Shown here: positions 1 through 64,000 of the stretch, piece after piece | How the letters are laid out: each line of letters opens with the position of its first letter | How positions within the stretch are numbered: position 1 is the stretch's first letter | IMG/VR virus record: IMGVR_UViG_3300027863_000003 | Strand: one strand, 5' to 3' | Source: an uncultured virus (IMG/VR IMGVR_UViG_3300027863_000003) | Lineage: Duplodnaviria > Heunggongvirae > Uroviricota > Caudoviricetes | DNA: 64,000 nucleotides | Translations under genes and position numbers: made by a program | Notes under the pieces: generated by a model | Seen by the model: only the letters and a program-made list of their open reading frames with translations | The model's database searches: none | Told to the model about the DNA's origin: nothing

Positions 1-193
1 TCCCGCTTGTCCCGCCTTCTTCATCCTCCCTTCTTTTTATTTGTTCCACGTGCTTTTCCGCCTTTGAGCGGCTGTAGTGCCAGCCCAGCAAGGCGGTATG
101 CTCAACCTTTTCATCGAATGGTGTAAACATCCGACGTATTTCATAATACACCCGATTTTTCGGCATTCTCTTCACCTCGATTTTGTGTTTCAT
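1..193 (-). CDS. hypothetical early protein, runs off the window edge (partial)
   Basis: Hand translation MKHKIEVKRMPKNRVYYEIRR... stays open to base 1; ATG overlaps the stop of 190..645; GGAGG upstream. Confidence 0.6.
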   Translation of the reverse strand, partial: MKHKIEVKRMPKNRVYYEIRRMFTPFDEKVEHTALLGWHYSRSKAEKHVEQIKRREDEEGGTSG

Positions 194-645
194 TTTATCC
201 TCCTTTTTTCTTTTGTTTTCTCCAATCCAGCTTCGCGGATAATCCGCAAAGCTTCTTCATCACTGATTATTTGCCTGTTCCACCCCCAGCCCACCAGCCT
301 GTTCAATTCCGCGTTGGCGTCCCAGGCTTTTACCGGCACCCGCCAACCCCAAGCCTCACCGGCTGGAGTTGAAATTCTTGTTCGCTTGCCGTGCTCCTTG
401 CACAGCTTATTTATTGCCGACTCAGTGTCCGGCATCCCATCCCACACCATGCATGTCCGCCATGTTTCCGGAATTTCAATCCACTCCCCGCCCACAATTC
501 TGAAGGCGGGAGCAAAAAACGCCAGCCTTGCTGGCAGTATGCGGTTGTCTTTTATAGAGACAACCGCATTATTCATCTTTTCCCATCTGCACCCACCCCC
601 TGTTGGGCATCTGGTATATTCAGTTTTCCAATTATTGCTGCTCAT
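190..645 (-). CDS. hypothetical early protein, paralog of 3472..3831
   Basis: AGGAGG SD; shares DNRI-x-FAP-FR...W-EIP-W...AIN-LC-EHGKR...W-VPV-AWDA...I-D-EAL-IIR with 3472..3831. Confidence 0.8.
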   Translation of the reverse strand: MSSNNWKTEYTRCPTGGGCRWEKMNNAVVSIKDNRILPARLAFFAPAFRIVGGEWIEIPETWRTCMVWDGMPDTESAINKLCKEHGKRTRISTPAGEAWGWRVPVKAWDANAELNRLVGWGWNRQIISDEEALRIIREAGLEKTKEKRRIK

Positions 646-667
646 TTTGTCCTCCTTCCTTCCTTTT

Positions 668-988
668 TCATTTAACTTTCAACGCATCCCATATATTAAC
701 TGCCACGGCCAGCTCTTCCGTTGTCAAATCCCATCCATCGCCGTAGTGTTGCGGGCATGGCGTTGCCTTGCCCTCTAAGTTGTTATTCTTCAACCATGCC
801 ACGGCATCCGCTTCCGTTTTAATATTGGCCTCAACGATGTATTCCACCGTTGGCTGCTTTAAGATTGAATATGGGAAATGAGTACGCTCCCAAAAGGCCT
901 CCCGGCCATCTACCAAAACTTGGCATACCTGCGTTTCCCGTCCGGCCCAAACAGGCCGGAATTCAACGCGGCTTAATTCAGCGTTCAT
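668..988 (-). CDS. hypothetical protein
   Basis: 106-aa ORF with AGGAGG SD, in the leftward gene array. Confidence 0.75.
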   Translation of the reverse strand: MNAELSRVEFRPVWAGRETQVCQVLVDGREAFWERTHFPYSILKQPTVEYIVEANIKTEADAVAWLKNNNLEGKATPCPQHYGDGWDLTTEELAVAVNIWDALKVK

Positions 989-1006
989 TTGTGCCTCCTT
1001 TCAGGC

Positions 1007-1738
1007 CTAAACCAGTTTTGTTAATCGGACAGCCCTTGCCAGGCTTGTCCGCGGTGAAAGCCGCAATATGATTTCCATGCTGCATGAATATGACGGCGTC
1101 CACACAAATTCTTTTGGTGATTGAATATATTCGCATTCATATAGTTTGCCGAACCGCATGTTGCGCATATATTCTTTTGCTTCATCTAGGCTAAACTCAT
1201 CATAAACACACAACGGCCCGCAATCCCGCGCCGGAACCGTAATCTTTCCAACGGCATACTCCACGCCACCGTTTTTTGTCGGGTACAATGCGGAAAACAA
1301 CCGTCCGTCGGCATCTTCTGTCACCACTTTATAGCCCTTTTGCCATAGACCTTTCCAGGCCGGCCAGGCTTTGACGATTTCTTCATCCGGCATCTGCTTC
1401 ATCAACTCCACGGCGTCGGCCAGAGCAACATCCGAATTTTTTACGCCAAGCATCTGCAATGGCACTTTATAGTACCCATCCCATACTTCTGCGCGCTCTG
1501 ACGGTCTATACTTGCACGAATAAATTGTGCAATGTAATTTGCCGCACGGCTCTATCTCTTCCAGATACCTTGCGGCATCCGCAAGCCGCCGGAAAACGCA
1601 AAGCGGCCCATAACCATCTACCGGATAAACCGGTTGCCCAACGAGATATTCAATGCCACCCTGCCTGTCGTACATATATGACGACAGCAATTTCCCATTG
1701 TCTTCCCTTACCACTTTGTAACCGTTTTGCCATTTCAT
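1007..1738 (-). CDS. GYKVV/CGPLCVF family protein, two tandem domains
   Basis: Two copies of W-x-x-GYKVV...Y-x-VG...GPLCV...C-x-Y...VW...LA-AV-L; strong SD. Confidence 0.85.
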   Translation of the reverse strand: MKWQNGYKVVREDNGKLLSSYMYDRQGGIEYLVGQPVYPVDGYGPLCVFRRLADAARYLEEIEPCGKLHCTIYSCKYRPSERAEVWDGYYKVPLQMLGVKNSDVALADAVELMKQMPDEEIVKAWPAWKGLWQKGYKVVTEDADGRLFSALYPTKNGGVEYAVGKITVPARDCGPLCVYDEFSLDEAKEYMRNMRFGKLYECEYIQSPKEFVWTPSYSCSMEIILRLSPRTSLARAVRLTKLV

Positions 1739-1764
1739 GTTTATTTCCTCCTTCCTTTCGTTTA

Positions 1765-1790
1765 CCCGCCGGCGCCTAGGCGCCGGCGGG
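1765..1790. repeat. GC-rich intergenic palindrome/hairpin, copy 1
   Basis: Perfect 26-bp palindrome CCCGCCGGCGCCTAGGCGCCGGCGGG. Confidence 0.9.
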
Positions 1791-1799
1791 CTGTTGACT

Positions 1800-2174
1800 T
1801 CATTCAGGCACTTCCCTAATCAGGCGCACGGCCTCAGCTAAAGCGGTTCCACTTGGCAACCATCCCAACGGAATGAAATCTTTTTTTCTATCCATCCAAA
1901 TTCCATTCTCATTTGACGTCAGATATTCGCATTCAAAAATATGGCAATGCGGACTGCGCAGCTCCCATTTGAAAGCCCGTGCGCTTTCGTACTGCGTGAA
2001 TACGGAAAGAGGGCCGCATCCAGGGGTTGGCCTCGTTACTTTGCCAACCTGATACTCCGCACATCCGGCTTTATCCATATCAACACATGGGGAAAAATAA
2101 GTTCCCCATTCCGAATAAACTACTTTCCATCCCTTCGCCCATACTCTTTTCCATTTTTTGCATGTTTTTTTCAT
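1800..2174 (-). CDS. GYKVV/CGPLCVF family protein
   Basis: WAKGWKVV...CGPLSVF...CEY...LPSGTALAEAVRL; start moved to MKKTCKK (GGAGG SD, downstream of the hairpin). Confidence 0.85.
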   Translation of the reverse strand: MKKTCKKWKRVWAKGWKVVYSEWGTYFSPCVDMDKAGCAEYQVGKVTRPTPGCGPLSVFTQYESARAFKWELRSPHCHIFECEYLTSNENGIWMDRKKDFIPLGWLPSGTALAEAVRLIREVPE

Positions 2175-2194
2175 TTTAGCCTCCTTTTCTTTTT

Positions 2195-2222
2195 GCCTGC
2201 CGGCGTCCAGGCGTCGGCAGGC
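2195..2222. repeat. GC-rich intergenic hairpin, copy 2
   Basis: GCCTGCCGGCGTCCAGGCGTCGGCAGGC, a variant of copy 1. Confidence 0.85.
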
Positions 2223-2230
2223 GGGTTTTC

Positions 2231-2575
2231 TCATTTAATTTTCCTTAGCAGCCGCACGGCATCGGCCAAAGCACTCCCACGCGGCAACTGCGCCAAATGC
2301 AAGCTTTTTTCCGGCGTCCAAATGGTTTTATGTTCTGAAGGTAGATATTCGCATTGCCAAATTTCTTGGCGGCTTGACCCTTCCCAAAACTGCTCCGCGG
2401 CTACGCAGCTCTCGAAAACGCACAGAGGCCCACAGCCCGGCGCCGGCTCTGTCAACCGGCCTTGCTCATAAGTCACCGCACCGCAACCAAGTATGTCCAC
2501 CATCGCTGACACCCGCGCGCCATCAGGCTTCCGGCGAATTACTTTGTAGCCCTTATACCAGTTTTTGTTAGTCAT
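2231..2575 (-). CDS. GYKVV/CGPLCVF family protein
   Basis: WYKGYKVI...CGPLCVF...CEYLPS...LPRGSALADAVRL. Confidence 0.85.
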   Translation of the reverse strand: MTNKNWYKGYKVIRRKPDGARVSAMVDILGCGAVTYEQGRLTEPAPGCGPLCVFESCVAAEQFWEGSSRQEIWQCEYLPSEHKTIWTPEKSLHLAQLPRGSALADAVRLLRKIK

Positions 2576-3006
2576 TTTATCCTCCTTTCACTCGGCAATG
2601 GCAACACAATGCCCTCCCTTGGCTTATCTGGCAGGCGGAGAATGATTTCAACGCCTTCGTAGAGCATGAAGGCGCAATCAAACAACCCATCCGTCGGGCA
2701 CACCAGCCAGAGATGGGAAATATCGCCATCAATTTCTCGCTGTGCCAGCAGCGAGCCAGGCTTGGCATATCCGATTCGGCACGCTGGCACTTCCGCGTAC
2801 GGTTGCGGCAGCCAGTCTGTTTCCGCGAATGGGTGCCAGGCCTCCCCTTCCCCATCCCACTTGTATCGCTCCCAGTGGTAGTACCGCCAGCCGCCTAGGC
2901 CATATCTTTTGCCGGCGGCTTCTACCATGCAAGGCGCCATCCAAGCGGGCGCGCCATCGCGAAAGTATTCGCAGGCCCGTAAGACTTCGGCAGGAATTGC
3001 ATTCAT
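2572..3006 (-). CDS. hypothetical protein
   Basis: 144-aa ORF with AGGAGG SD, coupled to the next gene. Confidence 0.75.
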   Translation of the reverse strand: MNAIPAEVLRACEYFRDGAPAWMAPCMVEAAGKRYGLGGWRYYHWERYKWDGEGEAWHPFAETDWLPQPYAEVPACRIGYAKPGSLLAQREIDGDISHLWLVCPTDGLFDCAFMLYEGVEIILRLPDKPREGIVLPLPSERRIK

Positions 3007-3021
3007 GGCCCCTCCTTTTAG

Positions 3022-3411
3022 TTATTCAGCTCTCTCCAAAAGCTTGGCCAGTTTGACGGCATCGGCCAGCCGTGTGCCGGTAGGTAAATCGTTCAGTGTT
3101 GACACCATGTTATCAACCCAAACCTTATTCTCTTTTGCTGGCGTGTACTGGCATTCCCACATTTCAAAGCTCCATCCTTTCATGTATTGCTTCGTGTATT
3201 GCATATAAAATCGCGCACTCTCCAGCTCGCCAAACACGCACAACGGCCCGCAATCTTTCGGCGGGTACGTTACCAAACCATGCGCATACTGGACTGGAGC
3301 GCCATGCAGAGGCACGGCTGAATGTAATTCGCCAAATTCCGTTCTATGTACAACTTTGAATCCTTTCTCCCACTTTTTCATTTGTCCTCCTTTTTGTTGT
3401 TGTGTTTCCAT
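3022..3411 (-). CDS. GYKVV/CGPLCVF family protein (alternative start at 3381)
   Basis: WEKGFKVV...CGPLCVF...CQYTP...LPTGTRLADAVKL. Confidence 0.85.
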   Translation of the reverse strand: METQQQKGGQMKKWEKGFKVVHRTEFGELHSAVPLHGAPVQYAHGLVTYPPKDCGPLCVFGELESARFYMQYTKQYMKGWSFEMWECQYTPAKENKVWVDNMVSTLNDLPTGTRLADAVKLAKLLERAE

Positions 3412-3431
3412 GTTTTTTCCTTTCTCTTTTA

Positions 3432-3467
3432 TGCCCGCCGGCGCCCAGGCGCCGGCGGGCGGTTGCG
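3432..3467. repeat. GC-rich intergenic hairpin, copy 3
   Basis: TGCCCGCCGGCGCCCAGGCGCCGGCGGGCGGTTGCG, identical to 3871..3906. Confidence 0.9.
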
Positions 3468-3471
3468 GTTT

Positions 3472-3831
3472 TCATGCGACTTGCTTGGCCTTGCGGATTA
3501 TGGCCAAGGCTTCGGCGTCAGTTATCTCGTTACGGTCCCATGTCCAGCCTGCGGGCTTGTCCATCTCGGCATCCCAGGCCGCCACTGGCACAAGCCAGCC
3601 ATTGCCGCCGCATTCATAGACCCGGCCCCGCTTGCCGTGCTCTCGGCATAGCCGGTTTATGGCTTCCTCCGTTTCGGCGGAGCCATCCCAATGGTAACGG
3701 CTCTGCCATCCGTCTGGTATCTCCACCCAAGTTTTCCCATTGCCGTATGTGACGCAACGGAAGTTGGGAGCAAAGTGGCGCAACGGCGCCAACTTTATTC
3801 TGTTATCGTTTATTTGGATTTGAGTTTGCAT
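3472..3831 (-). CDS. hypothetical early protein, paralog of 190..645
   Basis: Clear similarity to 190..645; flanked by identical 36-bp repeats. Confidence 0.8.
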   Translation of the reverse strand: MQTQIQINDNRIKLAPLRHFAPNFRCVTYGNGKTWVEIPDGWQSRYHWDGSAETEEAINRLCREHGKRGRVYECGGNGWLVPVAAWDAEMDKPAGWTWDRNEITDAEALAIIRKAKQVA

Positions 3832-3870
3832 GTGTTCCGTTCCTTTCCTTTTTGTGTTTCTGTTCCAGTT

Positions 3871-3906
3871 TGCCCGCCGGCGCCCAGGCGCCGGCGGGCG
3901 GTTGCG
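3871..3906. repeat. GC-rich intergenic hairpin, copy 4
   Basis: Exact 36-bp direct repeat of 3432..3467. Confidence 0.9.
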
Positions 3907-3909
3907 TTG

Positions 3910-4350
3910 TTACTCCTCCTTGGCGCCGGCAGCTTCGCCGGCGTTAAGCTCGGCCATTATTTCGGCACGCTCGGCCGCCAATTCTTCCCAAGCGTGCCAC
4001 GTGATTTGTGGCCAACATATCCGCCATGTTGACCCTATGTCGCGGAGAATGCTCCGGCCTTCTTTCGTTTCTTCGAGGTTGTCCGCTAGCTCCTCGAACC
4101 ATGCTTGCAAGGCATCTTCCAGCCTCACCCGGACAAGCCCTTCGTCTGAATAGCCCCTTTTTTGCCCTTCCTCGTAAAGGCTGCGGATTATCTCCGCTGA
4201 ATATTCATGGAGCGCGTCCCCAAAGTGCAGGGCGACGCTCCATGTTTCACGGTTGGCCCACCCATTGCATTGTGGACCACCGAACCATTCCGACCACCGC
4301 TTGACCCGCTCCTCCCAGGTCAAGCCTTCGTTTATGTTCTCTTTTTTCAT
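3910..4350 (-). CDS. conserved phage hypothetical protein (NGW-N-ETW-V-L motif)
   Basis: NGWANRETWSVALHF resembles a motif common in small phage early proteins; start at MKKENINE with AGGAG SD. Confidence 0.75.
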   Translation of the reverse strand: MKKENINEGLTWEERVKRWSEWFGGPQCNGWANRETWSVALHFGDALHEYSAEIIRSLYEEGQKRGYSDEGLVRVRLEDALQAWFEELADNLEETKEGRSILRDIGSTWRICWPQITWHAWEELAAERAEIMAELNAGEAAGAKEE

Positions 4351-4369
4351 GTTTTCTCCTTTCGGTTGT

Positions 4370-4395
4370 GCCGGCCGGCCTTGCGGCCGGCCGGC
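4370..4395. repeat. GC-rich intergenic hairpin, copy 5
   Basis: GCCGGCCGGCC-TTGC-GGCCGGCCGGC; the loop reads GCAA on the coding strand. Confidence 0.85.
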
Positions 4396-4406
4396 GGTTG
4401 GTGACT

Positions 4407-4679
4407 TCATGCGCGCGCGCGCGCCGGAACCTGCACGATGGCGCGGGCAAGTTCGCTTTCCCTATCCACGCCTAAGGCCGCGCAGGCCTTGCCGGCGTCC
4501 GGCGCGAGCAGCCGCCACCCCGTGGCAGCCATAAACGCAAAGCGCACCCCGTCAAGGATGTCGCCACCCGGCAGCACAATCACCCCAAGCCCATAACTTG
4601 AGGCAGCGTGCTCGTCTGTCAGTGTCGCCCGAATGCGGCCCCGCGTAAACGGGTGCCTCAGTTCTACTGTCTGCTTCAT
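4407..4679 (-). CDS. hypothetical phage protein (T-EHAASSYG motif)
   Basis: 90-aa ORF with AAGGAAAGGA upstream; motif LTDEHAASSYGLGVIV. Confidence 0.7.
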   Translation of the reverse strand: MKQTVELRHPFTRGRIRATLTDEHAASSYGLGVIVLPGGDILDGVRFAFMAATGWRLLAPDAGKACAALGVDRESELARAIVQVPARARA

Positions 4680-4699
4680 TGTGTTTCCTTTCCTTTTGT

Positions 4700-4719
4700 G
4701 CCCGGCCTTGCGGCCGGGC
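4700..4719. repeat. GC-rich intergenic hairpin, copy 6
   Basis: GCCCGGCC-TTGC-GGCCGGGC followed by GGTTG, as in the other copies. Confidence 0.85.
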
Positions 4720-4730
4720 GGTTGTTGTTG

Positions 4731-5006
4731 TCAGCCGGCTTGCGTCATCCGCAGGCACGACCGGCAAAGCCAGCCATGATAGCCGGTTTCGTTGTTTCGG
4801 AAATAAGCCGCCCCATTGGGCGAGCCGCACCGGCACCAGCCCGGCAATAAAAGCTCAAAATTCGCATGGGCAGCAGCCTGTCCTAAAATGTCATCCGGCT
4901 CATCCGATGCCGCCAGCAGTGGCCCTATTGCGCCAGCCACTGCGCGCGCGGCTTCTAGGTATTGTTCAAACAATCCTTGCCTTTCCTCTGCTGTTAGTGT
5001 TTTCAT
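4731..5006 (-). CDS. hypothetical protein with C-terminal Cys/His cluster
   Basis: WCRC...HGWLCRSC; GAGGAGG SD. Confidence 0.75.
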   Translation of the reverse strand: MKTLTAEERQGLFEQYLEAARAVAGAIGPLLAASDEPDDILGQAAAHANFELLLPGWCRCGSPNGAAYFRNNETGYHGWLCRSCLRMTQAG

Positions 5007-5015
5007 GTTTCCTCC

Positions 5016-5111
5016 TCAGTGTGTTTGAGCCGTAAACGAGAAAAGCAGGATTGCCAAATTGACGGCAATCCATGCTACCAAAAAAACGATTTCGATTCTG
5101 TCTGTTTTCAT
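5016..5111 (-). CDS. small membrane peptide (31 aa), not in the ORF track
   Basis: MKTDRIEIVFLVAWIAVNLAILLFSFTAQTH with GGAGGTG SD; fills the gap between its neighbours. Confidence 0.6.
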   Translation of the reverse strand: MKTDRIEIVFLVAWIAVNLAILLFSFTAQTH

Positions 5112-5126
5112 GTTATCACCTCCGGA

Positions 5127-5348
5127 TTAAAGGGGGATGTTTGCAGCCGCCCAACGGTTCATTTCCCTAGCCCTGCGGATTGCGTCCGCGCGGCTTGGGC
5201 AGGGTTCCTGCTCCGCGGCGTACCAATACGCCCCGCGGCGTTTAATAATGTGTTGTTGCTGCGCGTCGAATTGCGCAGCCGCGTACTGCGGCCGGCGTGA
5301 TGGTCCACATTTTTGGATTATCCACCATTTTTTTGATGTTTCTTTCAT
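5127..5348 (-). CDS. hypothetical basic protein, first gene of the leftward array
   Basis: 73-aa ORF. Confidence 0.55.
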   Translation of the reverse strand: MKETSKKWWIIQKCGPSRRPQYAAAQFDAQQQHIIKRRGAYWYAAEQEPCPSRADAIRRAREMNRWAAANIPL

Positions 5349-5508
5349 AGTTTGTTCGGTCTTCGGTGCGTGGCTTCATTGCCTTTTGAGCGCCGCACCG
5401 TCGCTCTTACTGGCCAAAACTTACAGCAAGAGCCGCAGCCACGCAAGAGAAAAAACAAAAAAATTGAAAAAAGTTTTCGCAAGAATTGCCGCAATTTTAC
5501 AACTATTT

Positions 5509-5524
5509 TGGTACGGTTTTTGCT
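5509..5524 (+). promoter_or_regulatory. sigma54-like -24/-12 element
   Basis: TGGTACGGTTTTTGCT, GG-N10-GC spacing. Confidence 0.45.
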
Positions 5525-5526
5525 AT

Positions 5527-5542
5527 AGCAAGCCACATGCCA
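5527..5542 (-). promoter_or_regulatory. sigma54-like -24/-12 element facing the early genes
   Basis: Minus strand TGGCATGTGGCTTGCT, GG-N10-GC. Confidence 0.5.
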
Positions 5543-5582
5543 AAACCTCAAAAAAGTAAAAAAAGTTTAAAATTCGCACTGT

Positions 5583-5598
5583 TGGCACGATACTTGCT
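5583..5598 (+). promoter_or_regulatory. sigma54-like -24/-12 element (consensus match)
   Basis: TGGCACGATACTTGCT matches TGGCACG-N4-TTGCW. Confidence 0.6.
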
Positions 5599-6322
5599 AG
5601 GAACCGGAACCGCCCGCAAGCCGGAACCGGAGCCGCACGCAGCCCCACCCGCAAGCCGGCATTTAGACAAGTCAAACAAAGTTTGACGAACCTAACATTC
5701 GCGGCCGCAGGCGTGGGCGTGGGCGGAGCAGTACCACAAGCGGACGGACGGACAGGCACACAAGCCGGACTGCCCAGGCACGGGCACAAGCGCAGGCGCA
5801 GGGCAAGGGGAAAAGACGCGCGCGGAACCTACCTGCCGAAGGATACCCCATAGGGGGGTTGGACATTCGATGTCCGACCCATGCCCAGGCCTGCGCAAGA
5901 CCGCGCCGGGGCACTAAAAGAGGGATGCCGCTTTGCGTTGTATATAATAAGCATTGTGCGAAATCGCAGGTGTACGCCCGCGCGACACCTAGGGTACCCC
6001 CGAAGGGGGGCCGGTTGACTGGGGGCCGCGCCTATATTGCCTTTTGGTATAATGGACGCCATTTTTTGAAATTGACATGGCAAGAAATGTTGAGGTTACA
6101 GGATAGTGAAAGAGCTAGTTATCAGACTAGTAATGGGTGGGATTGGTGATTTGATTGGGCATGGGTGGAATTAAATGGTTATGAAGCCGTCCACGGGCGG
6201 GGGTTTTTGCTGGTTACGCTGGGCTGGCGAGGCCGTAGGGAAATTTTTATGCTTGGTGAGGGGTACCATAGCGGGGGTGGGCGGGTTGATTGATTTTAGA
6301 GGGCCTGGGAAGGGGTTAAAAT

Positions 6323-6360
6323 AAAAACCCGCCGGCTGAGGGGAACCGGCGGGCGGTTTT
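6323..6360. terminator. possible bidirectional intrinsic terminator, related to the early hairpins
   Basis: AAAAA-CCCGCCGG-N10-CCGGCGGG-CGGTTTT. Confidence 0.4.
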
Positions 6361-6576
6361 AAGAGGCTGATGGGCATTGGCCCAAGGGGGAAGGAGGTGA
6401 ACCCCTGGGCGATTCTACAATGCGTCCAACAACCGGTGTGAAGGTAGCATGGATTGGTTTGGTTGTCAAGGGGTGTGGGCTGGATGCGATTTTGGGAACT
6501 ATAAAAGAGCGTTCTATAAAAGAAAGAGTGGAATGAAAAAACGGTGGTTTCAGGAAGCGGTTTTGGCTGGTCGCAG

Positions 6577-7193
6577 AGTTGCAAATTCGCCTATTTGTAT
6601 ATGTATTCGTAACAGGTTTTGCAACTTAGACGCGTAACCTGTTGCGAATCAACGATTATATCGGTGTCAAGTCGAAAATAATTTGCAACTTACTTTAACG
6701 TTAAAGTGAAGAATTTGCAACTATGTTTGCGACTTGGGGTTTTGGGGTGAAAAGCGACTCTGAATCGGTGGCACCGACACGAAACTAATCATGAGTAAGT
6801 TAGTCATGATTGTCATGATTCGGGGAATTTGCAACTTAATTTGCAACTATGAGGCTGTTTTTGGCCGTTTTTTGAGCCGTTAAAATTACGATGGTTCGGG
6901 GAGCCGTTATACAAAGAAATTTCGTCACAATTGAACTTTTTACTTGACAATTTCCGAGCCTGTTCAGTATCAATGGGTTGTGAAATCGGCATTTTTCTAT
7001 AAAAAACAGGGTGTTTAGAGGAAACCTGAAAATGGATGGCGCGGTTTTGGGCTTGTTTTGGACTGATTTTTACCGTTAAAGTGGCAGTTGCAGCCTTACG
7101 TTACAGGTTTTGCAACTGTGCTGGAAGTTGTTGAGGTGTAATTGGTTGTGAGTTGCATTCCTGATTTGCAACTTTACAGTTGCAATTGCAACT
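6577..7193. repeat. dispersed array of (A/T)TTTGCAACT motifs
   Basis: Copies at 6577 (reverse), 6617, 6681, 6713, 6827, 6839, 7108 and 7164; palindrome AGTTGCAATTGCAACT at 7178-7193; plus variants. Confidence 0.8.
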
Positions 7194-7809
7194 ACGGTTG
7201 TGTGGTTGGAGCCGGGGACGCCAGCTCATATAATCCCTTGGTGATGCGTTTGATTTTTTGTGTTTGCTGAAGAATTCTGAGCGCGCGGAAGATGGTGTCA
7301 CGGCTTGTGGCGGGTTTGTTTGCGTGGATTTGGCTGGCGATGAACTTGATGTCAGCCTGGCCGGCTTTCAAAAGGCGCATGATTTCAAGGGCGCATTCGT
7401 GCGTGCTCATGGCGGTGTCAGGTATGGGGCGGCCAACGGTTGGTTTCGGGTTTTTCTCACGCCACCGTTTCACCCTGACTGATGCCATGAGATTTTTGTA
7501 CTTGGCACCATTCAAAATACGCCAGCCACCTTCGACGGGTTCAATCCTTCGGCCTTCGTATTCCTGTTCATCCGAGCGTTTGGTGTCCGGGTTTTGAAGG
7601 ATTTGCAGGGCGTCCCTGACCATTTCTTCGGGCATGTTGGCCCATTTAACCAGAGTATCGAAATTTGCGCGAACAACCTGGTCGGCGTCTTTTTTGGCCA
7701 GCATGGTGACGAATAAAAGGCGGACATGAAGGGGTTCCTGCCATAGCGAGGACTCAACAATTTTGCTGAAGATGGGTGCCCACGTCAACATGACAGTGTC
7801 CTGTCTCAA
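7192..7809 (-). CDS. putative replication/DNA-binding protein with C-terminal winged HTH
   Basis: N-term IFSKIVESSLW-E...LFVTMLA resembles phage replication-protein N-termini; C-term SRDTIFRALRILQQTQKIKRITKGLYEL is wHTH-like. Confidence 0.6.
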   Translation of the reverse strand: MRQDTVMLTWAPIFSKIVESSLWQEPLHVRLLFVTMLAKKDADQVVRANFDTLVKWANMPEEMVRDALQILQNPDTKRSDEQEYEGRRIEPVEGGWRILNGAKYKNLMASVRVKRWREKNPKPTVGRPIPDTAMSTHECALEIMRLLKAGQADIKFIASQIHANKPATSRDTIFRALRILQQTQKIKRITKGLYELASPAPTTQP

Positions 7810-7982
7810 TCACCATCATCATCAACAAAGCCCAGGCCATTGCAAAATTCGCAGATTTTGTTGGTCTTGATGTTATACCCTGTACCATTGCATTTCTGGC
7901 AATCACCACCTGCACGGCGGCGTTTTTGATGGTAGTTCTTCGGGTTTTTCGGATTATGATGGGATTGGGTCGTCTTGTTCAT
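7806..7982 (-). CDS. small protein with DnaJ-type zinc finger
   Basis: CQKCNGTG...CEFCNGLG; start uncertain. Confidence 0.6.
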   Translation of the reverse strand: MNKTTQSHHNPKNPKNYHQKRRRAGGDCQKCNGTGYNIKTNKICEFCNGLGFVDDDGD

Positions 7983-8196
7983 TTGAATCAAAGCGAGTTT
8001 CGGATTTAAGTCTCCAGATTTGAATGCCATCAGTATCGCGGACAAGGGCGACATTGGCACCATTCAAGGTCAAAAGGGCGTTCTCAAGGTATTTCCTTTC
8101 GATGCCCCTTTTGACATTGTACCCAACTGTAATTGGGACAAAGCCGGCTTGTTCAGCGGCCTCTTTGGTCATGATTTCGTCTGGCAGAATTAACAT
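7954..8196 (-). CDS. hypothetical protein
   Basis: 80-aa ORF coupled to its neighbours. Confidence 0.6.
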   Translation of the reverse strand: MLILPDEIMTKEAAEQAGFVPITVGYNVKRGIERKYLENALLTLNGANVALVRDTDGIQIWRLKSETRFDSNEQDDPIPS

Positions 8197-8672
8197 GTTT
8201 CGATTGCTTTTTGTTTTTTGAATTGTCTGAATACAACCAAAAATTCACTGCGCATTGTGCCGTTCAATACGGCGCGAATGTAGGGGTCTAAATCGCCCCA
8301 TTCTTTCACCTTCGCCGCGTCAGCAGCCTTGATGTAATCGAGATTGGCCAGTGCTTCGGCGGCTTCCTTTGCGGTGATATGATGGTGGTCAGTGAAATAA
8401 TCGGTCAACCCATGAATGTCCGCGCCAGTTTCAATGTCCTTGAGTTTCAAGCGCATCTTTGCGAAAGCGGCATTCGTATTCGGCCAGTTGAGAAGTTCAA
8501 TGGCCAGGGTATAGGGTGTGTCCCGCCAATCTTTCATTTCCGCCACCAGTTTGGGTGCGCCAAGGTATTCTGCAAGCCAGATTTTGTAGGCGAGGAAATT
8601 CACTCCTTGCTCGCCCAGTTTCATGGCGAGATACTCATGAATTGGCAGGGTCTTTTTTGTTGTCGCAATCAT
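8190..8672 (-). CDS. hypothetical protein
   Basis: ORF; start taken at MIATTKK. Confidence 0.65.
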   Translation of the reverse strand: MIATTKKTLPIHEYLAMKLGEQGVNFLAYKIWLAEYLGAPKLVAEMKDWRDTPYTLAIELLNWPNTNAAFAKMRLKLKDIETGADIHGLTDYFTDHHHITAKEAAEALANLDYIKAADAAKVKEWGDLDPYIRAVLNGTMRSEFLVVFRQFKKQKAIETC

Positions 8673-8689
8673 AAACCAGCCTCTGAAAA

Positions 8690-9553
8690 TCAAGATACGC
8701 AGTTGGCAGTGTCCGTCAATGCCAAAATGCAAGATTTTATAAATTCCGCCGCGACTTGCGGTACAATTGCATTGCCGAGTCCGCGTAGTTTAACCACTCT
8801 ATTGGGTACCCCATCAACCAACAAACGAATTCCGGGTTTAACAAGCCGGGTTTTCCCGTCGGCAAGCTGGCACCAGAGGCCATCACCCCAGAGGCCACTT
8901 GTCGTGGCAACATATCCGTCCGCTTGCGCCGGCTGCCGTCCGGGTTTACAGCTTCCTTCGCCATGTTCGGTGTGTCTTTCCAATCCCTGCTGGTCGGCGT
9001 CACCCAAGGCTCGAAGTAGATTTGCCTTATCGGCACTTGAAACAGCAACCCAGAACAATCGCTGTCGTTTGTGCGGGGCACCGACGGCACAAGCTCCAAT
9101 AACTGCCGCCCCGACGGTGTAACCCGCCGCTTCCAGGTCATCGGAAAGACGGTCATACCAACCATTGGCAACCGCATTTGCAACCTGTTCTCCAAAGAGA
9201 ATTGGAGGGCGCTTTGTTCTGATGAGTTTTGCATAAATTGGCCATAAATCGCGTTCATCGTTGAATCCTTTCTTTTTGCCTATTAACGAAAACGGCTGGC
9301 AAGGCGGGCTGCCAGTCCAGACGGGAACAGCTTCGGGCCAGCCGGCCAGTTCAAGGGCAAGCGGCCACCCGCCTATGCCGGCAAAAAAATGACAATGCAC
9401 GTACCCGTCCAAATCGGCGGGGGTCAAATCCCGTATGTCACGGTTGTCAACGCGGCCGGGCGGCAGTTTCCCGCCGTCAACCAACACTTTCAACCACATC
9501 GAAATCTGCGGGTCGTTGTCGTTGTAAAAGGTCGTCGGACACATAATCTTCAA
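8690..9553 (-). CDS. DNA cytosine-C5 methyltransferase, large (alpha-like) polypeptide
   Basis: FFAGIGG (motif I), GSPPCQPFS (IV), EQV (VI), HKRQRLF (VIII), LGNAIVP (X); motif IX absent. Confidence 0.9.
   Translation of the reverse strand: MKIMCPTTFYNDNDPQISMWLKVLVDGGKLPPGRVDNRDIRDLTPADLDGYVHCHFFAGIGGWPLALELAGWPEAVPVWTGSPPCQPFSLIGKKKGFNDERDLWPIYAKLIRTKRPPILFGEQVANAVANGWYDRLSDDLEAAGYTVGAAVIGACAVGAPHKRQRLFWVAVSSADKANLLRALGDADQQGLERHTEHGEGSCKPGRQPAQADGYVATTSGLWGDGLWCQLADGKTRLVKPGIRLLVDGVPNRVVKLRGLGNAIVPQVAAEFIKSCILALTDTANCVS
8737..9258 (-). CDS. C5 methyltransferase small (beta-like) polypeptide, nested in an alternative frame
   Basis: LLNPEFVCWLMGYPIEW is a motif IX equivalent; W-TP-SRDWKD TRD-like segment; same strand, different frame. 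Confidence 0.75.
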   Translation of the reverse strand: MNAIYGQFMQNSSEQSALQFSLENRLQMRLPMVGMTVFPMTWKRRVTPSGRQLLELVPSVPRTNDSDCSGLLFQVPIRQIYFEPWVTPTSRDWKDTPNMAKEAVNPDGSRRKRTDMLPRQVASGVMASGASLPTGKPGLLNPEFVCWLMGYPIEWLNYADSAMQLYRKSRRNL

Positions 9554-10367
9554 TCCGATAGTTCATCCAGAGAAATTCGGTGGCCTCATGATGCTCGGCT
9601 ATGCTTGATGAAACGTTGGCCTTGAATGTCACCACCCGCCATTTTGGCGGTTGCAGCATCTTGCTGTACAGTTCATTATCATAGCCGGATAACGCAATCA
9701 AGGCACGGCTGGCATTGAGTTTTTCGAGCAGTTGTTCATGCTGTTTATTGTTGTAATCAAGGCCGTACTTGTGTTGTTTGCTGCGTGTATCTAGGTGATA
9801 AGGCGGGTCGCAGTAGAAAAGGATATTTGGGAAATTGAATTTTTCGAGCAACCAAATGGCATCCTTGTTTTCTATATGCACCATTTTCAGGCGCTCAACA
9901 ACTTCGCGCAGCCGCGGAACACGATGAAGAAAAACATGAGCCGCATTCCGAAGACGCGACAGTTGAAAATCGCTTGGGATTAAATTCGATGCATCACGAA
10001 ATTTCCGCGAAAAATCAACGCGAATGTAAAAATTCCGCGCCCGCTCAAGGTCGCTGCCCTGCCCGCGTTGCGCGATTGCATTTGCAAATTCTTCGCGGCT
10101 GTATGGGGTAAGCTCCAGTTGCCGGATTAACTCTTCCGGTTGCTGGCGGAGAACACGAAAAAAATTCACAACTTCGCCGTCAAGGTCATTGTAGATTTCA
10201 AACGGACTTGGTTTTCGGTTGAGCAGTATCGCCGCGCTGCCGCCGAATGGTTCGATGTAGCCGTGAACATACGGGAGCCATGGCAGGATTTTTTTGACCA
10301 GCTTGTTTTTGCCACCGTAGTACGGGAATGCAACTAATTTTTTTGGTTTTTGTGTTTCAGTTTTCAT
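9477..10367 (-). CDS. DNA N6-adenine methyltransferase (D12/Dam-like class)
   Basis: FPYYGGK, EPFGGSA, NDLD, YCDPPY; start at MKTETQK. Confidence 0.9.
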   Translation of the reverse strand: MKTETQKPKKLVAFPYYGGKNKLVKKILPWLPYVHGYIEPFGGSAAILLNRKPSPFEIYNDLDGEVVNFFRVLRQQPEELIRQLELTPYSREEFANAIAQRGQGSDLERARNFYIRVDFSRKFRDASNLIPSDFQLSRLRNAAHVFLHRVPRLREVVERLKMVHIENKDAIWLLEKFNFPNILFYCDPPYHLDTRSKQHKYGLDYNNKQHEQLLEKLNASRALIALSGYDNELYSKMLQPPKWRVVTFKANVSSSIAEHHEATEFLWMNYRIEDYVSDDLLQRQRPADFDVVESVG

Positions 10368-10369
10368 TT

Positions 10370-11455
10370 TTATGCAGGGTAAACATGTCCGTTCAAAACG
10401 ATGTAATTTTCGCAGGAGAAATTTTCGCCGTCTTTGTCGAGTCGGACAACCGCAAAGCCGTGGTTCCATCGCGGATTGTGCGGGCTGTAGCGCGGGTGAA
10501 GGTCGCAGAGGCAGCCTGCTGACCATGCGGAGATTAGCTCGCCGTTGAGTCGTGTTTCCCGATGCGAGCTTGATTGGTGCCGGTCGCCAATAAGCACGCA
10601 TGTAAGCGTGCGCAGAAAAGCGCCGCGCGCCGCATTCACGGGCGTGTAGAGGCTCCCCCTTGCAATCTCGTGGTTGTGCAGGACAAACAAAAGGCCAATC
10701 TTAATTGGACGGCGTTGCGTGATGAAGGTTACACGCTGGAGCCTGTCTTTGATTTTGTTGGAGACCTTGATGCCGATTGCTTCGGGATTTTTCAACACGA
10801 AATCAAGCCCCGGAAAGCCGCCGTTGTCATCAGCCAAGCATAATTCCGGCCCGTGTGTCCACAGGTAATGTATCCAGCGTTCTTCGTGATTTCCGAATTT
10901 GTAAATTACTTGCGCTCGCGGAAAATCTTCAATGAGCCGCTCAAAAAAATCGTAGAACAGCCGGAAGCCTGGCATCGTCATCATCTGGTGCGGGTCGCGT
11001 GGCCAGCGCGAGTATGCGTTGCAGTCGAGAATATCGCCGTTGAGCAGAATGCAATCCGCCCCGACTTTTTTACCATGCCGCATTGCTGCGATAAGGGCGG
11101 CTTTGTCGTGGTTGGGGAAGTGAATATCGGAGAGAACGAGCGTTGTTCTTGCATGGATTTCAAGGGGTGTCCAGTCAATCTCGCGAAATCCTTCTGGCAG
11201 GCTGGCCCACCTGTCGGTTCGCTTGCCATCCGGTCGGATGAAATCTTTAATGCGCGGCTGATGTTCTTTCCGGTTGCCCCGCAAATACCGGATGCGGTAC
11301 CTGAGTTTTTCGGCGGTCGTCACTCCAGCCAGCTTATATTCGCTCATGATGTGCTTGGCCAGTGACATCGACGGCCATTTGGGATGTGCGTACAATTCGT
11401 GGATTACAATTTGCCTCAAATCTTCCCGGCTGACAGTTGTAATTCCCATAAACAC
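10370..11455 (-). CDS. calcineurin-like metallophosphoesterase
   Basis: LSDIH, NGDILD, GNHE and GDRH motifs. Confidence 0.85.
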   Translation of the reverse strand: MFMGITTVSREDLRQIVIHELYAHPKWPSMSLAKHIMSEYKLAGVTTAEKLRYRIRYLRGNRKEHQPRIKDFIRPDGKRTDRWASLPEGFREIDWTPLEIHARTTLVLSDIHFPNHDKAALIAAMRHGKKVGADCILLNGDILDCNAYSRWPRDPHQMMTMPGFRLFYDFFERLIEDFPRAQVIYKFGNHEERWIHYLWTHGPELCLADDNGGFPGLDFVLKNPEAIGIKVSNKIKDRLQRVTFITQRRPIKIGLLFVLHNHEIARGSLYTPVNAARGAFLRTLTCVLIGDRHQSSSHRETRLNGELISAWSAGCLCDLHPRYSPHNPRWNHGFAVVRLDKDGENFSCENYIVLNGHVYPA

Positions 11456-11541
11456 CTTAATTTTCGCAGAAAATTCAATATTGTCAACGATATGGGAATG
11501 AGTTATTCATCATCCTGCGCGGCTTTGGGCTTGAAAAGCGG

Positions 11542-11754
11542 TCAATCTTTGGCGTCCTTATCATCTTTAAACTGCCAACATTCGCATTTGTAGGCAAATT
11601 TATTCGCCCGCACTGCATTACTGCCGATGCACCACATTGGATACGGCATTGTACAAAAGCCTTTCTGAACTTGGTCAGGGGCATTTGGGTCAGGCCTGAA
11701 ATGCTTGCAGTTACCGCAAAGCATCTCCGTAAACTTCGGTTTCTCGTTTTCCAT
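11542..11754 (-). CDS. small Cys-rich protein
   Basis: CGNCKHF...C...CECW. Confidence 0.65.
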   Translation of the reverse strand: MENEKPKFTEMLCGNCKHFRPDPNAPDQVQKGFCTMPYPMWCIGSNAVRANKFAYKCECWQFKDDKDAKD

Positions 11755-11913
11755 ACAATTCTTCTTTATCGTTAAAAATTACCTCATCCCAACTTTAACG
11801 TTACATTTTGACTTATAGGACGTTTTGATTTCATGTCCGCTTGTTGATACTCCCCGCGCATGAAAGTTGATTTACGGCTCATTCTGCTGGGCGTAAATCG
11901 CAAGGAATTGATT

Positions 11914-12147
11914 TTATGCGGTCTCGTCATCGCCCTTTCCCTTGGATTGGTAAGGCCGGACTGCCCAAAGCGGGCAACGTTCAGCCCTGCATTCTCTGAC
12001 AGAAATTCTGTCGAAATTGCAGCAATCCAGGCACTTGGCTTTGATTGCCGATATTTTGTGGCCCTTGTATGCCCGCTTGAGTATTCCGACGTACTTGGGG
12101 AAATACTTTTCGACATACGCAAGGGCTGATTTTTGTTTGTCAGTCAT
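11914..12147 (-). CDS. small putative zinc-binding phage protein
   Basis: AIKAKCLDCC...C...CPLW-VRPY. Confidence 0.7.
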   Translation of the reverse strand: MTDKQKSALAYVEKYFPKYVGILKRAYKGHKISAIKAKCLDCCNFDRISVRECRAERCPLWAVRPYQSKGKGDDETA

Positions 12148-12388
12148 TTTGCACCTCCATTTCCTCTGGTTCATCGTCAATCCGCACTTTGCTTGCCGGT
12201 CGGCATAAGACGACAAAGTTCGGTTTGCGCGATACAAATGCCAGTTTCGCGTCCGGTATGGGTTCCCAGGCGCGGACGAGTCTTTTCAACTCGTCAAGCT
12301 CGGCGATGTTGTATTTGTTCGTTATACGCACATACCCTTTGCGGGTCAGTGCGTCTAATGTTTTGAGGCTTGTCAATCCCATAATCAA
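12140..12388 (-). CDS. hypothetical protein
   Basis: 82-aa ORF coupled to the ATPase gene. Confidence 0.55.
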   Translation of the reverse strand: MIMGLTSLKTLDALTRKGYVRITNKYNIAELDELKRLVRAWEPIPDAKLAFVSRKPNFVVLCRPASKVRIDDEPEEMEVQND

Positions 12389-13110
12389 TTCTCCTTTTGC
12401 GCTGCGTTAATTGTTGTGCACATGTCATTTAACCGTCGCAGGATAGGTTGCCCAATTGTTGGAGAAAACCTTTCCGCGAATGTTTTACCGGTGTAATTGG
12501 TGGTAATCAAAACCGGAAGCTGGTTTGCATAACGACCCTCAATCACGGCGAAGAGGGCTTCCTCAACCCGCTCGGTGAGTTTGAATTTGCCGAAATCGTC
12601 AAAGAACAGAACCTCGGCTTCAGAAAGTTGCTTGATGAACGGGATTGATTGGCCATTCGCCGCGGCGTCACTGGCCCTGAGGCCGAATTCCTGGCAGCTT
12701 TCAACGGCCACTTGGCGGCCCTCATCCACCACCAGCCTGCGAACAAGCATCCACATGAGCCGCGTTTTCCCAGCGCCAGTTGGGCCGTAAAGCATCAAGC
12801 CTTTTGGCCCGTATTGCCAGCTTATAACGGTAGCCTTAACTTCGTCCGGCATGGATAGCAGGTTCAAATCGCTGCTCCGGTAAATTGGCCGGCATAACGC
12901 CTCAAAGGTCTCAAGACGTTTCTGCATCCGCCGTTCGTGTTCCAGCTTTTCCTTTTCAGCCCGTTTGTGCTCCTGACATTCAGGGCAAAGCCGGACAATC
13001 GGAGCGCCAGTCCTGCCGTTTATCACAAAGCAAATTGAAGTGAACGGCTTTTTACACTGCTCACAGTCCAATTGCATTTCCTTTGTTTCGTATGTGGTTT
13101 CCATGGTCAT
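12385..13110 (-). CDS. DnaC/IstB-like AAA+ helicase loader
   Basis: N-terminal CxxC pairs, GPTGAGKT, FFDDFG, ITTN, RRL; follows the initiator gene. Confidence 0.85.
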   Translation of the reverse strand: MTMETTYETKEMQLDCEQCKKPFTSICFVINGRTGAPIVRLCPECQEHKRAEKEKLEHERRMQKRLETFEALCRPIYRSSDLNLLSMPDEVKATVISWQYGPKGLMLYGPTGAGKTRLMWMLVRRLVVDEGRQVAVESCQEFGLRASDAAANGQSIPFIKQLSEAEVLFFDDFGKFKLTERVEEALFAVIEGRYANQLPVLITTNYTGKTFAERFSPTIGQPILRRLNDMCTTINAAQKEN

Positions 13111-13955
13111 GTTTTTTGTTGTTTCTTTTTTTCAAAGGGTGTTCCAGCCCAAAAATCCTCCTGGTAATTCGGCTCGGTGATTTCCCTGTTGCTCTTTGGC
13201 CCATTGCTTAAAGCACGATTGCGATTCAACCGTTCCTGCTCATACCGCCATTGAACGGCCAGATAGGATTGGAAATTCGTAATCGGCTGGCCGTTGGGGC
13301 CAACCCACCCCATAGAGTTCGCCTTGTGCCAGACAAATTCCGCAAAGTCAGCGGGGCACCCTACGGCACCGCAAAAGTTTCGAGCGGCTTGAGGTGTTTC
13401 TGGCAAACCATCGCATTCAACGGAAATTCTTTCTTTGGTATTTTCTTTCTTATAATTCTTTTCATTCTTATCATTCTTATATTCTTCGTTAGTGGTTGCT
13501 TGATGGTTGCTTGATGGTTGCTTGATGGTTGCTTGATGGTTGATTTGTTGGTTTTTTGCAGTGTCGTTAATATCAAAACACCTTGTGTCTGAAAGCCTTG
13601 CGATGGTTCCTTTGTTGGTTGTTCTGATGGTTGCAAAATTGAATTTTGTCAGTTGCATGAGAGCAGTTCTGTATTGTTGCCTGGTTAGACCGAGTTTTTT
13701 CCAGTCGCCGATAAAAGCTTCACCCTTTTGCAAGCCATGCCTGTTGAAGCCGCCATGCCAGTTTGCTCGATAGGCAATCACATAGAGCAGCCAAAGCGCA
13801 TTCGGATTCATGGCTCCCAATTCGAATGCATCAGGATTGCGCATCGCCTTGAACCACCCTTGACAATCCAATGAATCCGATGTATCTTCCATCGGGTTCA
13901 TGGTTGCCCCCGTGTCTTCGCTGGCCGGGGAATTTTTTTCTCGCTCAGCGTTCAT
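13107..13955 (-). CDS. phage replication initiator (O-like)
   Basis: wHTH-like LGLTRQQYRTALMQL; internal 11-bp tandem repeats; upstream of a DnaC-like gene. Confidence 0.7.
   Translation of the reverse strand: MNAEREKNSPASEDTGATMNPMEDTSDSLDCQGWFKAMRNPDAFELGAMNPNALWLLYVIAYRANWHGGFNRHGLQKGEAFIGDWKKLGLTRQQYRTALMQLTKFNFATIRTTNKGTIARLSDTRCFDINDTAKNQQINHQATIKQPSSNHQATTNEEYKNDKNEKNYKKENTKERISVECDGLPETPQAARNFCGAVGCPADFAEFVWHKANSMGWVGPNGQPITNFQSYLAVQWRYEQERLNRNRALSNGPKSNREITEPNYQEDFWAGTPFEKKKQQKT
13493..13542. repeat. iteron-like tandem repeat (candidate origin)
   Basis: TGGTTGCTTGA x4 plus a partial copy, next to an AT-rich ATTCTT-repeat tract at ~13426-13490. Confidence 0.75.
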
Positions 13956-14145
13956 TTTGCAATTCCCATTCTTTGAAAAGTTAATCGGCTGGCAGATTTG
14001 AGGCGGGATTGTGACAAGAATCGTTTGTCAGGAGGGTTGTTAACCCATCGCAAAGACCAAACAACCGAACAAACAACCAAACAACCACACGGAAAAGCGG
14101 CCACGACGTTCCGTGGCCCAGTCGTGCCAGCCGATGAAAAGTAAC

Positions 14146-14514
14146 TCATAATGTAACAATTTGCAAAAATTCATCAAAAGAACGCACCACATAGGCCGCA
14201 TATTCGTTTTTGCGCGCATAAGCCAACACCGCCTGCTGCTCCGGTCGCAGTTTGCCGGTTGCCGATTTGCATTCGATGAGCAGGACACGCCCGCGGCCCG
14301 GAAAAATCACAAAGTCAGGCTCGCCCAGGGTGCGATGCGTCCTGTGCGCCGTCGAGCCGTGAAAGAAAAGCCAGCCAGCTTTGCGGCAGTAGTCAGCAAT
14401 CTGATTGTGCAAATCACGTTCCCGCGTCGGTTTTCCCGGCATTTTCTGCACACCGAAAATTTCGGGGTTGCGGCGTTTAACCGATTCACTTGGTTTGATG
14501 TCCTCAAGCCTCAT
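14146..14514 (-). CDS. VRR-NUC domain nuclease
   Basis: E..L...GEPDF...IECKS..GKL..EQ. Confidence 0.85.
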   Translation of the reverse strand: MRLEDIKPSESVKRRNPEIFGVQKMPGKPTRERDLHNQIADYCRKAGWLFFHGSTAHRTHRTLGEPDFVIFPGRGRVLLIECKSATGKLRPEQQAVLAYARKNEYAAYVVRSFDEFLQIVTL

Positions 14515-14714
14515 GGTTCGCGCCCCTTCGGCCCGTCGTCCGGCACGTCATCCTCAATGTCCTCGCGCCGCTGGCAGCATCCACAGATGCCGGCTTCCTC
14601 CATGGGGTCATATCGGAACGCCCGCCCGCAAATGCGGCAGCGGCAGATTGTGTCTCTGGAAAATTCTGGGTTGCTGCTGGTGACGCCGTCAGGCAAATTA
14701 TAATCGGTGTTCAT
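14511..14714 (-). CDS. small zinc-ribbon protein
   Basis: CRIC...CGCC. Confidence 0.55.
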   Translation of the reverse strand: MNTDYNLPDGVTSSNPEFSRDTICRCRICGRAFRYDPMEEAGICGCCQRREDIEDDVPDDGPKGREP

Positions 14715-15097
14715 ATTTCTTCCACTGTTTTTTTGATTTCGTCGTCGCTTACTTCTTCGGTCAATATGACTGCATCAGCCAGCACTGTGCCCGCGGGAAG
14801 GTCGCGCAAAGGCATTTTTCTATTGGGATTATACCATACCGCTTCCAATTGCGATTTGATGAATTTGCAATGGTGAATCCTGCGGCCATATATCACGGGG
14901 TTGCCATCAAGGTATCTGACTAAATCCTCCATTTCTGCGAATACACAGAGTGGCCCACAATCTTGTTTTGGCATGGTGATTTTGCCCAATTCATATTTTA
15001 TCCCTCCCCTGCCATCACTTTGAATGTCGGAATATAGTCCATCTCGTTTCGGGGACACTATTTTGTATCCGTCGCGCCATTCAGGATATATGTTCAT
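14711..15097 (-). CDS. GYKVV/CGPLCVF family protein
   Basis: WRDGYKIV...CGPLCVF...LPAGTVLADAVIL. Confidence 0.85.
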   Translation of the reverse strand: MNIYPEWRDGYKIVSPKRDGLYSDIQSDGRGGIKYELGKITMPKQDCGPLCVFAEMEDLVRYLDGNPVIYGRRIHHCKFIKSQLEAVWYNPNRKMPLRDLPAGTVLADAVILTEEVSDDEIKKTVEEI

Positions 15098-15489
15098 AGC
15101 TCCTCCTTTGCTTTTTGGATTTCATCGTCGCTCACTTTTTCAGTGAGCACGACTGCATCAGCCAAGGCAGTCCCATCCGGTAAGTCCTCAATGGATAAGG
15201 CCGTTAATAAATCAGAAAGCCAAACACAGGTTTTTTGAGTTGGTTTATATTTACATCTCCAGATTTGATGTGGTATTCCCCTGAATTTGTCCGCGTATTC
15301 AAATGAGGTGAACACGCACAATGGGCCGCATTTCGGCAATGGCACTGTTTCAACACCGGGGCAGTATGTGACGCAGCCGCCGTCAGCTTTCCCGATGGTC
15401 GCGGATAGCAATTCGCCGCTCCTTGAAACCAAAACCACCTTGTAACCGTCTTTCCAATTGCGTTTTCTTTTTGTCATAACCCCTTTCAC
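15094..15489 (-). CDS. GYKVV/CGPLCVF family protein
   Basis: WKDGYKVV...CGPLCVF...LPDGTALADAVVL. Confidence 0.85.
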   Translation of the reverse strand: MKGVMTKRKRNWKDGYKVVLVSRSGELLSATIGKADGGCVTYCPGVETVPLPKCGPLCVFTSFEYADKFRGIPHQIWRCKYKPTQKTCVWLSDLLTALSIEDLPDGTALADAVVLTEKVSDDEIQKAKEEL

Positions 15490-16025
15490 ATCGTGGTATC
15501 CCTTAGCGCCCTATCAATATCCTCTTGCGATACCTGGGCCACGAGTTGCACTTCTCTTGCCAGCGCAGTCCATTTCGAGAGCCGCGCTAGCTCGGTTGAC
15601 GGCCCGTCTTGAATCCACACAGCCGTCGCGGCTGATATGCGATATCGGCAAGTGAAGACATGCAGTGCGGGATTGCCATAAGCATAGCACGCCGCCGCCT
15701 TCAATGTAGTAAATACCGTAAACGGCCCATAGTTGGGGTGCTGCTCCGTGATTTCATGTATTTTGTAGGTGCGCATTGCGAGAGCCTCTTTGATTTCCGA
15801 TGAGACTAGTTTCCCATTATCGAGCTTGCGCACAACCTTATACCCATCAATCCACAGGTTATAATAATACTGCAGGATGTTGGAAACCCTATCCATTGCT
15901 TTACGGGTAATGCAAAGGTCAGTCTTTGCTTTGCTCAGAGTATTTATTGGTAGCGTCTCTAATGCAGCTATTCGTTCTAGACACATCAGGCGCCAGTGGT
16001 TTTCGTTATTCAATATTGTATTCAT
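15486..16025 (-). CDS. GYKVV/CGPLCVF family protein with N-terminal helical extension
   Basis: WIDGYKVV...YGPFTVF...CRY...VW...TALAREVQL. Confidence 0.8.
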   Translation of the reverse strand: MNTILNNENHWRLMCLERIAALETLPINTLSKAKTDLCITRKAMDRVSNILQYYYNLWIDGYKVVRKLDNGKLVSSEIKEALAMRTYKIHEITEQHPNYGPFTVFTTLKAAACYAYGNPALHVFTCRYRISAATAVWIQDGPSTELARLSKWTALAREVQLVAQVSQEDIDRALRDTTM

Positions 16026-16039
16026 TTTATTTTCCTCCT

Positions 16040-16441
16040 TTATTTTTTAATTTTTTTTCTCACCTTTCCTAAAAGCTTGACCGCGTCAGCAAGCACGGTT
16101 CCTCTTGCCAATTCACAAAGGCGCTGTTTTATACACCAGGCGTCGCCTTTGACCCATACGGATTTCTTTTTCGACGGCAAAAATTTGCATCGCATGATAA
16201 TTTCTTCGGGCTGCGTTTTGAAGCGCAGGGCGTCCTTCAACCTTTTGAAAACACAAATTGGCCCGCAACCCTCCTTGGGGACGATAATGGTGCCCTCTTG
16301 ATAAATTATGCCGCCCAGGAATCTATTAACGGCTGACGAAGCCATTCTGCCATCCCAGAAAATGCGCACCACTTTATAACCGTCAACCCAGTCGGCATTC
16401 TTTTCATGTTGTAGCGTTGTTGAATGCTTTTTCAATTTCAA
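16040..16441 (-). CDS. GYKVV/CGPLCVF family protein
   Basis: WVDGYKVV...CGPICVF...GTVLADAVKL. Confidence 0.85.
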   Translation of the reverse strand: MKLKKHSTTLQHEKNADWVDGYKVVRIFWDGRMASSAVNRFLGGIIYQEGTIIVPKEGCGPICVFKRLKDALRFKTQPEEIIMRCKFLPSKKKSVWVKGDAWCIKQRLCELARGTVLADAVKLLGKVRKKIKK

Positions 16442-17043
16442 CGTGCATCAATCTTAAATTGGTTTTCCATTATTCTGGCAATCAAATCTGGAGAAACCTC
16501 CTCAGTTATCATGACCCAATCAGCCAGAGCCGTCTCGCATGGCAAACAATCATAAAGGCAGGTTGGCAATTGTTTCGTCCACACCCTGTTGATGGGGGAT
16601 GGTTTGAATTTGCAAGACCAAACCGTTGTCCCTTCAATCCTGTACGAGTAAAAAGCTGCCGCCCTGATTGTTGCGAAAACACTCAAAGGCCCACAGCCTT
16701 CATCCGGATAAACAATCTTTCCTACTGAATAAATGCACCCGCCTTGTTCAGGCGGCACATGGCAGGATATAAGAGCGCCGAATTTGTTCCTTTTCAGAAC
16801 CTTGAATCCTGTCAATTCAATGTTGCGGTATTTTTCGAGAATTTCGCCGGCTTCTGCCAGATATTTGTCAACCTTCTCTTTCTCTTTTAAAATATCTAGG
16901 GCATGGGCTATTTCGCCGGGCTTTTCGGCAATCCAAGCGTAATAATCCATGACCCTCAACATTCGCTCGGCCAATTCCCGCAACTCCTCAAGTTTTTTGG
17001 CGGTGTTTAATGAAATTGTCATCAAGCTTTCGTCTGTTTTCAT
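16438..17043 (-). CDS. GYKVV/CGPLCVF family protein with N-terminal helical extension
   Basis: GFKVL...CGPLSVF...CKFKPS...VW...TALADWVMI. Confidence 0.8.
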   Translation of the reverse strand: MKTDESLMTISLNTAKKLEELRELAERMLRVMDYYAWIAEKPGEIAHALDILKEKEKVDKYLAEAGEILEKYRNIELTGFKVLKRNKFGALISCHVPPEQGGCIYSVGKIVYPDEGCGPLSVFATIRAAAFYSYRIEGTTVWSCKFKPSPINRVWTKQLPTCLYDCLPCETALADWVMITEEVSPDLIARIMENQFKIDAR

Positions 17044-18074
17044 ACAGGTACGTCATCAGATGTTTCAGCGATGCCCAAATCATTTTCCACGTTTTTGATT
17101 TGGTTTAAAATTGAAAGCCACTTTGAATAGGCAACGCATTGCTTTTCGTAATGCCAGTTGGCCGGCTCTAATACGGGTTGAACAAGCGTCCAGCCATTCA
17201 AAACCTGGCAACCCAAATCGTAGTCTGGCCAGTCGTTGGTTTTCAGGCACAGGCAATAAAGAGAAAGCGCCGACACGTAAATGTCCCAACCCATCAGAAT
17301 GAATTCGGCGGATAATAACCGCTTGGCCGTTTGATATGGCGGAGTGTTTTCCTGAATCACATGCAGAAATGAATCGCGCTCCTGGCCGGTCGCCGCGTTC
17401 CACATGTCCAACTCCATGGCGGCTTGAACATGGTAATTGTATTTGAAAATCTCCCGTTGCCAGTAATCCAGCCTTGCGAAGCTTGTTGTTTTTAAATCAG
17501 CGAGACTGTTTTTGTACCTTGAACTGTTGCGCGGCGCGAGGTCAATCAAGGTTTTGACGGGCACGTTGATGCCCGTGTTTTTATCATGATAAGTGCCCAC
17601 AATCATGACCTGGCAATTGGATTCGCGGCGCAATTGCCTGATGTCTTTATCTGCGTGCAGGGCGGCCAGCGCCTTTTCAATTTCGGCCCATTCATCGGCT
17701 TTGAGCGGGATTTTGCCTTCAGCCAAAGCCTTGTCACGCAATGCAGCGCGTTCTTTTGAGCGCCAATCCCACTCCTTTTCTTCGCTTGTTTTGGAATCAA
17801 CATACTTTGCCGGCGCGATGAAAAAAGCGTTTTTGCCATGAAACCATGCGGTATCAATTTGGGTGCCGTATGCTTGGCTTTTGGTTGGCTCTGGCGGTTG
17901 GCTTTTCAGCCATTTCGCAGGGCATTGCCAGAATTTCATCAACTCCGTGCGGCTCATTACAAACCGCCTTGTGCCCTTGCGATGCTTGTTGCCAAAGGCA
18001 AGATACTTGGCCGTTTCAACATTGCGCCCGACAATACGGGCTTTTACGAATGGATTTGGTCTTTCGTTTTCCAT
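17040..18074 (-). CDS. PD-(D/E)XK exonuclease (RecE/exonuclease VIII C-terminal-like)
   Basis: MSRTEL...CPAKW, GT-ID, KTLID, DLKTT, YHVQAA. Confidence 0.8.
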   Translation of the reverse strand: MENERPNPFVKARIVGRNVETAKYLAFGNKHRKGTRRFVMSRTELMKFWQCPAKWLKSQPPEPTKSQAYGTQIDTAWFHGKNAFFIAPAKYVDSKTSEEKEWDWRSKERAALRDKALAEGKIPLKADEWAEIEKALAALHADKDIRQLRRESNCQVMIVGTYHDKNTGINVPVKTLIDLAPRNSSRYKNSLADLKTTSFARLDYWQREIFKYNYHVQAAMELDMWNAATGQERDSFLHVIQENTPPYQTAKRLLSAEFILMGWDIYVSALSLYCLCLKTNDWPDYDLGCQVLNGWTLVQPVLEPANWHYEKQCVAYSKWLSILNQIKNVENDLGIAETSDDVPV

Positions 18075-18075
18075 T

Positions 18076-19155
18076 TTAGTTTTCGTTTAAAATGATGTCG
18101 GTTTTATCAATTACAACTTTCAATTCTTCAACTGTCAAATTCACCACCTTTTTATCGGTGATTTTGTTCTTCACCAAGAACTCCTCCACTTTCAGCCAGT
18201 TTTTCTCCGGCCCCCGAATATTTGCACACATCTTCCAAAGCTTGGCCATCAACTGCTTCTTTTCATCGTTCATTACGGGTGATTCAGGCTGAACTTGGGG
18301 AGTGCTGGCGGGTTTTTCCTGAGCAACATCGAAATTGGGGTTTTGAACCCATTTCTTCACGGCTTCAATATGCTTGAACGACAATTGTTCGTCGTTCGGC
18401 AAAAGTTTTAATAGCGCAGGGTGGGTGTATTTGGTGCAGCCAGGAACCCCCACGAACTGGCAAAAGCCCCCCTGCGCAAATCCGTTTTCGTCCTTCGCAT
18501 AAACGCGCCCCACCGCAATAGCCGTTCGCGTTATGCCACTTTCCTGAATCGGGGTATCGTAATCCGACAACTTTTTGGTCGTCGGATTCCATTTACGTTT
18601 CGCTTGAAAAACCAAAACGGCATTCACTCCCAACTGCTCAACGTGATGAACCAGTTTGGTGTGTGTGAATGGTTTTACATGCGCGGCCGCTGCTTGAAGG
18701 TAACGGTCGCGAAGTTCTTCGCGCCCGCCGGTCATCTCATCAATCTTTTCTTCCTTCAAGTCGAGGTAGCCCCCCGCTGAATCCCATGCCTGCGTCAATA
18801 TGTCATAAATTATGACGCTGCAACCTGATTCGACCAAAAGATTGCCGGCAGCAACAACACGCAACGGATGGAAGGGCGGCCCGATGTGAATGAATTTGAA
18901 TCGGCTCTTGAACGAATCCTTGGGTTTGCCGTAATAATTGGCCGCCAATTCGCAGGCCAAATCCACGGCAATAGGCCCCCTTGACGCTTCGCCGTCAATG
19001 AAGCCGATTGGACTTTTTTCATCCGCAAGTGCAATGGCTGTAATCGCGGCGCTTGTTGATTTACCGGAGCCAATTTCGCCAAACAAACCAATCTTGATGC
19101 ACATTGGTTTGATGTTTGCGGTTTCGATGAGAAGCTCCCCCTTAAACTTGCTCAT
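18076..19155 (-). CDS. AAA/P-loop ATPase, probable Sak4-like recombination partner
   Basis: GEIGSGKS, IDGE, IIYDILTQAW; adjacent to the exonuclease; start uncertain. Confidence 0.7.
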   Translation of the reverse strand: MSKFKGELLIETANIKPMCIKIGLFGEIGSGKSTSAAITAIALADEKSPIGFIDGEASRGPIAVDLACELAANYYGKPKDSFKSRFKFIHIGPPFHPLRVVAAGNLLVESGCSVIIYDILTQAWDSAGGYLDLKEEKIDEMTGGREELRDRYLQAAAAHVKPFTHTKLVHHVEQLGVNAVLVFQAKRKWNPTTKKLSDYDTPIQESGITRTAIAVGRVYAKDENGFAQGGFCQFVGVPGCTKYTHPALLKLLPNDEQLSFKHIEAVKKWVQNPNFDVAQEKPASTPQVQPESPVMNDEKKQLMAKLWKMCANIRGPEKNWLKVEEFLVKNKITDKKVVNLTVEELKVVIDKTDIILNEN

Positions 19156-19211
19156 TTCTTTTTGCCAGTTCATAATTTTATCGCAATTCAGTGGCAGCCT
19201 ACCGCTATCCT

Positions 19212-19583
19212 TTATTTTTGCAACGACAATTTTTCGCAATTATTGCAAAGTTTTTGCAACTCAGTTTCGGTCATGGCACGGTTGCGGCCCCATGTGATTA
19301 TCTCCCAAAGTTCATTTAAAAGGTCAGGCTGAAACACTGCGCACCACAAAAACCAAATGCTTCGCTTCTGTGCCGTTTGAAGCCTGCTTTTTGTGGTCAT
19401 GCCCAGCCCCACAAGCGCCTCCTGCTTTACACCGGTTAGAATGCTAATCAGCCTTGTTTTGACGCCCGCGTTGTTCAGTGATTTTACCAGAAGGGCGACT
19501 TCATCATCGGAGAGCCTGAATTGTTCTTCAAGTATTTCCAGTCGGGTCAATTCAAAGCCAGTTAAATTCGACAACGGTTTCAT
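19212..19583 (-). CDS. hypothetical, possible HTH regulator
   Basis: First gene of the leftward block, at a divergence point. Confidence 0.5.
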   Translation of the reverse strand: MKPLSNLTGFELTRLEILEEQFRLSDDEVALLVKSLNNAGVKTRLISILTGVKQEALVGLGMTTKSRLQTAQKRSIWFLWCAVFQPDLLNELWEIITWGRNRAMTETELQKLCNNCEKLSLQK

Positions 19584-19627
19584 GTTTCAACCTTGCATCT
19601 GGATTGTAAATGTGTCAAATGTTAAGT

Positions 19628-20035
19628 ATGAAAAGGATTTGGATGCGATATTTGCAAAAGCATCTGCCTACGGTTGAATTTATCATTTGTCTGGCACTGG
19701 CGGGTTGGGCTTTGAGCAAGTCCAATAATCCAATCAAAAATCTTTGGAACGCCGGAACGAATGTAGTGCTCACGCTTTTCGGCGGGCGCAACAAGAAGGT
19801 GGGCAAAGACCTTTGGGAGAAAAGATTGGCCAAATGCGCTGGTTGTCCGGTGTTTTATGCGCCGCTGCGTAGCTGCGGCTCGCCTTTGGTTCAGGGCAAA
19901 TACACCGGCTGTTATTGTCACATGCCCACAAAAGCGCGTTATGAGTGTGATTGCTGGGCATACGAATCCAATGCCTGGATAAATTTGGTTCCCAATTGCT
20001 GGCCGCCCAGCTACAATTCATTTTATGGCAAATGA
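19628..20035 (+). CDS. Cys-rich hypothetical protein
   Basis: CAGCP...CG...GCYC...C-C; hydrophobic N-terminal segment. Confidence 0.6.
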   Translation: MKRIWMRYLQKHLPTVEFIICLALAGWALSKSNNPIKNLWNAGTNVVLTLFGGRNKKVGKDLWEKRLAKCAGCPVFYAPLRSCGSPLVQGKYTGCYCHMPTKARYECDCWAYESNAWINLVPNCWPPSYNSFYGK

Positions 20036-20507
20036 GAATCAGTTAATCAAACCCGAATCATTGGCTGCGCTTACAACCGAGCCGCCGGATGTAAGCGAAA
20101 GGAAAGCTCTGGCAGCAGCCAAGGCCATTGGCCTGCCTGAGAATGCAATTGCAAAAATACAGAACAAGGAAACCTTTGCTGAATGGGTCTCATCAAAAGC
20201 GGTTGGCGTGATGCAGGCTCATGCGATTGGCAACATCGAAAGGGCTGAAAAACTGGCTCAGAAAATCAGCGAGATGATTGAGAGAACGGATAGTGTCCCT
20301 GAGCTTGCTGAATTGACGGCCAGCCTTGAGGCTGTCTCACGCATTCAACTTTCCTGGGCGCGCGAGGCGGTTAAGGGGGCCGAAGTACGTGGGAGTGCCA
20401 AGAGACAAACCAAACAGAAAAGCATTGCTCCACAACTATTTGCTGACAAGATGCAGGTTGTCATATCGCCAAGTACAGAATCAGGCTCTGGAAAAGATGC
20501 AAGTTGA
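20025..20507 (+). CDS. helical hypothetical protein (possible terminase small subunit)
   Basis: 160-aa helical ORF; the terminase guess rests on size and position only. Confidence 0.5.
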   Translation: MANENQLIKPESLAALTTEPPDVSERKALAAAKAIGLPENAIAKIQNKETFAEWVSSKAVGVMQAHAIGNIERAEKLAQKISEMIERTDSVPELAELTASLEAVSRIQLSWAREAVKGAEVRGSAKRQTKQKSIAPQLFADKMQVVISPSTESGSGKDAS

Positions 20508-20530
20508 TAGATAAGGGGTAAATTTGAATC

Positions 20531-20836
20531 ATGAGCGAGACAACAAATAGTAACGGCAACGGAAATGGAAAGTTCCTAGTTAAAATAAACTGGGGCCGAT
20601 TGGGCACGATTATTTCCGTGATAACGCCGATTGCTTTTGTCATTTATTTCTTTGTACTGTTTCCATATCGCTTGGCCGCTCTGGAAAGCCAAGTAAAAGA
20701 ACAGCAGCAGATTATTGATAACATCAGGGTATCAATGGCCAAGCTTGAATTGAGCCTGGCCAAAATTGAAGCGAATACAGTGGCCATCAAAGAATCACTT
20801 GAAAGACATGAGCGATTGTTGTATCCTTTGAAATGA
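20531..20836 (+). CDS. single-TM coiled-coil membrane protein (holin/antiholin-like)
   Basis: TM segment LGTIISVITPIAFVIYFFVLF, then coiled coil. Confidence 0.6.
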   Translation: MSETTNSNGNGNGKFLVKINWGRLGTIISVITPIAFVIYFFVLFPYRLAALESQVKEQQQIIDNIRVSMAKLELSLAKIEANTVAIKESLERHERLLYPLK

Positions 20837-21159
20837 TGAAAGTGAAACTGATAATTCTGTTGGCTGTTGCGGCCACATTCAGTGGTTTCGCACAGGAAAC
20901 TGGGACATCAACTGACGCTCAGGCTCCATCTTGGGTTTATGATTTGGTGGTCAAATATCCGGTTGTTGCCACAATTTTGATTGCAATTGGGGCATTGCGC
21001 CTGGCCTTGAAGCCGGTCTTCACCATTTGGCATCAGGTTGTCGAAAGCACACCGGACACCAAAGATGATGAATTTTTGGCGAAAGTCGAAAATTCAAAAA
21101 TTCTAAAAGCAATTGTTTATGTGCTTGATTGGCTTGCCAGCGTCAAATTAGTTAAATGA
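20833..21159 (+). CDS. holin-like membrane protein with signal peptide
   Basis: N-terminal signal, TM helix, TP-TKDDE-L-KV motif. Confidence 0.55.
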   Translation: MMKVKLIILLAVAATFSGFAQETGTSTDAQAPSWVYDLVVKYPVVATILIAIGALRLALKPVFTIWHQVVESTPDTKDDEFLAKVENSKILKAIVYVLDWLASVKLVK

Positions 21160-21467
21160 GCTGGTTGACAATCATCGGCAACTTGCTGCGTGCAGTTGCG
21201 GCGTATTTGGAATTGCGACTGGTCAGTGCGCGATGGCGATTGGCGAAAGAGATTGCGGAATACTATGATAACCAACAGGATGAAATTGATAAGCTGCGCC
21301 GTTCTACTGATGACATTGACCATATTCGGGCCGACAGGCTGCGCCAGCGGATTATTCGGCTCGAAGCCATCGCCACCGTACAACATTTATCAACCCAGGG
21401 TACTGGTGCTGAAAGCGGGGACGAAAGTGGAAACGGTGGCGGGAACGTACGTGGCCCAGAAAAATGA
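21156..21467 (+). CDS. putative i-spanin (Rz-like)
   Basis: Hydrophobic N-terminus and coiled coil; overlapped by a lipoprotein ORF. Confidence 0.4.
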   Translation: MSWLTIIGNLLRAVAAYLELRLVSARWRLAKEIAEYYDNQQDEIDKLRRSTDDIDHIRADRLRQRIIRLEAIATVQHLSTQGTGAESGDESGNGGGNVRGPEK

Positions 21468-21558
21468 AATCTGGCACAGCGCAACAGCTTACTCTGAGTT
21501 GGAGGCTCAGGTAATCAATCTTGCCGCCGCACTGGCCGAATGCCAGGCACGCAAGTGA
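21280..21558 (+). CDS. putative lipoprotein, o-spanin (Rz1-like)
   Basis: MKLISCAVLLMTLTIFGPTG-C lipobox-like signal, in the +1 frame overlapping 21156..21467. Confidence 0.5.
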   Translation: MKLISCAVLLMTLTIFGPTGCASGLFGSKPSPPYNIYQPRVLVLKAGTKVETVAGTYVAQKNEIWHSATAYSELEAQVINLAAALAECQARK

Positions 21559-21806
21559 TTCGGGCAACGCGCCGTTTTCCTGAATGTTGCCAGTGCGTTC
21601 AGGGGTGTTTCCGGCGCGTTGCCTATTTCTTTTTCTTGCGTAACTTGCTCAAAATGAGCGCAAGTCGCGCCCGCCGTCCTGTTACTCCAGAATCGTGCTG
21701 GTGCGCCTGTGCAAAAGCCATTGTGCTCATGCCGGCACGTTGAGCGGCCTGTTTCAGCGCGCCCTTCCTCTTGATTGCATTTTGAATCCAATTTGCCATA
21801 TATCAT
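21507..21806 (-). CDS. small Cys-containing hypothetical protein
   Basis: ATGA overlap with the terminase stop; CRH...C...CAHF. Confidence 0.45.
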   Translation of the reverse strand: MIYGKLDSKCNQEEGRAETGRSTCRHEHNGFCTGAPARFWSNRTAGATCAHFEQVTQEKEIGNAPETPLNALATFRKTARCPNHLRAWHSASAAARLIT

Positions 21807-23446
21807 CCCATATTTGTTACTATTATACTACCACTCGCAGGGTTTTTGCCAACTCGAATTTGCCTTACTGAAGTCATCATCTCGTTCCAGGCTTCCATGC
21901 AAATGGCGTAGGACAAGGCGTCGAATGAATGTTTGAGAGGAGATGCCTTGTCAATTTTGCCGGCCCTGGTTCGTCGAAAGCTTTCAAACATTTCGATTAG
22001 ATGCTGGCAACGCGGGCCGGAAATAAAAAGCCTGTCCTGATGCAACAGCCGCGTGATGAAATCAACACGGGATTCAATATCGCCCTTCTGGCATTTTTGA
22101 AGAACAATGCGGCCATTTGAAAACCGGTAAATCTCCTTGGACTCATACGAATCGGCAATGTTTTTGTAATCGAATGCCGATGTATCAGACCAATGACGCC
22201 ACAAAGCTTTCCGGCCCAACTGTTGCTCCCAGAAATCCATGATTTCCATGATTTCCTCGGTTATTTCCTTCAGGGACAATTCCTGATTGATGGAAACGAA
22301 TTCATCCAAAACCTTGAACGCCACCTCAATCCGGGGCTTGCCATTCTCAATTTGGTCAGGGTATTCAATCTGGATTTTCTCAATCGGCCCGATAACAGCG
22401 TGGTTGCGCACGCTGCCAATATCCCAGCCCATGATGAAAGTTGTGGTGTTTTCTTCCGGCAACATGATTGTATCTTCCAACTCTCTATCAGGCTTGGCGA
22501 AATCAACTGATTTGCCGCCGATAATATGGACGGTTGGTTTCCAGACTTTGGCAAAGATGGCTTCTGAAGTGGCGCGCACCCATTGGCCCAAGTAGAAACG
22601 ACGGTACAAATCGGGATTATGCGCGTACTTGGCCTGTTGCGCGGCTTTCTGTTCATCCGAGATAAATGCATTATCGCCGACATGAATTTCGTGTACGGAC
22701 AATTCTTTCTGGAGATTCCGAAGGTTCGCCAGCATTTTAGTCCGCGCAACTCCCTGAATATCTTTCAGGTTCAAATACTCCTCATCCTCAGGCTCAAGGT
22801 GGTCAAGGTTAAGTTTCCTGAAATAATACCACAACTTGTAAATCCACGAATCTTCGCCTTCATCGGCGGGATTGGTGTCAGAAATGAATTTGTGTTGTTC
22901 AGGAGTCAAATGCATACAACGCAGGCATTCCTGAAGAACGTCGAATGTATGCCGGCGTTTGAAGTTTGAAAGCTCGGTCATCCAGATGAGTGAAAAACGG
23001 CGGTTACGGTAACGTTCGACTTCTGATTCATCTTTAAGCGAATCCAGATACATGCGCGAAATACCGCCTTGCTCGCCGAGTTCGGGAAAGTATTGGTTTG
23101 TTACCTCGAAATAATACCTGTGACTTACAGGCTCCATTTTAACTGGCCCGCGCCTCACGTCCTTGTAATAAAATTCCATGCCGAAATCGGCTTCAAACCA
23201 CTGGGGTAAAATGGTGTTAATCAAATCCGACCATGCGCCTTCATTGAGGTTGTCGCCGATTGACCGGCCAATCATGACACCGCGTGCTCCCGGCGTCTTC
23301 CAAAGATGCCAGGCAACGGCGTGCAAACACGCAACAGTTTTGCCGGAATACCGTGGCCCGCTGACAAGGACGTAACGTTTTGGGTCAGTGATAACGGCCA
23401 TCTGTTTTGGAAATACATTTGGCACCCATGCTTTTTTCTCTTCCAT
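21803..23446 (-). CDS. terL: terminase large subunit
   Basis: FPKQ adenine-binding motif, SGPRYSGKT Walker A, LIWMTE Walker B, DTNP, GWDIG and H-FDALSY nuclease motifs. Confidence 0.9.
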   Translation of the reverse strand: MEEKKAWVPNVFPKQMAVITDPKRYVLVSGPRYSGKTVACLHAVAWHLWKTPGARGVMIGRSIGDNLNEGAWSDLINTILPQWFEADFGMEFYYKDVRRGPVKMEPVSHRYYFEVTNQYFPELGEQGGISRMYLDSLKDESEVERYRNRRFSLIWMTELSNFKRRHTFDVLQECLRCMHLTPEQHKFISDTNPADEGEDSWIYKLWYYFRKLNLDHLEPEDEEYLNLKDIQGVARTKMLANLRNLQKELSVHEIHVGDNAFISDEQKAAQQAKYAHNPDLYRRFYLGQWVRATSEAIFAKVWKPTVHIIGGKSVDFAKPDRELEDTIMLPEENTTTFIMGWDIGSVRNHAVIGPIEKIQIEYPDQIENGKPRIEVAFKVLDEFVSINQELSLKEITEEIMEIMDFWEQQLGRKALWRHWSDTSAFDYKNIADSYESKEIYRFSNGRIVLQKCQKGDIESRVDFITRLLHQDRLFISGPRCQHLIEMFESFRRTRAGKIDKASPLKHSFDALSYAICMEAWNEMMTSVRQIRVGKNPASGSIIVTNMG

Positions 23447-23493
23447 AACCGTTGACTACCAATTGACATTATGGTAGCTTCATTCAAAAGTCA

Positions 23494-23889
23494 ATGATTG
23501 AGGTGTATATGAAAGAAACGAATGACGAATTGGATTTGAGTTACACACCGCCCAGCGGCCTTGTTTTTAATGAGGAAATGGAGCCAAGGAAAAAGAAAAA
23601 ATCAGAGCCATATTACCCGCGTTTGGATTTGCATTTCGATGCAGCCGACAATTTCGTGAAGAAATTTGGCGAACCCAAGTTGGGTGAAGTGATTGAAATG
23701 ACAATCAAGGCAAGGTGCACGGAAGTCAGCAGGCGCAAATTAAGAGGCCAATCCAATACCGATAGCCAAATCTGTTTTGATGTTCTTTCAATAGTCGGTG
23801 ATAGTGTCGAAGAGGCATCGGAAGAGACCGAAACAAAGGAAGAAGAGGAAGAGGCAAAGGAAAAGGAATCCAATGGCGAAAAATACTAG
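23494..23889 (+). CDS. acidic hypothetical protein
   Basis: 131-aa ORF, first gene of the rightward structural block. Confidence 0.65.
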   Translation: MIEVYMKETNDELDLSYTPPSGLVFNEEMEPRKKKKSEPYYPRLDLHFDAADNFVKKFGEPKLGEVIEMTIKARCTEVSRRKLRGQSNTDSQICFDVLSIVGDSVEEASEETETKEEEEEAKEKESNGEKY

Positions 23890-26311
23890 TTCAAAAGAGA
23901 TAGGCGCAAGTTTCGTTCAAGCCATTGGTGATGCGCTTGGTATCACCAGAAAGGAGCCTACTGGCGGCAAGCGCGCCTACAAATCAATCACCAGCGATAA
24001 GCTGAAGCAAATCTTCACCAAGGACAGGGAGCAACTTGAAGGCAAGCAAAAGGAGTTTTACGACCTCATTGTTGACCGGATTGCCCAGGCGCGAATGGAT
24101 AGCCTGAAGGATTGGCGGGTTTACGGAGCCATAGATGAAGCATGGAATGTTCCATTCAGCCAAATCACGCCAACTATAATCCGCAAAATCATATCGTCAG
24201 CCAAAAATCCTGAGGACGTCCGGCAGCAATTGAAAATATGGGGATTATCAGAAGAAACTCTCTTCACCATCACCGTGAATGATAAAAAAGAAAAGGAATA
24301 CATCCTGAACACGGACACTTTTTTCAGGGTTTTCGTTCCGATTGTAAAGGCGTATGTCACGGCGCGTGCAGGCAAGATTTTCAATGATTTGGATAATGAC
24401 CCGTTCTTTGTTTACCAACCCGTTCACACAACTGAAGCATTTGAATTGATTGGCGAGATTCTGACCAACTTGATTGGCCGCCAGATGGTTGAAAATTGCG
24501 GCCTCAAGGCGGTTGTTAAATCGGCTATTCTGCACGCCATCAAATACGGGTGGTGCATCACGTTCCCCGCTGAAGCATGGTATTACGAGGAAGATTTTGA
24601 TGACGAAGGCAAAACCTACACCAAGAAAGAAGGATTACGCTACAACATCCCGCACCCAACAAGATGTGCTTTCGACAAAACCTATCGTCCGGCAACAATC
24701 AATTCTGATACAGGCTGTGAGTGGGCTTGTTATTGGGACATCATGAAGTATGGCAGCATTACAAGGGAGCCATACTACAACACTGACAAGGTAACGTACG
24801 GGAAAAACTGGTTCGACCCGCAGATAAGTCACGGGTATTTTCAGGAGATGTATCCCTGCGTGATTTCGCCACCCGATTTTGTCGGCGGCTGGACTAACAA
24901 TCGGCAAATTGAATCTCAGCGATACACGACAAACGAAAAGGACAAGGCGGTTTTCGTGAGCAATTTGTTCATGAAAGTTATCCCCAAGGATTGGGGGCTT
25001 GCTGATGTTTCAACACCCGTTTGGATTAGGTTTGTTGTTGCCAATGACGACACAGTAATTTGGGCTGAACCATTACCGTATTGCCCGTTGGTCTATTGGA
25101 GTGGCGATTCTGATGATGGCCTTTCGTTGAACCCGTCCTTTGCGCTTGAATGTTTGCCCTGGCAGGATTTGGTGGGGAACATTCTGATGCAGCACATAAT
25201 CACCATTCGGCAAAACCTGATGAAGGTAATCCGGTACGATGTCCGGCAGGTTTCAGAATCACAAATCCGCGAAATAGAAGCCAAACACAAGGATGCAACA
25301 GCCTGCATTTGGTTTCCGTATGATTCGATGCGCCAGCAGGCGGAGGGGCTTAATCCGGCGGAGATGTTCCAGCCAATCAATTTTCAATACCAAGACACCA
25401 CCCAATTGATTTCAATTCTCAACACCGTTTTCAACATCATGGAGCGCGCCCTGAACATGAGCGCCCAGGAACTGGGAACAACTGCGGGGCATATTCAAAC
25501 GGCGGAGGAGGTTCGGATTATCAACCAAAACACAAGCGGGCGCGTTCAGTACATCGAAACTTTCATTTACGACGCCATAGCGGCCATGAAACGGCAGCTT
25601 TATGAGGCATCCCTTGAATTCATGGACGAAGAATTCGCCGCGGAAGTGAATGCCGTCCCGTTGCCCAAGCTCGATATGTTGAGGGAAGCGTTGGGTTTCA
25701 AATTCACATGGCCTCCCTACAGGGGGAAGATTGTGGTTAGCGGCGATAAACGGAAATTGTCTGTTGGCGGTTTCCTGTCGTCCCGCGAAGGCAATACGCG
25801 GCTGGCCAGTCCGCAAACTGCGCAGGTTATGCTTCAAACTATTCAAGCGGTTGTTGGCCAGCCTGAGCTTGCTCAGAAGATTGGCGTTGAATGGTTTGTT
25901 GCTATGTTCAATCGCATAGCCCGCATGATGGGGGCGCCTGACGATTTTGAGATTAAAATTTCGCCTGAAGCCGGCACGTTGGCGCAAATGCAGATGTTGG
26001 CGGGGCAACTCCAGCAGATGTCCCAGCAAATTGCCCAGGGCGCCGCGCAAATGGCGGCGCAACAAACTGCCCCCGCCATTCAACAGCAATCAGCCGCCAT
26101 TAGCCAGATAGCCGCCAAGGTTGGTGAAATAGAAAAGGCGCTGGGTGCTTTGGCCCAACAGAACAATCAGATTGACCAAGCGCAAGCCGAGCAAATCAAT
26201 CAAATTGCGCAGGCGGTCAAAAACCTTGGCACCATAATCACCGCGGCATCCAATGCCCCGGCCAGTCCGCCTGAGGCGCCCATGGTTCAAATGCCGATGC
26301 CGCCTCAATGA
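23873..26311 (+). CDS. portal protein
   Basis: ~810 aa, next to the terminase; QTAEEV motif and Gln-rich C-terminal coiled coil typical of podovirus portals. Confidence 0.75.
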   Translation: MAKNTSSKEIGASFVQAIGDALGITRKEPTGGKRAYKSITSDKLKQIFTKDREQLEGKQKEFYDLIVDRIAQARMDSLKDWRVYGAIDEAWNVPFSQITPTIIRKIISSAKNPEDVRQQLKIWGLSEETLFTITVNDKKEKEYILNTDTFFRVFVPIVKAYVTARAGKIFNDLDNDPFFVYQPVHTTEAFELIGEILTNLIGRQMVENCGLKAVVKSAILHAIKYGWCITFPAEAWYYEEDFDDEGKTYTKKEGLRYNIPHPTRCAFDKTYRPATINSDTGCEWACYWDIMKYGSITREPYYNTDKVTYGKNWFDPQISHGYFQEMYPCVISPPDFVGGWTNNRQIESQRYTTNEKDKAVFVSNLFMKVIPKDWGLADVSTPVWIRFVVANDDTVIWAEPLPYCPLVYWSGDSDDGLSLNPSFALECLPWQDLVGNILMQHIITIRQNLMKVIRYDVRQVSESQIREIEAKHKDATACIWFPYDSMRQQAEGLNPAEMFQPINFQYQDTTQLISILNTVFNIMERALNMSAQELGTTAGHIQTAEEVRIINQNTSGRVQYIETFIYDAIAAMKRQLYEASLEFMDEEFAAEVNAVPLPKLDMLREALGFKFTWPPYRGKIVVSGDKRKLSVGGFLSSREGNTRLASPQTAQVMLQTIQAVVGQPELAQKIGVEWFVAMFNRIARMMGAPDDFEIKISPEAGTLAQMQMLAGQLQQMSQQIAQGAAQMAAQQTAPAIQQQSAAISQIAAKVGEIEKALGALAQQNNQIDQAQAEQINQIAQAVKNLGTIITAASNAPASPPEAPMVQMPMPPQ

Positions 26312-26347
26312 AAAAAAGATTTGAACTCAAGTGATGGATAATGTAGA

Positions 26348-26650
26348 TTGAACTATATGGTAATTGAAAAAACACCACTAACTGAGGTGGAAATTCAAAA
26401 CTTACTGGCGCTTTTCCAGCACCCAGGAATGGAAATCCTACGCCGCGTGATTGAAAATCGCGCTGATTACCACAAAATTCTCGCTGGCTGTGATTTGGCG
26501 GATGCTCTCCTTGCGTATCCGAAAATAATGGATGCCGCCAATTCCAATGCACGCGCTGCCCTTGAATGGAAGACGTGTCAGGAGAGATTGGACATGATTT
26601 GGTCTGAGCTGGACAAGAAAACCGTAACCTTGAACAAAGTGCAAATCTAA
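26348..26650 (+). CDS. hypothetical protein
   Basis: Small ORF between the portal and scaffold genes. Confidence 0.6.
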   Translation: MNYMVIEKTPLTEVEIQNLLALFQHPGMEILRRVIENRADYHKILAGCDLADALLAYPKIMDAANSNARAALEWKTCQERLDMIWSELDKKTVTLNKVQI

Positions 26651-26653
26651 CCT

Positions 26654-28108
26654 ATGGAAAACGACAAAGACACAATCCAAAATCAAACTGTCGAACAAGA
26701 CACCGACAACCAACAAGTTGTCAAGCAACAGAATCAATCGGCAGAAAAACCGGAGACTGTACCGCCTGAGGTAGCCGGCAAGGTGCTTTCCACTTTGCTT
26801 GGCCAACCGGCGGAACCGTCCCAGGCGGATGACAAACCAAAAGAACCAACGCCGCCCCCGGCACCTGCCAAGCGCATTAAAAAGGCAAAGGATTATCCGG
26901 AGATTGACCCGGAGAAAATTGCTGAGGCGGCGGCGCGGGGGGTTGCCAAGGCGCTGAAAGATAAAGATGAAAAAACGAAAACACCGCCCCCAGCGCAGCC
27001 GGCTGAAGAAGAGATTATTCCGCCGGATAAACTGCCTGAGGAAGACCGGCAGGCTTATGAGGTCATTGTTGAAATGGCCAACTTGTACCCAGACAAGTAC
27101 AAGGATTACCCGCAAAAGGCGCTGAAATTCAAGGCTACCCTTGAAAAAGATGCGGATACATTCCGCGACAAGTGGGAAAAGGCGAACCCGCCCGAAAATT
27201 TTGCCAGCGATGAGGAACGCAACGCGGCAATGGCAGAGGCATGGAATGAACACGCCGCGAATCTGCGTCAGAAAATCGGCTTCAACTATTCGCAAGCTGA
27301 TTTCGAAAAGGCACAGGAACAGTTGAAATTGAAGCCAATAGCTTCAAAAGTTCAGGAGCTTGAGCAAACAGTTAAGCAAGCCAAGCTCAAAGAAGTGCAG
27401 CCGAAGATAATGCAAACCGCCTTAAGCGCCGCGGCTGATGTTGTGAATGAAATGGTCGGCAAAGATGCCTTTGATGAAGTGTTCAAGGACGGGAAATTCT
27501 CAAGGGATAAACTGACCGAACTTGCGCCTGAATCAGCCGAGATAATTGAATCCGCGGCTCAGGCAGCGGCTGTGTTTGCGGCGACAGTTGAATCGTTCAT
27601 CAACGGGCTGGCTGATGAACGGCAAACTGATGCCGTTGTATCGGCGGTTGCCAACATCGAAAAATACATTACCAGCCTGCCTGAAGAAGAGCAAAAAGAT
27701 GGCCAAGGCCGGCAATTTATTTCTGTTACCCAGTATAACAAGTTGTCTGATGCGGAAAAAGCAAAGCGATGGACACTTGACCCGCAAACGCTTATTGCAA
27801 TCAACAATCACCTCATTCTCGAAGAAGCGAAAGAAAAAGCCCAACAAGAACAGGAGCGCATCCAAAAAATTGTCGAGCGCAAATACGGCCTGCAAAAGCC
27901 CGGCAAGGCCGATAAAGCGGCGGAAATCGCGCTGAATAGCCCGCCGCCAATGCCGCCGCCGGCGGCTAGCAAGCCGCTTTCACCATCAACCGCCGCCGCG
28001 CCAGTAGCCACAAAAACAACCACTCAATCAGGCGGGTTAAAGGGGCCTGGGAGCAAGCTTTTGAATGCTCTTTTGAACGGATTACCGCCATCAGGCGCCA
28101 TCACATAA
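26654..28108 (+). CDS. scaffolding-like protein
   Basis: Charged, helical, Pro-rich ends; directly upstream of the capsid gene. Confidence 0.6.
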   Translation: MENDKDTIQNQTVEQDTDNQQVVKQQNQSAEKPETVPPEVAGKVLSTLLGQPAEPSQADDKPKEPTPPPAPAKRIKKAKDYPEIDPEKIAEAAARGVAKALKDKDEKTKTPPPAQPAEEEIIPPDKLPEEDRQAYEVIVEMANLYPDKYKDYPQKALKFKATLEKDADTFRDKWEKANPPENFASDEERNAAMAEAWNEHAANLRQKIGFNYSQADFEKAQEQLKLKPIASKVQELEQTVKQAKLKEVQPKIMQTALSAAADVVNEMVGKDAFDEVFKDGKFSRDKLTELAPESAEIIESAAQAAAVFAATVESFINGLADERQTDAVVSAVANIEKYITSLPEEEQKDGQGRQFISVTQYNKLSDAEKAKRWTLDPQTLIAINNHLILEEAKEKAQQEQERIQKIVERKYGLQKPGKADKAAEIALNSPPPMPPPAASKPLSPSTAAAPVATKTTTQSGGLKGPGSKLLNALLNGLPPSGAIT

Positions 28109-28231
28109 AATAAGAAACCCATTATCTTATAATGGATTACAGCTCAATTACATAATATTCATTAGATGCCGATTTAACTAGCTGGCATTATTAAGTTGCG
28201 GTGTTAAATTGGTTGTAGAAAGGATTGAGCT

Positions 28232-29941
28232 ATGCCAGCACAAAGCGATATAACAAATATTTTTCAGGCGTGCATACCAGCACTGACGACCGACATTGCC
28301 CGCGCAAGCAGTGTAACAACGTGCAATGCAATTGTACCTTCGCCCACCGATTTGGACGATATGTTCCTGAGTTCGGATGGGAAATATCGCATCATGGGCG
28401 CGTTGTTCATGCATCAACTTGAATTGAACGCCTGCCAGGCGCAGCAAACCCCGTTGACCAAGTTTCTTTTGGCCAACAAAGTGGACTTGTCGAAACGGAT
28501 AAGCACCGAAATCATGAGCAACGGGCTTATTCGCATTCGCCCATACATTTTGGGCCGGCGCAAAGGCCCCATCAACAACAATTACTGGGAGGGGGCAGGT
28601 GGGCATGGTGTGCAGGTTAGCGGCGCCGATTACTGGGACATAAACGTTTCCAGCCGCACAGGCATACCGGTGGACACCCGCTGGTTCAATGTTGGCGAGC
28701 GTGTCTGGACTGAGTCTGTCGGCGACGATGGCAGTTCACTTGTGCGGGCGGCGTGGACAGTTGTTGATTCAACTGTGAATTCCGGCACTCAAACCATCCG
28801 GTTGGCTTTGACTGCCGGGCCTTCCAATTTGCCGGCTTCACGCAAGGTTTCAGTATCGAGTCATACATGGACAAATGGGCCGGTGAACGCCATTGTCTAT
28901 CGTGGTACAGCCAACGTATCCGATTTTGAGAGCTGGTGTGCTCAGCCGCCTGGCTTGATTAGCCACAGCGAGCAACCGTTCTGGGTTGAAACTGTTCGTG
29001 ATGCTCTGGCGATTGACGAGCAATACGAGGAATGGTTGGGGTTGGTTCTGGCCAATAACCCGCTGTATGCGAATTACTTCCATCTGCCTGTAGTCGAGTA
29101 TAACCGGCAGGCTGGTGAAGATTTCTACAGGCGGTTTGTCAATACCATGTTCTTCAACCAGCCGTTGCCGAATCAGGACATCAACACCGTCAGCAGCCTG
29201 CAGCAAATCACCACTGCGGCAATTGACGGCAGCCGTTGCGTTGGTTACAAGGCCAACTCAATCGGTTGGTATGAGCAATGGTTGCAATGCAAGCGTGTGC
29301 GTGATTTCCAAGGGCAACGGCTCAGCATACCGAGCTTCCAGAAGATGCTCTATCGGTTGCTGCGTATCCGCAACGATACCGGCAACAAGAGCAACGAGGT
29401 TGACGTGTTCATGCCGTCGAACTATGCGCTCCTGTTCCAGCAGGCCCTCATCAATTACTATGAGGCCAAGAGCAAGAGCCTGCTGCGGATGAACATTGAC
29501 CTGAGCAGTGGGGAGCAGAAATCGCCGTTTGGCTTCACGTTCAAACGGTTCTATCTGGATTACCCGAACTGTTACCTCAACATCATCACCGACAGGTTCT
29601 TTGACGATTATCGGGATGAATGCGAGGCCCGCGCCGCGGCGACCGGCAACGCGGCTTGGAAAAACTTCGGCAACAGGATTTGGATTATTGACTGGAGCAA
29701 GAATTACACCGGCATTCTGGGCAGCAACAGAGTTGTCCACAAGACCGGTGATTTGCAAACGCTTGCTGCGGTTGATAATTCATATCGCTGCGTGATGCGT
29801 GTCCCGACCAAGACAACGACTTTGATGTCCACAACGCACACGCAAATAGCCGAGTGCCCGGCTGGCGATTGGATTGGCGAGAATATTGCCGACGAAGTAC
29901 CTGACCACACTCAGGAAGCCGGCGATTACGACGACAACTAA
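28232..29941 (+). CDS. major capsid protein (HK97-like, with insertion domain)
   Basis: Position after the scaffold, 569 aa; C-terminus (THTQIAECPAGDWIGENI) resembles HK97-fold ends. Confidence 0.7.
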   Translation: MPAQSDITNIFQACIPALTTDIARASSVTTCNAIVPSPTDLDDMFLSSDGKYRIMGALFMHQLELNACQAQQTPLTKFLLANKVDLSKRISTEIMSNGLIRIRPYILGRRKGPINNNYWEGAGGHGVQVSGADYWDINVSSRTGIPVDTRWFNVGERVWTESVGDDGSSLVRAAWTVVDSTVNSGTQTIRLALTAGPSNLPASRKVSVSSHTWTNGPVNAIVYRGTANVSDFESWCAQPPGLISHSEQPFWVETVRDALAIDEQYEEWLGLVLANNPLYANYFHLPVVEYNRQAGEDFYRRFVNTMFFNQPLPNQDINTVSSLQQITTAAIDGSRCVGYKANSIGWYEQWLQCKRVRDFQGQRLSIPSFQKMLYRLLRIRNDTGNKSNEVDVFMPSNYALLFQQALINYYEAKSKSLLRMNIDLSSGEQKSPFGFTFKRFYLDYPNCYLNIITDRFFDDYRDECEARAAATGNAAWKNFGNRIWIIDWSKNYTGILGSNRVVHKTGDLQTLAAVDNSYRCVMRVPTKTTTLMSTTHTQIAECPAGDWIGENIADEVPDHTQEAGDYDDN

Positions 29942-29961
29942 TCAATTTAACGGAGGATGAA

Positions 29962-30444
29962 ATGAAGAAAATCGCAATTGCAATTGGATTGGCTGCCAGC
30001 GTACTGATTTTGTGCGCTGCTACTTGGACGGGGCCTAGTATTTCTGTACCTGGCCCCGACAACTATGGTTACAAGAACTTTGGCAGCGCCTATCTGCCAA
30101 GCTCAGTTGGGGCGAGCCAGCAATCAAATGTTGTTGGTGCTGCATTTGCGGCGCCACGAAGCAGCCCGCTGGGGGTGGTGTGCCGGTTGAAGATGGCCGC
30201 AGCGACCAATGTAAGCTTGACGCTCAAGTTTGATGTGTCAGCAGACAATGTTTACTGGACGTCGAACCAGCCAATCAGCCTAGCGGTTTCTACAAGCGAC
30301 AAGACAACCAATGTCCAGAACCTTTTCGCCACGCTGCCATTTACTAATTTCGGTGGGGCCAAGTATTTGGCTTTGACCGCCATTTCAAACGCGAGCGGGG
30401 CGACAGTCTATCCGTCCAATGTTTGCGTTGGCTACTGGCCTTAA
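29962..30444 (+). CDS. signal-peptide-bearing beta-rich protein (decoration-like)
   Basis: MKKIAIAIGLAASVLILCAA signal; immediately after the capsid gene. Confidence 0.65.
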   Translation: MKKIAIAIGLAASVLILCAATWTGPSISVPGPDNYGYKNFGSAYLPSSVGASQQSNVVGAAFAAPRSSPLGVVCRLKMAAATNVSLTLKFDVSADNVYWTSNQPISLAVSTSDKTTNVQNLFATLPFTNFGGAKYLALTAISNASGATVYPSNVCVGYWP

Positions 30445-30473
30445 GAGCTAAACCTGAAACACAAAGGTTTGAT

Positions 30474-30947
30474 ATGCGATACTTTAAAAAATCGAATATC
30501 AAAACAACCATATTTCATGAAGGCAATCAAATTGTCTTTACCCCAATACCTGATGAATACGGGATACTCGAACTGGCCGATGACGCGCCTGAACTGAAAA
30601 CGATTGAGATTTGCTTGAAACGTCATATTGGCGGCGTTGTCGAGATTTCAAAAGAAATCTACGATGAATTGAAAAAAAAACAACTGACAAGCCCGCCCAG
30701 CCAATCAATCCCGCAATTGCGAATAGTGGATTTAAGTCCGCATTGGGGGCCACCGCCAAAACCGCAACCGCCGCAACAACAAGTGATGTTATCCCCTGCC
30801 CAGCCTGCGGTGGCACAGGCAAGTGCAGAAGCGGCTGTGGTAAAGGCCGCCCCTGCAACCTCTGCGGGGGTACTGGCTGGCGAAGGCGGTGAGCCAATCA
30901 GCCGCGGCGTAAAAGTCAAAGTTGGCCGGCCTAAAAAGGCCACATAA
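30474..30947 (+). CDS. hypothetical protein with internal A9 slippery run; zero-frame product ends in GRPKK
   Basis: Start MRYFKK; AAAAAAAAA at 30672-30680. Confidence 0.7.
   Translation: MRYFKKSNIKTTIFHEGNQIVFTPIPDEYGILELADDAPELKTIEICLKRHIGGVVEISKEIYDELKKKQLTSPPSQSIPQLRIVDLSPHWGPPPKPQPPQQQVMLSPAQPAVAQASAEAAVVKAAPATSAGVLAGEGGEPISRGVKVKVGRPKKAT
30668..30892 (+). other. -1 frame segment encoding a DnaJ-type zinc finger (probable programmed frameshift product)
   Basis: Hand translation ...VIPCPACGGTGKCRSGCGKGRPCNLCGGTGWRRR*; bounded by TGA at 30665 and containing no ATG. Confidence 0.7.
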
Positions 30948-31009
30948 TAAAATGTTGACGTGGCTTGCCGCCTGAGTAAAGTTAGGCAAGGCAGTTTTTG
31001 GAGATAGCC

Positions 31010-32932
31010 ATGTCAACAATATTTGCTGATTTAAGGAAGGCAGTAATTGCCAAGGCCTTCCCCGACGGGGAAGCGGAAAACCTCACCAAACAGCACCGCG
31101 ACGATTTGGTTGCCGGCTTGATTGATATTCAACAATTCGATTCCTTTTATCAGCAGCGGCATATTGATGTTTTCCCATTCTGTTCAACCTTGTTTTATTG
31201 CGGGGCCACTGTTCTGGAAAAGCCGCGCGGCAAGGTGATTCGCATTTATACTCTGCCAGAAGAAACGGATTGTTGCCCCGTGGTTTATGAATGGGAAGAT
31301 AATTCGCATATATTTTGGGACTGGCTTGATGCCAGCCGGCCATTGTGGAAAAAGATTGTTCAGCCGGGTGCCCCCCCATTGCCGATGGGATTTCATCATG
31401 CCGACCCAATAACTGACAAAGGCTGCCGGTATAATTGGGGCCGGTACTGCCTTGATTCAGATTACATTTTCATCGGGCATAGAATTGAATCAACCGAGCG
31501 CGTTGTAATTGAGTGGTCAGGGATTAAGCGGCGGTTTGCAGACAACGACATCATCAAACTTTCATCCATCCACGATGAACAAAACGATAAAGATGAAGGC
31601 GTTGAATTGGTTGATGTGTTGGCTGTTTATGTAAAAGCGCAGCATTTGATGCTTTATGAGGACGACATGCAGGCCGGCGCGGCGATGATGCAGCTTTATA
31701 CCAAGAAACGGGCGGATTTGATTTATCGCCATAAGATGGAGATGCGGCCTGAGGCGCGGCCTGTTTATGTAAATTTCAAGCCGCGGCCAAATGTTTTCGG
31801 CATATTCCCGCCAGGCTCAGACTACGAAGTTTGCAGAACTGCGCCGCAGGTGAAGACTGATGCAACGTGGACGTATGCCTTTGTGGCCGACATAGATGGC
31901 GAAAAGGAAGAGGCAGCAAGTGTGGCTAACCTGATTGCGGGCTGGGGGCCGGCCTTTGTGATTGGTGGCGGTGATATTTGGAATAACAAGGGCGACAGCA
32001 CAAAAACGCAATTGGATATAACCTTTGGCCGGCTTTACCGGATGTTTCTTTATCCCTACCGCGGTTCCGCCGGCCCGCAGGTTGCCCAATACCAACGGTT
32101 TTATTCTGCAATCGGCAATCATGACCGTGACCCGGCTGTTCGTTTTGATTTGGTGCGCGAATTTCTCAACATGCCGCCATCTACAATCGGCGGTATAAGC
32201 CAGCCCAACAAGGGGTACTACGATATTTTGCTTGGCAATGTGCATTGGTTTTTCATTGATTCAGGTTTCATGAATGATGGTAGTACGATTGCCCAGGAGG
32301 ATGGGATTACAGAGACAAGCCCCCAGGGTAGGTACATGCTGGATTTGATACGCAAGAGCAATGCTCCTTGGAAAATTGTCGTGCTACATCATCCGCCATA
32401 CGCAAGCATCGGCGACGGGCATAATGACGATTACGCGGCGTTGCGTTGGGATTTCAAGGGGGCTGGCGTCAATCTGGTTCTGAGCGGGCACAAACATTGG
32501 TACGAACGCTGTGTTATAGATGGATTGCCTTATTTGGTTTGTGGGTTGGGGGGTGCCCCCATACTTTCACCAAGCGAATCAGAACTCGCTACAGGCAGCC
32601 AGGTACGCTACAACGCAAAACATGGGGCCCTTTTGATTGCCGCCACGGCCACACAACTTCGTGTTTTCTTTCTGAACATAGATTCAGAACTGATTGACGG
32701 CATACAATTTGACAAGGAAGCCTGCACTTGGTCTTCTGGCGTGGCGCCTGTTACAGTGAGCCAGGGCGGTTCATTTACGCCACCGGCGCCCAATGCACAG
32801 GGGCAAATTTGGATTGGGACAAATACGTATTTCGACAGTGCTGGGAACTTGTGGATTAAGACACCGGCTGGGTTCAAGAAATTCACCGGAATATCAGTTG
32901 ACGGCGTAATCGCCCCAACATTGACGGATTGA
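31010..32932 (+). CDS. virion-module protein: adaptor-like N-terminus fused to a metallophosphoesterase
   Basis: FVAD, GGGD, GNHD, HHPPY and SGHKHWYER motifs in the C-terminal half; adaptor call is positional. Confidence 0.75.
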   Translation: MSTIFADLRKAVIAKAFPDGEAENLTKQHRDDLVAGLIDIQQFDSFYQQRHIDVFPFCSTLFYCGATVLEKPRGKVIRIYTLPEETDCCPVVYEWEDNSHIFWDWLDASRPLWKKIVQPGAPPLPMGFHHADPITDKGCRYNWGRYCLDSDYIFIGHRIESTERVVIEWSGIKRRFADNDIIKLSSIHDEQNDKDEGVELVDVLAVYVKAQHLMLYEDDMQAGAAMMQLYTKKRADLIYRHKMEMRPEARPVYVNFKPRPNVFGIFPPGSDYEVCRTAPQVKTDATWTYAFVADIDGEKEEAASVANLIAGWGPAFVIGGGDIWNNKGDSTKTQLDITFGRLYRMFLYPYRGSAGPQVAQYQRFYSAIGNHDRDPAVRFDLVREFLNMPPSTIGGISQPNKGYYDILLGNVHWFFIDSGFMNDGSTIAQEDGITETSPQGRYMLDLIRKSNAPWKIVVLHHPPYASIGDGHNDDYAALRWDFKGAGVNLVLSGHKHWYERCVIDGLPYLVCGLGGAPILSPSESELATGSQVRYNAKHGALLIAATATQLRVFFLNIDSELIDGIQFDKEACTWSSGVAPVTVSQGGSFTPPAPNAQGQIWIGTNTYFDSAGNLWIKTPAGFKKFTGISVDGVIAPTLTD

Positions 32933-32933
32933 T

Positions 32934-34295
32934 ATGAAAAAACAAATCATCATACTATTGACAATGGGATTGGCTGGTTGCATGGCGTCGGAAACGCTTG
33001 TGCCAGTTATGGTAACAACCAATGGCGAATTGCGCGCGCCAACCAATTTTTTCAATGCGAATAGCAATCAAATCGCCGCTGCCGCAACAAATTCAACATG
33101 GCAATCAATTACAAATTACGTGGCCGCCGCGACAAATGGCCTTGCGTCAACCAATTATGTTTCGGACTCAACCAACGCGGTCTGGCAATCTGCAACAAAT
33201 TACGTGGCCGCCGCGACGAATGGCCTTGCAAGTACCAACTACGTTGCGAGCGCAACAAACGCGCTGGCCGGCACATTGACATGGGGCTGGACTTATCACC
33301 AGCCGAGAATTTATGATACAGAAATCCTAACGAATTGGTGGATGCGATTAGACGGGGTGGATAATTTGCAGGTTGCATGGACGAATTGGGGGACAGTAAA
33401 CGGCATGGCCCAAGTCGGGTTTTTAATTCATGATGATTACGATAGAGTATCACCAATACTCTTGAGATATTTATATGGCGGTCATCCAGAATTGGTTTTT
33501 TCAGGTTATGCAGGCCAGCCCTTGCCAATTAAAATTTCCGATTTTGGTGAAAGCTGGCTTGGGACTGATGCAAATGGCTGGCTGATAAATCGAGGGTGGC
33601 CAACAAATATGCCAGCAGGCCAGCAAATCACAGATTTGCAACTTCAAGGAAACTTCACTTGGGACGGGCAAACGTATTGGGACAAAACTTCAAGTCGCAC
33701 AAATCTATCATTGTACAATTGGGTTTCATTGAGGCCGACGAGTGCTTCAGACTTCTATTATTATATCACGAATGCGGGTGACGCCTTGATTTTGCGGGGC
33801 TACGATTCGTTGTTCGATGAAACAACCACCTATTTGCAAATTGATTATTCCGGTGGGGACATGTGGTTGCGCGGTTATCCGCACAGCAACGTGCTGGGGA
33901 GCGCAGCTTACACCGCCGCGAATGTGATGACGAATGGGCAACTCTACTCCTCTGTGCGCTATCAACTCACGCAACACAATCCCGACAGCAACGGGACAAA
34001 TTACATTCTCGATTTTAACGGGCCAAGCTCGCGTTCCATTGTTTGCGCGGACAACGTGAATTTTTCGAGCGCGACAAACTTGACAACTGGTTTTGAAATC
34101 AGCGTCACTTACACAATTTACCCGAATGGGGCAAATCGAACGATTAGCTGGCCAACAAACTGGCAAACGCTTTCGAGCAACACTTTCAATTCGCCGGTCA
34201 CGCTCACCAACGGACGCATTGCGCGGATTGCATTTTCGTTCATCGGCATCAGCAGCAGCGAGACAAACATTTTGGTTGGTGGAGTACAGCAATGA
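32934..34295 (+). CDS. signal-peptide-bearing, Thr-Asn-rich fibre-like protein
   Basis: MKKQIIILLTMGLAGC signal/lipobox; 28-aa repeat WQS-TNYVAAATNGLASTNYV (84-bp period near 33111 and 33195). Confidence 0.65.
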   Translation: MKKQIIILLTMGLAGCMASETLVPVMVTTNGELRAPTNFFNANSNQIAAAATNSTWQSITNYVAAATNGLASTNYVSDSTNAVWQSATNYVAAATNGLASTNYVASATNALAGTLTWGWTYHQPRIYDTEILTNWWMRLDGVDNLQVAWTNWGTVNGMAQVGFLIHDDYDRVSPILLRYLYGGHPELVFSGYAGQPLPIKISDFGESWLGTDANGWLINRGWPTNMPAGQQITDLQLQGNFTWDGQTYWDKTSSRTNLSLYNWVSLRPTSASDFYYYITNAGDALILRGYDSLFDETTTYLQIDYSGGDMWLRGYPHSNVLGSAAYTAANVMTNGQLYSSVRYQLTQHNPDSNGTNYILDFNGPSSRSIVCADNVNFSSATNLTTGFEISVTYTIYPNGANRTISWPTNWQTLSSNTFNSPVTLTNGRIARIAFSFIGISSSETNILVGGVQQ

Positions 34296-35239
34296 GAACA
34301 CTGATTTTTCTGGCATTTTTTGCGTTTTGCATTTGCGCCGGTGCGCAGCCCAACAGCCTGCGCGACCCGGGGTTTCTCTCGCTCATCGGGCGACAGCCGG
34401 CGGGCGGTGGAGGCGGCGGTGGCTGGACAACGAATGCATGGGTGACAAACTGGCTTGCGCGGATTGACGCGACAGCAGGCTCGACGAATAGGCCGAGTAG
34501 TAACACCACTTGGGCGGTGAGCCAATTCTGCGATGAGCTAAGCACGCAGGGGCTGCTTGGCAAAATGCATGTTGTCGCGGTGTTCACTGACAACCTGGCT
34601 TGCTCGACAAATCCGGTAATCACGAATGGATTGGGCGGCCCCTACGGTGCGTTCACGAATGTTGGATTTGTTGCGAGCGATTTAACTGCCAACGGGCTTG
34701 TTGGCAACGGCACAAGCAAGCATTTGCGCACGGGACAAATTCCGTCCCAGTTGTATTCGAGCAGCACAAACGCGGGCGTCACCATTTATGTGTATGATGG
34801 CAATGACGGTTCCACGGAAGATGCCGGTGTTGTTGCGAGCGCATCATCTGTTATGAGCTGCTATGTGTCCTATTCTGGAACCACCTATTGGGACACGTGG
34901 AACCAAACAGCAGGGCAAGGCCGCATCAGCGCGGCCAATAGTGCGTGGGCCGGTTACATTTCGTTCGTTCGGTATTACGGTGGCAGCGCAGTTTATCGCG
35001 CAAACTCTGCGACCAATCACCAAACGCTTGTGAGCGGCACGGGCAGCGGCGGCACGGTACCAAGCACAATGCCGTTGCCGATTTATTGTGAGAATCATTA
35101 CTCGCTGGGCCATCGCATGTTCACCACGCGGCGCTACTCATTTGTCGCGTTTCATGACAGCCTGAATGCGACTGAAAGCAGCGCTTTTTACAACGCAATC
35201 CAAACATTGCGTCAACGATTGGGGGGAGGATACCGATGA
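34292..35239 (+). CDS. signal-peptide-bearing protein with lectin/LamG-like C-terminal domain
   Basis: MRTLIFLAFFAFCICAGA signal, Gly linker, beta-rich domain ending L-ATE...YNAIQTL. Confidence 0.6.
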   Translation: MRTLIFLAFFAFCICAGAQPNSLRDPGFLSLIGRQPAGGGGGGGWTTNAWVTNWLARIDATAGSTNRPSSNTTWAVSQFCDELSTQGLLGKMHVVAVFTDNLACSTNPVITNGLGGPYGAFTNVGFVASDLTANGLVGNGTSKHLRTGQIPSQLYSSSTNAGVTIYVYDGNDGSTEDAGVVASASSVMSCYVSYSGTTYWDTWNQTAGQGRISAANSAWAGYISFVRYYGGSAVYRANSATNHQTLVSGTGSGGTVPSTMPLPIYCENHYSLGHRMFTTRRYSFVAFHDSLNATESSAFYNAIQTLRQRLGGGYR

Positions 35240-35436
35240 ATGGAGAATGTACATTCGTTTCTTCAAGGCAAGTTCAAGAGCACGTGCGAAGCTTGAACGC
35301 AGTGAATTTTAAATTTCTCATCGCCAAATCCAGGTGCGAGATACCAATTAAATGGTGCACAGGCAACGAAGCTGAATGTAAATTGCCGATTATCAAAATA
35401 TTGAGCCATGAAACTAATTCAACCAGATATACATGA
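35236..35436 (+). CDS. small hypothetical protein
   Basis: 66-aa ORF coupled to both neighbours. Confidence 0.45.
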   Translation: MNGECTFVSSRQVQEHVRSLNAVNFKFLIAKSRCEIPIKWCTGNEAECKLPIIKILSHETNSTRYT

Positions 35437-38005
35437 ATGCGAGGTGAAGCCGGCGTGCAATCCAACGGTTCAAAAGCTGCCGGCGCGCTTAATCATCAAG
35501 CCTGAAGTTGCCGTTGTCGCGCGCAACAAATCAATTACTTTCGCCGCATTTCTGTTGGATAACGGCATCGAAATACCATTGGAAACTGGCGTTCAATTCT
35601 TTTCTGCAACGCCGAACATTGCTGTAATCGGAGTTAATTCAGGTGTGGCCACCGGGGTTGCGCAAGGCATTGCGACAATAACAGCGCGTTACGGGCAATT
35701 AACGGCTGCGGCGCGGCTTGAGGTGCGCCAGAATTGCGTGGTGCCCAATCATTATGCGCTTATTATTGATGATTCAATTTCGATGGGGGCAAGCTTCAGC
35801 AACACTTTTCCGACCAAAATCCAATATGCGAGGGCTGCTGCGCAGGCGTTTTTGAATTGCCTTTCCAGCCAGGAACAAGTGGCCATATTCTCCGGGTTGG
35901 ATGAGTCAATCGGGTTCACGACAAATTCAAACAATCTTTCAGCCTTTGTTAAATCCATTGTTTGCACGGCAACAAAAACAAATCTGGCCGCCATGCTGGG
36001 CAAGGCGCGGGATGCGTTCGCGGCTGCCAATATCGCGGCATCTGGGCGCGTTTACATTCTGATAACTGACGGGTTCAATAATTTCGGCGATGATTTGGCC
36101 AGTTATGCCGCTTCAATTAAAGACGAAGGTTCGATTATCATGGTGTTGGGCTTGCGCAACTTTGGCGATAATTATGATTTGATGACGAGGGTGGCCAGTG
36201 GCGGGTTTTACCTCAACGCAATTCCAAATAATGAAGTTGAAGCCATGCAATGGCTGAATGGTTTGAAGGCATCCTTGTGCGGGGGCAATTGCTATTCTGT
36301 AGCGGGCAAAGGTACTATGCTGGCCGGCCAGCCGCAGTTGAATTATACGGGCTTCAAAAATTGGGATGTTATTTCGGGCCTTGTTGATTTAATCGGGAAC
36401 GGAACAAACCAGTTTTATGATTTTTTGCCCGGCAACGGTCTTTATGTTGACCTATGTGGCACCCCGCCAACATGGTCAGACCCAAGCGGGTGGGGCACTT
36501 TGAAAACCAAAGAATCGTTGATGGGTTGGTTGGGCGAGAATTACACCCTCACCGTCCGGCTGGCAGGCAACCAGCGGCAACCGCGCACTGATACTGTAAC
36601 AATTCGGGTTTTGGAAGAAAACGGGCAGGAAGTCGCCGCGAAAACTGTTTTGTTGGATTGGCTTGATGATTTCGCTGAATTCGAGCTTACATTTACCGGA
36701 GCAAGCCATCTTTTCAAAATTGAGATATCCGCAATGCCAATGTTAGGGGGGATAACTGTCTTCGGGCCTTTGTTGGATTCTGTGAAGCTTGTTGATAGCA
36801 ATGGGCAAGTGATTTTCTTTGACGACTTCGATTCAGAAAACCTTCATTTTATTCCGCCACAATGCGGTGATTCAATTGTTTTTGACCTGAACTACGGTTA
36901 TGTGCCGCCTGCCGATAATATATCTGGTATCTATCGGCTTACATACGACAATTACATGGTGGTGCGCAATTATGATTGTGGTTCTGGTTGCGGGTGCTTG
37001 GATTATTGGCCGCCGCAAAATGCCGACCCGAACCCAACCACGTTGATTGATTTTGAAACATCGCCGCCAGAACCGGTCACCTACTCATCTACGCGCACCT
37101 ACACGGCTTTATGCCCAGAATCCCCTGACCAATCCGTGACTGCCAGCGCGACAGCTACTTCATTGGTAAGCCAGGAAGATGCTGATTCAAAGGCGTTGGC
37201 CCTTGCCCGCCAGAAGGCTGAGGCTGCGTTATTAGGATTTTGCGTGCCTTCAATATCCAAGTTTTCTGGTTTACTGAACTTCGCCCTTGCCGGCGGCTAT
37301 TCGCAGAATGACAGAATCATTCATTACCAAGGGTACAATGGCAAAGTCGGCCCGATAACAACGCCTGACCCGAACCAAAAAGATATGGGGGATTGGGGCT
37401 ATCAATATGGCCCGCTTGTAGTTGGTGATTATGGCGATTATTGGAATCCAGGTTTGCCGCCGCCGTGTCCGCCTGCGTATGCCGGCTTGCCAGATGGATA
37501 TGGGAGCGGCTTTACAAGCCTGCGCGATTCAAAATTCAACTTTCTGCCGGGCGTTTATTTGATAATGCCAAGCGCGGCAGATTTCCTACTCAAGGCGACA
37601 CTGTACGCAAATTACCCAAACATCTTCCTGAATACACTCAAAATATATGCGCCCAATGGCTGTCTCAGTTTGGCGCCCAATAATTATCCATTCATGATTT
37701 ATGGCCTACCGGCGGGGATTTATGATGTGTATGTTTTTGGCAGGTTGATTGAGCCGGGCTTTGACCTCGGCGGCAAATATTCTTGGCAAGTCATTGATTC
37801 TGATGACAGTGTCGTTGCTTCTGGCGAGGCGATTGAATTGAACACGCCCCTGATACCTTACGGGCCATACCTCCAGGAAAACCATCATTACGCCAAATTT
37901 TCAGGCATTGTGATTCAAGCCGGTTACGCGCTCAAAATCATTAGCATGGCTATTAACGACTCGCTTAACTTCATAAACGGCATTCAAATCAAGAAACGCA
38001 TTTAA
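35408..38005 (+). CDS. multidomain tail/adhesin protein: Ig-like + vWA + beta-sandwich domains
   Basis: Big_2-like IAVI...GVATGVAQG-ATITA; vWA MIDAS DDSISM...T...LITDG; S-VSQEDAD-KA motif. Confidence 0.75.
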   Translation: MKLIQPDIHECEVKPACNPTVQKLPARLIIKPEVAVVARNKSITFAAFLLDNGIEIPLETGVQFFSATPNIAVIGVNSGVATGVAQGIATITARYGQLTAAARLEVRQNCVVPNHYALIIDDSISMGASFSNTFPTKIQYARAAAQAFLNCLSSQEQVAIFSGLDESIGFTTNSNNLSAFVKSIVCTATKTNLAAMLGKARDAFAAANIAASGRVYILITDGFNNFGDDLASYAASIKDEGSIIMVLGLRNFGDNYDLMTRVASGGFYLNAIPNNEVEAMQWLNGLKASLCGGNCYSVAGKGTMLAGQPQLNYTGFKNWDVISGLVDLIGNGTNQFYDFLPGNGLYVDLCGTPPTWSDPSGWGTLKTKESLMGWLGENYTLTVRLAGNQRQPRTDTVTIRVLEENGQEVAAKTVLLDWLDDFAEFELTFTGASHLFKIEISAMPMLGGITVFGPLLDSVKLVDSNGQVIFFDDFDSENLHFIPPQCGDSIVFDLNYGYVPPADNISGIYRLTYDNYMVVRNYDCGSGCGCLDYWPPQNADPNPTTLIDFETSPPEPVTYSSTRTYTALCPESPDQSVTASATATSLVSQEDADSKALALARQKAEAALLGFCVPSISKFSGLLNFALAGGYSQNDRIIHYQGYNGKVGPITTPDPNQKDMGDWGYQYGPLVVGDYGDYWNPGLPPPCPPAYAGLPDGYGSGFTSLRDSKFNFLPGVYLIMPSAADFLLKATLYANYPNIFLNTLKIYAPNGCLSLAPNNYPFMIYGLPAGIYDVYVFGRLIEPGFDLGGKYSWQVIDSDDSVVASGEAIELNTPLIPYGPYLQENHHYAKFSGIVIQAGYALKIISMAINDSLNFINGIQIKKRI

Positions 38006-38008
38006 AAG

Positions 38009-40567
38009 ATGAAATCAATATCCGTTGTTTGCGAGCCTTACAAGCACACTGGCTGGGGCAGGATTGGTGTTTGGTGCGTTGAACATCTCATTAAGAATGG
38101 CTGGCAAGTTTTCATCAAACCAACCAAGCCTGTTGTTGAAGATTGGCTGCCGGAATTGTTCAAGGGATTGATTGCTGACCCGCCTGCGGATGCAAGATGG
38201 GAACTCATAATCGGCCCGTTGAGCGTTCCGCCCGATAATCGAAAGCGAACGATTTACTACACCTGCTACGAGGCAACACGACTGCCGCCGTTGGCTGTTA
38301 AATTTCTCAATGATTGCGACGCTGTTTTGACAACAAGCAATTGGAACGCAACATGCTTCAGCGCGGCTGGTGTTGAAAAGCCGATTTACGTGGTGCCCCC
38401 CAAGATAAATCCGATTTTCAAACCGGCAGCTCCCGATAATGGGGGGCGTTATATTTTTGGTTGTGCCGCCAATCTTACCCACGGGGCACAACGCAAGGGT
38501 ATTGAGCAAATTATCAAGGCTTTCCAATTCGCTTTCCCATTGAAAATCTATTCGCCTGACCTACGGGGTAGCCCTCAATTGCAGGTTAAAATCTGGCCAT
38601 CTGGTGTCTTAAACAAGAAGGCTTTCGATGATAAAAGGATTGTATTCATTGAGGAAATGCTCACAGACGAGCAATTGCGCAATTGGTATTGGGGGTTGGA
38701 CGCATTTATCAGCGTTGCCACAGGCGGCTACGAAATGATGGCGGCTGAGGCACTGGCATGTGGGCGCCCTGTTATCGGCATTTTCTATGGGGGCCAAGCC
38801 GATTATCTTTGCGAATTCAACGCAATCTCAATACCGTATGAACTTGAACCGGCTGGTGAAATCTGGGCCGGGAACGGTTTATGGGCGAAGGCGAAAACCA
38901 AGGATATAGCATCCGCCATCCGCCAATACATGGTTGTACAACCCATGTTTGCCGGCTTGCGCCAAAATGATTCGGATAAAAGGCTGGCTGAAGCATTGGA
39001 GAAAATCTTCGGATATCAAAACCACAAATATGCCATTCAAGTGGCCAGGTGGCAGGCACGCCAGTTTTACCTTGGCGAATTGCGCAAATATGCTCCCAAC
39101 GGTCTCAATGACATCACAGTTGTGATTACAACGTGCCGCAGGCCGGATAAATTGACTGCGGCCTTTAATTCATGCCGGGCTGCTGGCGTTCGGAACCTTG
39201 TGGTGACGGCCAGCGCTGTGGATGCACAAACTCAGGCGGTTTTGGATTGGATAAAACGCGAAATGCCGGCGGCCATCATTACAGCAATATCTGATGACAA
39301 GGGGAATAATGAAGCATGGCTGCGTGGCGTTGAGGCCGCGCAGACGAAGTGGGTCATGCTGTTGCATGATGATGATTGCCTTTTACCAGCGTGGCGTTCT
39401 TTGGATTTTCATTTAGACGACAAGGCCGGCTTTTATCTTTGGGGATTTACCAAGCACGGGCTTGTTAACGATAAAACATCGGCGGCAATTCTCAATTCGC
39501 GCCCCGGCTTTTATCATTCGGATTGTCTTTGGCCATTTTTACTTACGCCTGGCAACCTTACTCTTTCTCCTGGGCTGGGCTTGTTCCGGCGCGATTTTCT
39601 CATAGAAACCCTGAAGGAAGCGGCAGAAAACCTGAACAAACCACAATTCATGAGCAGACCAACCATGATGGTTGGGAACGACTTGCTTATCTGGCTGCGG
39701 GCGGCTGAAAGGTACCGGCAATTTTACTACATCAACGATGCCCTTGTTTCTTTTGGCGATTGGGCAGGCTCAGAAACAGCCAGCCACGAGTATTCAGGCC
39801 AATTGGACAGGCTGATTGAATTCTACAAGCATACCAGAGATTATTATTTGAAGGCCGAGGGGGCAGAGTTGCTGAATGATTGCGTCATTGTCTTGCCGGC
39901 GCATATTGATGAAACCAACGAAAGGCGGGTTAAATTCGCGCTGGCTGAGTGGGGGAAAGTATCGAAATTGACTGGTTGGCCAATTCAATATGTTGAGGAT
40001 AGACAATTCGAGCGCGTTTTTGAGACGCCAAATAGCAGGGTTTTGTTTTATCTCAAGGATGTATTTGACTGGTTTTTCGAGGCTACCAAGCACCAAAAGA
40101 CGCTTATTTTTGGGAATAACGATAATGCCCCGGTATTGAGCATCGGCAATCATATCAGCATGTATTTGCCGAAGCACGGCGCCTTGTATTTCTGGAAACG
40201 GGATTATCCCATGCCCTTCGATGAGTTGGATGAGAGGCTGGTCAGGACATCAACGAGAGTTTCAGCGGGTGTTGATTTAGTTGCCATTACACCGGCCTGG
40301 TGGGCTGCCAATAGAGACAGGTACCCTGATATGCTGTATGGCACTGAATGTTGGGATTACATCATCCGTCTTTTGATTGATGAAACAGGCGGGAAAGGCT
40401 TGCAATGGCTGATTTACCATGAAGCCCATCAGATGGAGGTCAGTTTGCCTGAAACAAAACCCCATCGGGAACATAACAGGGCCTTGGCAAAGAAATTTTT
40501 GTTGGAACGCGGCATAAACCCGTATTGGGAAGATAAAAGCATGGCTGAAAAGCTGGCCCCCAGATAA
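38009..40567 (+). CDS. multidomain glycosyltransferase (GT4-like + GT2-like + third domain)
   Basis: RKG...EALACGRPVI (GT-B); VVITTCRR...LHDDD (GT-A). Confidence 0.85.
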   Translation: MKSISVVCEPYKHTGWGRIGVWCVEHLIKNGWQVFIKPTKPVVEDWLPELFKGLIADPPADARWELIIGPLSVPPDNRKRTIYYTCYEATRLPPLAVKFLNDCDAVLTTSNWNATCFSAAGVEKPIYVVPPKINPIFKPAAPDNGGRYIFGCAANLTHGAQRKGIEQIIKAFQFAFPLKIYSPDLRGSPQLQVKIWPSGVLNKKAFDDKRIVFIEEMLTDEQLRNWYWGLDAFISVATGGYEMMAAEALACGRPVIGIFYGGQADYLCEFNAISIPYELEPAGEIWAGNGLWAKAKTKDIASAIRQYMVVQPMFAGLRQNDSDKRLAEALEKIFGYQNHKYAIQVARWQARQFYLGELRKYAPNGLNDITVVITTCRRPDKLTAAFNSCRAAGVRNLVVTASAVDAQTQAVLDWIKREMPAAIITAISDDKGNNEAWLRGVEAAQTKWVMLLHDDDCLLPAWRSLDFHLDDKAGFYLWGFTKHGLVNDKTSAAILNSRPGFYHSDCLWPFLLTPGNLTLSPGLGLFRRDFLIETLKEAAENLNKPQFMSRPTMMVGNDLLIWLRAAERYRQFYYINDALVSFGDWAGSETASHEYSGQLDRLIEFYKHTRDYYLKAEGAELLNDCVIVLPAHIDETNERRVKFALAEWGKVSKLTGWPIQYVEDRQFERVFETPNSRVLFYLKDVFDWFFEATKHQKTLIFGNNDNAPVLSIGNHISMYLPKHGALYFWKRDYPMPFDELDERLVRTSTRVSAGVDLVAITPAWWAANRDRYPDMLYGTECWDYIIRLLIDETGGKGLQWLIYHEAHQMEVSLPETKPHREHNRALAKKFLLERGINPYWEDKSMAEKLAPR

Positions 40568-40569
40568 TC

Positions 40570-40598
40570 TTGACTGGCTTGGGAGCTGGCAGTATGTT
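40570..40598 (+). promoter_or_regulatory. sigma70-like promoter
   Basis: TTGACT-N17-TATGTT, 6 nt before the ATG at 40605. Confidence 0.4.
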
Positions 40599-40604
40599 CT
40601 GGTT

Positions 40605-40826
40605 ATGAGTCCGGTTAAACCAAAGGAACTCAGGCAATTAGTACCGGAAAGCGACGCCAGTTTGTGCGCCGTGCTTGTTGCTTTTCTGAAGTGGATGCTG
40701 TTGGTTACCCGTTGGTTTAATTATGCATTCGATTCCAATGGGGCGTTTACTACTCAATTCAGGAATGACCTTTGCGCCGATTTGATGGCCGGCGGGGGGT
40801 GCCATTCAAATAACAACGCGGATTGA
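40605..40826 (+). CDS. small protein consisting only of the shared N-terminal module
   Basis: P..L..L.P....LC...........F...G.F....C pattern shared with the next two genes. Confidence 0.65.
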   Translation: MSPVKPKELRQLVPESDASLCAVLVAFLKWMLLVTRWFNYAFDSNGAFTTQFRNDLCADLMAGGGCHSNNNAD

Positions 40827-40827
40827 T

Positions 40828-42261
40828 ATGCCAACGCCAATTTTACCAAAGATACTGTCAGATTTGAGGCCGCAAATGAAGTGGCGATTGTGCGACCAAT
40901 TCAAGGGCGGGCTTATTAACCTGATGGACAAGTACACACGGTTTTTTGAATGGATGTACAAGCAGGATGGGCATTTCTCAGATTCATTCCTATTTGATGT
41001 TTGCCAGCTTTCCTGTGCTCAAACAACTACGGGCGGCGATGATGGCACCCTAGCTCCCCCGCCTAATTTCAATGTAACCCCGACAAATGACGGCATTGAT
41101 GTGGACATTAACGTGCCAGATGCGCAGCCGGGTGATACTTACGATATTTACCAAAGCACAGACCCCAATAATTTCCCTGACACGCCCGTTGACAGCGGGA
41201 ACATACCGCCGGACGGCAACGTTCATTACAACGACCCCAATCCAGCAGAAGGCCCCAACTATTATCGGTTTGTCAGACATCGCCCAGGGTACCCCGACCA
41301 GATTCTCGATATGCCAGGCGTTGAAACCCAGCCCTGCCTCCCAGCGCAATTAACTGTCTCGGCGACCGAGCGCGATAGGCATACAATTCTCAGAGTGTCG
41401 CCGGGCGCAAATGCTGCCTTTTATGAGGGGCGCGTGGCCAGTGTTTACAACTACAATGATTCTGGCGATGAAAATTCAACATCCGCCTTGATAACATCAC
41501 ATTTAATAACAGCGACAGATGCCAGCAATGGATATTTTGAAGTTGATTTGACTGATGCATGGGGAAGGAATGCCGGCAATATCGTCCAGAGGATTTTGGT
41601 TAATCATTATCATGGTTTCCGTGTTGAAGTCCCGATGTCAGCCGAATGCCCGCCGGCTATTGGCAGAACCGTGACTGATGTTTTGCCGCCGCAAACGCAA
41701 GGATGCAGGCCAAGTATTATCGGTTTCTTTAATTCAACTTTTCGAGCTACCTTGCGGCTTACTGGCGCCCAAGATATATCGGATATATCTCAATGGCCTA
41801 ATTACACCGATATTGATTACAGCCCAGGTAATGCGGTTCAAATTAAAATTGTTTTGTGCCCGGATACGCTTTTGGAAATGAAAGTTGGTTTTTGGATTTT
41901 GAATGATGGAGTTATTGGAATGGGTTGCATGAGTAGTAATGAGATTTTAATTTCTTATCAGAACTTTATTGATAAACAGGATAATAACGGCAGCGGCGAT
42001 ATTTTCATTTGTGATGGTCTCACTTTGCTTTCTTTTGAATCACAAAATGGCAAGATTGAAAGCGGCAAAGCTGCCAATTTAACCTTAACACTCAGAGAAC
42101 CTTCTAATAAACCATCAGGCCTGCTTGATTATGCCTTTATGCAACAGTATGGCTCTATAACCATTTCAATAAAGAAATTAACAGAAGACCATTCTAATTG
42201 GCAAATAATAGATGAAAAGGTTAAGTATGTTATTGAATGGAGTTATGAGAGAGGCAATTAG
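40828..42261 (+). CDS. tail appendage protein: shared N-terminal module + FN3-like domains
   Basis: PPPNFNV...YDIYQS...YNDP...YYRF FN3-like pattern. Confidence 0.65.
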   Translation: MPTPILPKILSDLRPQMKWRLCDQFKGGLINLMDKYTRFFEWMYKQDGHFSDSFLFDVCQLSCAQTTTGGDDGTLAPPPNFNVTPTNDGIDVDINVPDAQPGDTYDIYQSTDPNNFPDTPVDSGNIPPDGNVHYNDPNPAEGPNYYRFVRHRPGYPDQILDMPGVETQPCLPAQLTVSATERDRHTILRVSPGANAAFYEGRVASVYNYNDSGDENSTSALITSHLITATDASNGYFEVDLTDAWGRNAGNIVQRILVNHYHGFRVEVPMSAECPPAIGRTVTDVLPPQTQGCRPSIIGFFNSTFRATLRLTGAQDISDISQWPNYTDIDYSPGNAVQIKIVLCPDTLLEMKVGFWILNDGVIGMGCMSSNEILISYQNFIDKQDNNGSGDIFICDGLTLLSFESQNGKIESGKAANLTLTLREPSNKPSGLLDYAFMQQYGSITISIKKLTEDHSNWQIIDEKVKYVIEWSYERGN

Positions 42262-42263
42262 TT

Positions 42264-43562
42264 ATGGCTTTACCAAAGACACCAAATGATTTGCGCGACC
42301 TGATTCCGAAATGGGGCTGGTCGTTATGCGAAAAGTTCATGGGAATTTTCCGATGGATAGAAGCTCTTTTGACAAATTACCGCTGGATGTTCACCGATAA
42401 CGGCATGATTGCCGGCGGGTTCTCATCGCTGCTTTGCCAGTTGCCCTGCCTTAATTATACGCCTGAAGATTGTCCTGAAGTTGTTTTCCAAAATGAAATC
42501 GTGCCCGCCAACCAAAAGGTTTATCTTAAAATCACGGGGATGAATGTCGGTTCAGGGTGGACGTACAAATTGTACCGTTCTCAAACACGGGGGCAATTCA
42601 ATGAGACCGATATTATTTCCACAGGCACAACGGGCGGGCCGGTTTTCAATTACACGGATACCGGCCTTACAAATGGCCAGACCTATTTTTACAAGTTCAC
42701 TGTTCAAAAGGAAAGTTGCAACGAATACTCAACCGAAATAAATGATGTAACCCCGACCCCATGTTTGCCGTCTAATGCTACTTTGGTTGTCGCTGTTCTG
42801 GCAACGGGGCCTTTCACCATTTTCAAATTCAATCCGCCGGCGAACATGCCGCTTGTTGAAGGCGCATCTTACACCCTCTATTTGATAACCAATTCAGGGG
42901 AATTACTGATTAAGAGCGACGTTGTCAATGCAACTGATGTGCAGAATGGCTATGTGCTAATTAACGCAACCGAAATAGCCCAGAACCCGCCAGCGGGGGT
43001 GCTCGGCAGTTATTTCGACGCTTATTTCGCGTGGCGCATCAAGTATGTCTATGATGCAACCTGCGCGCCGTTGGTTGGCAATTTCCAGGCTGATGTAAGG
43101 GCAACAGGCGGCGGACAACCGTGCCAAGGCTCGATTATTCTGGATGTTAGGCCGGCTACATCAACCATTTACGCGAAATCAACCTATGATTGCCCCCAAT
43201 ACAAGAATGAGATTCAAACAATCGTCAGTCAGGGGACGGTTGATGTTTATGTTGAACTTTGCCCTGATACCGTTGCGGTTGTAAGAGCCGGATGGGGCTT
43301 GAACACAATAATCCGCTACGATGCGCCAATCGGCCCGATAAGCGGCGGGCAATTGATTGATGCCGGCAGCGTACCAGATTCGCAAATGCGCAAGCTTGTC
43401 TTTCGCATAAACAAGACCACAACCGAAGTAACGAGGTTTGAGAATCTAGCCAATTTGGGTTTTGTTGAGGCGAAAGTGTTTTACCAGAATTTCCAAATCC
43501 GTTCCGACAGGGATTATGTTTTTGTGCAACAAGTGGAATATCAAAGCATGAATTGCAGTTGA
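42264..43562 (+). CDS. tail appendage protein, paralog of 40828..42261
   Basis: YKLYRS...YTDTGLTNGQTYFYK FN3-like; shared PCLP, ATD-NGY and LCPDT motifs. Confidence 0.7.
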   Translation: MALPKTPNDLRDLIPKWGWSLCEKFMGIFRWIEALLTNYRWMFTDNGMIAGGFSSLLCQLPCLNYTPEDCPEVVFQNEIVPANQKVYLKITGMNVGSGWTYKLYRSQTRGQFNETDIISTGTTGGPVFNYTDTGLTNGQTYFYKFTVQKESCNEYSTEINDVTPTPCLPSNATLVVAVLATGPFTIFKFNPPANMPLVEGASYTLYLITNSGELLIKSDVVNATDVQNGYVLINATEIAQNPPAGVLGSYFDAYFAWRIKYVYDATCAPLVGNFQADVRATGGGQPCQGSIILDVRPATSTIYAKSTYDCPQYKNEIQTIVSQGTVDVYVELCPDTVAVVRAGWGLNTIIRYDAPIGPISGGQLIDAGSVPDSQMRKLVFRINKTTTEVTRFENLANLGFVEAKVFYQNFQIRSDRDYVFVQQVEYQSMNCS

Positions 43563-43566
43563 GTTT

Positions 43567-45651
43567 ATGCGCAGATTTGTATCAATTGATTCGCTCGCCG
43601 GCCAGTTGGACATGGCATCGGCGCCCGGCCTCGCATATCAGAATACAGTCCGATACCGCCTCAATTTCACCCTTGATAATTACGGGAATCTCATGAGGAT
43701 GCCCGGCTGGAAAAGGTTGCTGCGCGATTCCGGCCATTTCAAAAACCAAGATTTGCATGACCAAATGCTGGATTTGATGGTGCACTATGAGGGCACCCCC
43801 TCAAAGCCAGAGGATGTTTTGACATGGCCCAATGCGGCCTGCGGCAGCGAATTGAAGCAGCGTAGAGCTGAGAAACAATTCATCACTGCTTTACACAGCG
43901 CCACGGATTTAAGCGGGGGCAGGCACTTGTTCGCGGCGACACAACAGGCCATCTACGAGTTAAACGAATACGCAGGCGAGTGGCGCATTTTGGGCGATGG
44001 CTTCGGCCCCAGTGGGGCGGACATGCAAACCCGCTTCGAGATTCGCAATATTGGTGATTGCGTGGTTTTCACAAACAACTTCGACAAAGTACTGAGCTAC
44101 AAAATTGGCAAGCCACATTATGGCTGTCAGATAACTGCCTTGGAGGAAATTGAGGATTTGTGGAAGATTTTGAAAGTTGAACGTGTTGCTGTTCTGGCCG
44201 CTTACAAGGGGTTGATGTTTTACATGAACGTTCACATGGACGGGCGCCGGTTTGCAAACCGCATTATTTGGTCAGACTACAACGTACCAATTTCAGTTGA
44301 CCCGGCCAAACAAGACAGCATTGCCGGTTACATTGACTTGCCGGCGGGCGAAGACATTTACAGCGCAGTTGAAATGGCTGGGGGGCTGTTTGTGATTACA
44401 AACAGGGGGATTTATTCTCTCGGTCTTACCGGCCAATCCGAAAATCCGGTTGGAGTTGATAGCGTTTACTTGCACGCAAATGGCCACAAATGCCCCGCAT
44501 ACAAATACTTAATCGCATCAACCGGCGAGCAAATCTATTACTTGGGGCGCGATGGCGTTTATGAGTATGCGCCGTGGTACAGGGAGCCGCAACTTGTCAA
44601 ATGGCTGACTGTCGCCGCGAAAAAGATGGTTGAAGAAATGCAGCATAATTCATGCGCCATGCATACTGCCGGATTCAATGCCAATACCGGCGAGGTCTTT
44701 TTCAGTTACATCAAAAGCTACCGGACATATCCAACATGGTGCTTTGTATTCAAGCCGGCGCAAAGTTACGCCTATTACTGCGATTATGGTTTCACGGCAT
44801 TCTGTAATCATTTGCCCGACCGCCGCATAACCGTGCAGGATTTTCTTTTGAGCAGAGCTATTTGTGACCCGGCCAATTTCAATTTCGTCAAGGAAGGCAT
44901 CCCGACTTACCAAAGAACAGCATCAACATCGCCGGCTTACATCATCAATAATGAAAAGATTGTTTTCGACGGGATGGAAATTGAGAATTACTTTTCGGCC
45001 AATGAAGCCTACCAGGATTCATTGTGCGCATCATTCGGTGACGCAGATTTTGAAAGTCAATTTTGCGCCGATTGCAATACGGGGGCAATATTCATCGGCG
45101 CATCTGCGTATGATAAAACCCTGAAGGAATTTGACCCCAAAATGCGCCGCGAATATCTGCTGGCTGAGAACGCGACACCACCCAGTACCAATGGCTTGGC
45201 CAGAGAAACAACGCAAGGCATTTATGAAAAAGGCGGATATAAATCAATTGTTACCATCGGGCCGATTGATTTTGGAGCGCCGATTGAAGACAAGTTGCTG
45301 ACGGCTTATAGGCTGAAGGGGTGCCCCATACCAGACACTTATCCGCCGGTTGACGCGGCTTTGCGGATTGGCACTTCGCATGTTGCCCTTGACCCGAATC
45401 AGGAAAACTGCGGTGTAACATGGCGGAACTGGATATTTGCGCCATTCCAATGCCCGCAGACGAGGACGGGCCAACAATATCAACAAGCGGGATTGGCTCC
45501 AGGTTACGACATCAGCCGAGGCCAATTGAACATCAAAGGGCAATTCATCTACATCCAATTAGCTTTGGGCGGCAAAAATAATGGCGAATACACCTATGCC
45601 TATGGCGGAAGCGGTTTTTTGACAGCCATCAACCTTGAGATTAAAGTATAA
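43567..45651 (+). CDS. tail nozzle / DNA stabilization-like protein (beta-propeller)
   Basis: LMRMPGW N-terminus, RIIWSD, IYYLGRDGVYEY; size and position typical of podovirus nozzle proteins. Confidence 0.7.
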   Translation: MRRFVSIDSLAGQLDMASAPGLAYQNTVRYRLNFTLDNYGNLMRMPGWKRLLRDSGHFKNQDLHDQMLDLMVHYEGTPSKPEDVLTWPNAACGSELKQRRAEKQFITALHSATDLSGGRHLFAATQQAIYELNEYAGEWRILGDGFGPSGADMQTRFEIRNIGDCVVFTNNFDKVLSYKIGKPHYGCQITALEEIEDLWKILKVERVAVLAAYKGLMFYMNVHMDGRRFANRIIWSDYNVPISVDPAKQDSIAGYIDLPAGEDIYSAVEMAGGLFVITNRGIYSLGLTGQSENPVGVDSVYLHANGHKCPAYKYLIASTGEQIYYLGRDGVYEYAPWYREPQLVKWLTVAAKKMVEEMQHNSCAMHTAGFNANTGEVFFSYIKSYRTYPTWCFVFKPAQSYAYYCDYGFTAFCNHLPDRRITVQDFLLSRAICDPANFNFVKEGIPTYQRTASTSPAYIINNEKIVFDGMEIENYFSANEAYQDSLCASFGDADFESQFCADCNTGAIFIGASAYDKTLKEFDPKMRREYLLAENATPPSTNGLARETTQGIYEKGGYKSIVTIGPIDFGAPIEDKLLTAYRLKGCPIPDTYPPVDAALRIGTSHVALDPNQENCGVTWRNWIFAPFQCPQTRTGQQYQQAGLAPGYDISRGQLNIKGQFIYIQLALGGKNNGEYTYAYGGSGFLTAINLEIKV

Positions 45652-45652
45652 T

Positions 45653-45853
45653 ATGGCTGACAAAACCATCATAGGCCCCCTGCGGCCAATTGAAGCAATA
45701 GGGCGCGGACGAGAATGGAAAGAAGACGAAATACCAGCGCCGCCTGAATTACCGGATGATGTGCTCAAACGCTTCCCAAGCTTGACAAAATGGCAGGAAG
45801 ATTTCAAGAATTATATGAAGAGAACGTTAAGCCAAATCACTGGCGGGAGATAA
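45653..45853 (+). CDS. small hypothetical virion protein
   Basis: ORF follows the nozzle gene. Confidence 0.55.
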   Translation: MADKTIIGPLRPIEAIGRGREWKEDEIPAPPELPDDVLKRFPSLTKWQEDFKNYMKRTLSQITGGR

Positions 45854-45856
45854 TTT

Positions 45857-47365
45857 ATGCCTAACTCATGGAATACATCTGAGTACGATTTCTGGCAATG
45901 GTTGGGAAGAGCCAACCCATACAAGAATCCAGCCACCAAATTATTTGATGAATGGGGTGACTTAGGGCGCGGTGTCAATTGGGCGAATGAACAAATCGCA
46001 CGCCGCAATAACCCGTTCAACTTCAATTTCCTTACTGGCCAGCCAAATCAGCCATCTGGCAATGCAGGCGGCGGTGCCGGTGGCGGTTTTGGGGAATGGG
46101 GTGCCCCCGGCATCACAACCATTCGGCGCACCAAAAACCCGGCCATTGACGCCGCGTTGGCAGGCGGACTGCGTTCCTTGAATCAAATCCGCGCTGGAGA
46201 CGAAGGCGCCATTTCGCGGTACTTGAAGGCTTTGGGATTGGGGCAGGGCGACAAGGATACTGCACAAGAAACAGACTGGATGGGCAGGGTTTACTCCGGC
46301 CAGTTAGCCAATGAATTGGCGGCACCGTTGAACGCTTATCAGGGGCAAATGGAAGGTTTGATAAGCGGGCTGAGCGGCAACCTAGCCGGCCTCCGCAACC
46401 AGTATGGCCAGACAATGAATCAAAACCTTGCCAATTTGACCCAGCAACTTGCTGATAGCCGTGAACGATACGGCAGTGAAATGCGCGGGTTGATTGGCAA
46501 AGAATCATCAGGTTTGGCGGATTTGCTCAAGGAATATGGTCAATCCGCCCGTGCTGCCACTGATTTGGCTGAGGCGAAAGCAATGGCTGGCCTAAAGGCG
46601 ATGGCCGCAAGTCAGGGCATGGGGGGCGGTTCATTGACGGATAGGTTGGCCTTGAAAGCCCAACAGGAAGCCGAAACTGCGCTTGCAAAAGAATTGGCCG
46701 GCAAAAAGGAAGCCAATTTCTTGCGCACAGCAGATTTGACAAAGGCCTTGACCGATAAACTTTTTGGGGTTGAAAGAGAAGATATTGGTTCGCTGGCAAA
46801 TAAACGCTTTGGTATTGATGAGGCTCTGGCCAACCTCACTCGCGGCGATGTTATGAGTGAGTTTGGGCAACGAGCGGGCCTGGCCAGCCAACTGATGGGG
46901 GCGCGGCGTGGGGATATAGCGAGTATTCAGGAAATGGGCAACCAACTGGCAGGCCGCCGGCAGGCATTGAGAACTGGGCAAGCAGCCAATTACTTGCTTG
47001 AACCGCAAATGCGCAGGATGCTCTTGGGCGATTACCTGAGCAAGTTGGGCGGCATATCAAATATTGACCTCGCCAATGCGTTCTACGGTGTAACAGACAA
47101 CGGCCCCAATTACCCGACGCCGCGTCAGTCTAATCCATTCGCATTTCTGGGGGCATTACCGCCGTCGCCGATTTATAATTATCAACCCATCAATTATCCT
47201 GATTTGACCGATTACCTGACAGCCACCAATCCGGGAGTCAAGACGGCGAAAAAGAAGGGGAACATTGATTTCGCAAGGTTATACAATGCATACGCTGGCG
47301 CCATGAATCCGATTCTGGGCGCGTTATTCGGCTTATCACCAACAAATGAAGAAGAGGAGTATTAA
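45857..47365 (+). CDS. internal virion/ejection-like protein
   Basis: Gly/Ala/Gln-rich helical sequence; position. Confidence 0.6.
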   Translation: MPNSWNTSEYDFWQWLGRANPYKNPATKLFDEWGDLGRGVNWANEQIARRNNPFNFNFLTGQPNQPSGNAGGGAGGGFGEWGAPGITTIRRTKNPAIDAALAGGLRSLNQIRAGDEGAISRYLKALGLGQGDKDTAQETDWMGRVYSGQLANELAAPLNAYQGQMEGLISGLSGNLAGLRNQYGQTMNQNLANLTQQLADSRERYGSEMRGLIGKESSGLADLLKEYGQSARAATDLAEAKAMAGLKAMAASQGMGGGSLTDRLALKAQQEAETALAKELAGKKEANFLRTADLTKALTDKLFGVEREDIGSLANKRFGIDEALANLTRGDVMSEFGQRAGLASQLMGARRGDIASIQEMGNQLAGRRQALRTGQAANYLLEPQMRRMLLGDYLSKLGGISNIDLANAFYGVTDNGPNYPTPRQSNPFAFLGALPPSPIYNYQPINYPDLTDYLTATNPGVKTAKKKGNIDFARLYNAYAGAMNPILGALFGLSPTNEEEEY

Positions 47366-47371
47366 CGGGTT

Positions 47372-48778
47372 ATGGCATTTGGTTCATCATTAGATTCGCT
47401 GCAGGCTTCAATCCTGAACATTGCGCGAGCGCAGCAAGAGCAGGAAGCGCAGGATTATTACCGCGCTCTTAGCGCCGCTATGCAGCTTCGCCAAATACCA
47501 GCGGCTGAATCGCTTCAGGCAGCGCAATTGGCGCGGCAACAGGATTGGGACGCCATTCAGGCCCAGGAACGGGCGGCGCAATTGGCTGAAGTGAAACGAC
47601 GCAATGACATCGCGGCGCAACAGGCGGCAGCGGCTGCTCAATATCGGGATGAATACCTGAAGATGCTGCAAAACAAACAAGAAAACCAGCCAATCCCATT
47701 GGCCGAAATAAACAAGGCCGATACTTTGGCATCTACGGGCGAATATACATTGGAACAATTGTTAAGCATGTTCCCGTGGGCTACTGAAGCGCATAAATCT
47801 CGCTGGAATGAGCTTATCAACACAGCCAGAAAAAAGAAGGCTCAAGAATATCAAAATGCAGCTTCTGCTGCCGAGGTGCTCAATGCCTTCAATGAATTGG
47901 GCAATCTGAAGAATACAATTGAGAAAGCCGCGGTTGAAAAAGACAAATTTGCCCTTGACCCCAATGCTTGGAAAAACTTGGAAAAGAGCCTATTGCAGCA
48001 CAAACTTATCAGTGGGCCGGCTTATAATGTGAAGTACAGTGACAGTGGATTTTCATTCGACCATTCAACACCAAGGTATGAGCCGGCATTTGACCCCGCG
48101 CAGTTGCTTGACAAAATCAACCAAGAACTGGCCAAGCTTCAGCCGATGGTTGATACTCTCAAGAAATCCCCCAAGATACCAATTATACCAACTCCCCAAG
48201 GATATATGCCCGCCATTCCCAATCCATTGGCGGCAGCTTTTGAAAAACAGCCAGCGCCAAAGCAGGCGTCGGCACCACGGCAGATAACATTGCCTCAACC
48301 GATTGCCGACCTTCCACTTAAATACCGGCAGGCACTATTAGCGACCGCCAAAACCAATGCGCTTGAGGCATTGATGCAACCAGAGCTGGCTGACCCGATT
48401 TCAAAGCTCCCACTTGAATATCAAAAGGCGCTATTGGCGCCTGTTCTGACCAATGCGCCGGCGGCTTTACCGCCAGGGAACTTTATACTAGCCGAGTACC
48501 AGCAAGCATTGCTGGATGCTGCCAAGACCAATGCACTTGCGGCACTAGCCGTAAAACAATTGGAAGCCCAACAGGTTTCACAACAGCCTAGAAAACCGCA
48601 GCAATTCATAAGGGACACAACCGAACCGACTCCAGCCCAGCAGGCTGTCGTGCCGCCGATGCGTCTTAGTGGCGAAATTTATACTGGCAATTTGGTAGAT
48701 GGCAAAAACTACAACATTGCAGGTATCATTTATCAGTGGGATGCGAAGACGCACAAATTCCGCAAAGTAAAACCTTAA
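47372..48778 (+). CDS. internal virion/ejection-like protein
   Basis: Ala/Gln-rich; three Y-QALL---TNA--AL repeats. Confidence 0.6.
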   Translation: MAFGSSLDSLQASILNIARAQQEQEAQDYYRALSAAMQLRQIPAAESLQAAQLARQQDWDAIQAQERAAQLAEVKRRNDIAAQQAAAAAQYRDEYLKMLQNKQENQPIPLAEINKADTLASTGEYTLEQLLSMFPWATEAHKSRWNELINTARKKKAQEYQNAASAAEVLNAFNELGNLKNTIEKAAVEKDKFALDPNAWKNLEKSLLQHKLISGPAYNVKYSDSGFSFDHSTPRYEPAFDPAQLLDKINQELAKLQPMVDTLKKSPKIPIIPTPQGYMPAIPNPLAAAFEKQPAPKQASAPRQITLPQPIADLPLKYRQALLATAKTNALEALMQPELADPISKLPLEYQKALLAPVLTNAPAALPPGNFILAEYQQALLDAAKTNALAALAVKQLEAQQVSQQPRKPQQFIRDTTEPTPAQQAVVPPMRLSGEIYTGNLVDGKNYNIAGIIYQWDAKTHKFRKVKP

Positions 48779-48793
48779 TTGAAATCAGGGCGT

Positions 48794-51700
48794 ATGGCAG
48801 ACTTCTACATTTCTGATGATGAAGACCAGCAAGGTGTGCAGCAAGATGTAACGCCTCAGGCTGAACCCAAGACTGATTTGGACAACCTGTACAAGCAGAT
48901 TATTCAAAAAGATGAAATCAGCCCTGAGGAAGCCGCGTTCATTGAGGCGAAAAAGTTCCCTGATGGCAGGCCTAGGGAGGCTATTCTGACTGCCGCGCCG
49001 GAGAAGCCGTTGTATAAAAAAATCCTTGAATTTCCGCAAAGAGTCGCGCCGGGACTTTTCGGCAGACCGGAAGGAGAATGGATAGGGGACCCCGATGATG
49101 AGGAAAACTACCGGAAATTGAATGAGGGAGCGATAGCCGCATTATCTCATGGGCTTATTAACAGGCTTGTTCCAGATGTAAAAGCAGAGCAGGTTCAGAA
49201 ATTTGCTGATAGATTGGCAAATGCGGTGCAAGGTAAATTTGGGGAGCCGCAACCACGCAAGAAACCAAGTGATGCGGCAGGCTATACGGCTGGTGCAATC
49301 AATCTTATCAAAAATCTGCTCGATATTTTTACAAGCCCAGCGGGTTTTGTTGGTGGTTTGGGCGGTATTACGCGGCAGGCGCCAAGAGTAATCGCTGGGT
49401 TATTTGCGCATTCACTTTTGAAAGACCTACCAGAATCCGCCCAAGCGGCTGGTTACGCATCAGTTTCTGGAACGCCACAAGAGAAAGTGGAACGGCTGGG
49501 CGGATTGGCGGCTAACTTGCTTTTTGCGGGGACGTCTGCTTTTCATACTGCTGCCCCTAAAAAACCGGGGCAGGCTGGAGGGGCAAAGTCGTGGATGGAG
49601 CAGATATTGCCGGGGATGACGGATGAAGAATTTAAAGCTTATGATGTAATGCGTGACCGAGCAAGAGAATATGCGCTTGCTAAATGGCGGCTTGAGAATG
49701 GCAAAGCAGAACCCGGTGATTTCGGAATCGTTTCTGATTTTGAGAATGCTGCCGAATTTAAAGATTTTGAAAAACCGCTCAATAAGGCATTTTTTACATT
49801 TTCAAACTTGCCGCCCAAAGTTGTTGGGGCAATGCCACCAGAAATGTTTCGTTTGTGGCGTTGGGTAACTTATAAAGCTTTTTCCAATGCAGGAAGTCCA
49901 GGATTCAAAAAAATATATGCATCTCGCCTTCATGCAGGTTTGCTTGAGCAAGGCGACACCAAAACCGCTGGATTGCTTGAAAATGAACTTCGACAAAGTG
50001 AATCCCCGGAATTGAGGGAGCACGCAAAACAGTTAACGAAGGCGAGATATGATTATTATGAAAAACAAAAACAGGCGCGTCAGGATATAGAGGCTAGCCT
50101 CAGGGAGAGAGGCGTAACTTCTCCAGGAATGCCTCAGCCAGAACGGCCACGAATTAGAATTGTGGCTGAAGGAGCCGGCGAACCTAAAACTGAGCCATCC
50201 CAAGGGCCAATTGATACTTCGTTGAAAGCTGGGGAACAAAAGCCCACCGAGCCTGCTCAAAAGCCTGCCATCCCGCCTGAAGAACAACCGCCGCCACCGC
50301 CAGCTCAAACAGTTTTTGGGAAGATGGGGGCGTTAGAATTATTTGATGAGTACAAGAAGGTGCTCAGTCAAAACGATTTCGCATTGGCGGAAGAGGCTGA
50401 AGCCCGAATGAGAGAAATAGCGGAGCAAAGCCCAGACGCAGAGGAGCGCCAGCTTGCCCAGAAAATGTTGGAACCAATGAGGCAAATGCGCGAGGCGCAG
50501 GAAACGCTTTACCGGGTTCAAAAACAACAAGCCGCCACAAGGCCGGCGCAGGAGAATAGGCCTGCTGAACAGGCACAACCCGTTGAACAGGCGCCCGCTG
50601 TTGAACAAAGACCGCAAGCGCCGCCGCCGCCCGATTATAACAACATGGGCGTTCTGGAATTATTCGATGAACACAGAAAAGCTACAAATGCGGGGAATTT
50701 CCAATTAGCAAATGAACTTGAAGAGCGGATGAGGAGAAGGGTAGAAGAAGCTCCAGACGAAACGGCCCGCGAAAATGCCCAAAGGCTATTGAATCACATG
50801 ATACAATTGCGTCAGGGGCATGAAGAGCTGGCGAAATTAAAAGGAAATCTCGCTCAACAAAGACAGCCAGCGACTGAGGCGCAGAAGCCAGCACCTGAAG
50901 CGCAGCCGGCAGGACAACAACAGCAAGAACAACGGCCATCCCATGACTTATGGAGTTTCCTGCCTGAAGAACCAGAAATTGTTGATGCTGCTTATGTGGC
51001 TTCTTTGGAATATCTCTATGATAGAGCCATCGAACAAGGCGACCATTTACTCGCCGATGAGATTGAACGGCGCCTCGATGATTCATTGATTAGAATTCGT
51101 GATAAAGAGGTCATGGGGGTTGCCGTTGACCAGTTGAGAAGAATGCGAAAGGCGCGTGCGGCAAGGCAGCAAGAAGCTGAAAAAGGGCTGCAAGAAAAGC
51201 AGCAAGAAGCCGAAAAAAACAAAAAGCGTGAGACATTAAGAAACCTTTTGAATAACGAAACAAAGGTAGATGAGTCTTTTATTCTAACTCTCTCTATCCT
51301 TCATGATGAGGCGCTTAAAGACGGCCTTTTCGATGTTGCCAAGGAAATTGAGGAGCGGATGGCACAGGCGCGTGGGCAAGTTGAAGGCAACGATAACCTG
51401 CAATCGCTGATAGATGCACACTTACAGGAGCTAATAAAAAAGCGTGAAAGTAAACAAAATCAGGCGCAACAGCCATTAACAACGAATATACAAACTGGCG
51501 CTGAACCGGCAGCGAATGCCCCAGCCACTCCCGAAAAACCGTTGCCGACAAATTTGGCCACGGGTGCCAAGCCAGAAGAGCAGAAAAGCCCACCGGCATC
51601 GGTTATGGCACCTGAAACGCCAGCAACCAAACCGCCCGAACAAACCGCCGCGCCAAAAGCTGGGCCGCCGAAACCGCCGGAACCGTTGGCGCCAGCAGCA

Positions 51701-54700
51701 GAAAAACCAGTCAAACCGCGTCCCCCGGCCCCGACTACTGGCGTGACGCCATTGCCAACACCAATAACAACCAGCGAACAAAAAAAGGAAAAGCCGGAGA
51801 GCGAGAAACCCGCACCAGTTTTGCCAACAAACTTGGGAGCGGGCCAAAAATCTGAAGAGAAAAAAGTTGCCCCTGAAAAACAAGCGCCGACGGCAGTTTC
51901 GGCACCAAAGCCGGTCAAGATAAGAGCCACGCTTTGGGCTGACGGCTCAGTCGAGACACAAGATGAAGAGGTCACGGGCTTTAAATTTGCAAGAGATGAA
52001 AACAATAGGATATTCGTAAATAAGTATGGCATAGCTGAAATCACAAATGGTGAAGATTCTTACAGAATTTTTATTAAAAAATTGTCGCCAGAAGCCAAGC
52101 GTGAATTAGGATGGGACGAGGCAAGCGTTGTTTATGAGCCACCAATATCGCCAGAAGTAGAAAAGCTTTTGGATGAATTAAGGGATATTCATGCAAGTAA
52201 AGAATATGAACAGGCGTCGCAGAAAATACTGGCGCAGAAACGCTCGCATTTAACTAAAGATGAAGAGCGGGCATTCAACCGGTCACGTGAAATATGGAAT
52301 GAAATTAGTAAATTGCCCCCAGAATTAGCAGCGGAACTGCCAGACGATGCTTTTAGAGAGTGGCAGGATTCAAGGCTCGATAACTTTTCAATTCAAAGCG
52401 CGAAAGAATTACACAGGGCATTTCTTTTGCGAGGCGAGCCAATTGCCGCTGAAAATATAGAAAATAAATTGGCCGAGACTCTCGTTAATGTGCATAGCAA
52501 GCATCCTGATGACCGTGCAGAAGCGAAAAGACATAATAAAGAAACCAAAGCCGTGATAGACGAATTATGGCGGGCACGGGAAGAATACAAGAAGAACAAA
52601 AAAGCGACTCCACCGGCACCAGCGCCAGCAGAGCCGGCAAAGCCGATTGAATTGAAGCCAACGCCGCCAATTCCGACAGGGGCCAAGGTTGAAGTTGTTG
52701 GCAAAGGCGATGACAAATATCCTGGTGTTTATTCAATTTTGCCGCTTTCAGAATTGCAGGCATCGCATACGGAGACCTTCTCGCCAAATGAAAAGTATCC
52801 TTTGAGCAATACCCGCCAGTATCATTTGGAAAGCCAGAAAGCTGAGCGGGATAAAGTGAACAAGGGCGCCTACGAACCCATACCAGACCTGCTGGTTGAG
52901 CCTTCAGTTTCGGCTTCAGTCGGCCCGCCAGTTGTTGCTTGGGACAGAGGCACTGGTCAATGGGTTGTTCTGGGCGGGAATGGCCGGACTTTGATGTATA
53001 AGATTATGCCCGAAGAAAAACGGGCGCAAGTCCATGAATATGCGAAACAAAGCGCCAAGAAACTTGGGTTGCCGGAACCGAAAACTCCCGACGACGTCAT
53101 CGTCCGAGTAATTGACCCAATTGATACATCAACACGAGAAGGGCGCGAGGCGGCCAATCGAATAGTTGACAGCCTTAACCGCTCTGACATGTTGAGCCGC
53201 AGCCCGTTCAACATGGGGAAAGATGATGCGCGCAATATTCCCGATGATGATGCTCTTCAACTTTTGGATGAGCTAACTGAAGCCGCGCCTAATCAGACAA
53301 TCAATATTTACAGGAGGTTTGTCGAACGAATGATAGGCTCTGGGAAGATTGAACAAGCTTCGCGCGCCTCAATTCTCGACAATGATGTTGATGTAAGAAC
53401 TTATGTTGAAAGCTTTCTAGCCGAGAAAGCATTTCCGAACTCAACAATCCCGCGGCTCATGGCGGACAGCAACACGCCGGCCACAATTAGGGGGTTGATG
53501 AAGGTTGCAATGCCAACCGTATTGCGGTTGCGCTCACAAAAGACTGCATTTGGCGAAAAACTCGCCAATGTTATAACAGGCGCTTTGGATAAAGTCAGCC
53601 TTGCTTCTGATGATATTTCAAAGATTTCAAGCGCCCTTGAAATGGCATCCGGCCAATCTGAATTGGGCGAATCAGAGGCGAGTAAGGCGGGGCGCGCCCT
53701 CATTTATCTGCTCCAGAAATATGCCAATGTAAAAACCGATAAGAAAACAAAGAGCCAGGCCGCCCTGTCGGTATGGGGCAAGATATTCAATTACCTCGAC
53801 CAAGCCTTGGCGAATCAAAAAAAACAAGGTGGGGGCGAAAATCTGTTTGGCACAGTGGAAGATGATGCCTTGGTGTTCAGGCGGACATTGCAGGGCATAA
53901 TGACCGAAAAGGAATATAAGAGCTTCGGTTTGAAGCCTGTTTCTGAGGACTCGCAAACACCGCCTAGATTCGGCTATAACATCCCGGCACTGGAGCGTGC
54001 TATTAGTGAGACTACCGGCAAATTACCCACCAGTATAACCATGGGCGCGACGAAAGTCGAAAAGCCCACCAAACCTGCGGTAAAACCGAAAGGCAAAGCC
54101 AAGGTTGCGCCCGTGGAAGAAAAACCGCCTACCACTATCAGAGCCGGTGAAGAGGAAGTAAAACCCACAGAGCCGCCTGCCAAACCGCGAATAACGTCTG
54201 GGCAGGAAGCTAAAAAAAAAGAAACGGTTCCAATAAAGCCTGAGGAAGAAAAGCCTGCGCCGGAACCGACACTGGACGAACTCAAGGCAGAGCGGGACGC
54301 CTTGGAAAGACGCCTGAAGAAATATGGTGAATTACCGCCCCGTGACCAAGCGCGGCTTGAAGAAGTCAAAATGGCCATTGAAAAAGCGGAATTGGGCCAG
54401 GAATACCTGCCGCAAACCAAACAGGCCATTATTCCTGACGAAGAGACACTCAAGAAACAGCAGCGTTCTTTTGTTGAGAAAAAGGCTAAAGAAGGCACAT
54501 TAAAGCCCCAAGGTGAACAGGAAAACTTGGAGGAGGGGCGAAAGCAACCTGAATTATTGCCTACTGGGCAGGGGGATATTTTCAGTGGGCAACCATACAG
54601 GCCGACTCCCAAGCCGGCAGAAAGTCGCCCCGCCGCGGAGATGCCCAAGCCGCAGGTAGCACAACCCCAGCCAGCGGTTGCAAAGCCGGCTGAACAGCCG

Positions 54701-57700
54701 AAACCTGCCATTACGCAGGCGCCTGTGGAAACCAAGGGGCGTTCGTATCAGCAAGTGATAACGCCTGATTTCGGCAAAAACAACAAGACATTCAGGCGTT
54801 CTGCTTTTGATGGCGCTCGACGGGCAATGCCAAAACCGCCGTCAGCCCAACAAGACCCGAATGGCCTAAAATTGTACACGAATGCCTCGACTGTTGGCGG
54901 TTTCCTTTATGAAGCTGGCGTAAGGGACTTCAAAGAATGGGAACGCTTGATGCGCGAGATGTACGAAACGCCGGATAATCCGCGTACAAAAGACACTAAT
55001 TATTGGCAGAAAATCTACAAGAACGCCCGCATGATGCTAGATGAAGAGGGTGGCGAATCTTTGGCCGCAATACCAGCAAAAGGGCCAGGTGATTTAATTA
55101 TCGGGCCGGAAGGCGAGCAGAGAGGCGGGGCGGAAGGCGAAAAGAAAACAGTCGAAGTGCAGTTTGTACCGCATCCTTCCAATCCCAAGCTGCTCATAGC
55201 AAGACCTGAATACACAAAGCCGGCGCCTGACCATTTGGAGCGCCTTGCACGAGAACACCCTGAATTGGCCAATCTGCGCAATTCACTTGCGCCGCATCAG
55301 GTTGAAGCATTCAACACGATGTACAGCGCGATTACCCGCCCACACCCAAACAAGGCCGGACTATTGGCCGATGGCACGGGGGCTGGCAAGACGCGGGTTA
55401 TGCTTGCGTTGGCTCATGCGATTGCGGTTTCCGAAAAAAGGCCGGTTATCATGGTTGTTCCGCAAGCCGTGCTGAAGGCCAATTGGGCCAAGGGAACGTC
55501 CAAGGGCGGGTCGTATTTCAAGGACGCCAAGCAAATGGGGATACCGCTCGTATTGGCACGTGAAGGCGCCATACGCCCAGGTGAAATTATAATTACAACC
55601 TATGAGAACGTGGGCAAATGGGCGGATGCAATGTCGTGGTTCCCGGCCAGGTCAGAAAATGCTGCCTTTGTTATTTTTGATGAGTCACATTATCTGAAGA
55701 CGCCGGATAGTCGCAGAACAATTGAAGCCAAGGCCATGATTAGAAGGGCAAACAAAGTGCTCTTTTCAAGCGCCACGCCGGCGGACAAGCCGGTTCATAT
55801 TCATTACCTCGAAACGCTCGGTATTGGGCGATTCGATGACGTGATGAAAAAGCTTGGCTATGAAAAGGTGCAAAGACAAGGCCGGCGACAGGATGGCACC
55901 CCATACGATTATTACACTTGGGAAATAGCCCCTCATGTTACGGCACAAGAAATTGCAAAACGTTACTCGGAATTGTTCGATAAACTGACCGCAGACGGTG
56001 TCATGATTAAACGCGAGATTTCAATGGCTCCCTTGAATATTCGCGTGCTTGAGTTTGAAACGCCCGATGAAGCCAGAATGATAATTGATGATTTCGAGTT
56101 TTTCTATTGGGAGCATAAGACATCCAATACTGCGCTTGACAGGGCTAATCTGATGATGATTTGCCGGCGATATTTGGAGCCGTTCAAAATACCGTTCGCC
56201 ACCAACATTGCCCTGAAAGAGCTGAATAACGGGCGCAAGGTGGTCATATATCTTTCACGAGTCAACCAGGCTAAAGCCGGAGCGTGGAGTGGTAAGGGTC
56301 TCGAAAAAACATATCACAAACATTCAGATATTGCTTCCACCCTTGATGAACTCAGGAATGCCTTGATTGAATCCGGTGTTGAGGAGGATAAGATTGGCGA
56401 GCTAAGCGGCAGGATGACGGAAGAAGAAATCCATGATGCCGTCAAGAATTTCAATGAAGGCGATGTGCAGGTTTTGATTTCGACCGTTGAAACTGGCGGG
56501 GCGGGTATCAATCTGGACGATGCTACCGGCAACCATCCGCGCTCGGTTATCTTCATGACCGCGCCGTTCAGTGGAATTGAAAACGTGCAGGCGCTTGGGC
56601 GTGTCAACAGGCTTACAACCAAGAGCAATTCAAACATCTACTATCTGTTCACCAAACATCCGATTGATGAATGGAACTCGGACATCGTGATGCACAAACT
56701 GCGGCTCATGGGCGCGACGGTTAAGGGCCAATTGGCGGGGCTGGATGAAATTCTGCGGGATAGGGAGCGCGCCAAAATGTTTGATGACTTAACGGAAGAG
56801 AATTTGGAAGCGGACATCAACACGGCCAAGTCGCCAGAGGAATTGCTGAAGGAATACTTGCAAAGGGGCAGAAAAAAGAGAGGCGCCATACAAGGCGGAG
56901 CTGCAAAGGGTGAGGGCGAAGCCGCAAAGGGCGAAGGGCAACCCGTTAAGACAGCGCCGTTCCCAAGTGTTCCGTGGCGTGAGGTGCGCACAAAAGATGG
57001 CGGCAAATTCTATGTTTATCCTTTGAAACCTGACGCGCCGGAAACAAAAGCGTTCTGGGATTGGTGGCATGAACAGGGTGGCAAGGAAAATAAACTCGAT
57101 ATCAGGGTGCGAAAAATACCTGAGAAATACCGCAAGACCCAGGGCGCAGATTGGGAAGTTGTAGCAAATGCACCTTATGAAAAAGGCGCAGCCGCCAAAG
57201 AACCGTCAACCAATGTTGAAACCGGCACAACTGAATCACCGCCGAACCCTGATGAAAACCTCATCAATCCAATCAAAAATGGTGTTGATGATGTGTCGGA
57301 TAAACTGGGCACAAGACCTGATATTGAAATTGATAATGAGGAAAAGCCTAAGAAACCGGGCGAAGAAGAGGGCGAAGAGGGCCTGAAGGGCGCGCCGCGG
57401 TTATCCATCTATTATGATACCGGAACTGGCCGTATTGTTTTGAGGCCGCGCGAATTGGCGAAGGAACTTGAGCTGTTTGGCAGCGACGAAAAAGCCAAGC
57501 AAAATTACATGGAAGCACTTGGCCGCCATGAAGCCATCCATCATGCCGCCCTTGAATTGCTTGACCCCATAGAAGCCGCCAGCATTGCGGTATGGTTGCG
57601 TGAACGGCATCCCAAGAAATACAAGAAATTCGTGGAATCGTACACTGGTGGGCGCGATGTTGAATTGAGTGATTTCCAAATTGGCCACGAAATTTACAGG

Positions 57701-60700
57701 GCGGAACTTGAGCGCATTTTGTATGGGCGCACCACGGAAAGTTACCGGCCTGAAAACTTGTCGCTGTTCAAGGTGGCAAGAGAATATGTTCATTCGATAA
57801 TTGCCAGAGTGCTCAGGTATATCCGCAGCAAGCTGGGGATGGAAAACGAACTGGATACTTTACTTGCACGTGCCCTTGAACGCATAAATGCAGAAAAGAT
57901 TGAAGCCAACAAGCAGCGGCTTGATGCGCAAATACGCGGCGAACCAATTGAAGAATTATCGGATTCTGAGGTTCAGAATCAACCCGGCAAAAACCTCGCC
58001 GCGATGCCGGCTGCGCCCGAAGCCTCTCCGGCCGAGCAAAAGAAGGTGTTTGAAAAAATCAAAAACACCTATGATAACGTGGCAAAAGCCAGAATTGATT
58101 TGTATAAGAACGCAGAGGGGGTTATCAGGACAAAGGCGTTGAATGATTATCAGGCGCACAGGGCATTTAGTTTGTTGCATGATGTTACCAAGGCATTGAA
58201 GATTGAAGTTGCCGCACTGCCGGAAACCCAAATAGACCCCATTACCGGCGAGCCATACAAGAAATCATACTTATCCGACGACTTCATCCATCATTATCAA
58301 GACATGCTGAATCGCGAGGTGGAAAAGGGCGTTCTCAAGCCGGATGAAGCACAGCCAAAATTACGCGCCTTGCGCAGGGCGCAGATATTGGCTGACAAGG
58401 TCATTCGCGCAAAGGCGTGTACGAAGCTTTTGAATGAATATGAAGCCCGTCAGGCAACACTCAACAAGCTTGTCGAACTTGGCGTTTGGAAACAATCCGA
58501 CATGGCGTATCAAATGGAACTCAAACGCCTAGAGGATATTCACAATGAATTTGAAAAGATACGCGACGGCAGCAAATTTGGCGAGAACAGCCCGGAGGCA
58601 ATCATGCAGGATGTTATGCGGTTGCGCGATTTTCAGAAAAACGAGATTGATTATCGCGCACGCCAGAAAGCCCTGCAGTTAAGCACGGTTCGCAACGCGT
58701 TTGGCTTGGAAAATGTTGAAGGCGGCACATTCCAAGAGGTTTTGGATGCTGTTAAAAAACTGACCGGCATTCATGCGCAAAAGGCGCACAGCGAATTACT
58801 GGACAAACTGATGGAGTTTGAGGCGCTTGCGCAGCGTGTTGATGCTGATTACGAGGCTGCCCGCAAAGAATTGGGGGCCGAGATTGAAAGATTGAGCAAG
58901 GAACTCAATGAAGCCGAACTGAACAGGGCCTGGGCGGTTGTGCATTTGACCGATTACCTGAATGCGATGAAGGGCAAAATGACGCTTGACGGCACCTTCT
59001 TCACCAATGATGAACTTGAAGATGCAGCGTCACGGCTAACTGGCATTGGGATGTTTGTGCTTGACCTTGCGAAACGCAAGCCTGATTTGACCGCCAACGA
59101 ATTGATGACGTGGTTGTTGAATAGCAATGCCAACCTGCCTGAAATTCCGCGACAAATTGCCAATCTTTTGGGCATTCGGTTCACAAATAACGAAGAAGGC
59201 CAGCGTGCGCTTGTCAACTTGCCGCAGATGCCCATCTCCGATGAAGCCGTGGCTGCGATGTTGCGATATGCCCAGCGGCTGCCGGGCTTTGCGTCGGCTT
59301 TGGCGCGTGTTTTTGAGAAAGCAAAGGCCGAATGGGACAACAATCCGGGTGTCCGACTCGCGCAGATTATTGCGCTCAACCGCCAAATAGAGAATTTGGA
59401 AGGGAAAGCCAAGCTGAAGGCTGAAAAGGCGCTGCAAGAAATGCTGAATCGCTTCGTCCAAGACGAAACCGCTGTTATGTCTCGCAGTGAATTGGCTGCC
59501 AAAGGCCTGTTAGAAGCGTTGAAACAAAAGCAAATCCGGTTGAAAACATACGAGTATGCCAAAGCCTTGTTCGATGAAGTGCGTGGGGCTGAAGGTTACG
59601 CTGATTTTCAATTCCAAGTGATGAGCGGGCCGGCGGGCGGCGCAAAAGTCATGCTGCATAAATCGGACAGGGCAATAGTTTTGAGCGGCTTTAGTATTCC
59701 GCGGCCAGATGGCAAGCTTGAATCAGTGGCGCCGGTGCTTTTGAGCACTGACTTTAACTCACCATTCTATTTGCCCAACAAAATTGGCGCGATTATGGAT
59801 TGGCGCAATAAAGCCGAAGAATACGTCAATGGCTATTACCGCGCCATGAATGATTATAACTCAGGCGCAACTGATAAAACGCCGATACAAGCCGGATATA
59901 ATCCGATGATAGTTGCCGGCTTGGAAGAAGAACTTAAACCAACATCTAACCTTGCCTCCCTGTATTCAGCAACATGGGCGATACCGGAACAGACATTGCG
60001 CAGCAACAAATTCCTTGCCAACCTGACAAGACTCGGCTTGTTCCGGCAACTGAATGAAGGCGCTCTTCAATTGCAGGGGCCGTTCGGGGCGCAGGTAGCA
60101 TCTGATGTGGCAGATTTGACTGCAGTTGAAATGAAGTTGCGCACTTTATTTGACCAGAAATTGCACCCTGAATTTGCCGAGATACCCAAATTACGCAAGG
60201 CCGCACTCGACTCGCATCGTGATGACCCGATGATAAGAACTCAGGATGATTACCGCCGTTTCATTTTCAATCCAATGGGCGAGCACCTGCGGCAATTTGG
60301 CGTTAGTTTGGCCGCCGGCGATAGAATAGGCCCTGGTAACCTGCGAGTAACGGCAGCAGACCTTGAGCTTTTCAAACGATTGTACGACCTTGACGTTCAA
60401 ATAAGAGAGGTGCTTGCCGGCCATTCAATCCGCGGGCTTGTCCGCCGCGAAGCACAAATCATCACGCCGACTGGCGAAAAAGCAACCATTGAATATCGTA
60501 GCAGGGCAATTCCAGTAGGCGAGATGGGCACCAGCCGCATCATCAACAGGTCAGGGGAAGATTTTGTCCGGCAGTTGTCCGAAGTGTTGCGATTGGTTGA
60601 TGAGATGGAGAAGAAGAATCCCGGTTCAACAGCCATTACTTATGGGGATTTGAGCAAATCCAATCATCATCCGCTAATTGACTTCTACAACTCAGAAGAG

Positions 60701-63700
60701 GCGCAGAACAAAATGTTGTACAGCCATATCTCGGCGGCTGGACGCACTGATTTGGCAAACAAACGCAGTCCGTTGATGACCAAGCTTGAAATGCGCCTTG
60801 CGGAAAAAATACGCTCCGGGAAACTTACACGCCCCCTATTCACTGTTGATGATTATGTTCGCGGCCTTCTTGATGCGGCTCAGGAACTGGAAATTAAAGG
60901 ATTAAGCTATGAGCAGGTGGCCCGTGAATTCCTTGGTGAACTGGCCAAATACAACAAGTACGCCCTTGATTTGGCTGCGGATATGCCCAAGGAAAAAACG
61001 TCCGAGGCATGGATTGCCGCCGCGTCCAAGCTGACTGAATTCACCACTGAAGCCAACCTGCTCAAATTACCCGGATGCTATTATGATTACTCTGTTTTGA
61101 CTGATGCCGACATTGCTTCCAAGGTTGTGCGCGGCCTAGCAGAATGGAATGTTAAACTGGTTACATCACTGCGCCATGCCGCCGATGATTTGAGCAACCG
61201 GATAAGACTGGTTGAAGAGGGCGTTAAAAAGCCTGAAGAGATTTTGAGTGATTACAATGGCGATGTGTTTCTGGCCCGCGTTATTCGGGACACAACACGG
61301 CAGCTTGCTGATGATGTTCTGGCCAAGCAAGTCCATCAATCTGACCTTGCCCAAAAGGCGTATGACATACACAGCTTGCTAGTTGGCAACTGGCTTACTT
61401 CGCCGGCGGCGGCTGGCAACAACGTGCTCTTCTCGACAGTGGCAGCCTTTGATTTGATGGCCAAGATTGGAAATTACAATCGTGTTGTCGGCGGGCTGAT
61501 GACGGCAATCAATATTTTGAAGACCCTACCCAAGGCTGTCATTCAACTCGCCGGCGGGCTGGCATCTTATGTGCCTGGCTCAAAAGCCGCCGTGGATTGG
61601 CTGATTAAGAATCATCCTGAAATTTACCAGAGCATAATCAAGTGGGCGCATACACTTCGGTTGGATTCAATTTATGATGAACTCCAAGGCCTTCATGAAA
61701 CCGGTCTCGCCACTGATGAAAAATCGCTGAGGCAACAATGGCAGAAAATCATCAGCGAGGTTCAATATCCGGCGACCAAGGCTGAGCTATACCAAAAGGA
61801 AAGTGGCCCGCTTGGAAAGGCAGCCACCTACGCGGGTGCCGGCTTGCGTCTTACAGCGGCAGGCGTGAATCGAATTTCGGCTGTTCGATTCACAGACGCG
61901 CTCATCAACGCAAACAGCCTGTTCTTTGTGGATAAAATCCGCCGGCAACTCGAATACACCGCCCGCCAATACCTGAAGCGAATTGAACAAATGCAGGCTG
62001 AAGGGAAGTTGGGCGATAAATTTGACCCAACCAACAAAGAATGGGCGGTTAAGCCAGAAGAATTTTCACACAGATTGTTGAAGGGCGACCAGCTTGCCAA
62101 CATTGCCTACATGCGTTCATGGTTGCGTTTGAATACGGGTGCGGAATTGGAGCAGCTTTTCCTCGACTACGGCAAGAGATTGAAGGCCGACCCTGACGCT
62201 CAACTTTGGGACAACGAAATGCAACAACGCCTAGTCAGAGGCATAGTGGCCCATATTAACAAGCCGATACCTGGGCGCAACAGGGCGATATTGATTGGCA
62301 AGGACAGGTTCCTGACGTGGTTTGCGATGTTGCAAGGGTACACGGGCGACCTTCTGTTGAAATTAACGGATGGTTTCCGCTCTGCGCATGGGGCTGCGTC
62401 ATATCAACGCATTCTCACGCCCACCTTGTATTTGATGGGGTTGGCCGCGATGGCGGCTTATGCTGGCGGCACCGCCTTAACATATCGTGATTGGTGGGCT
62501 TACTTGTTTGAAGGCCGGTTGCAACGCGCCGTGACGCCGTTGGACAAGGAATTCTGGGCAAATCCAGTGACGAATACGAGCCTAGCCGCCTTCTCGGCCA
62601 TACCATATATCGGCACTGCGATGTTGCAGATACTCGGCGAAATACGTGGCCGCCGCGGTTTTGACCCGGCAGATTCCATTGTTGCCATATCGCAATTGCA
62701 CGACCTTCAGATGCTGTTCGGCAGCCTGTGGGCGTTGCGTGATAATCCGGCAAGTTGGCCGATACCATTGCGCCGGTGGGCGGAGCGTAACTTCCCGTAT
62801 TTCCGCTCGATTGAATACATCACAGGCACTGGCCGCGCGGATTATACGAGCGGCGTCAACAGCTTTTATGCGGTTGCGAAGAATAAGGGGCTGATAAAAG
62901 AGCGCGCCCAACGGCAAATGGGGTTCTTCATTCCGGGAGTGCCCTCGGCTCTTTCAGACCGCCTGCGCCGCGCCATAATGGACGGGGATACGACAGAAAT
63001 TAAAGAAATAAAGGGCGAGTTATACGATTACCATTACAAGACTGCGATTGAAAATGGCAAGACGCCTGATGAAGCCAAACGCCTTGCTGAAGTACAAACC
63101 AAGCGCGATTACATTTCTCTTTCGCCGGTGTTGCAGGCAACCAACCGCCGCAAATTTGCGCAGTCAGAATATGAGGATGTTGTTAATTCGATGAACGACA
63201 GGCAGCGGTTTGCCTTTGAAAGAGTGCAGAAGGCATGGAAAGCTGCCGCTCCGTTGTTCAATGTCAGTGAAGGTTCGGCGGCGTTAATCCCGTGGAAGAC
63301 TGAGGCTGAAGAACAGGCGCCGGGCGTAACCGGCGCTCAAGTCAGGCTCCAGCCGGTGGCCGGCTCAGCGTCCGGCACCACTGGAAGAGGCCGCTCTGTA
63401 ACGCCTGGCGGCTTGCCAACTTCACTCATGTGGGGTATGGGAGGCATGGGGGGCCAGCGGGTTTCAACAAGCCCGATAAATCTCCGCGCACCTGCGCCGC
63501 TCCGGATGCCGGCTATACGACCTTCAATCACGGCTGGGACTGTCCGCCTGCCAACCGGCCTTGGCAGCATGGGCGGGCGGATGAATCGGTCGGGCGGGCG
63601 CCGGTCAATGCCGCGCATAAGCGGGCGGATAAAGAGCGGCATCAAACCAAGAGCAACCTTGACAAGCAAACCGTTGCGCACAAAACTACCGACAAGAATA

Positions 63701-63709
63701 AGACTATGA
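48794..63709 (+). CDS. giant polyvalent protein (~4970 aa): ParB-like domain, SF2 (Strawberry-notch/SNF2-like) helicase, zincin HExxH motif
   Basis: LQASH...GPPVV...VLGGNGRT; LADGTGAGKT, FDESH, SSATP, GINL, QALGRVNR; HEAIHH at 57527. Confidence 0.85.
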   Translation: MADFYISDDEDQQGVQQDVTPQAEPKTDLDNLYKQIIQKDEISPEEAAFIEAKKFPDGRPREAILTAAPEKPLYKKILEFPQRVAPGLFGRPEGEWIGDPDDEENYRKLNEGAIAALSHGLINRLVPDVKAEQVQKFADRLANAVQGKFGEPQPRKKPSDAAGYTAGAINLIKNLLDIFTSPAGFVGGLGGITRQAPRVIAGLFAHSLLKDLPESAQAAGYASVSGTPQEKVERLGGLAANLLFAGTSAFHTAAPKKPGQAGGAKSWMEQILPGMTDEEFKAYDVMRDRAREYALAKWRLENGKAEPGDFGIVSDFENAAEFKDFEKPLNKAFFTFSNLPPKVVGAMPPEMFRLWRWVTYKAFSNAGSPGFKKIYASRLHAGLLEQGDTKTAGLLENELRQSESPELREHAKQLTKARYDYYEKQKQARQDIEASLRERGVTSPGMPQPERPRIRIVAEGAGEPKTEPSQGPIDTSLKAGEQKPTEPAQKPAIPPEEQPPPPPAQTVFGKMGALELFDEYKKVLSQNDFALAEEAEARMREIAEQSPDAEERQLAQKMLEPMRQMREAQETLYRVQKQQAATRPAQENRPAEQAQPVEQAPAVEQRPQAPPPPDYNNMGVLELFDEHRKATNAGNFQLANELEERMRRRVEEAPDETARENAQRLLNHMIQLRQGHEELAKLKGNLAQQRQPATEAQKPAPEAQPAGQQQQEQRPSHDLWSFLPEEPEIVDAAYVASLEYLYDRAIEQGDHLLADEIERRLDDSLIRIRDKEVMGVAVDQLRRMRKARAARQQEAEKGLQEKQQEAEKNKKRETLRNLLNNETKVDESFILTLSILHDEALKDGLFDVAKEIEERMAQARGQVEGNDNLQSLIDAHLQELIKKRESKQNQAQQPLTTNIQTGAEPAANAPATPEKPLPTNLATGAKPEEQKSPPASVMAPETPATKPPEQTAAPKAGPPKPPEPLAPAAEKPVKPRPPAPTTGVTPLPTPITTSEQKKEKPESEKPAPVLPTNLGAGQKSEEKKVAPEKQAPTAVSAPKPVKIRATLWADGSVETQDEEVTGFKFARDENNRIFVNKYGIAEITNGEDSYRIFIKKLSPEAKRELGWDEASVVYEPPISPEVEKLLDELRDIHASKEYEQASQKILAQKRSHLTKDEERAFNRSREIWNEISKLPPELAAELPDDAFREWQDSRLDNFSIQSAKELHRAFLLRGEPIAAENIENKLAETLVNVHSKHPDDRAEAKRHNKETKAVIDELWRAREEYKKNKKATPPAPAPAEPAKPIELKPTPPIPTGAKVEVVGKGDDKYPGVYSILPLSELQASHTETFSPNEKYPLSNTRQYHLESQKAERDKVNKGAYEPIPDLLVEPSVSASVGPPVVAWDRGTGQWVVLGGNGRTLMYKIMPEEKRAQVHEYAKQSAKKLGLPEPKTPDDVIVRVIDPIDTSTREGREAANRIVDSLNRSDMLSRSPFNMGKDDARNIPDDDALQLLDELTEAAPNQTINIYRRFVERMIGSGKIEQASRASILDNDVDVRTYVESFLAEKAFPNSTIPRLMADSNTPATIRGLMKVAMPTVLRLRSQKTAFGEKLANVITGALDKVSLASDDISKISSALEMASGQSELGESEASKAGRALIYLLQKYANVKTDKKTKSQAALSVWGKIFNYLDQALANQKKQGGGENLFGTVEDDALVFRRTLQGIMTEKEYKSFGLKPVSEDSQTPPRFGYNIPALERAISETTGKLPTSITMGATKVEKPTKPAVKPKGKAKVAPVEEKPPTTIRAGEEEVKPTEPPAKPRITSGQEAKKKETVPIKPEEEKPAPEPTLDELKAERDALERRLKKYGELPPRDQARLEEVKMAIEKAELGQEYLPQTKQAIIPDEETLKKQQRSFVEKKAKEGTLKPQGEQENLEEGRKQPELLPTGQGDIFSGQPYRPTPKPAESRPAAEMPKPQVAQPQPAVAKPAEQPKPAITQAPVETKGRSYQQVITPDFGKNNKTFRRSAFDGARRAMPKPPSAQQDPNGLKLYTNASTVGGFLYEAGVRDFKEWERLMREMYETPDNPRTKDTNYWQKIYKNARMMLDEEGGESLAAIPAKGPGDLIIGPEGEQRGGAEGEKKTVEVQFVPHPSNPKLLIARPEYTKPAPDHLERLAREHPELANLRNSLAPHQVEAFNTMYSAITRPHPNKAGLLADGTGAGKTRVMLALAHAIAVSEKRPVIMVVPQAVLKANWAKGTSKGGSYFKDAKQMGIPLVLAREGAIRPGEIIITTYENVGKWADAMSWFPARSENAAFVIFDESHYLKTPDSRRTIEAKAMIRRANKVLFSSATPADKPVHIHYLETLGIGRFDDVMKKLGYEKVQRQGRRQDGTPYDYYTWEIAPHVTAQEIAKRYSELFDKLTADGVMIKREISMAPLNIRVLEFETPDEARMIIDDFEFFYWEHKTSNTALDRANLMMICRRYLEPFKIPFATNIALKELNNGRKVVIYLSRVNQAKAGAWSGKGLEKTYHKHSDIASTLDELRNALIESGVEEDKIGELSGRMTEEEIHDAVKNFNEGDVQVLISTVETGGAGINLDDATGNHPRSVIFMTAPFSGIENVQALGRVNRLTTKSNSNIYYLFTKHPIDEWNSDIVMHKLRLMGATVKGQLAGLDEILRDRERAKMFDDLTEENLEADINTAKSPEELLKEYLQRGRKKRGAIQGGAAKGEGEAAKGEGQPVKTAPFPSVPWREVRTKDGGKFYVYPLKPDAPETKAFWDWWHEQGGKENKLDIRVRKIPEKYRKTQGADWEVVANAPYEKGAAAKEPSTNVETGTTESPPNPDENLINPIKNGVDDVSDKLGTRPDIEIDNEEKPKKPGEEEGEEGLKGAPRLSIYYDTGTGRIVLRPRELAKELELFGSDEKAKQNYMEALGRHEAIHHAALELLDPIEAASIAVWLRERHPKKYKKFVESYTGGRDVELSDFQIGHEIYRAELERILYGRTTESYRPENLSLFKVAREYVHSIIARVLRYIRSKLGMENELDTLLARALERINAEKIEANKQRLDAQIRGEPIEELSDSEVQNQPGKNLAAMPAAPEASPAEQKKVFEKIKNTYDNVAKARIDLYKNAEGVIRTKALNDYQAHRAFSLLHDVTKALKIEVAALPETQIDPITGEPYKKSYLSDDFIHHYQDMLNREVEKGVLKPDEAQPKLRALRRAQILADKVIRAKACTKLLNEYEARQATLNKLVELGVWKQSDMAYQMELKRLEDIHNEFEKIRDGSKFGENSPEAIMQDVMRLRDFQKNEIDYRARQKALQLSTVRNAFGLENVEGGTFQEVLDAVKKLTGIHAQKAHSELLDKLMEFEALAQRVDADYEAARKELGAEIERLSKELNEAELNRAWAVVHLTDYLNAMKGKMTLDGTFFTNDELEDAASRLTGIGMFVLDLAKRKPDLTANELMTWLLNSNANLPEIPRQIANLLGIRFTNNEEGQRALVNLPQMPISDEAVAAMLRYAQRLPGFASALARVFEKAKAEWDNNPGVRLAQIIALNRQIENLEGKAKLKAEKALQEMLNRFVQDETAVMSRSELAAKGLLEALKQKQIRLKTYEYAKALFDEVRGAEGYADFQFQVMSGPAGGAKVMLHKSDRAIVLSGFSIPRPDGKLESVAPVLLSTDFNSPFYLPNKIGAIMDWRNKAEEYVNGYYRAMNDYNSGATDKTPIQAGYNPMIVAGLEEELKPTSNLASLYSATWAIPEQTLRSNKFLANLTRLGLFRQLNEGALQLQGPFGAQVASDVADLTAVEMKLRTLFDQKLHPEFAEIPKLRKAALDSHRDDPMIRTQDDYRRFIFNPMGEHLRQFGVSLAAGDRIGPGNLRVTAADLELFKRLYDLDVQIREVLAGHSIRGLVRREAQIITPTGEKATIEYRSRAIPVGEMGTSRIINRSGEDFVRQLSEVLRLVDEMEKKNPGSTAITYGDLSKSNHHPLIDFYNSEEAQNKMLYSHISAAGRTDLANKRSPLMTKLEMRLAEKIRSGKLTRPLFTVDDYVRGLLDAAQELEIKGLSYEQVAREFLGELAKYNKYALDLAADMPKEKTSEAWIAAASKLTEFTTEANLLKLPGCYYDYSVLTDADIASKVVRGLAEWNVKLVTSLRHAADDLSNRIRLVEEGVKKPEEILSDYNGDVFLARVIRDTTRQLADDVLAKQVHQSDLAQKAYDIHSLLVGNWLTSPAAAGNNVLFSTVAAFDLMAKIGNYNRVVGGLMTAINILKTLPKAVIQLAGGLASYVPGSKAAVDWLIKNHPEIYQSIIKWAHTLRLDSIYDELQGLHETGLATDEKSLRQQWQKIISEVQYPATKAELYQKESGPLGKAATYAGAGLRLTAAGVNRISAVRFTDALINANSLFFVDKIRRQLEYTARQYLKRIEQMQAEGKLGDKFDPTNKEWAVKPEEFSHRLLKGDQLANIAYMRSWLRLNTGAELEQLFLDYGKRLKADPDAQLWDNEMQQRLVRGIVAHINKPIPGRNRAILIGKDRFLTWFAMLQGYTGDLLLKLTDGFRSAHGAASYQRILTPTLYLMGLAAMAAYAGGTALTYRDWWAYLFEGRLQRAVTPLDKEFWANPVTNTSLAAFSAIPYIGTAMLQILGEIRGRRGFDPADSIVAISQLHDLQMLFGSLWALRDNPASWPIPLRRWAERNFPYFRSIEYITGTGRADYTSGVNSFYAVAKNKGLIKERAQRQMGFFIPGVPSALSDRLRRAIMDGDTTEIKEIKGELYDYHYKTAIENGKTPDEAKRLAEVQTKRDYISLSPVLQATNRRKFAQSEYEDVVNSMNDRQRFAFERVQKAWKAAAPLFNVSEGSAALIPWKTEAEEQAPGVTGAQVRLQPVAGSASGTTGRGRSVTPGGLPTSLMWGMGGMGGQRVSTSPINLRAPAPLRMPAIRPSITAGTVRLPTGLGSMGGRMNRSGGRRSMPRISGRIKSGIKPRATLTSKPLRTKLPTRIRL

Positions 63710-64000
63710 GAAGAGTAAACAGGCATCAACTGGCTGAAAAACTGGCTGAACGACTGGCAATAACAAGGCCGATGGCGAACAAAATCATCGCCGAATTCAT
63801 TGAGTGCTTCCGGGAGGAGGTTCTGGAAGGCAAACCCATCTACCTACGGCGCCTAGGTAAATTTGAGGTTAAACTGCGCCGCGCCAAAATTGCCTTCGAC
63901 ATGTTCAATAGGGAGCCAATTGAAATCCCAGCTCATTTCAAACTTGTGTTCAAAGCCGAGGCTGGTCTCCGGCGGGAAGTCATGCAAATCCCGATAAAAA
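63706..64000 (+). CDS. HU/IHF-family DNA-binding protein (partial)
   Basis: Hand translation MRRVNRHQLAEKLAERL...GKPIYLRRLGKFEVKLRRAK...EPIEIPAHFKLVFKA; ATGA overlap with the giant gene. Confidence 0.8.
   Translation, partial: MRRVNRHQLAEKLAERLAITRPMANKIIAEFIECFREEVLEGKPIYLRRLGKFEVKLRRAKIAFDMFNREPIEIPAHFKLVFKAEAGLRREVMQIPIK

What the first reader, a model, noticed from the sequence alone, without database searches (positions are those of the whole stretch)
30474..30947. Hidden DnaJ-type zinc finger in the -1 frame behind an A9 slippery run
Seen: the gene reads ...YDEL-AAA-AAA-AAA-CAA (A9 at 30672-30680). The -1 frame has a TGA at 30665, just before the run, and no ATG. It then reads TTDKPAQPINPAIANSGFKSALGATAKTATAATTSDVIPCPACGGTGKCRSGCGKGRPCNLCGGTGWRRR* (stop 30890-30892). 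Two exact CxxCGGTG repeats are the DnaJ-type zinc-finger signature and are very unlikely by chance. The zero frame is also open and ends in an AT-hook-like KVGRPKK. Inference: this is a dual-coding gene in the head module making two proteins with one N-terminal domain and alternative C-termini, by -1 ribosomal frameshifting or transcriptional slippage. This is not the usual tail-chaperone frameshift context, and the ORF track misses it.
Basis: partly seen in the sequence, partly recalled or inferred. Interest (0 to 1): 0.8.

Follow-up and report, generated by a model that had tools for sequence, protein, structure and literature searches.

The report
Conserved A9 slip site, hidden cysteine tail
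A small phage capsid-module gene carries a run of nine A's that is conserved across a large family of uncultivated phages and opens a second reading frame ending in a cysteine pair, so one gene most likely makes two proteins with different tails.

Summary
The A9 run is at 30672-30680. The 0 frame is open to 30947. The -1 frame is open from the TGA at 30665 to the TGA at 30890 and carries six Cys, including two exact CxxCGGTG motifs.

Comparison with relatives shows this is not an accident of one genome. The gene belongs to an unnamed family (738 cluster representatives) that sits just downstream of an SU10/crAss-type major capsid gene. All 7 lineages found without asking for an A-run have exactly A9. 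In 143 of 145 family proteins the site can encode nine or more A's, in all three codon phases.

In 24 of 24 lineages with DNA, the -1 frame behind the run stays open for 32-42 codons (69 here). It ends in a Cys pair (CC or CxxC) followed by a stop within 0-8 codons, and it almost never contains a start codon. A synonymous-codon null gives about 5% per lineage for such an ending.

The 0-frame tail is the family's ordinary tail, so both frames code. The window's six-Cys "finger" is an enlarged version of the family's Cys pair. It is not a DnaJ-domain member by Pfam profile.

The most likely mechanism is transcriptional slippage, because nine A's are conserved whatever the codon phase. Ribosomal -1 frameshifting is the main rival. 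No RNA or protein data exist.

The parts
30474..30947 (+). 0-frame gene (157 aa, P0001): N-terminal domain, disordered Pro/Ala-rich tail, basic C-end (GRPKK)
   Evidence: It belongs to a family with 738 representatives at E <= 1e-3. The tail and basic end align with P0002 and L004.
30474..30689 (+). Coding for the folded N-terminal domain (residues 1-72, three strands, helix, strand, helix), shared by both products
   Evidence: AlphaFold2 with a 97-sequence alignment gives pLDDT 93-97 over residues 1-70 and 54-78 beyond. No clear fold relative was found.
30672..30680 (+). A9 run: the proposed slippage site at the domain/tail boundary
   Evidence: All 7 lineages found by searches that did not require the run have exactly A9. 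It is A9 in 23 and A10 in 2 of 25 loci tabulated. 143 of 145 family proteins can encode nine or more A's at this site.
30665..30667 (+). TGA closing the -1 frame 4 nt upstream of the run
30680..30892 (+). -1 frame tail (70 codons plus stop at 30890-30892), read after a -1 shift or from an A10 transcript
   Evidence: It has no ATG; the only alternative start is TTG at 30743.
30797..30877 (+). Six-Cys segment in the -1 frame: CxxCGGTG, CxxxCGKG, CxxCGGTG. The last pair corresponds to the family's terminal Cys pair
   Evidence: Two or more CxxCxGxG occurred in 0 of 20000 synonymous shuffles. Weak hits to phrog_4046 (7.8e-4) and phrog_21790 (5.7e-3).
30685..30687 (+). TGA in the +1 frame: an A8 transcript would give the N-domain alone (70 aa)
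30638..30668 (+). Hairpin in the would-be nascent RNA, ending 4 nt 5' of the run (core AGATTTC / GAAATCT, loop AAAA)
   Evidence: -11.8 kcal/mol, z = -3.9 against shuffles. An upstream hairpin with z < -1.5 is seen in only 6 of 24 lineages, so it is not a family feature.
28232..29941 (+). Upstream major capsid protein gene (SU10/crAss type), the conserved left neighbour of the family
   Evidence: ESM Atlas features score 0.98 to clusters carrying Crass_capsid/SU10_MCP; structure TM 0.56 to an SU10_MCP cluster. A homologue lies directly upstream in 20 of 24 family loci.
31010..32932 (+). Downstream conserved neighbour (its N-terminal ~170 aa are shared across family loci; here fused to a Metallophos domain)
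   Evidence: homologue downstream in 19 of 24 loci.

Best explanation
This is a dual-coding capsid-module gene with a programmed slip site. Standard decoding gives a 157-aa protein: a folded 70-residue N-domain, a disordered tail, and a basic C-terminal motif. At the A9 run, RNA polymerase most likely slips on the T9 template and adds one A to a fraction of transcripts. Ribosomes on those A10 transcripts read the same N-domain and then the -1 frame. That gives a shorter tail ending in cysteines just before a stop.

In the family, this tail is 32-42 residues long, basic, and ends in one Cys pair (CC or CxxC, usually followed by Gly). In this hot-spring phage it has grown to 70 residues with three Cys pairs, two of them CxxCGGTG, so it probably forms its own zinc knuckle.

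The slip would fix the ratio of two isoforms of a capsid-associated accessory protein. I infer that the Cys pair links subunits or binds the capsid through a metal or a disulfide.

Shown: conservation of the run, of the open -1 frame, of its terminal Cys pair and stop, and of the 0-frame tail. Inferred: that the -1 frame is expressed, that the slip is transcriptional, and what the cysteines do.

My odds: real dual coding through the run 0.85. Given that, transcriptional slippage about 0.7 and ribosomal about 0.3 (both may contribute). Zinc binding by the window's six-Cys segment about 0.5.
For: (1) The run is conserved as nucleotides, not as amino acids.
- Two searches did not require an A-run. 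One used the N-terminal pattern (68 loci, 5 family by HMM, 4 reaching the site). The other used GGVxEI + 24 nt + AARAAR (62 candidates, 6 strong family loci).
- Together with the window they give 7 distinct lineages, and 7 of 7 have exactly A9, in genomes of 49-64% GC.
- The 53 non-family controls have runs of 2-8.

(2) Protein-level test on the best 150 of the 738 representatives. The site was located in 145, and 143 can encode nine or more A's.
- With two Lys, the next residue is Asn in 69 of 77 sites, always after a residue whose codon can end in A.
- In 6 of 77 it is Ser or Arg, always after Glu or Gln (NAA AAA AAA AGN).
- There are 2 exceptions.
- With three Lys, any residue follows.
This pattern fits a need for nine A's in any phase. 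Ribosomal slippage would need only seven.

(3) The -1 frame. In 24 of 24 lineages it is open for 32-42 codons after the run (69 here). It ends in CC or CxxC with a stop 0-8 codons later.
- Permuting synonymous 0-frame codons gives that ending with mean probability 0.054 (range 0.004-0.175) per lineage.
- Each Cys codon overlies a 0-frame Ala or Val codon. The 0-frame codon before the first Cys ends in T while encoding 8 different amino acids.
- ATG occurs in the -1 ORF in 1 of 24 lineages, and no ATG/GTG/TTG at all in 17 of 24.

(4) The 0 frame is also real. Its linker motifs and basic end align with P0002 and L004 and resemble the tails of the 150 relatives.

(5) No downstream RNA structure of the kind that stimulates -1 frameshifting was found: mean z +0.23, and 0 of 24 below -1.5.

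(6) A9 is a proven slippage length. Passages of PMC3711429 report 40% frameshifted product from a 9-A cassette in E. coli, against 10% for 7 A and 63% for 11 A. Passages of PMC5009743 describe Thermus thermophilus dnaX making two products about 1:1 by transcriptional slippage.

(7) Conserved synteny with the capsid gene.
Against: - There is no RNA or protein evidence. No RNA run holds this DNA. The DNA check used assembled contigs that may be the source data, not raw reads.
- 17 of the 24 lineages used for the -1 frame analysis were found with a pattern that required nine or more A's. They say nothing about how often the run is absent.
- Only 150 of the 738 family representatives were inspected, and DNA was available for about 24 lineages.
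- The lineages are related, so 24 of 24 is not 24 independent trials.
- The -1 linker is not well conserved. In the L079/L082 pair, 31 differences in 127 nt give 26 nonsynonymous and 5 synonymous changes in the -1 frame, against 16 and 15 in the 0 frame. Selection on the -1 frame therefore seems limited to openness, length and the terminal Cys pair.
- Ala-rich 0-frame sequence by itself enriches Cys, Gly, Ser and Arg in the -1 frame. Six or more Cys arose in 9.5% of shuffles.
- The two extra Cys pairs are seen only in this phage. The DNA of its nearest relative, P0002, could not be obtained.
- Pfam DnaJ_CXXCXGXG does not match the peptide.
- Two of 145 family sites can encode only seven A's. 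That would fit a ribosomal mechanism better.
- A single-sequence fold of the -1 peptide was uninformative (pLDDT 55.9).
Confidence: 0.8

Rival explanations
1. The same two products arise, but through programmed -1 ribosomal frameshifting on the A_AAA_AAA heptamer (tRNA-Lys slippage or ribosome sliding on poly-A) rather than through RNA polymerase slippage.
For: Every phase of an A9 run contains an X_XXY_YYZ heptamer. Conserved -1 frameshifts are the rule in phage structural modules; the tail chaperone case is described in passages of PMC5009743. Two of 145 family sites can encode only seven A's.
Against: Seven A's in the right phase would be enough, yet the family keeps nine in all three phases. 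The residue after Lys-Lys is constrained to codons starting AA or, after Glu/Gln, A (75 of 77 two-Lys sites). No downstream stimulatory structure was found (0 of 24 with z < -1.5). An upstream Shine-Dalgarno-like stimulator was not tested.
Confidence: 0.2
2. The -1 frame is not expressed. Its openness and cysteines are a by-product of an Ala/Pro-rich 0-frame tail, and the A-run is just Lys-Lys-Lys/Asn coding.
For: 0-frame Ala codons (GCN) give NGC in the -1 frame, which encodes Cys, Ser, Arg or Gly. Six or more Cys and an open -1 frame each arose in about 9% of synonymous shuffles. The -1 linker evolves faster than the 0 frame in one pair.
Against: Two CxxCxGxG motifs arose in 0 of 20000 shuffles. 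A terminal Cys pair is present in 24 of 24 lineages against 5% expected. T is kept at the 0-frame third position under eight different amino acids. The phase-dependent residue rules at the run and A9 in genomes of 56-64% GC, including a TTA Leu codon, are not explained by amino-acid selection.
Confidence: 0.04
3. DNA-level phase variation: replication slippage switches the phage population between A9 and A10 genotypes, each making one isoform.
For: Homopolymer tracts are classic contingency loci. Assembled contigs drop minority variants.
Against: All 25 loci tabulated keep the long tail in the 0 frame and the Cys tail in the -1 frame, including the two with A10. 0 of 150 family proteins end in a Cys pair in frame. 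None of the 5 short relatives found does either. Four assemblies of this phage all have A9.
Confidence: 0.04
4. Assembly or sequencing error: the true genome has A10 and one ordinary gene with an in-frame finger.
For: Homopolymers are error-prone. Raw reads could not be inspected.
Against: A9 appears in the window, three other public assemblies and Logan contigs of three runs at about 20x depth (possibly the same data). The 0-frame tail and its basic end are conserved in relatives. The same arrangement recurs in 24 lineages.
Confidence: 0.01
5. The -1 ORF is a separate small gene started at its own start codon (TTG 30743, 49 aa).
For: the ORF listing reports a 49-aa TTG ORF at 30743-30892.
Against: 17 of 24 lineages have no ATG, GTG or TTG anywhere in the -1 ORF, and only 1 of 24 has an ATG. 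The ORF always begins at or just before the run.
Confidence: 0.01

Closest known systems
Thermus thermophilus dnaX (tau/gamma by transcriptional slippage on an A-run)
   Same: Homopolymeric A-run inside a gene. RNA polymerase slippage gives a mixed mRNA population. Two proteins share the N-terminus in a set ratio, in a thermophile setting (passages of PMC5009743).
   Different: In dnaX both alternative frames stop almost at once, so the second product is just truncated. Here the -1 frame encodes a conserved-length tail with a terminal Cys pair. The gene is a phage capsid-module gene, not a replicase.
Paramyxovirus P/V and potyvirus P3N-PIPO (polymerase stuttering into an overlapping frame)
   Same: Polymerase slippage at a conserved homopolymer gives a trans-frame protein with the same N-terminus and a new C-terminal module (abstract listing of 10.1101/2020.09.30.321489; passages of PMC5009743). 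I recall, from no call here, that the V-specific module is a Cys-rich zinc-binding domain.
   Different: Those are RNA viruses of eukaryotes using a viral RNA-dependent polymerase. This is a DNA phage, presumably using the host's multisubunit RNA polymerase. There is no sequence relationship.
Phage tail assembly chaperone G/GT -1 frameshift; head-protein frameshifts (T7 10A/10B, recalled from no call; Lactobacillus phage A2 major head protein)
   Same: Conserved recoding in a phage structural module yields two proteins with a common N-terminus at a fixed ratio (PMC5009743 passages; the A2 paper was seen only as a reference title in PMC10274946).
   Different: Those are ribosomal shifts at heptamers near the 3' end that lengthen the product. 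Here the shift is mid-gene at a nine-A run, the shifted product is the shorter one, and the gene is a small accessory gene next to the capsid gene, of a family with no Pfam or PHROG entry.
DnaJ cysteine-rich domain (Pfam PF00684, CxxCxGxG repeats)
   Same: Two exact CxxCxGxG motifs and one CxxxCGxG within 27 residues.
   Different: No profile match at E <= 0.1. There are three Cys pairs rather than four. There is no J-domain or chaperone context. The family at large has only one Cys pair.
IS element transposases made by transcriptional slippage (e.g. Roseiflexus IS630)
   Same: An A-run gives access to an overlapping frame; a 5' RNA hairpin can stimulate the slip. PMC5009743 names the case. 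The hairpin mechanism is recalled from Penno et al. 2015, which I did not read here.
   Different: An upstream hairpin is significant in only 6 of 24 lineages. The products are structural-module proteins, not transposases.

Membership tests
Programmed transcriptional slippage cassette | Homopolymeric A or T run of about nine or more inside the coding sequence | tested here: met
   A9 at 30672-30680. A9 in 23 and A10 in 2 of 25 loci.
Programmed transcriptional slippage cassette | Run conserved at nucleotide level among homologues, independent of codon phase | tested here: met
   7 of 7 lineages from run-blind searches have A9. Phases 0, 1 and 2 all occur. 143 of 145 proteins can encode nine or more A's, with phase-specific residue rules.
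Programmed transcriptional slippage cassette | Alternative frame behind the run conserved as coding | tested here: met
   24 of 24 lineages have an open -1 frame of constrained length with a terminal Cys pair and stop; the null is about 5% per lineage.
Programmed transcriptional slippage cassette | Transcripts heterogeneous in run length while the DNA is not | not testable with these tools
   No RNA run holds the stretch. Only assembled contigs were available.
-1 programmed ribosomal frameshift cassette | X_XXY_YYZ slippery heptamer in the 0-frame phase | tested here: met
   Any phase of A9 contains A_AAA_AAA. This is trivially met and does not discriminate.
-1 programmed ribosomal frameshift cassette | Stimulatory RNA structure a few nucleotides downstream | tested here: not met
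   The 50 nt downstream fold no better than shuffles: mean z +0.23, and 0 of 24 with z < -1.5. Pseudoknots and upstream SD-like elements were not tested.
DnaJ-type zinc finger (Pfam PF00684 DnaJ_CXXCXGXG) | Match to the family profile | tested here: not met
   No PF00684 hit at E <= 0.1 for the 74-aa -1 peptide. For comparison, the ordinary 85-aa ORF at 7806-8063 (-) hits it at 6.7e-4, below the curated cut-off.
DnaJ-type zinc finger (Pfam PF00684 DnaJ_CXXCXGXG) | Four CxxCxGxG repeats forming two zinc sites | tested here: not met
   Two exact repeats plus one CxxxCGxG, six Cys in all. Zinc binding itself is not testable here.
AT-hook (core Arg-Gly-Arg-Pro) | RGRP core flanked by basic residues | tested here: inconclusive
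   The window has VGRPKK, so only GRP. RGRP occurs in 5 of 150 relatives, and a GR[PR] motif in the last 45 residues of 23 of 150. No profile test was run.
Unnamed phage family of P0001 (capsid-gene neighbour) | N-terminal ~70-aa domain with the GGVxEI motif, followed by a disordered tail; gene directly downstream of the major capsid gene | tested here: met
   hmmsearch gives 738 representatives. The domain is modelled at pLDDT about 96. Synteny holds in 20 of 24 loci upstream and 19 of 24 downstream. There is no Pfam, PHROG or PDB sequence match.

The most novel reading that the evidence does not exclude
A whole, so far unnamed family of capsid-module genes in uncultivated SU10/crAss-type phages depends on obligatory RNA-polymerase slippage at a nine-A run. 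The slip makes a fixed mixture of two isoforms. One has a long basic tail, which may contact DNA or the capsid. The other has a short tail whose terminal Cys pair clasps neighbouring subunits through a shared metal ion or a disulfide. That would be a new kind of capsid-stabilising link encoded only in a hidden frame. In this hot-spring phage the hidden frame has been overprinted further into a self-contained zinc knuckle.
Probability: 0.25. Interest if true: 0.85.

Novelty: new variant of a known kind. Interest (0 to 1): 0.78.

Why it matters
Programmed transcriptional slippage is documented in a handful of bacterial genes, IS elements and eukaryotic RNA viruses. I found no report of it in a phage structural module. 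Four full-text searches turned up only ribosomal frameshifts in tail-chaperone and major-head genes.

Here a single finding in one window opens onto a family of hundreds of phage lineages. In that family, the slip site, the hidden frame, its length and its terminal Cys pair are all conserved. Gene callers miss the second product every time: 0 of 150 database proteins carry it.

This gives recoding researchers a large natural series for working out what makes an A-run "programmed": three codon phases, GC content from 49 to 64%, and lineages with and without an upstream hairpin. It gives phage structural biologists an unannotated virion-module protein isoform to look for in capsid maps. It also shows overprinting at work, because a one-pair Cys motif has been enlarged into a three-pair zinc-knuckle-like segment inside a tolerant disordered linker of the other frame.

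Tried and rejected
- **Relatives in cultured phages.** None were found by blastn of the region or by tblastn of P0006 against INPHARED.
- **The window's own assembly.** It is not held. G001 is the same phage.
- **The search for related loci.** With the 97-sequence alignment it failed because there was no conserved stretch. With a 12-sequence alignment it gave nothing in viral contigs and one doubtful 24-residue match in a MAG (L074), which I dropped.
- **Homologues of the -1 peptide.** None at 40-130 aa. Longer or shorter forms were not searched.
- **Pfam, PHROGs and PDB sequence searches of the family.** No match.
- **Fold searches of the N-domain.** Foldseek against PDB and BFVD gave nothing at E <= 0.001. 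The best VIA-align Z was 5.4, to RRM-like alpha/beta sandwiches, which is within the range of common arrangements. The Atlas search with residues 1-75 scored below 0.8.
- **Single-sequence AlphaFold of the -1 peptide.** Mean pLDDT 55.9, so it was not used.
- **RNA evidence.** No RNA holder is listed. Run X4 (share 0.05) laid nothing on the stretch.
- **Dropped rows.** L017 is a 35-aa fragment that stops before the site. L112, L119 and L152 are weak HMM hits that match only the motif imposed by the search pattern and have other architectures. L078, L080, L095 and L102 are not family members. Near-duplicate loci were counted once (L053 with L029; L093 and L101 with L087; L094 with L083; L097 with L082; L098 with L086; L099 with L077; L100 and L157 with L064; L076, L096, L109 and L146 with the window).
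- **Upstream hairpin as a family-wide stimulator.** Rejected: only 6 of 24 lineages have z < -1.5.
Full report
**1. The observation**

The region reads as the first-stage reader described.
- The 0-frame gene starts at ATG 30474 and ends at 30945-30947 (157 aa, P0001).
- The A9 run occupies 30672-30680 as TTG AAA AAA AAA CAA.
- The -1 frame has a TGA at 30665-30667, contains no ATG, and is open to TGA at 30890-30892.
- After the run, the -1 frame encodes about 70 residues with six cysteines arranged CxxCGGTG, CxxxCGKG, CxxCGGTG.
- The +1 frame stops two codons after the run.

I held the 0-frame protein fixed and redrew synonymous codons 20000 times from the phage's own codon usage.
- The -1 frame stayed open in 1850 draws.
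- It had six or more Cys in 9.5% of draws.
- It had one CxxCxGxG in 248 draws and two in none.

An A9 run alone is unremarkable for one window: 2 were found against 7.2 expected. Long A-runs are in fact depleted here: 29 A7 runs against 61.8 expected.

**2. Context**

The window is a phage from hot-spring metagenomes. The genes in the area are:
- Large terminase at 21803-23446 (-).
- A weak portal match at 23798-26311.
- A 569-aa protein at 28232-29941. The ESM Atlas places it with SU10/crAss-type major capsid proteins (features 0.98; structure TM 0.56 to an SU10_MCP cluster).
- A 160-aa ORF.
- The gene in question.
- A 644-aa protein with a Metallophos domain.

**3. The family**

One database protein (P0002, 45% identical in the N-domain) and one IMG/VR locus (L004, 33%) gave a three-sequence profile. 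A full HMMER pass over 1.84 billion representatives found 738 proteins at E <= 1e-3 and 170 at E <= 1e-10. Most are 130-180 aa.

No family member matches Pfam, PHROGs or any PDB sequence, and none carries a source name.

AlphaFold2 with 97 sequences models residues 1-72 at pLDDT about 96 (three strands, helix, strand, helix) and the rest as disordered. Fold searches gave no convincing relative.

In family loci, a homologue of the capsid gene lies directly upstream in 20 of 24 and a homologue of the downstream gene's N-terminus in 19 of 24. The flanks held were only 700-800 nt.

**4. The 0 frame is real**

The window's 0-frame tail aligns with its relatives at two places:
- a linker motif, QLRIVDLS against QARIANLS;
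- the basic C-end, EP-x5-K-x3-GRP-x-K.

The 150 relatives inspected have the same kind of Pro/Ala-rich tail with a basic end. None of the 150 has more than three Cys, and none ends in a Cys pair.

This rules out the reading that A10 is the true genotype of an ordinary gene. So do the identical A9 in three other assemblies and in Logan contigs of three runs at about 20x depth, although those runs may be the source data.

**5. The A-run is conserved as nucleotides**

Two collection scans did not ask for an A-run.
- The N-terminal pattern scan returned 68 loci, 5 of them family by HMM. Four of these reach the site (L009, L029, L053, L064), and all four have A9.
- The scan for GGVxEI + 24 nt + AARAAR returned 62 candidates. 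The 6 strong family loci all have A9. The 53 unrelated candidates have runs of 2-8. Three weak HMM hits are not family members.

Counting near-duplicates once and adding the window gives 7 lineages, all with exactly A9, at 49-64% GC. L004 even uses TTA AAA AAA AAT in a 60% GC genome.

The protein sequences say the same thing. The site was located in 145 of 150 proteins, and 143 of these can encode nine or more A's.
- With two Lys, the next residue is Asn in 69 of 77 sites. The preceding residue is always one whose codon can end in A (Leu 57, Ile 4, Glu 3, Ala 3, Gln 2).
- In 6 of 77 the next residue is Ser or Arg, and the preceding residue is then always Glu or Gln, consistent with NAA AAA AAA AGN.
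- Two sites are exceptions (MKKS, AKKE).
- With three Lys, anything follows.

These rules describe a nine-A requirement in three codon phases, not an amino-acid preference.

**6. The -1 frame is conserved as coding**

A third scan did require nine or more A's, so it is biased on that point. It returned 33 loci, of which 29 were family members. That gave about 24 distinct lineages with DNA.

In all 24:
- the -1 frame behind the run stays open for 32-42 codons (69 in the window);
- it ends in a Cys pair, either CC followed by Gly or Ser, or CxxC;
- the pair is usually preceded by basic residues;
- a stop follows 0-8 codons later.

I permuted synonymous 0-frame codons within each tail. Such an ending then arises with mean probability 0.054 (range 0.004-0.175), yet it is observed in 24 of 24. 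The lineages share ancestry, so these are not 24 independent trials. Their 0-frame tails, however, are too diverged to align across clades.

The Cys codons (38 TGC, 10 TGT) overlie 0-frame Ala or Val codons. The 0-frame codon before the first Cys ends in T while encoding eight different amino acids (P, V, R, A, D, S, N, G).

The -1 ORF has an ATG in 1 of 24 lineages and no ATG, GTG or TTG at all in 17 of 24. It therefore cannot be an independently initiated gene.

The +1 frame is not conserved: it runs 3-90 codons.

**7. Evidence that limits the claim**

- In the L079/L082 pair, the overlap has 31 differences in 127 nt. They give 26 nonsynonymous and 5 synonymous changes in the -1 frame, against 16 and 15 in the 0 frame.
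- In L077/L099 the two frames fare alike.
- In L029/L053 the two differences are both silent in the -1 frame.

Selection on the -1 frame therefore seems to act on openness, length, basic character and the terminal Cys pair, not on the whole peptide.

The window's two extra Cys pairs are seen only in this phage, and the DNA of its nearest relative (P0002) was out of reach.

The peptide does not match Pfam DnaJ_CXXCXGXG at E <= 0.1. It has only weak PHROG hits and no homologues at 40-130 aa. Its single-sequence fold is uninformative.

**8. Mechanism**

Both alternatives give the same proteins. I favour transcriptional slippage, at about 0.7 given that the dual coding is real, for three reasons.
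- Nine A's are kept in every phase, where seven would be enough for a ribosomal heptamer.
- No downstream structure is present: mean z +0.23, and 0 of 24 lineages below -1.5.
- Nine is a length at which bacterial RNA polymerase is known to slip efficiently. Passages of PMC3711429 report 40% shifted product for 9 A's, 10% for 7 and 63% for 11. Passages of PMC5009743 describe Thermus dnaX.

The conserved frame is the one reached by adding one A. I recall that insertion is the usual direction of slippage on A-runs, but I did not check this in a paper.

The window has a strong hairpin ending 4 nt 5' of the run (z -3.9). Such hairpins are significant in only 6 of 24 lineages, so they are at most a local enhancer.

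No phage RNA polymerase was seen among the window's genes scanned. The host enzyme is therefore presumed, but the window is not the whole genome.

**9. Function**

Function is inferred only. Conserved adjacency to the capsid gene suggests a capsid-associated accessory protein. The slip would set the ratio of two forms:
- a long form whose basic end resembles an AT-hook in a minority of members (RGRP in 5 of 150);
- a short form ending in a Cys pair.

A single CxxC or CC pair cannot make a four-ligand zinc site alone. I therefore propose an inter-subunit metal clasp or a disulfide. In the window, three pairs could form a self-contained zinc knuckle.

**10. What is known**

Full-text searches were run for:
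- transcriptional slippage with bacteriophage and capsid;
- transcriptional slippage with phage and Thermus;
- slippage with phage and a nine-A string;
- programmed frameshift with phage, capsid, C-terminal extension and slippery.

They returned reviews and ribosomal cases (tail chaperones, major head proteins) but nothing on this family or on slippage in a phage head module. These searches cover open-access text only. I read passages, not whole papers.

**Verdict**

This is a new, widely conserved variant of programmed recoding, and direct expression data are still needed.

Noticed in passing
window 54212-54220 (+): This is the only other A9 run in the window. It lies in phase 0 (KKK) inside the 4976-aa ORF. 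Both alternative frames stop after 7 and 4 codons, so slippage there would give a truncated N-terminal product of about 1815 aa, as in dnaX. Conservation was not examined.
   Followed up: partly
window 48779-63709 (+): Giant 4976-aa ORF with a ddrB-like ParB domain (residues 1311-1445) and an SNF2/ResIII/DEAD helicase core (residues 2169-2654). It looks like a polyvalent virion or anti-defence protein.
   Followed up: partly
window 7806-8063 (-): Ordinary 85-aa ORF whose C-terminus carries two CxxCNGxG motifs. It hits Pfam DnaJ_CXXCXGXG at E 6.7e-4 (20.3 bits, below the 32.7 cut-off). The phage therefore also encodes a small zinc-ribbon-like protein in a normal frame.
   Followed up: partly
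window 29962-30444 (+): 160-aa ORF with a hydrophobic N-terminus, inserted between the capsid gene and the slip-site gene. In L004 the two genes are adjacent, 82 nt apart. No family match.
   Followed up: no
window 31010-32932 (+): The conserved downstream neighbour has a calcineurin-like phosphoesterase domain (residues 290-498) fused behind the N-terminal part that is shared across family loci. This is unusual for a gene in this structural position.
   Followed up: no
family loci L079, L082, L083, L085, L086, L106 and proteins such as P0026, P0040, P0098: Many members share a 0-frame motif, PWREEL, about 10-15 residues after the run. The -1 frame there reads LEGG or LAGG. Which frame drives this conservation is unresolved.
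   Followed up: no
P0156 (87 aa, ENA contig of 775 nt): A database protein that equals the +1-frame product of an L090-like gene and has a further frame change upstream. It is either a sequencing error or a genuine run-length variant.
   Followed up: no
L088 and L090: These two lineages carry A10 instead of A9 (GAA AAA AAA AAG, phase 1). Both still keep the long tail in the 0 frame and the Cys tail in the -1 frame.
   Followed up: partly
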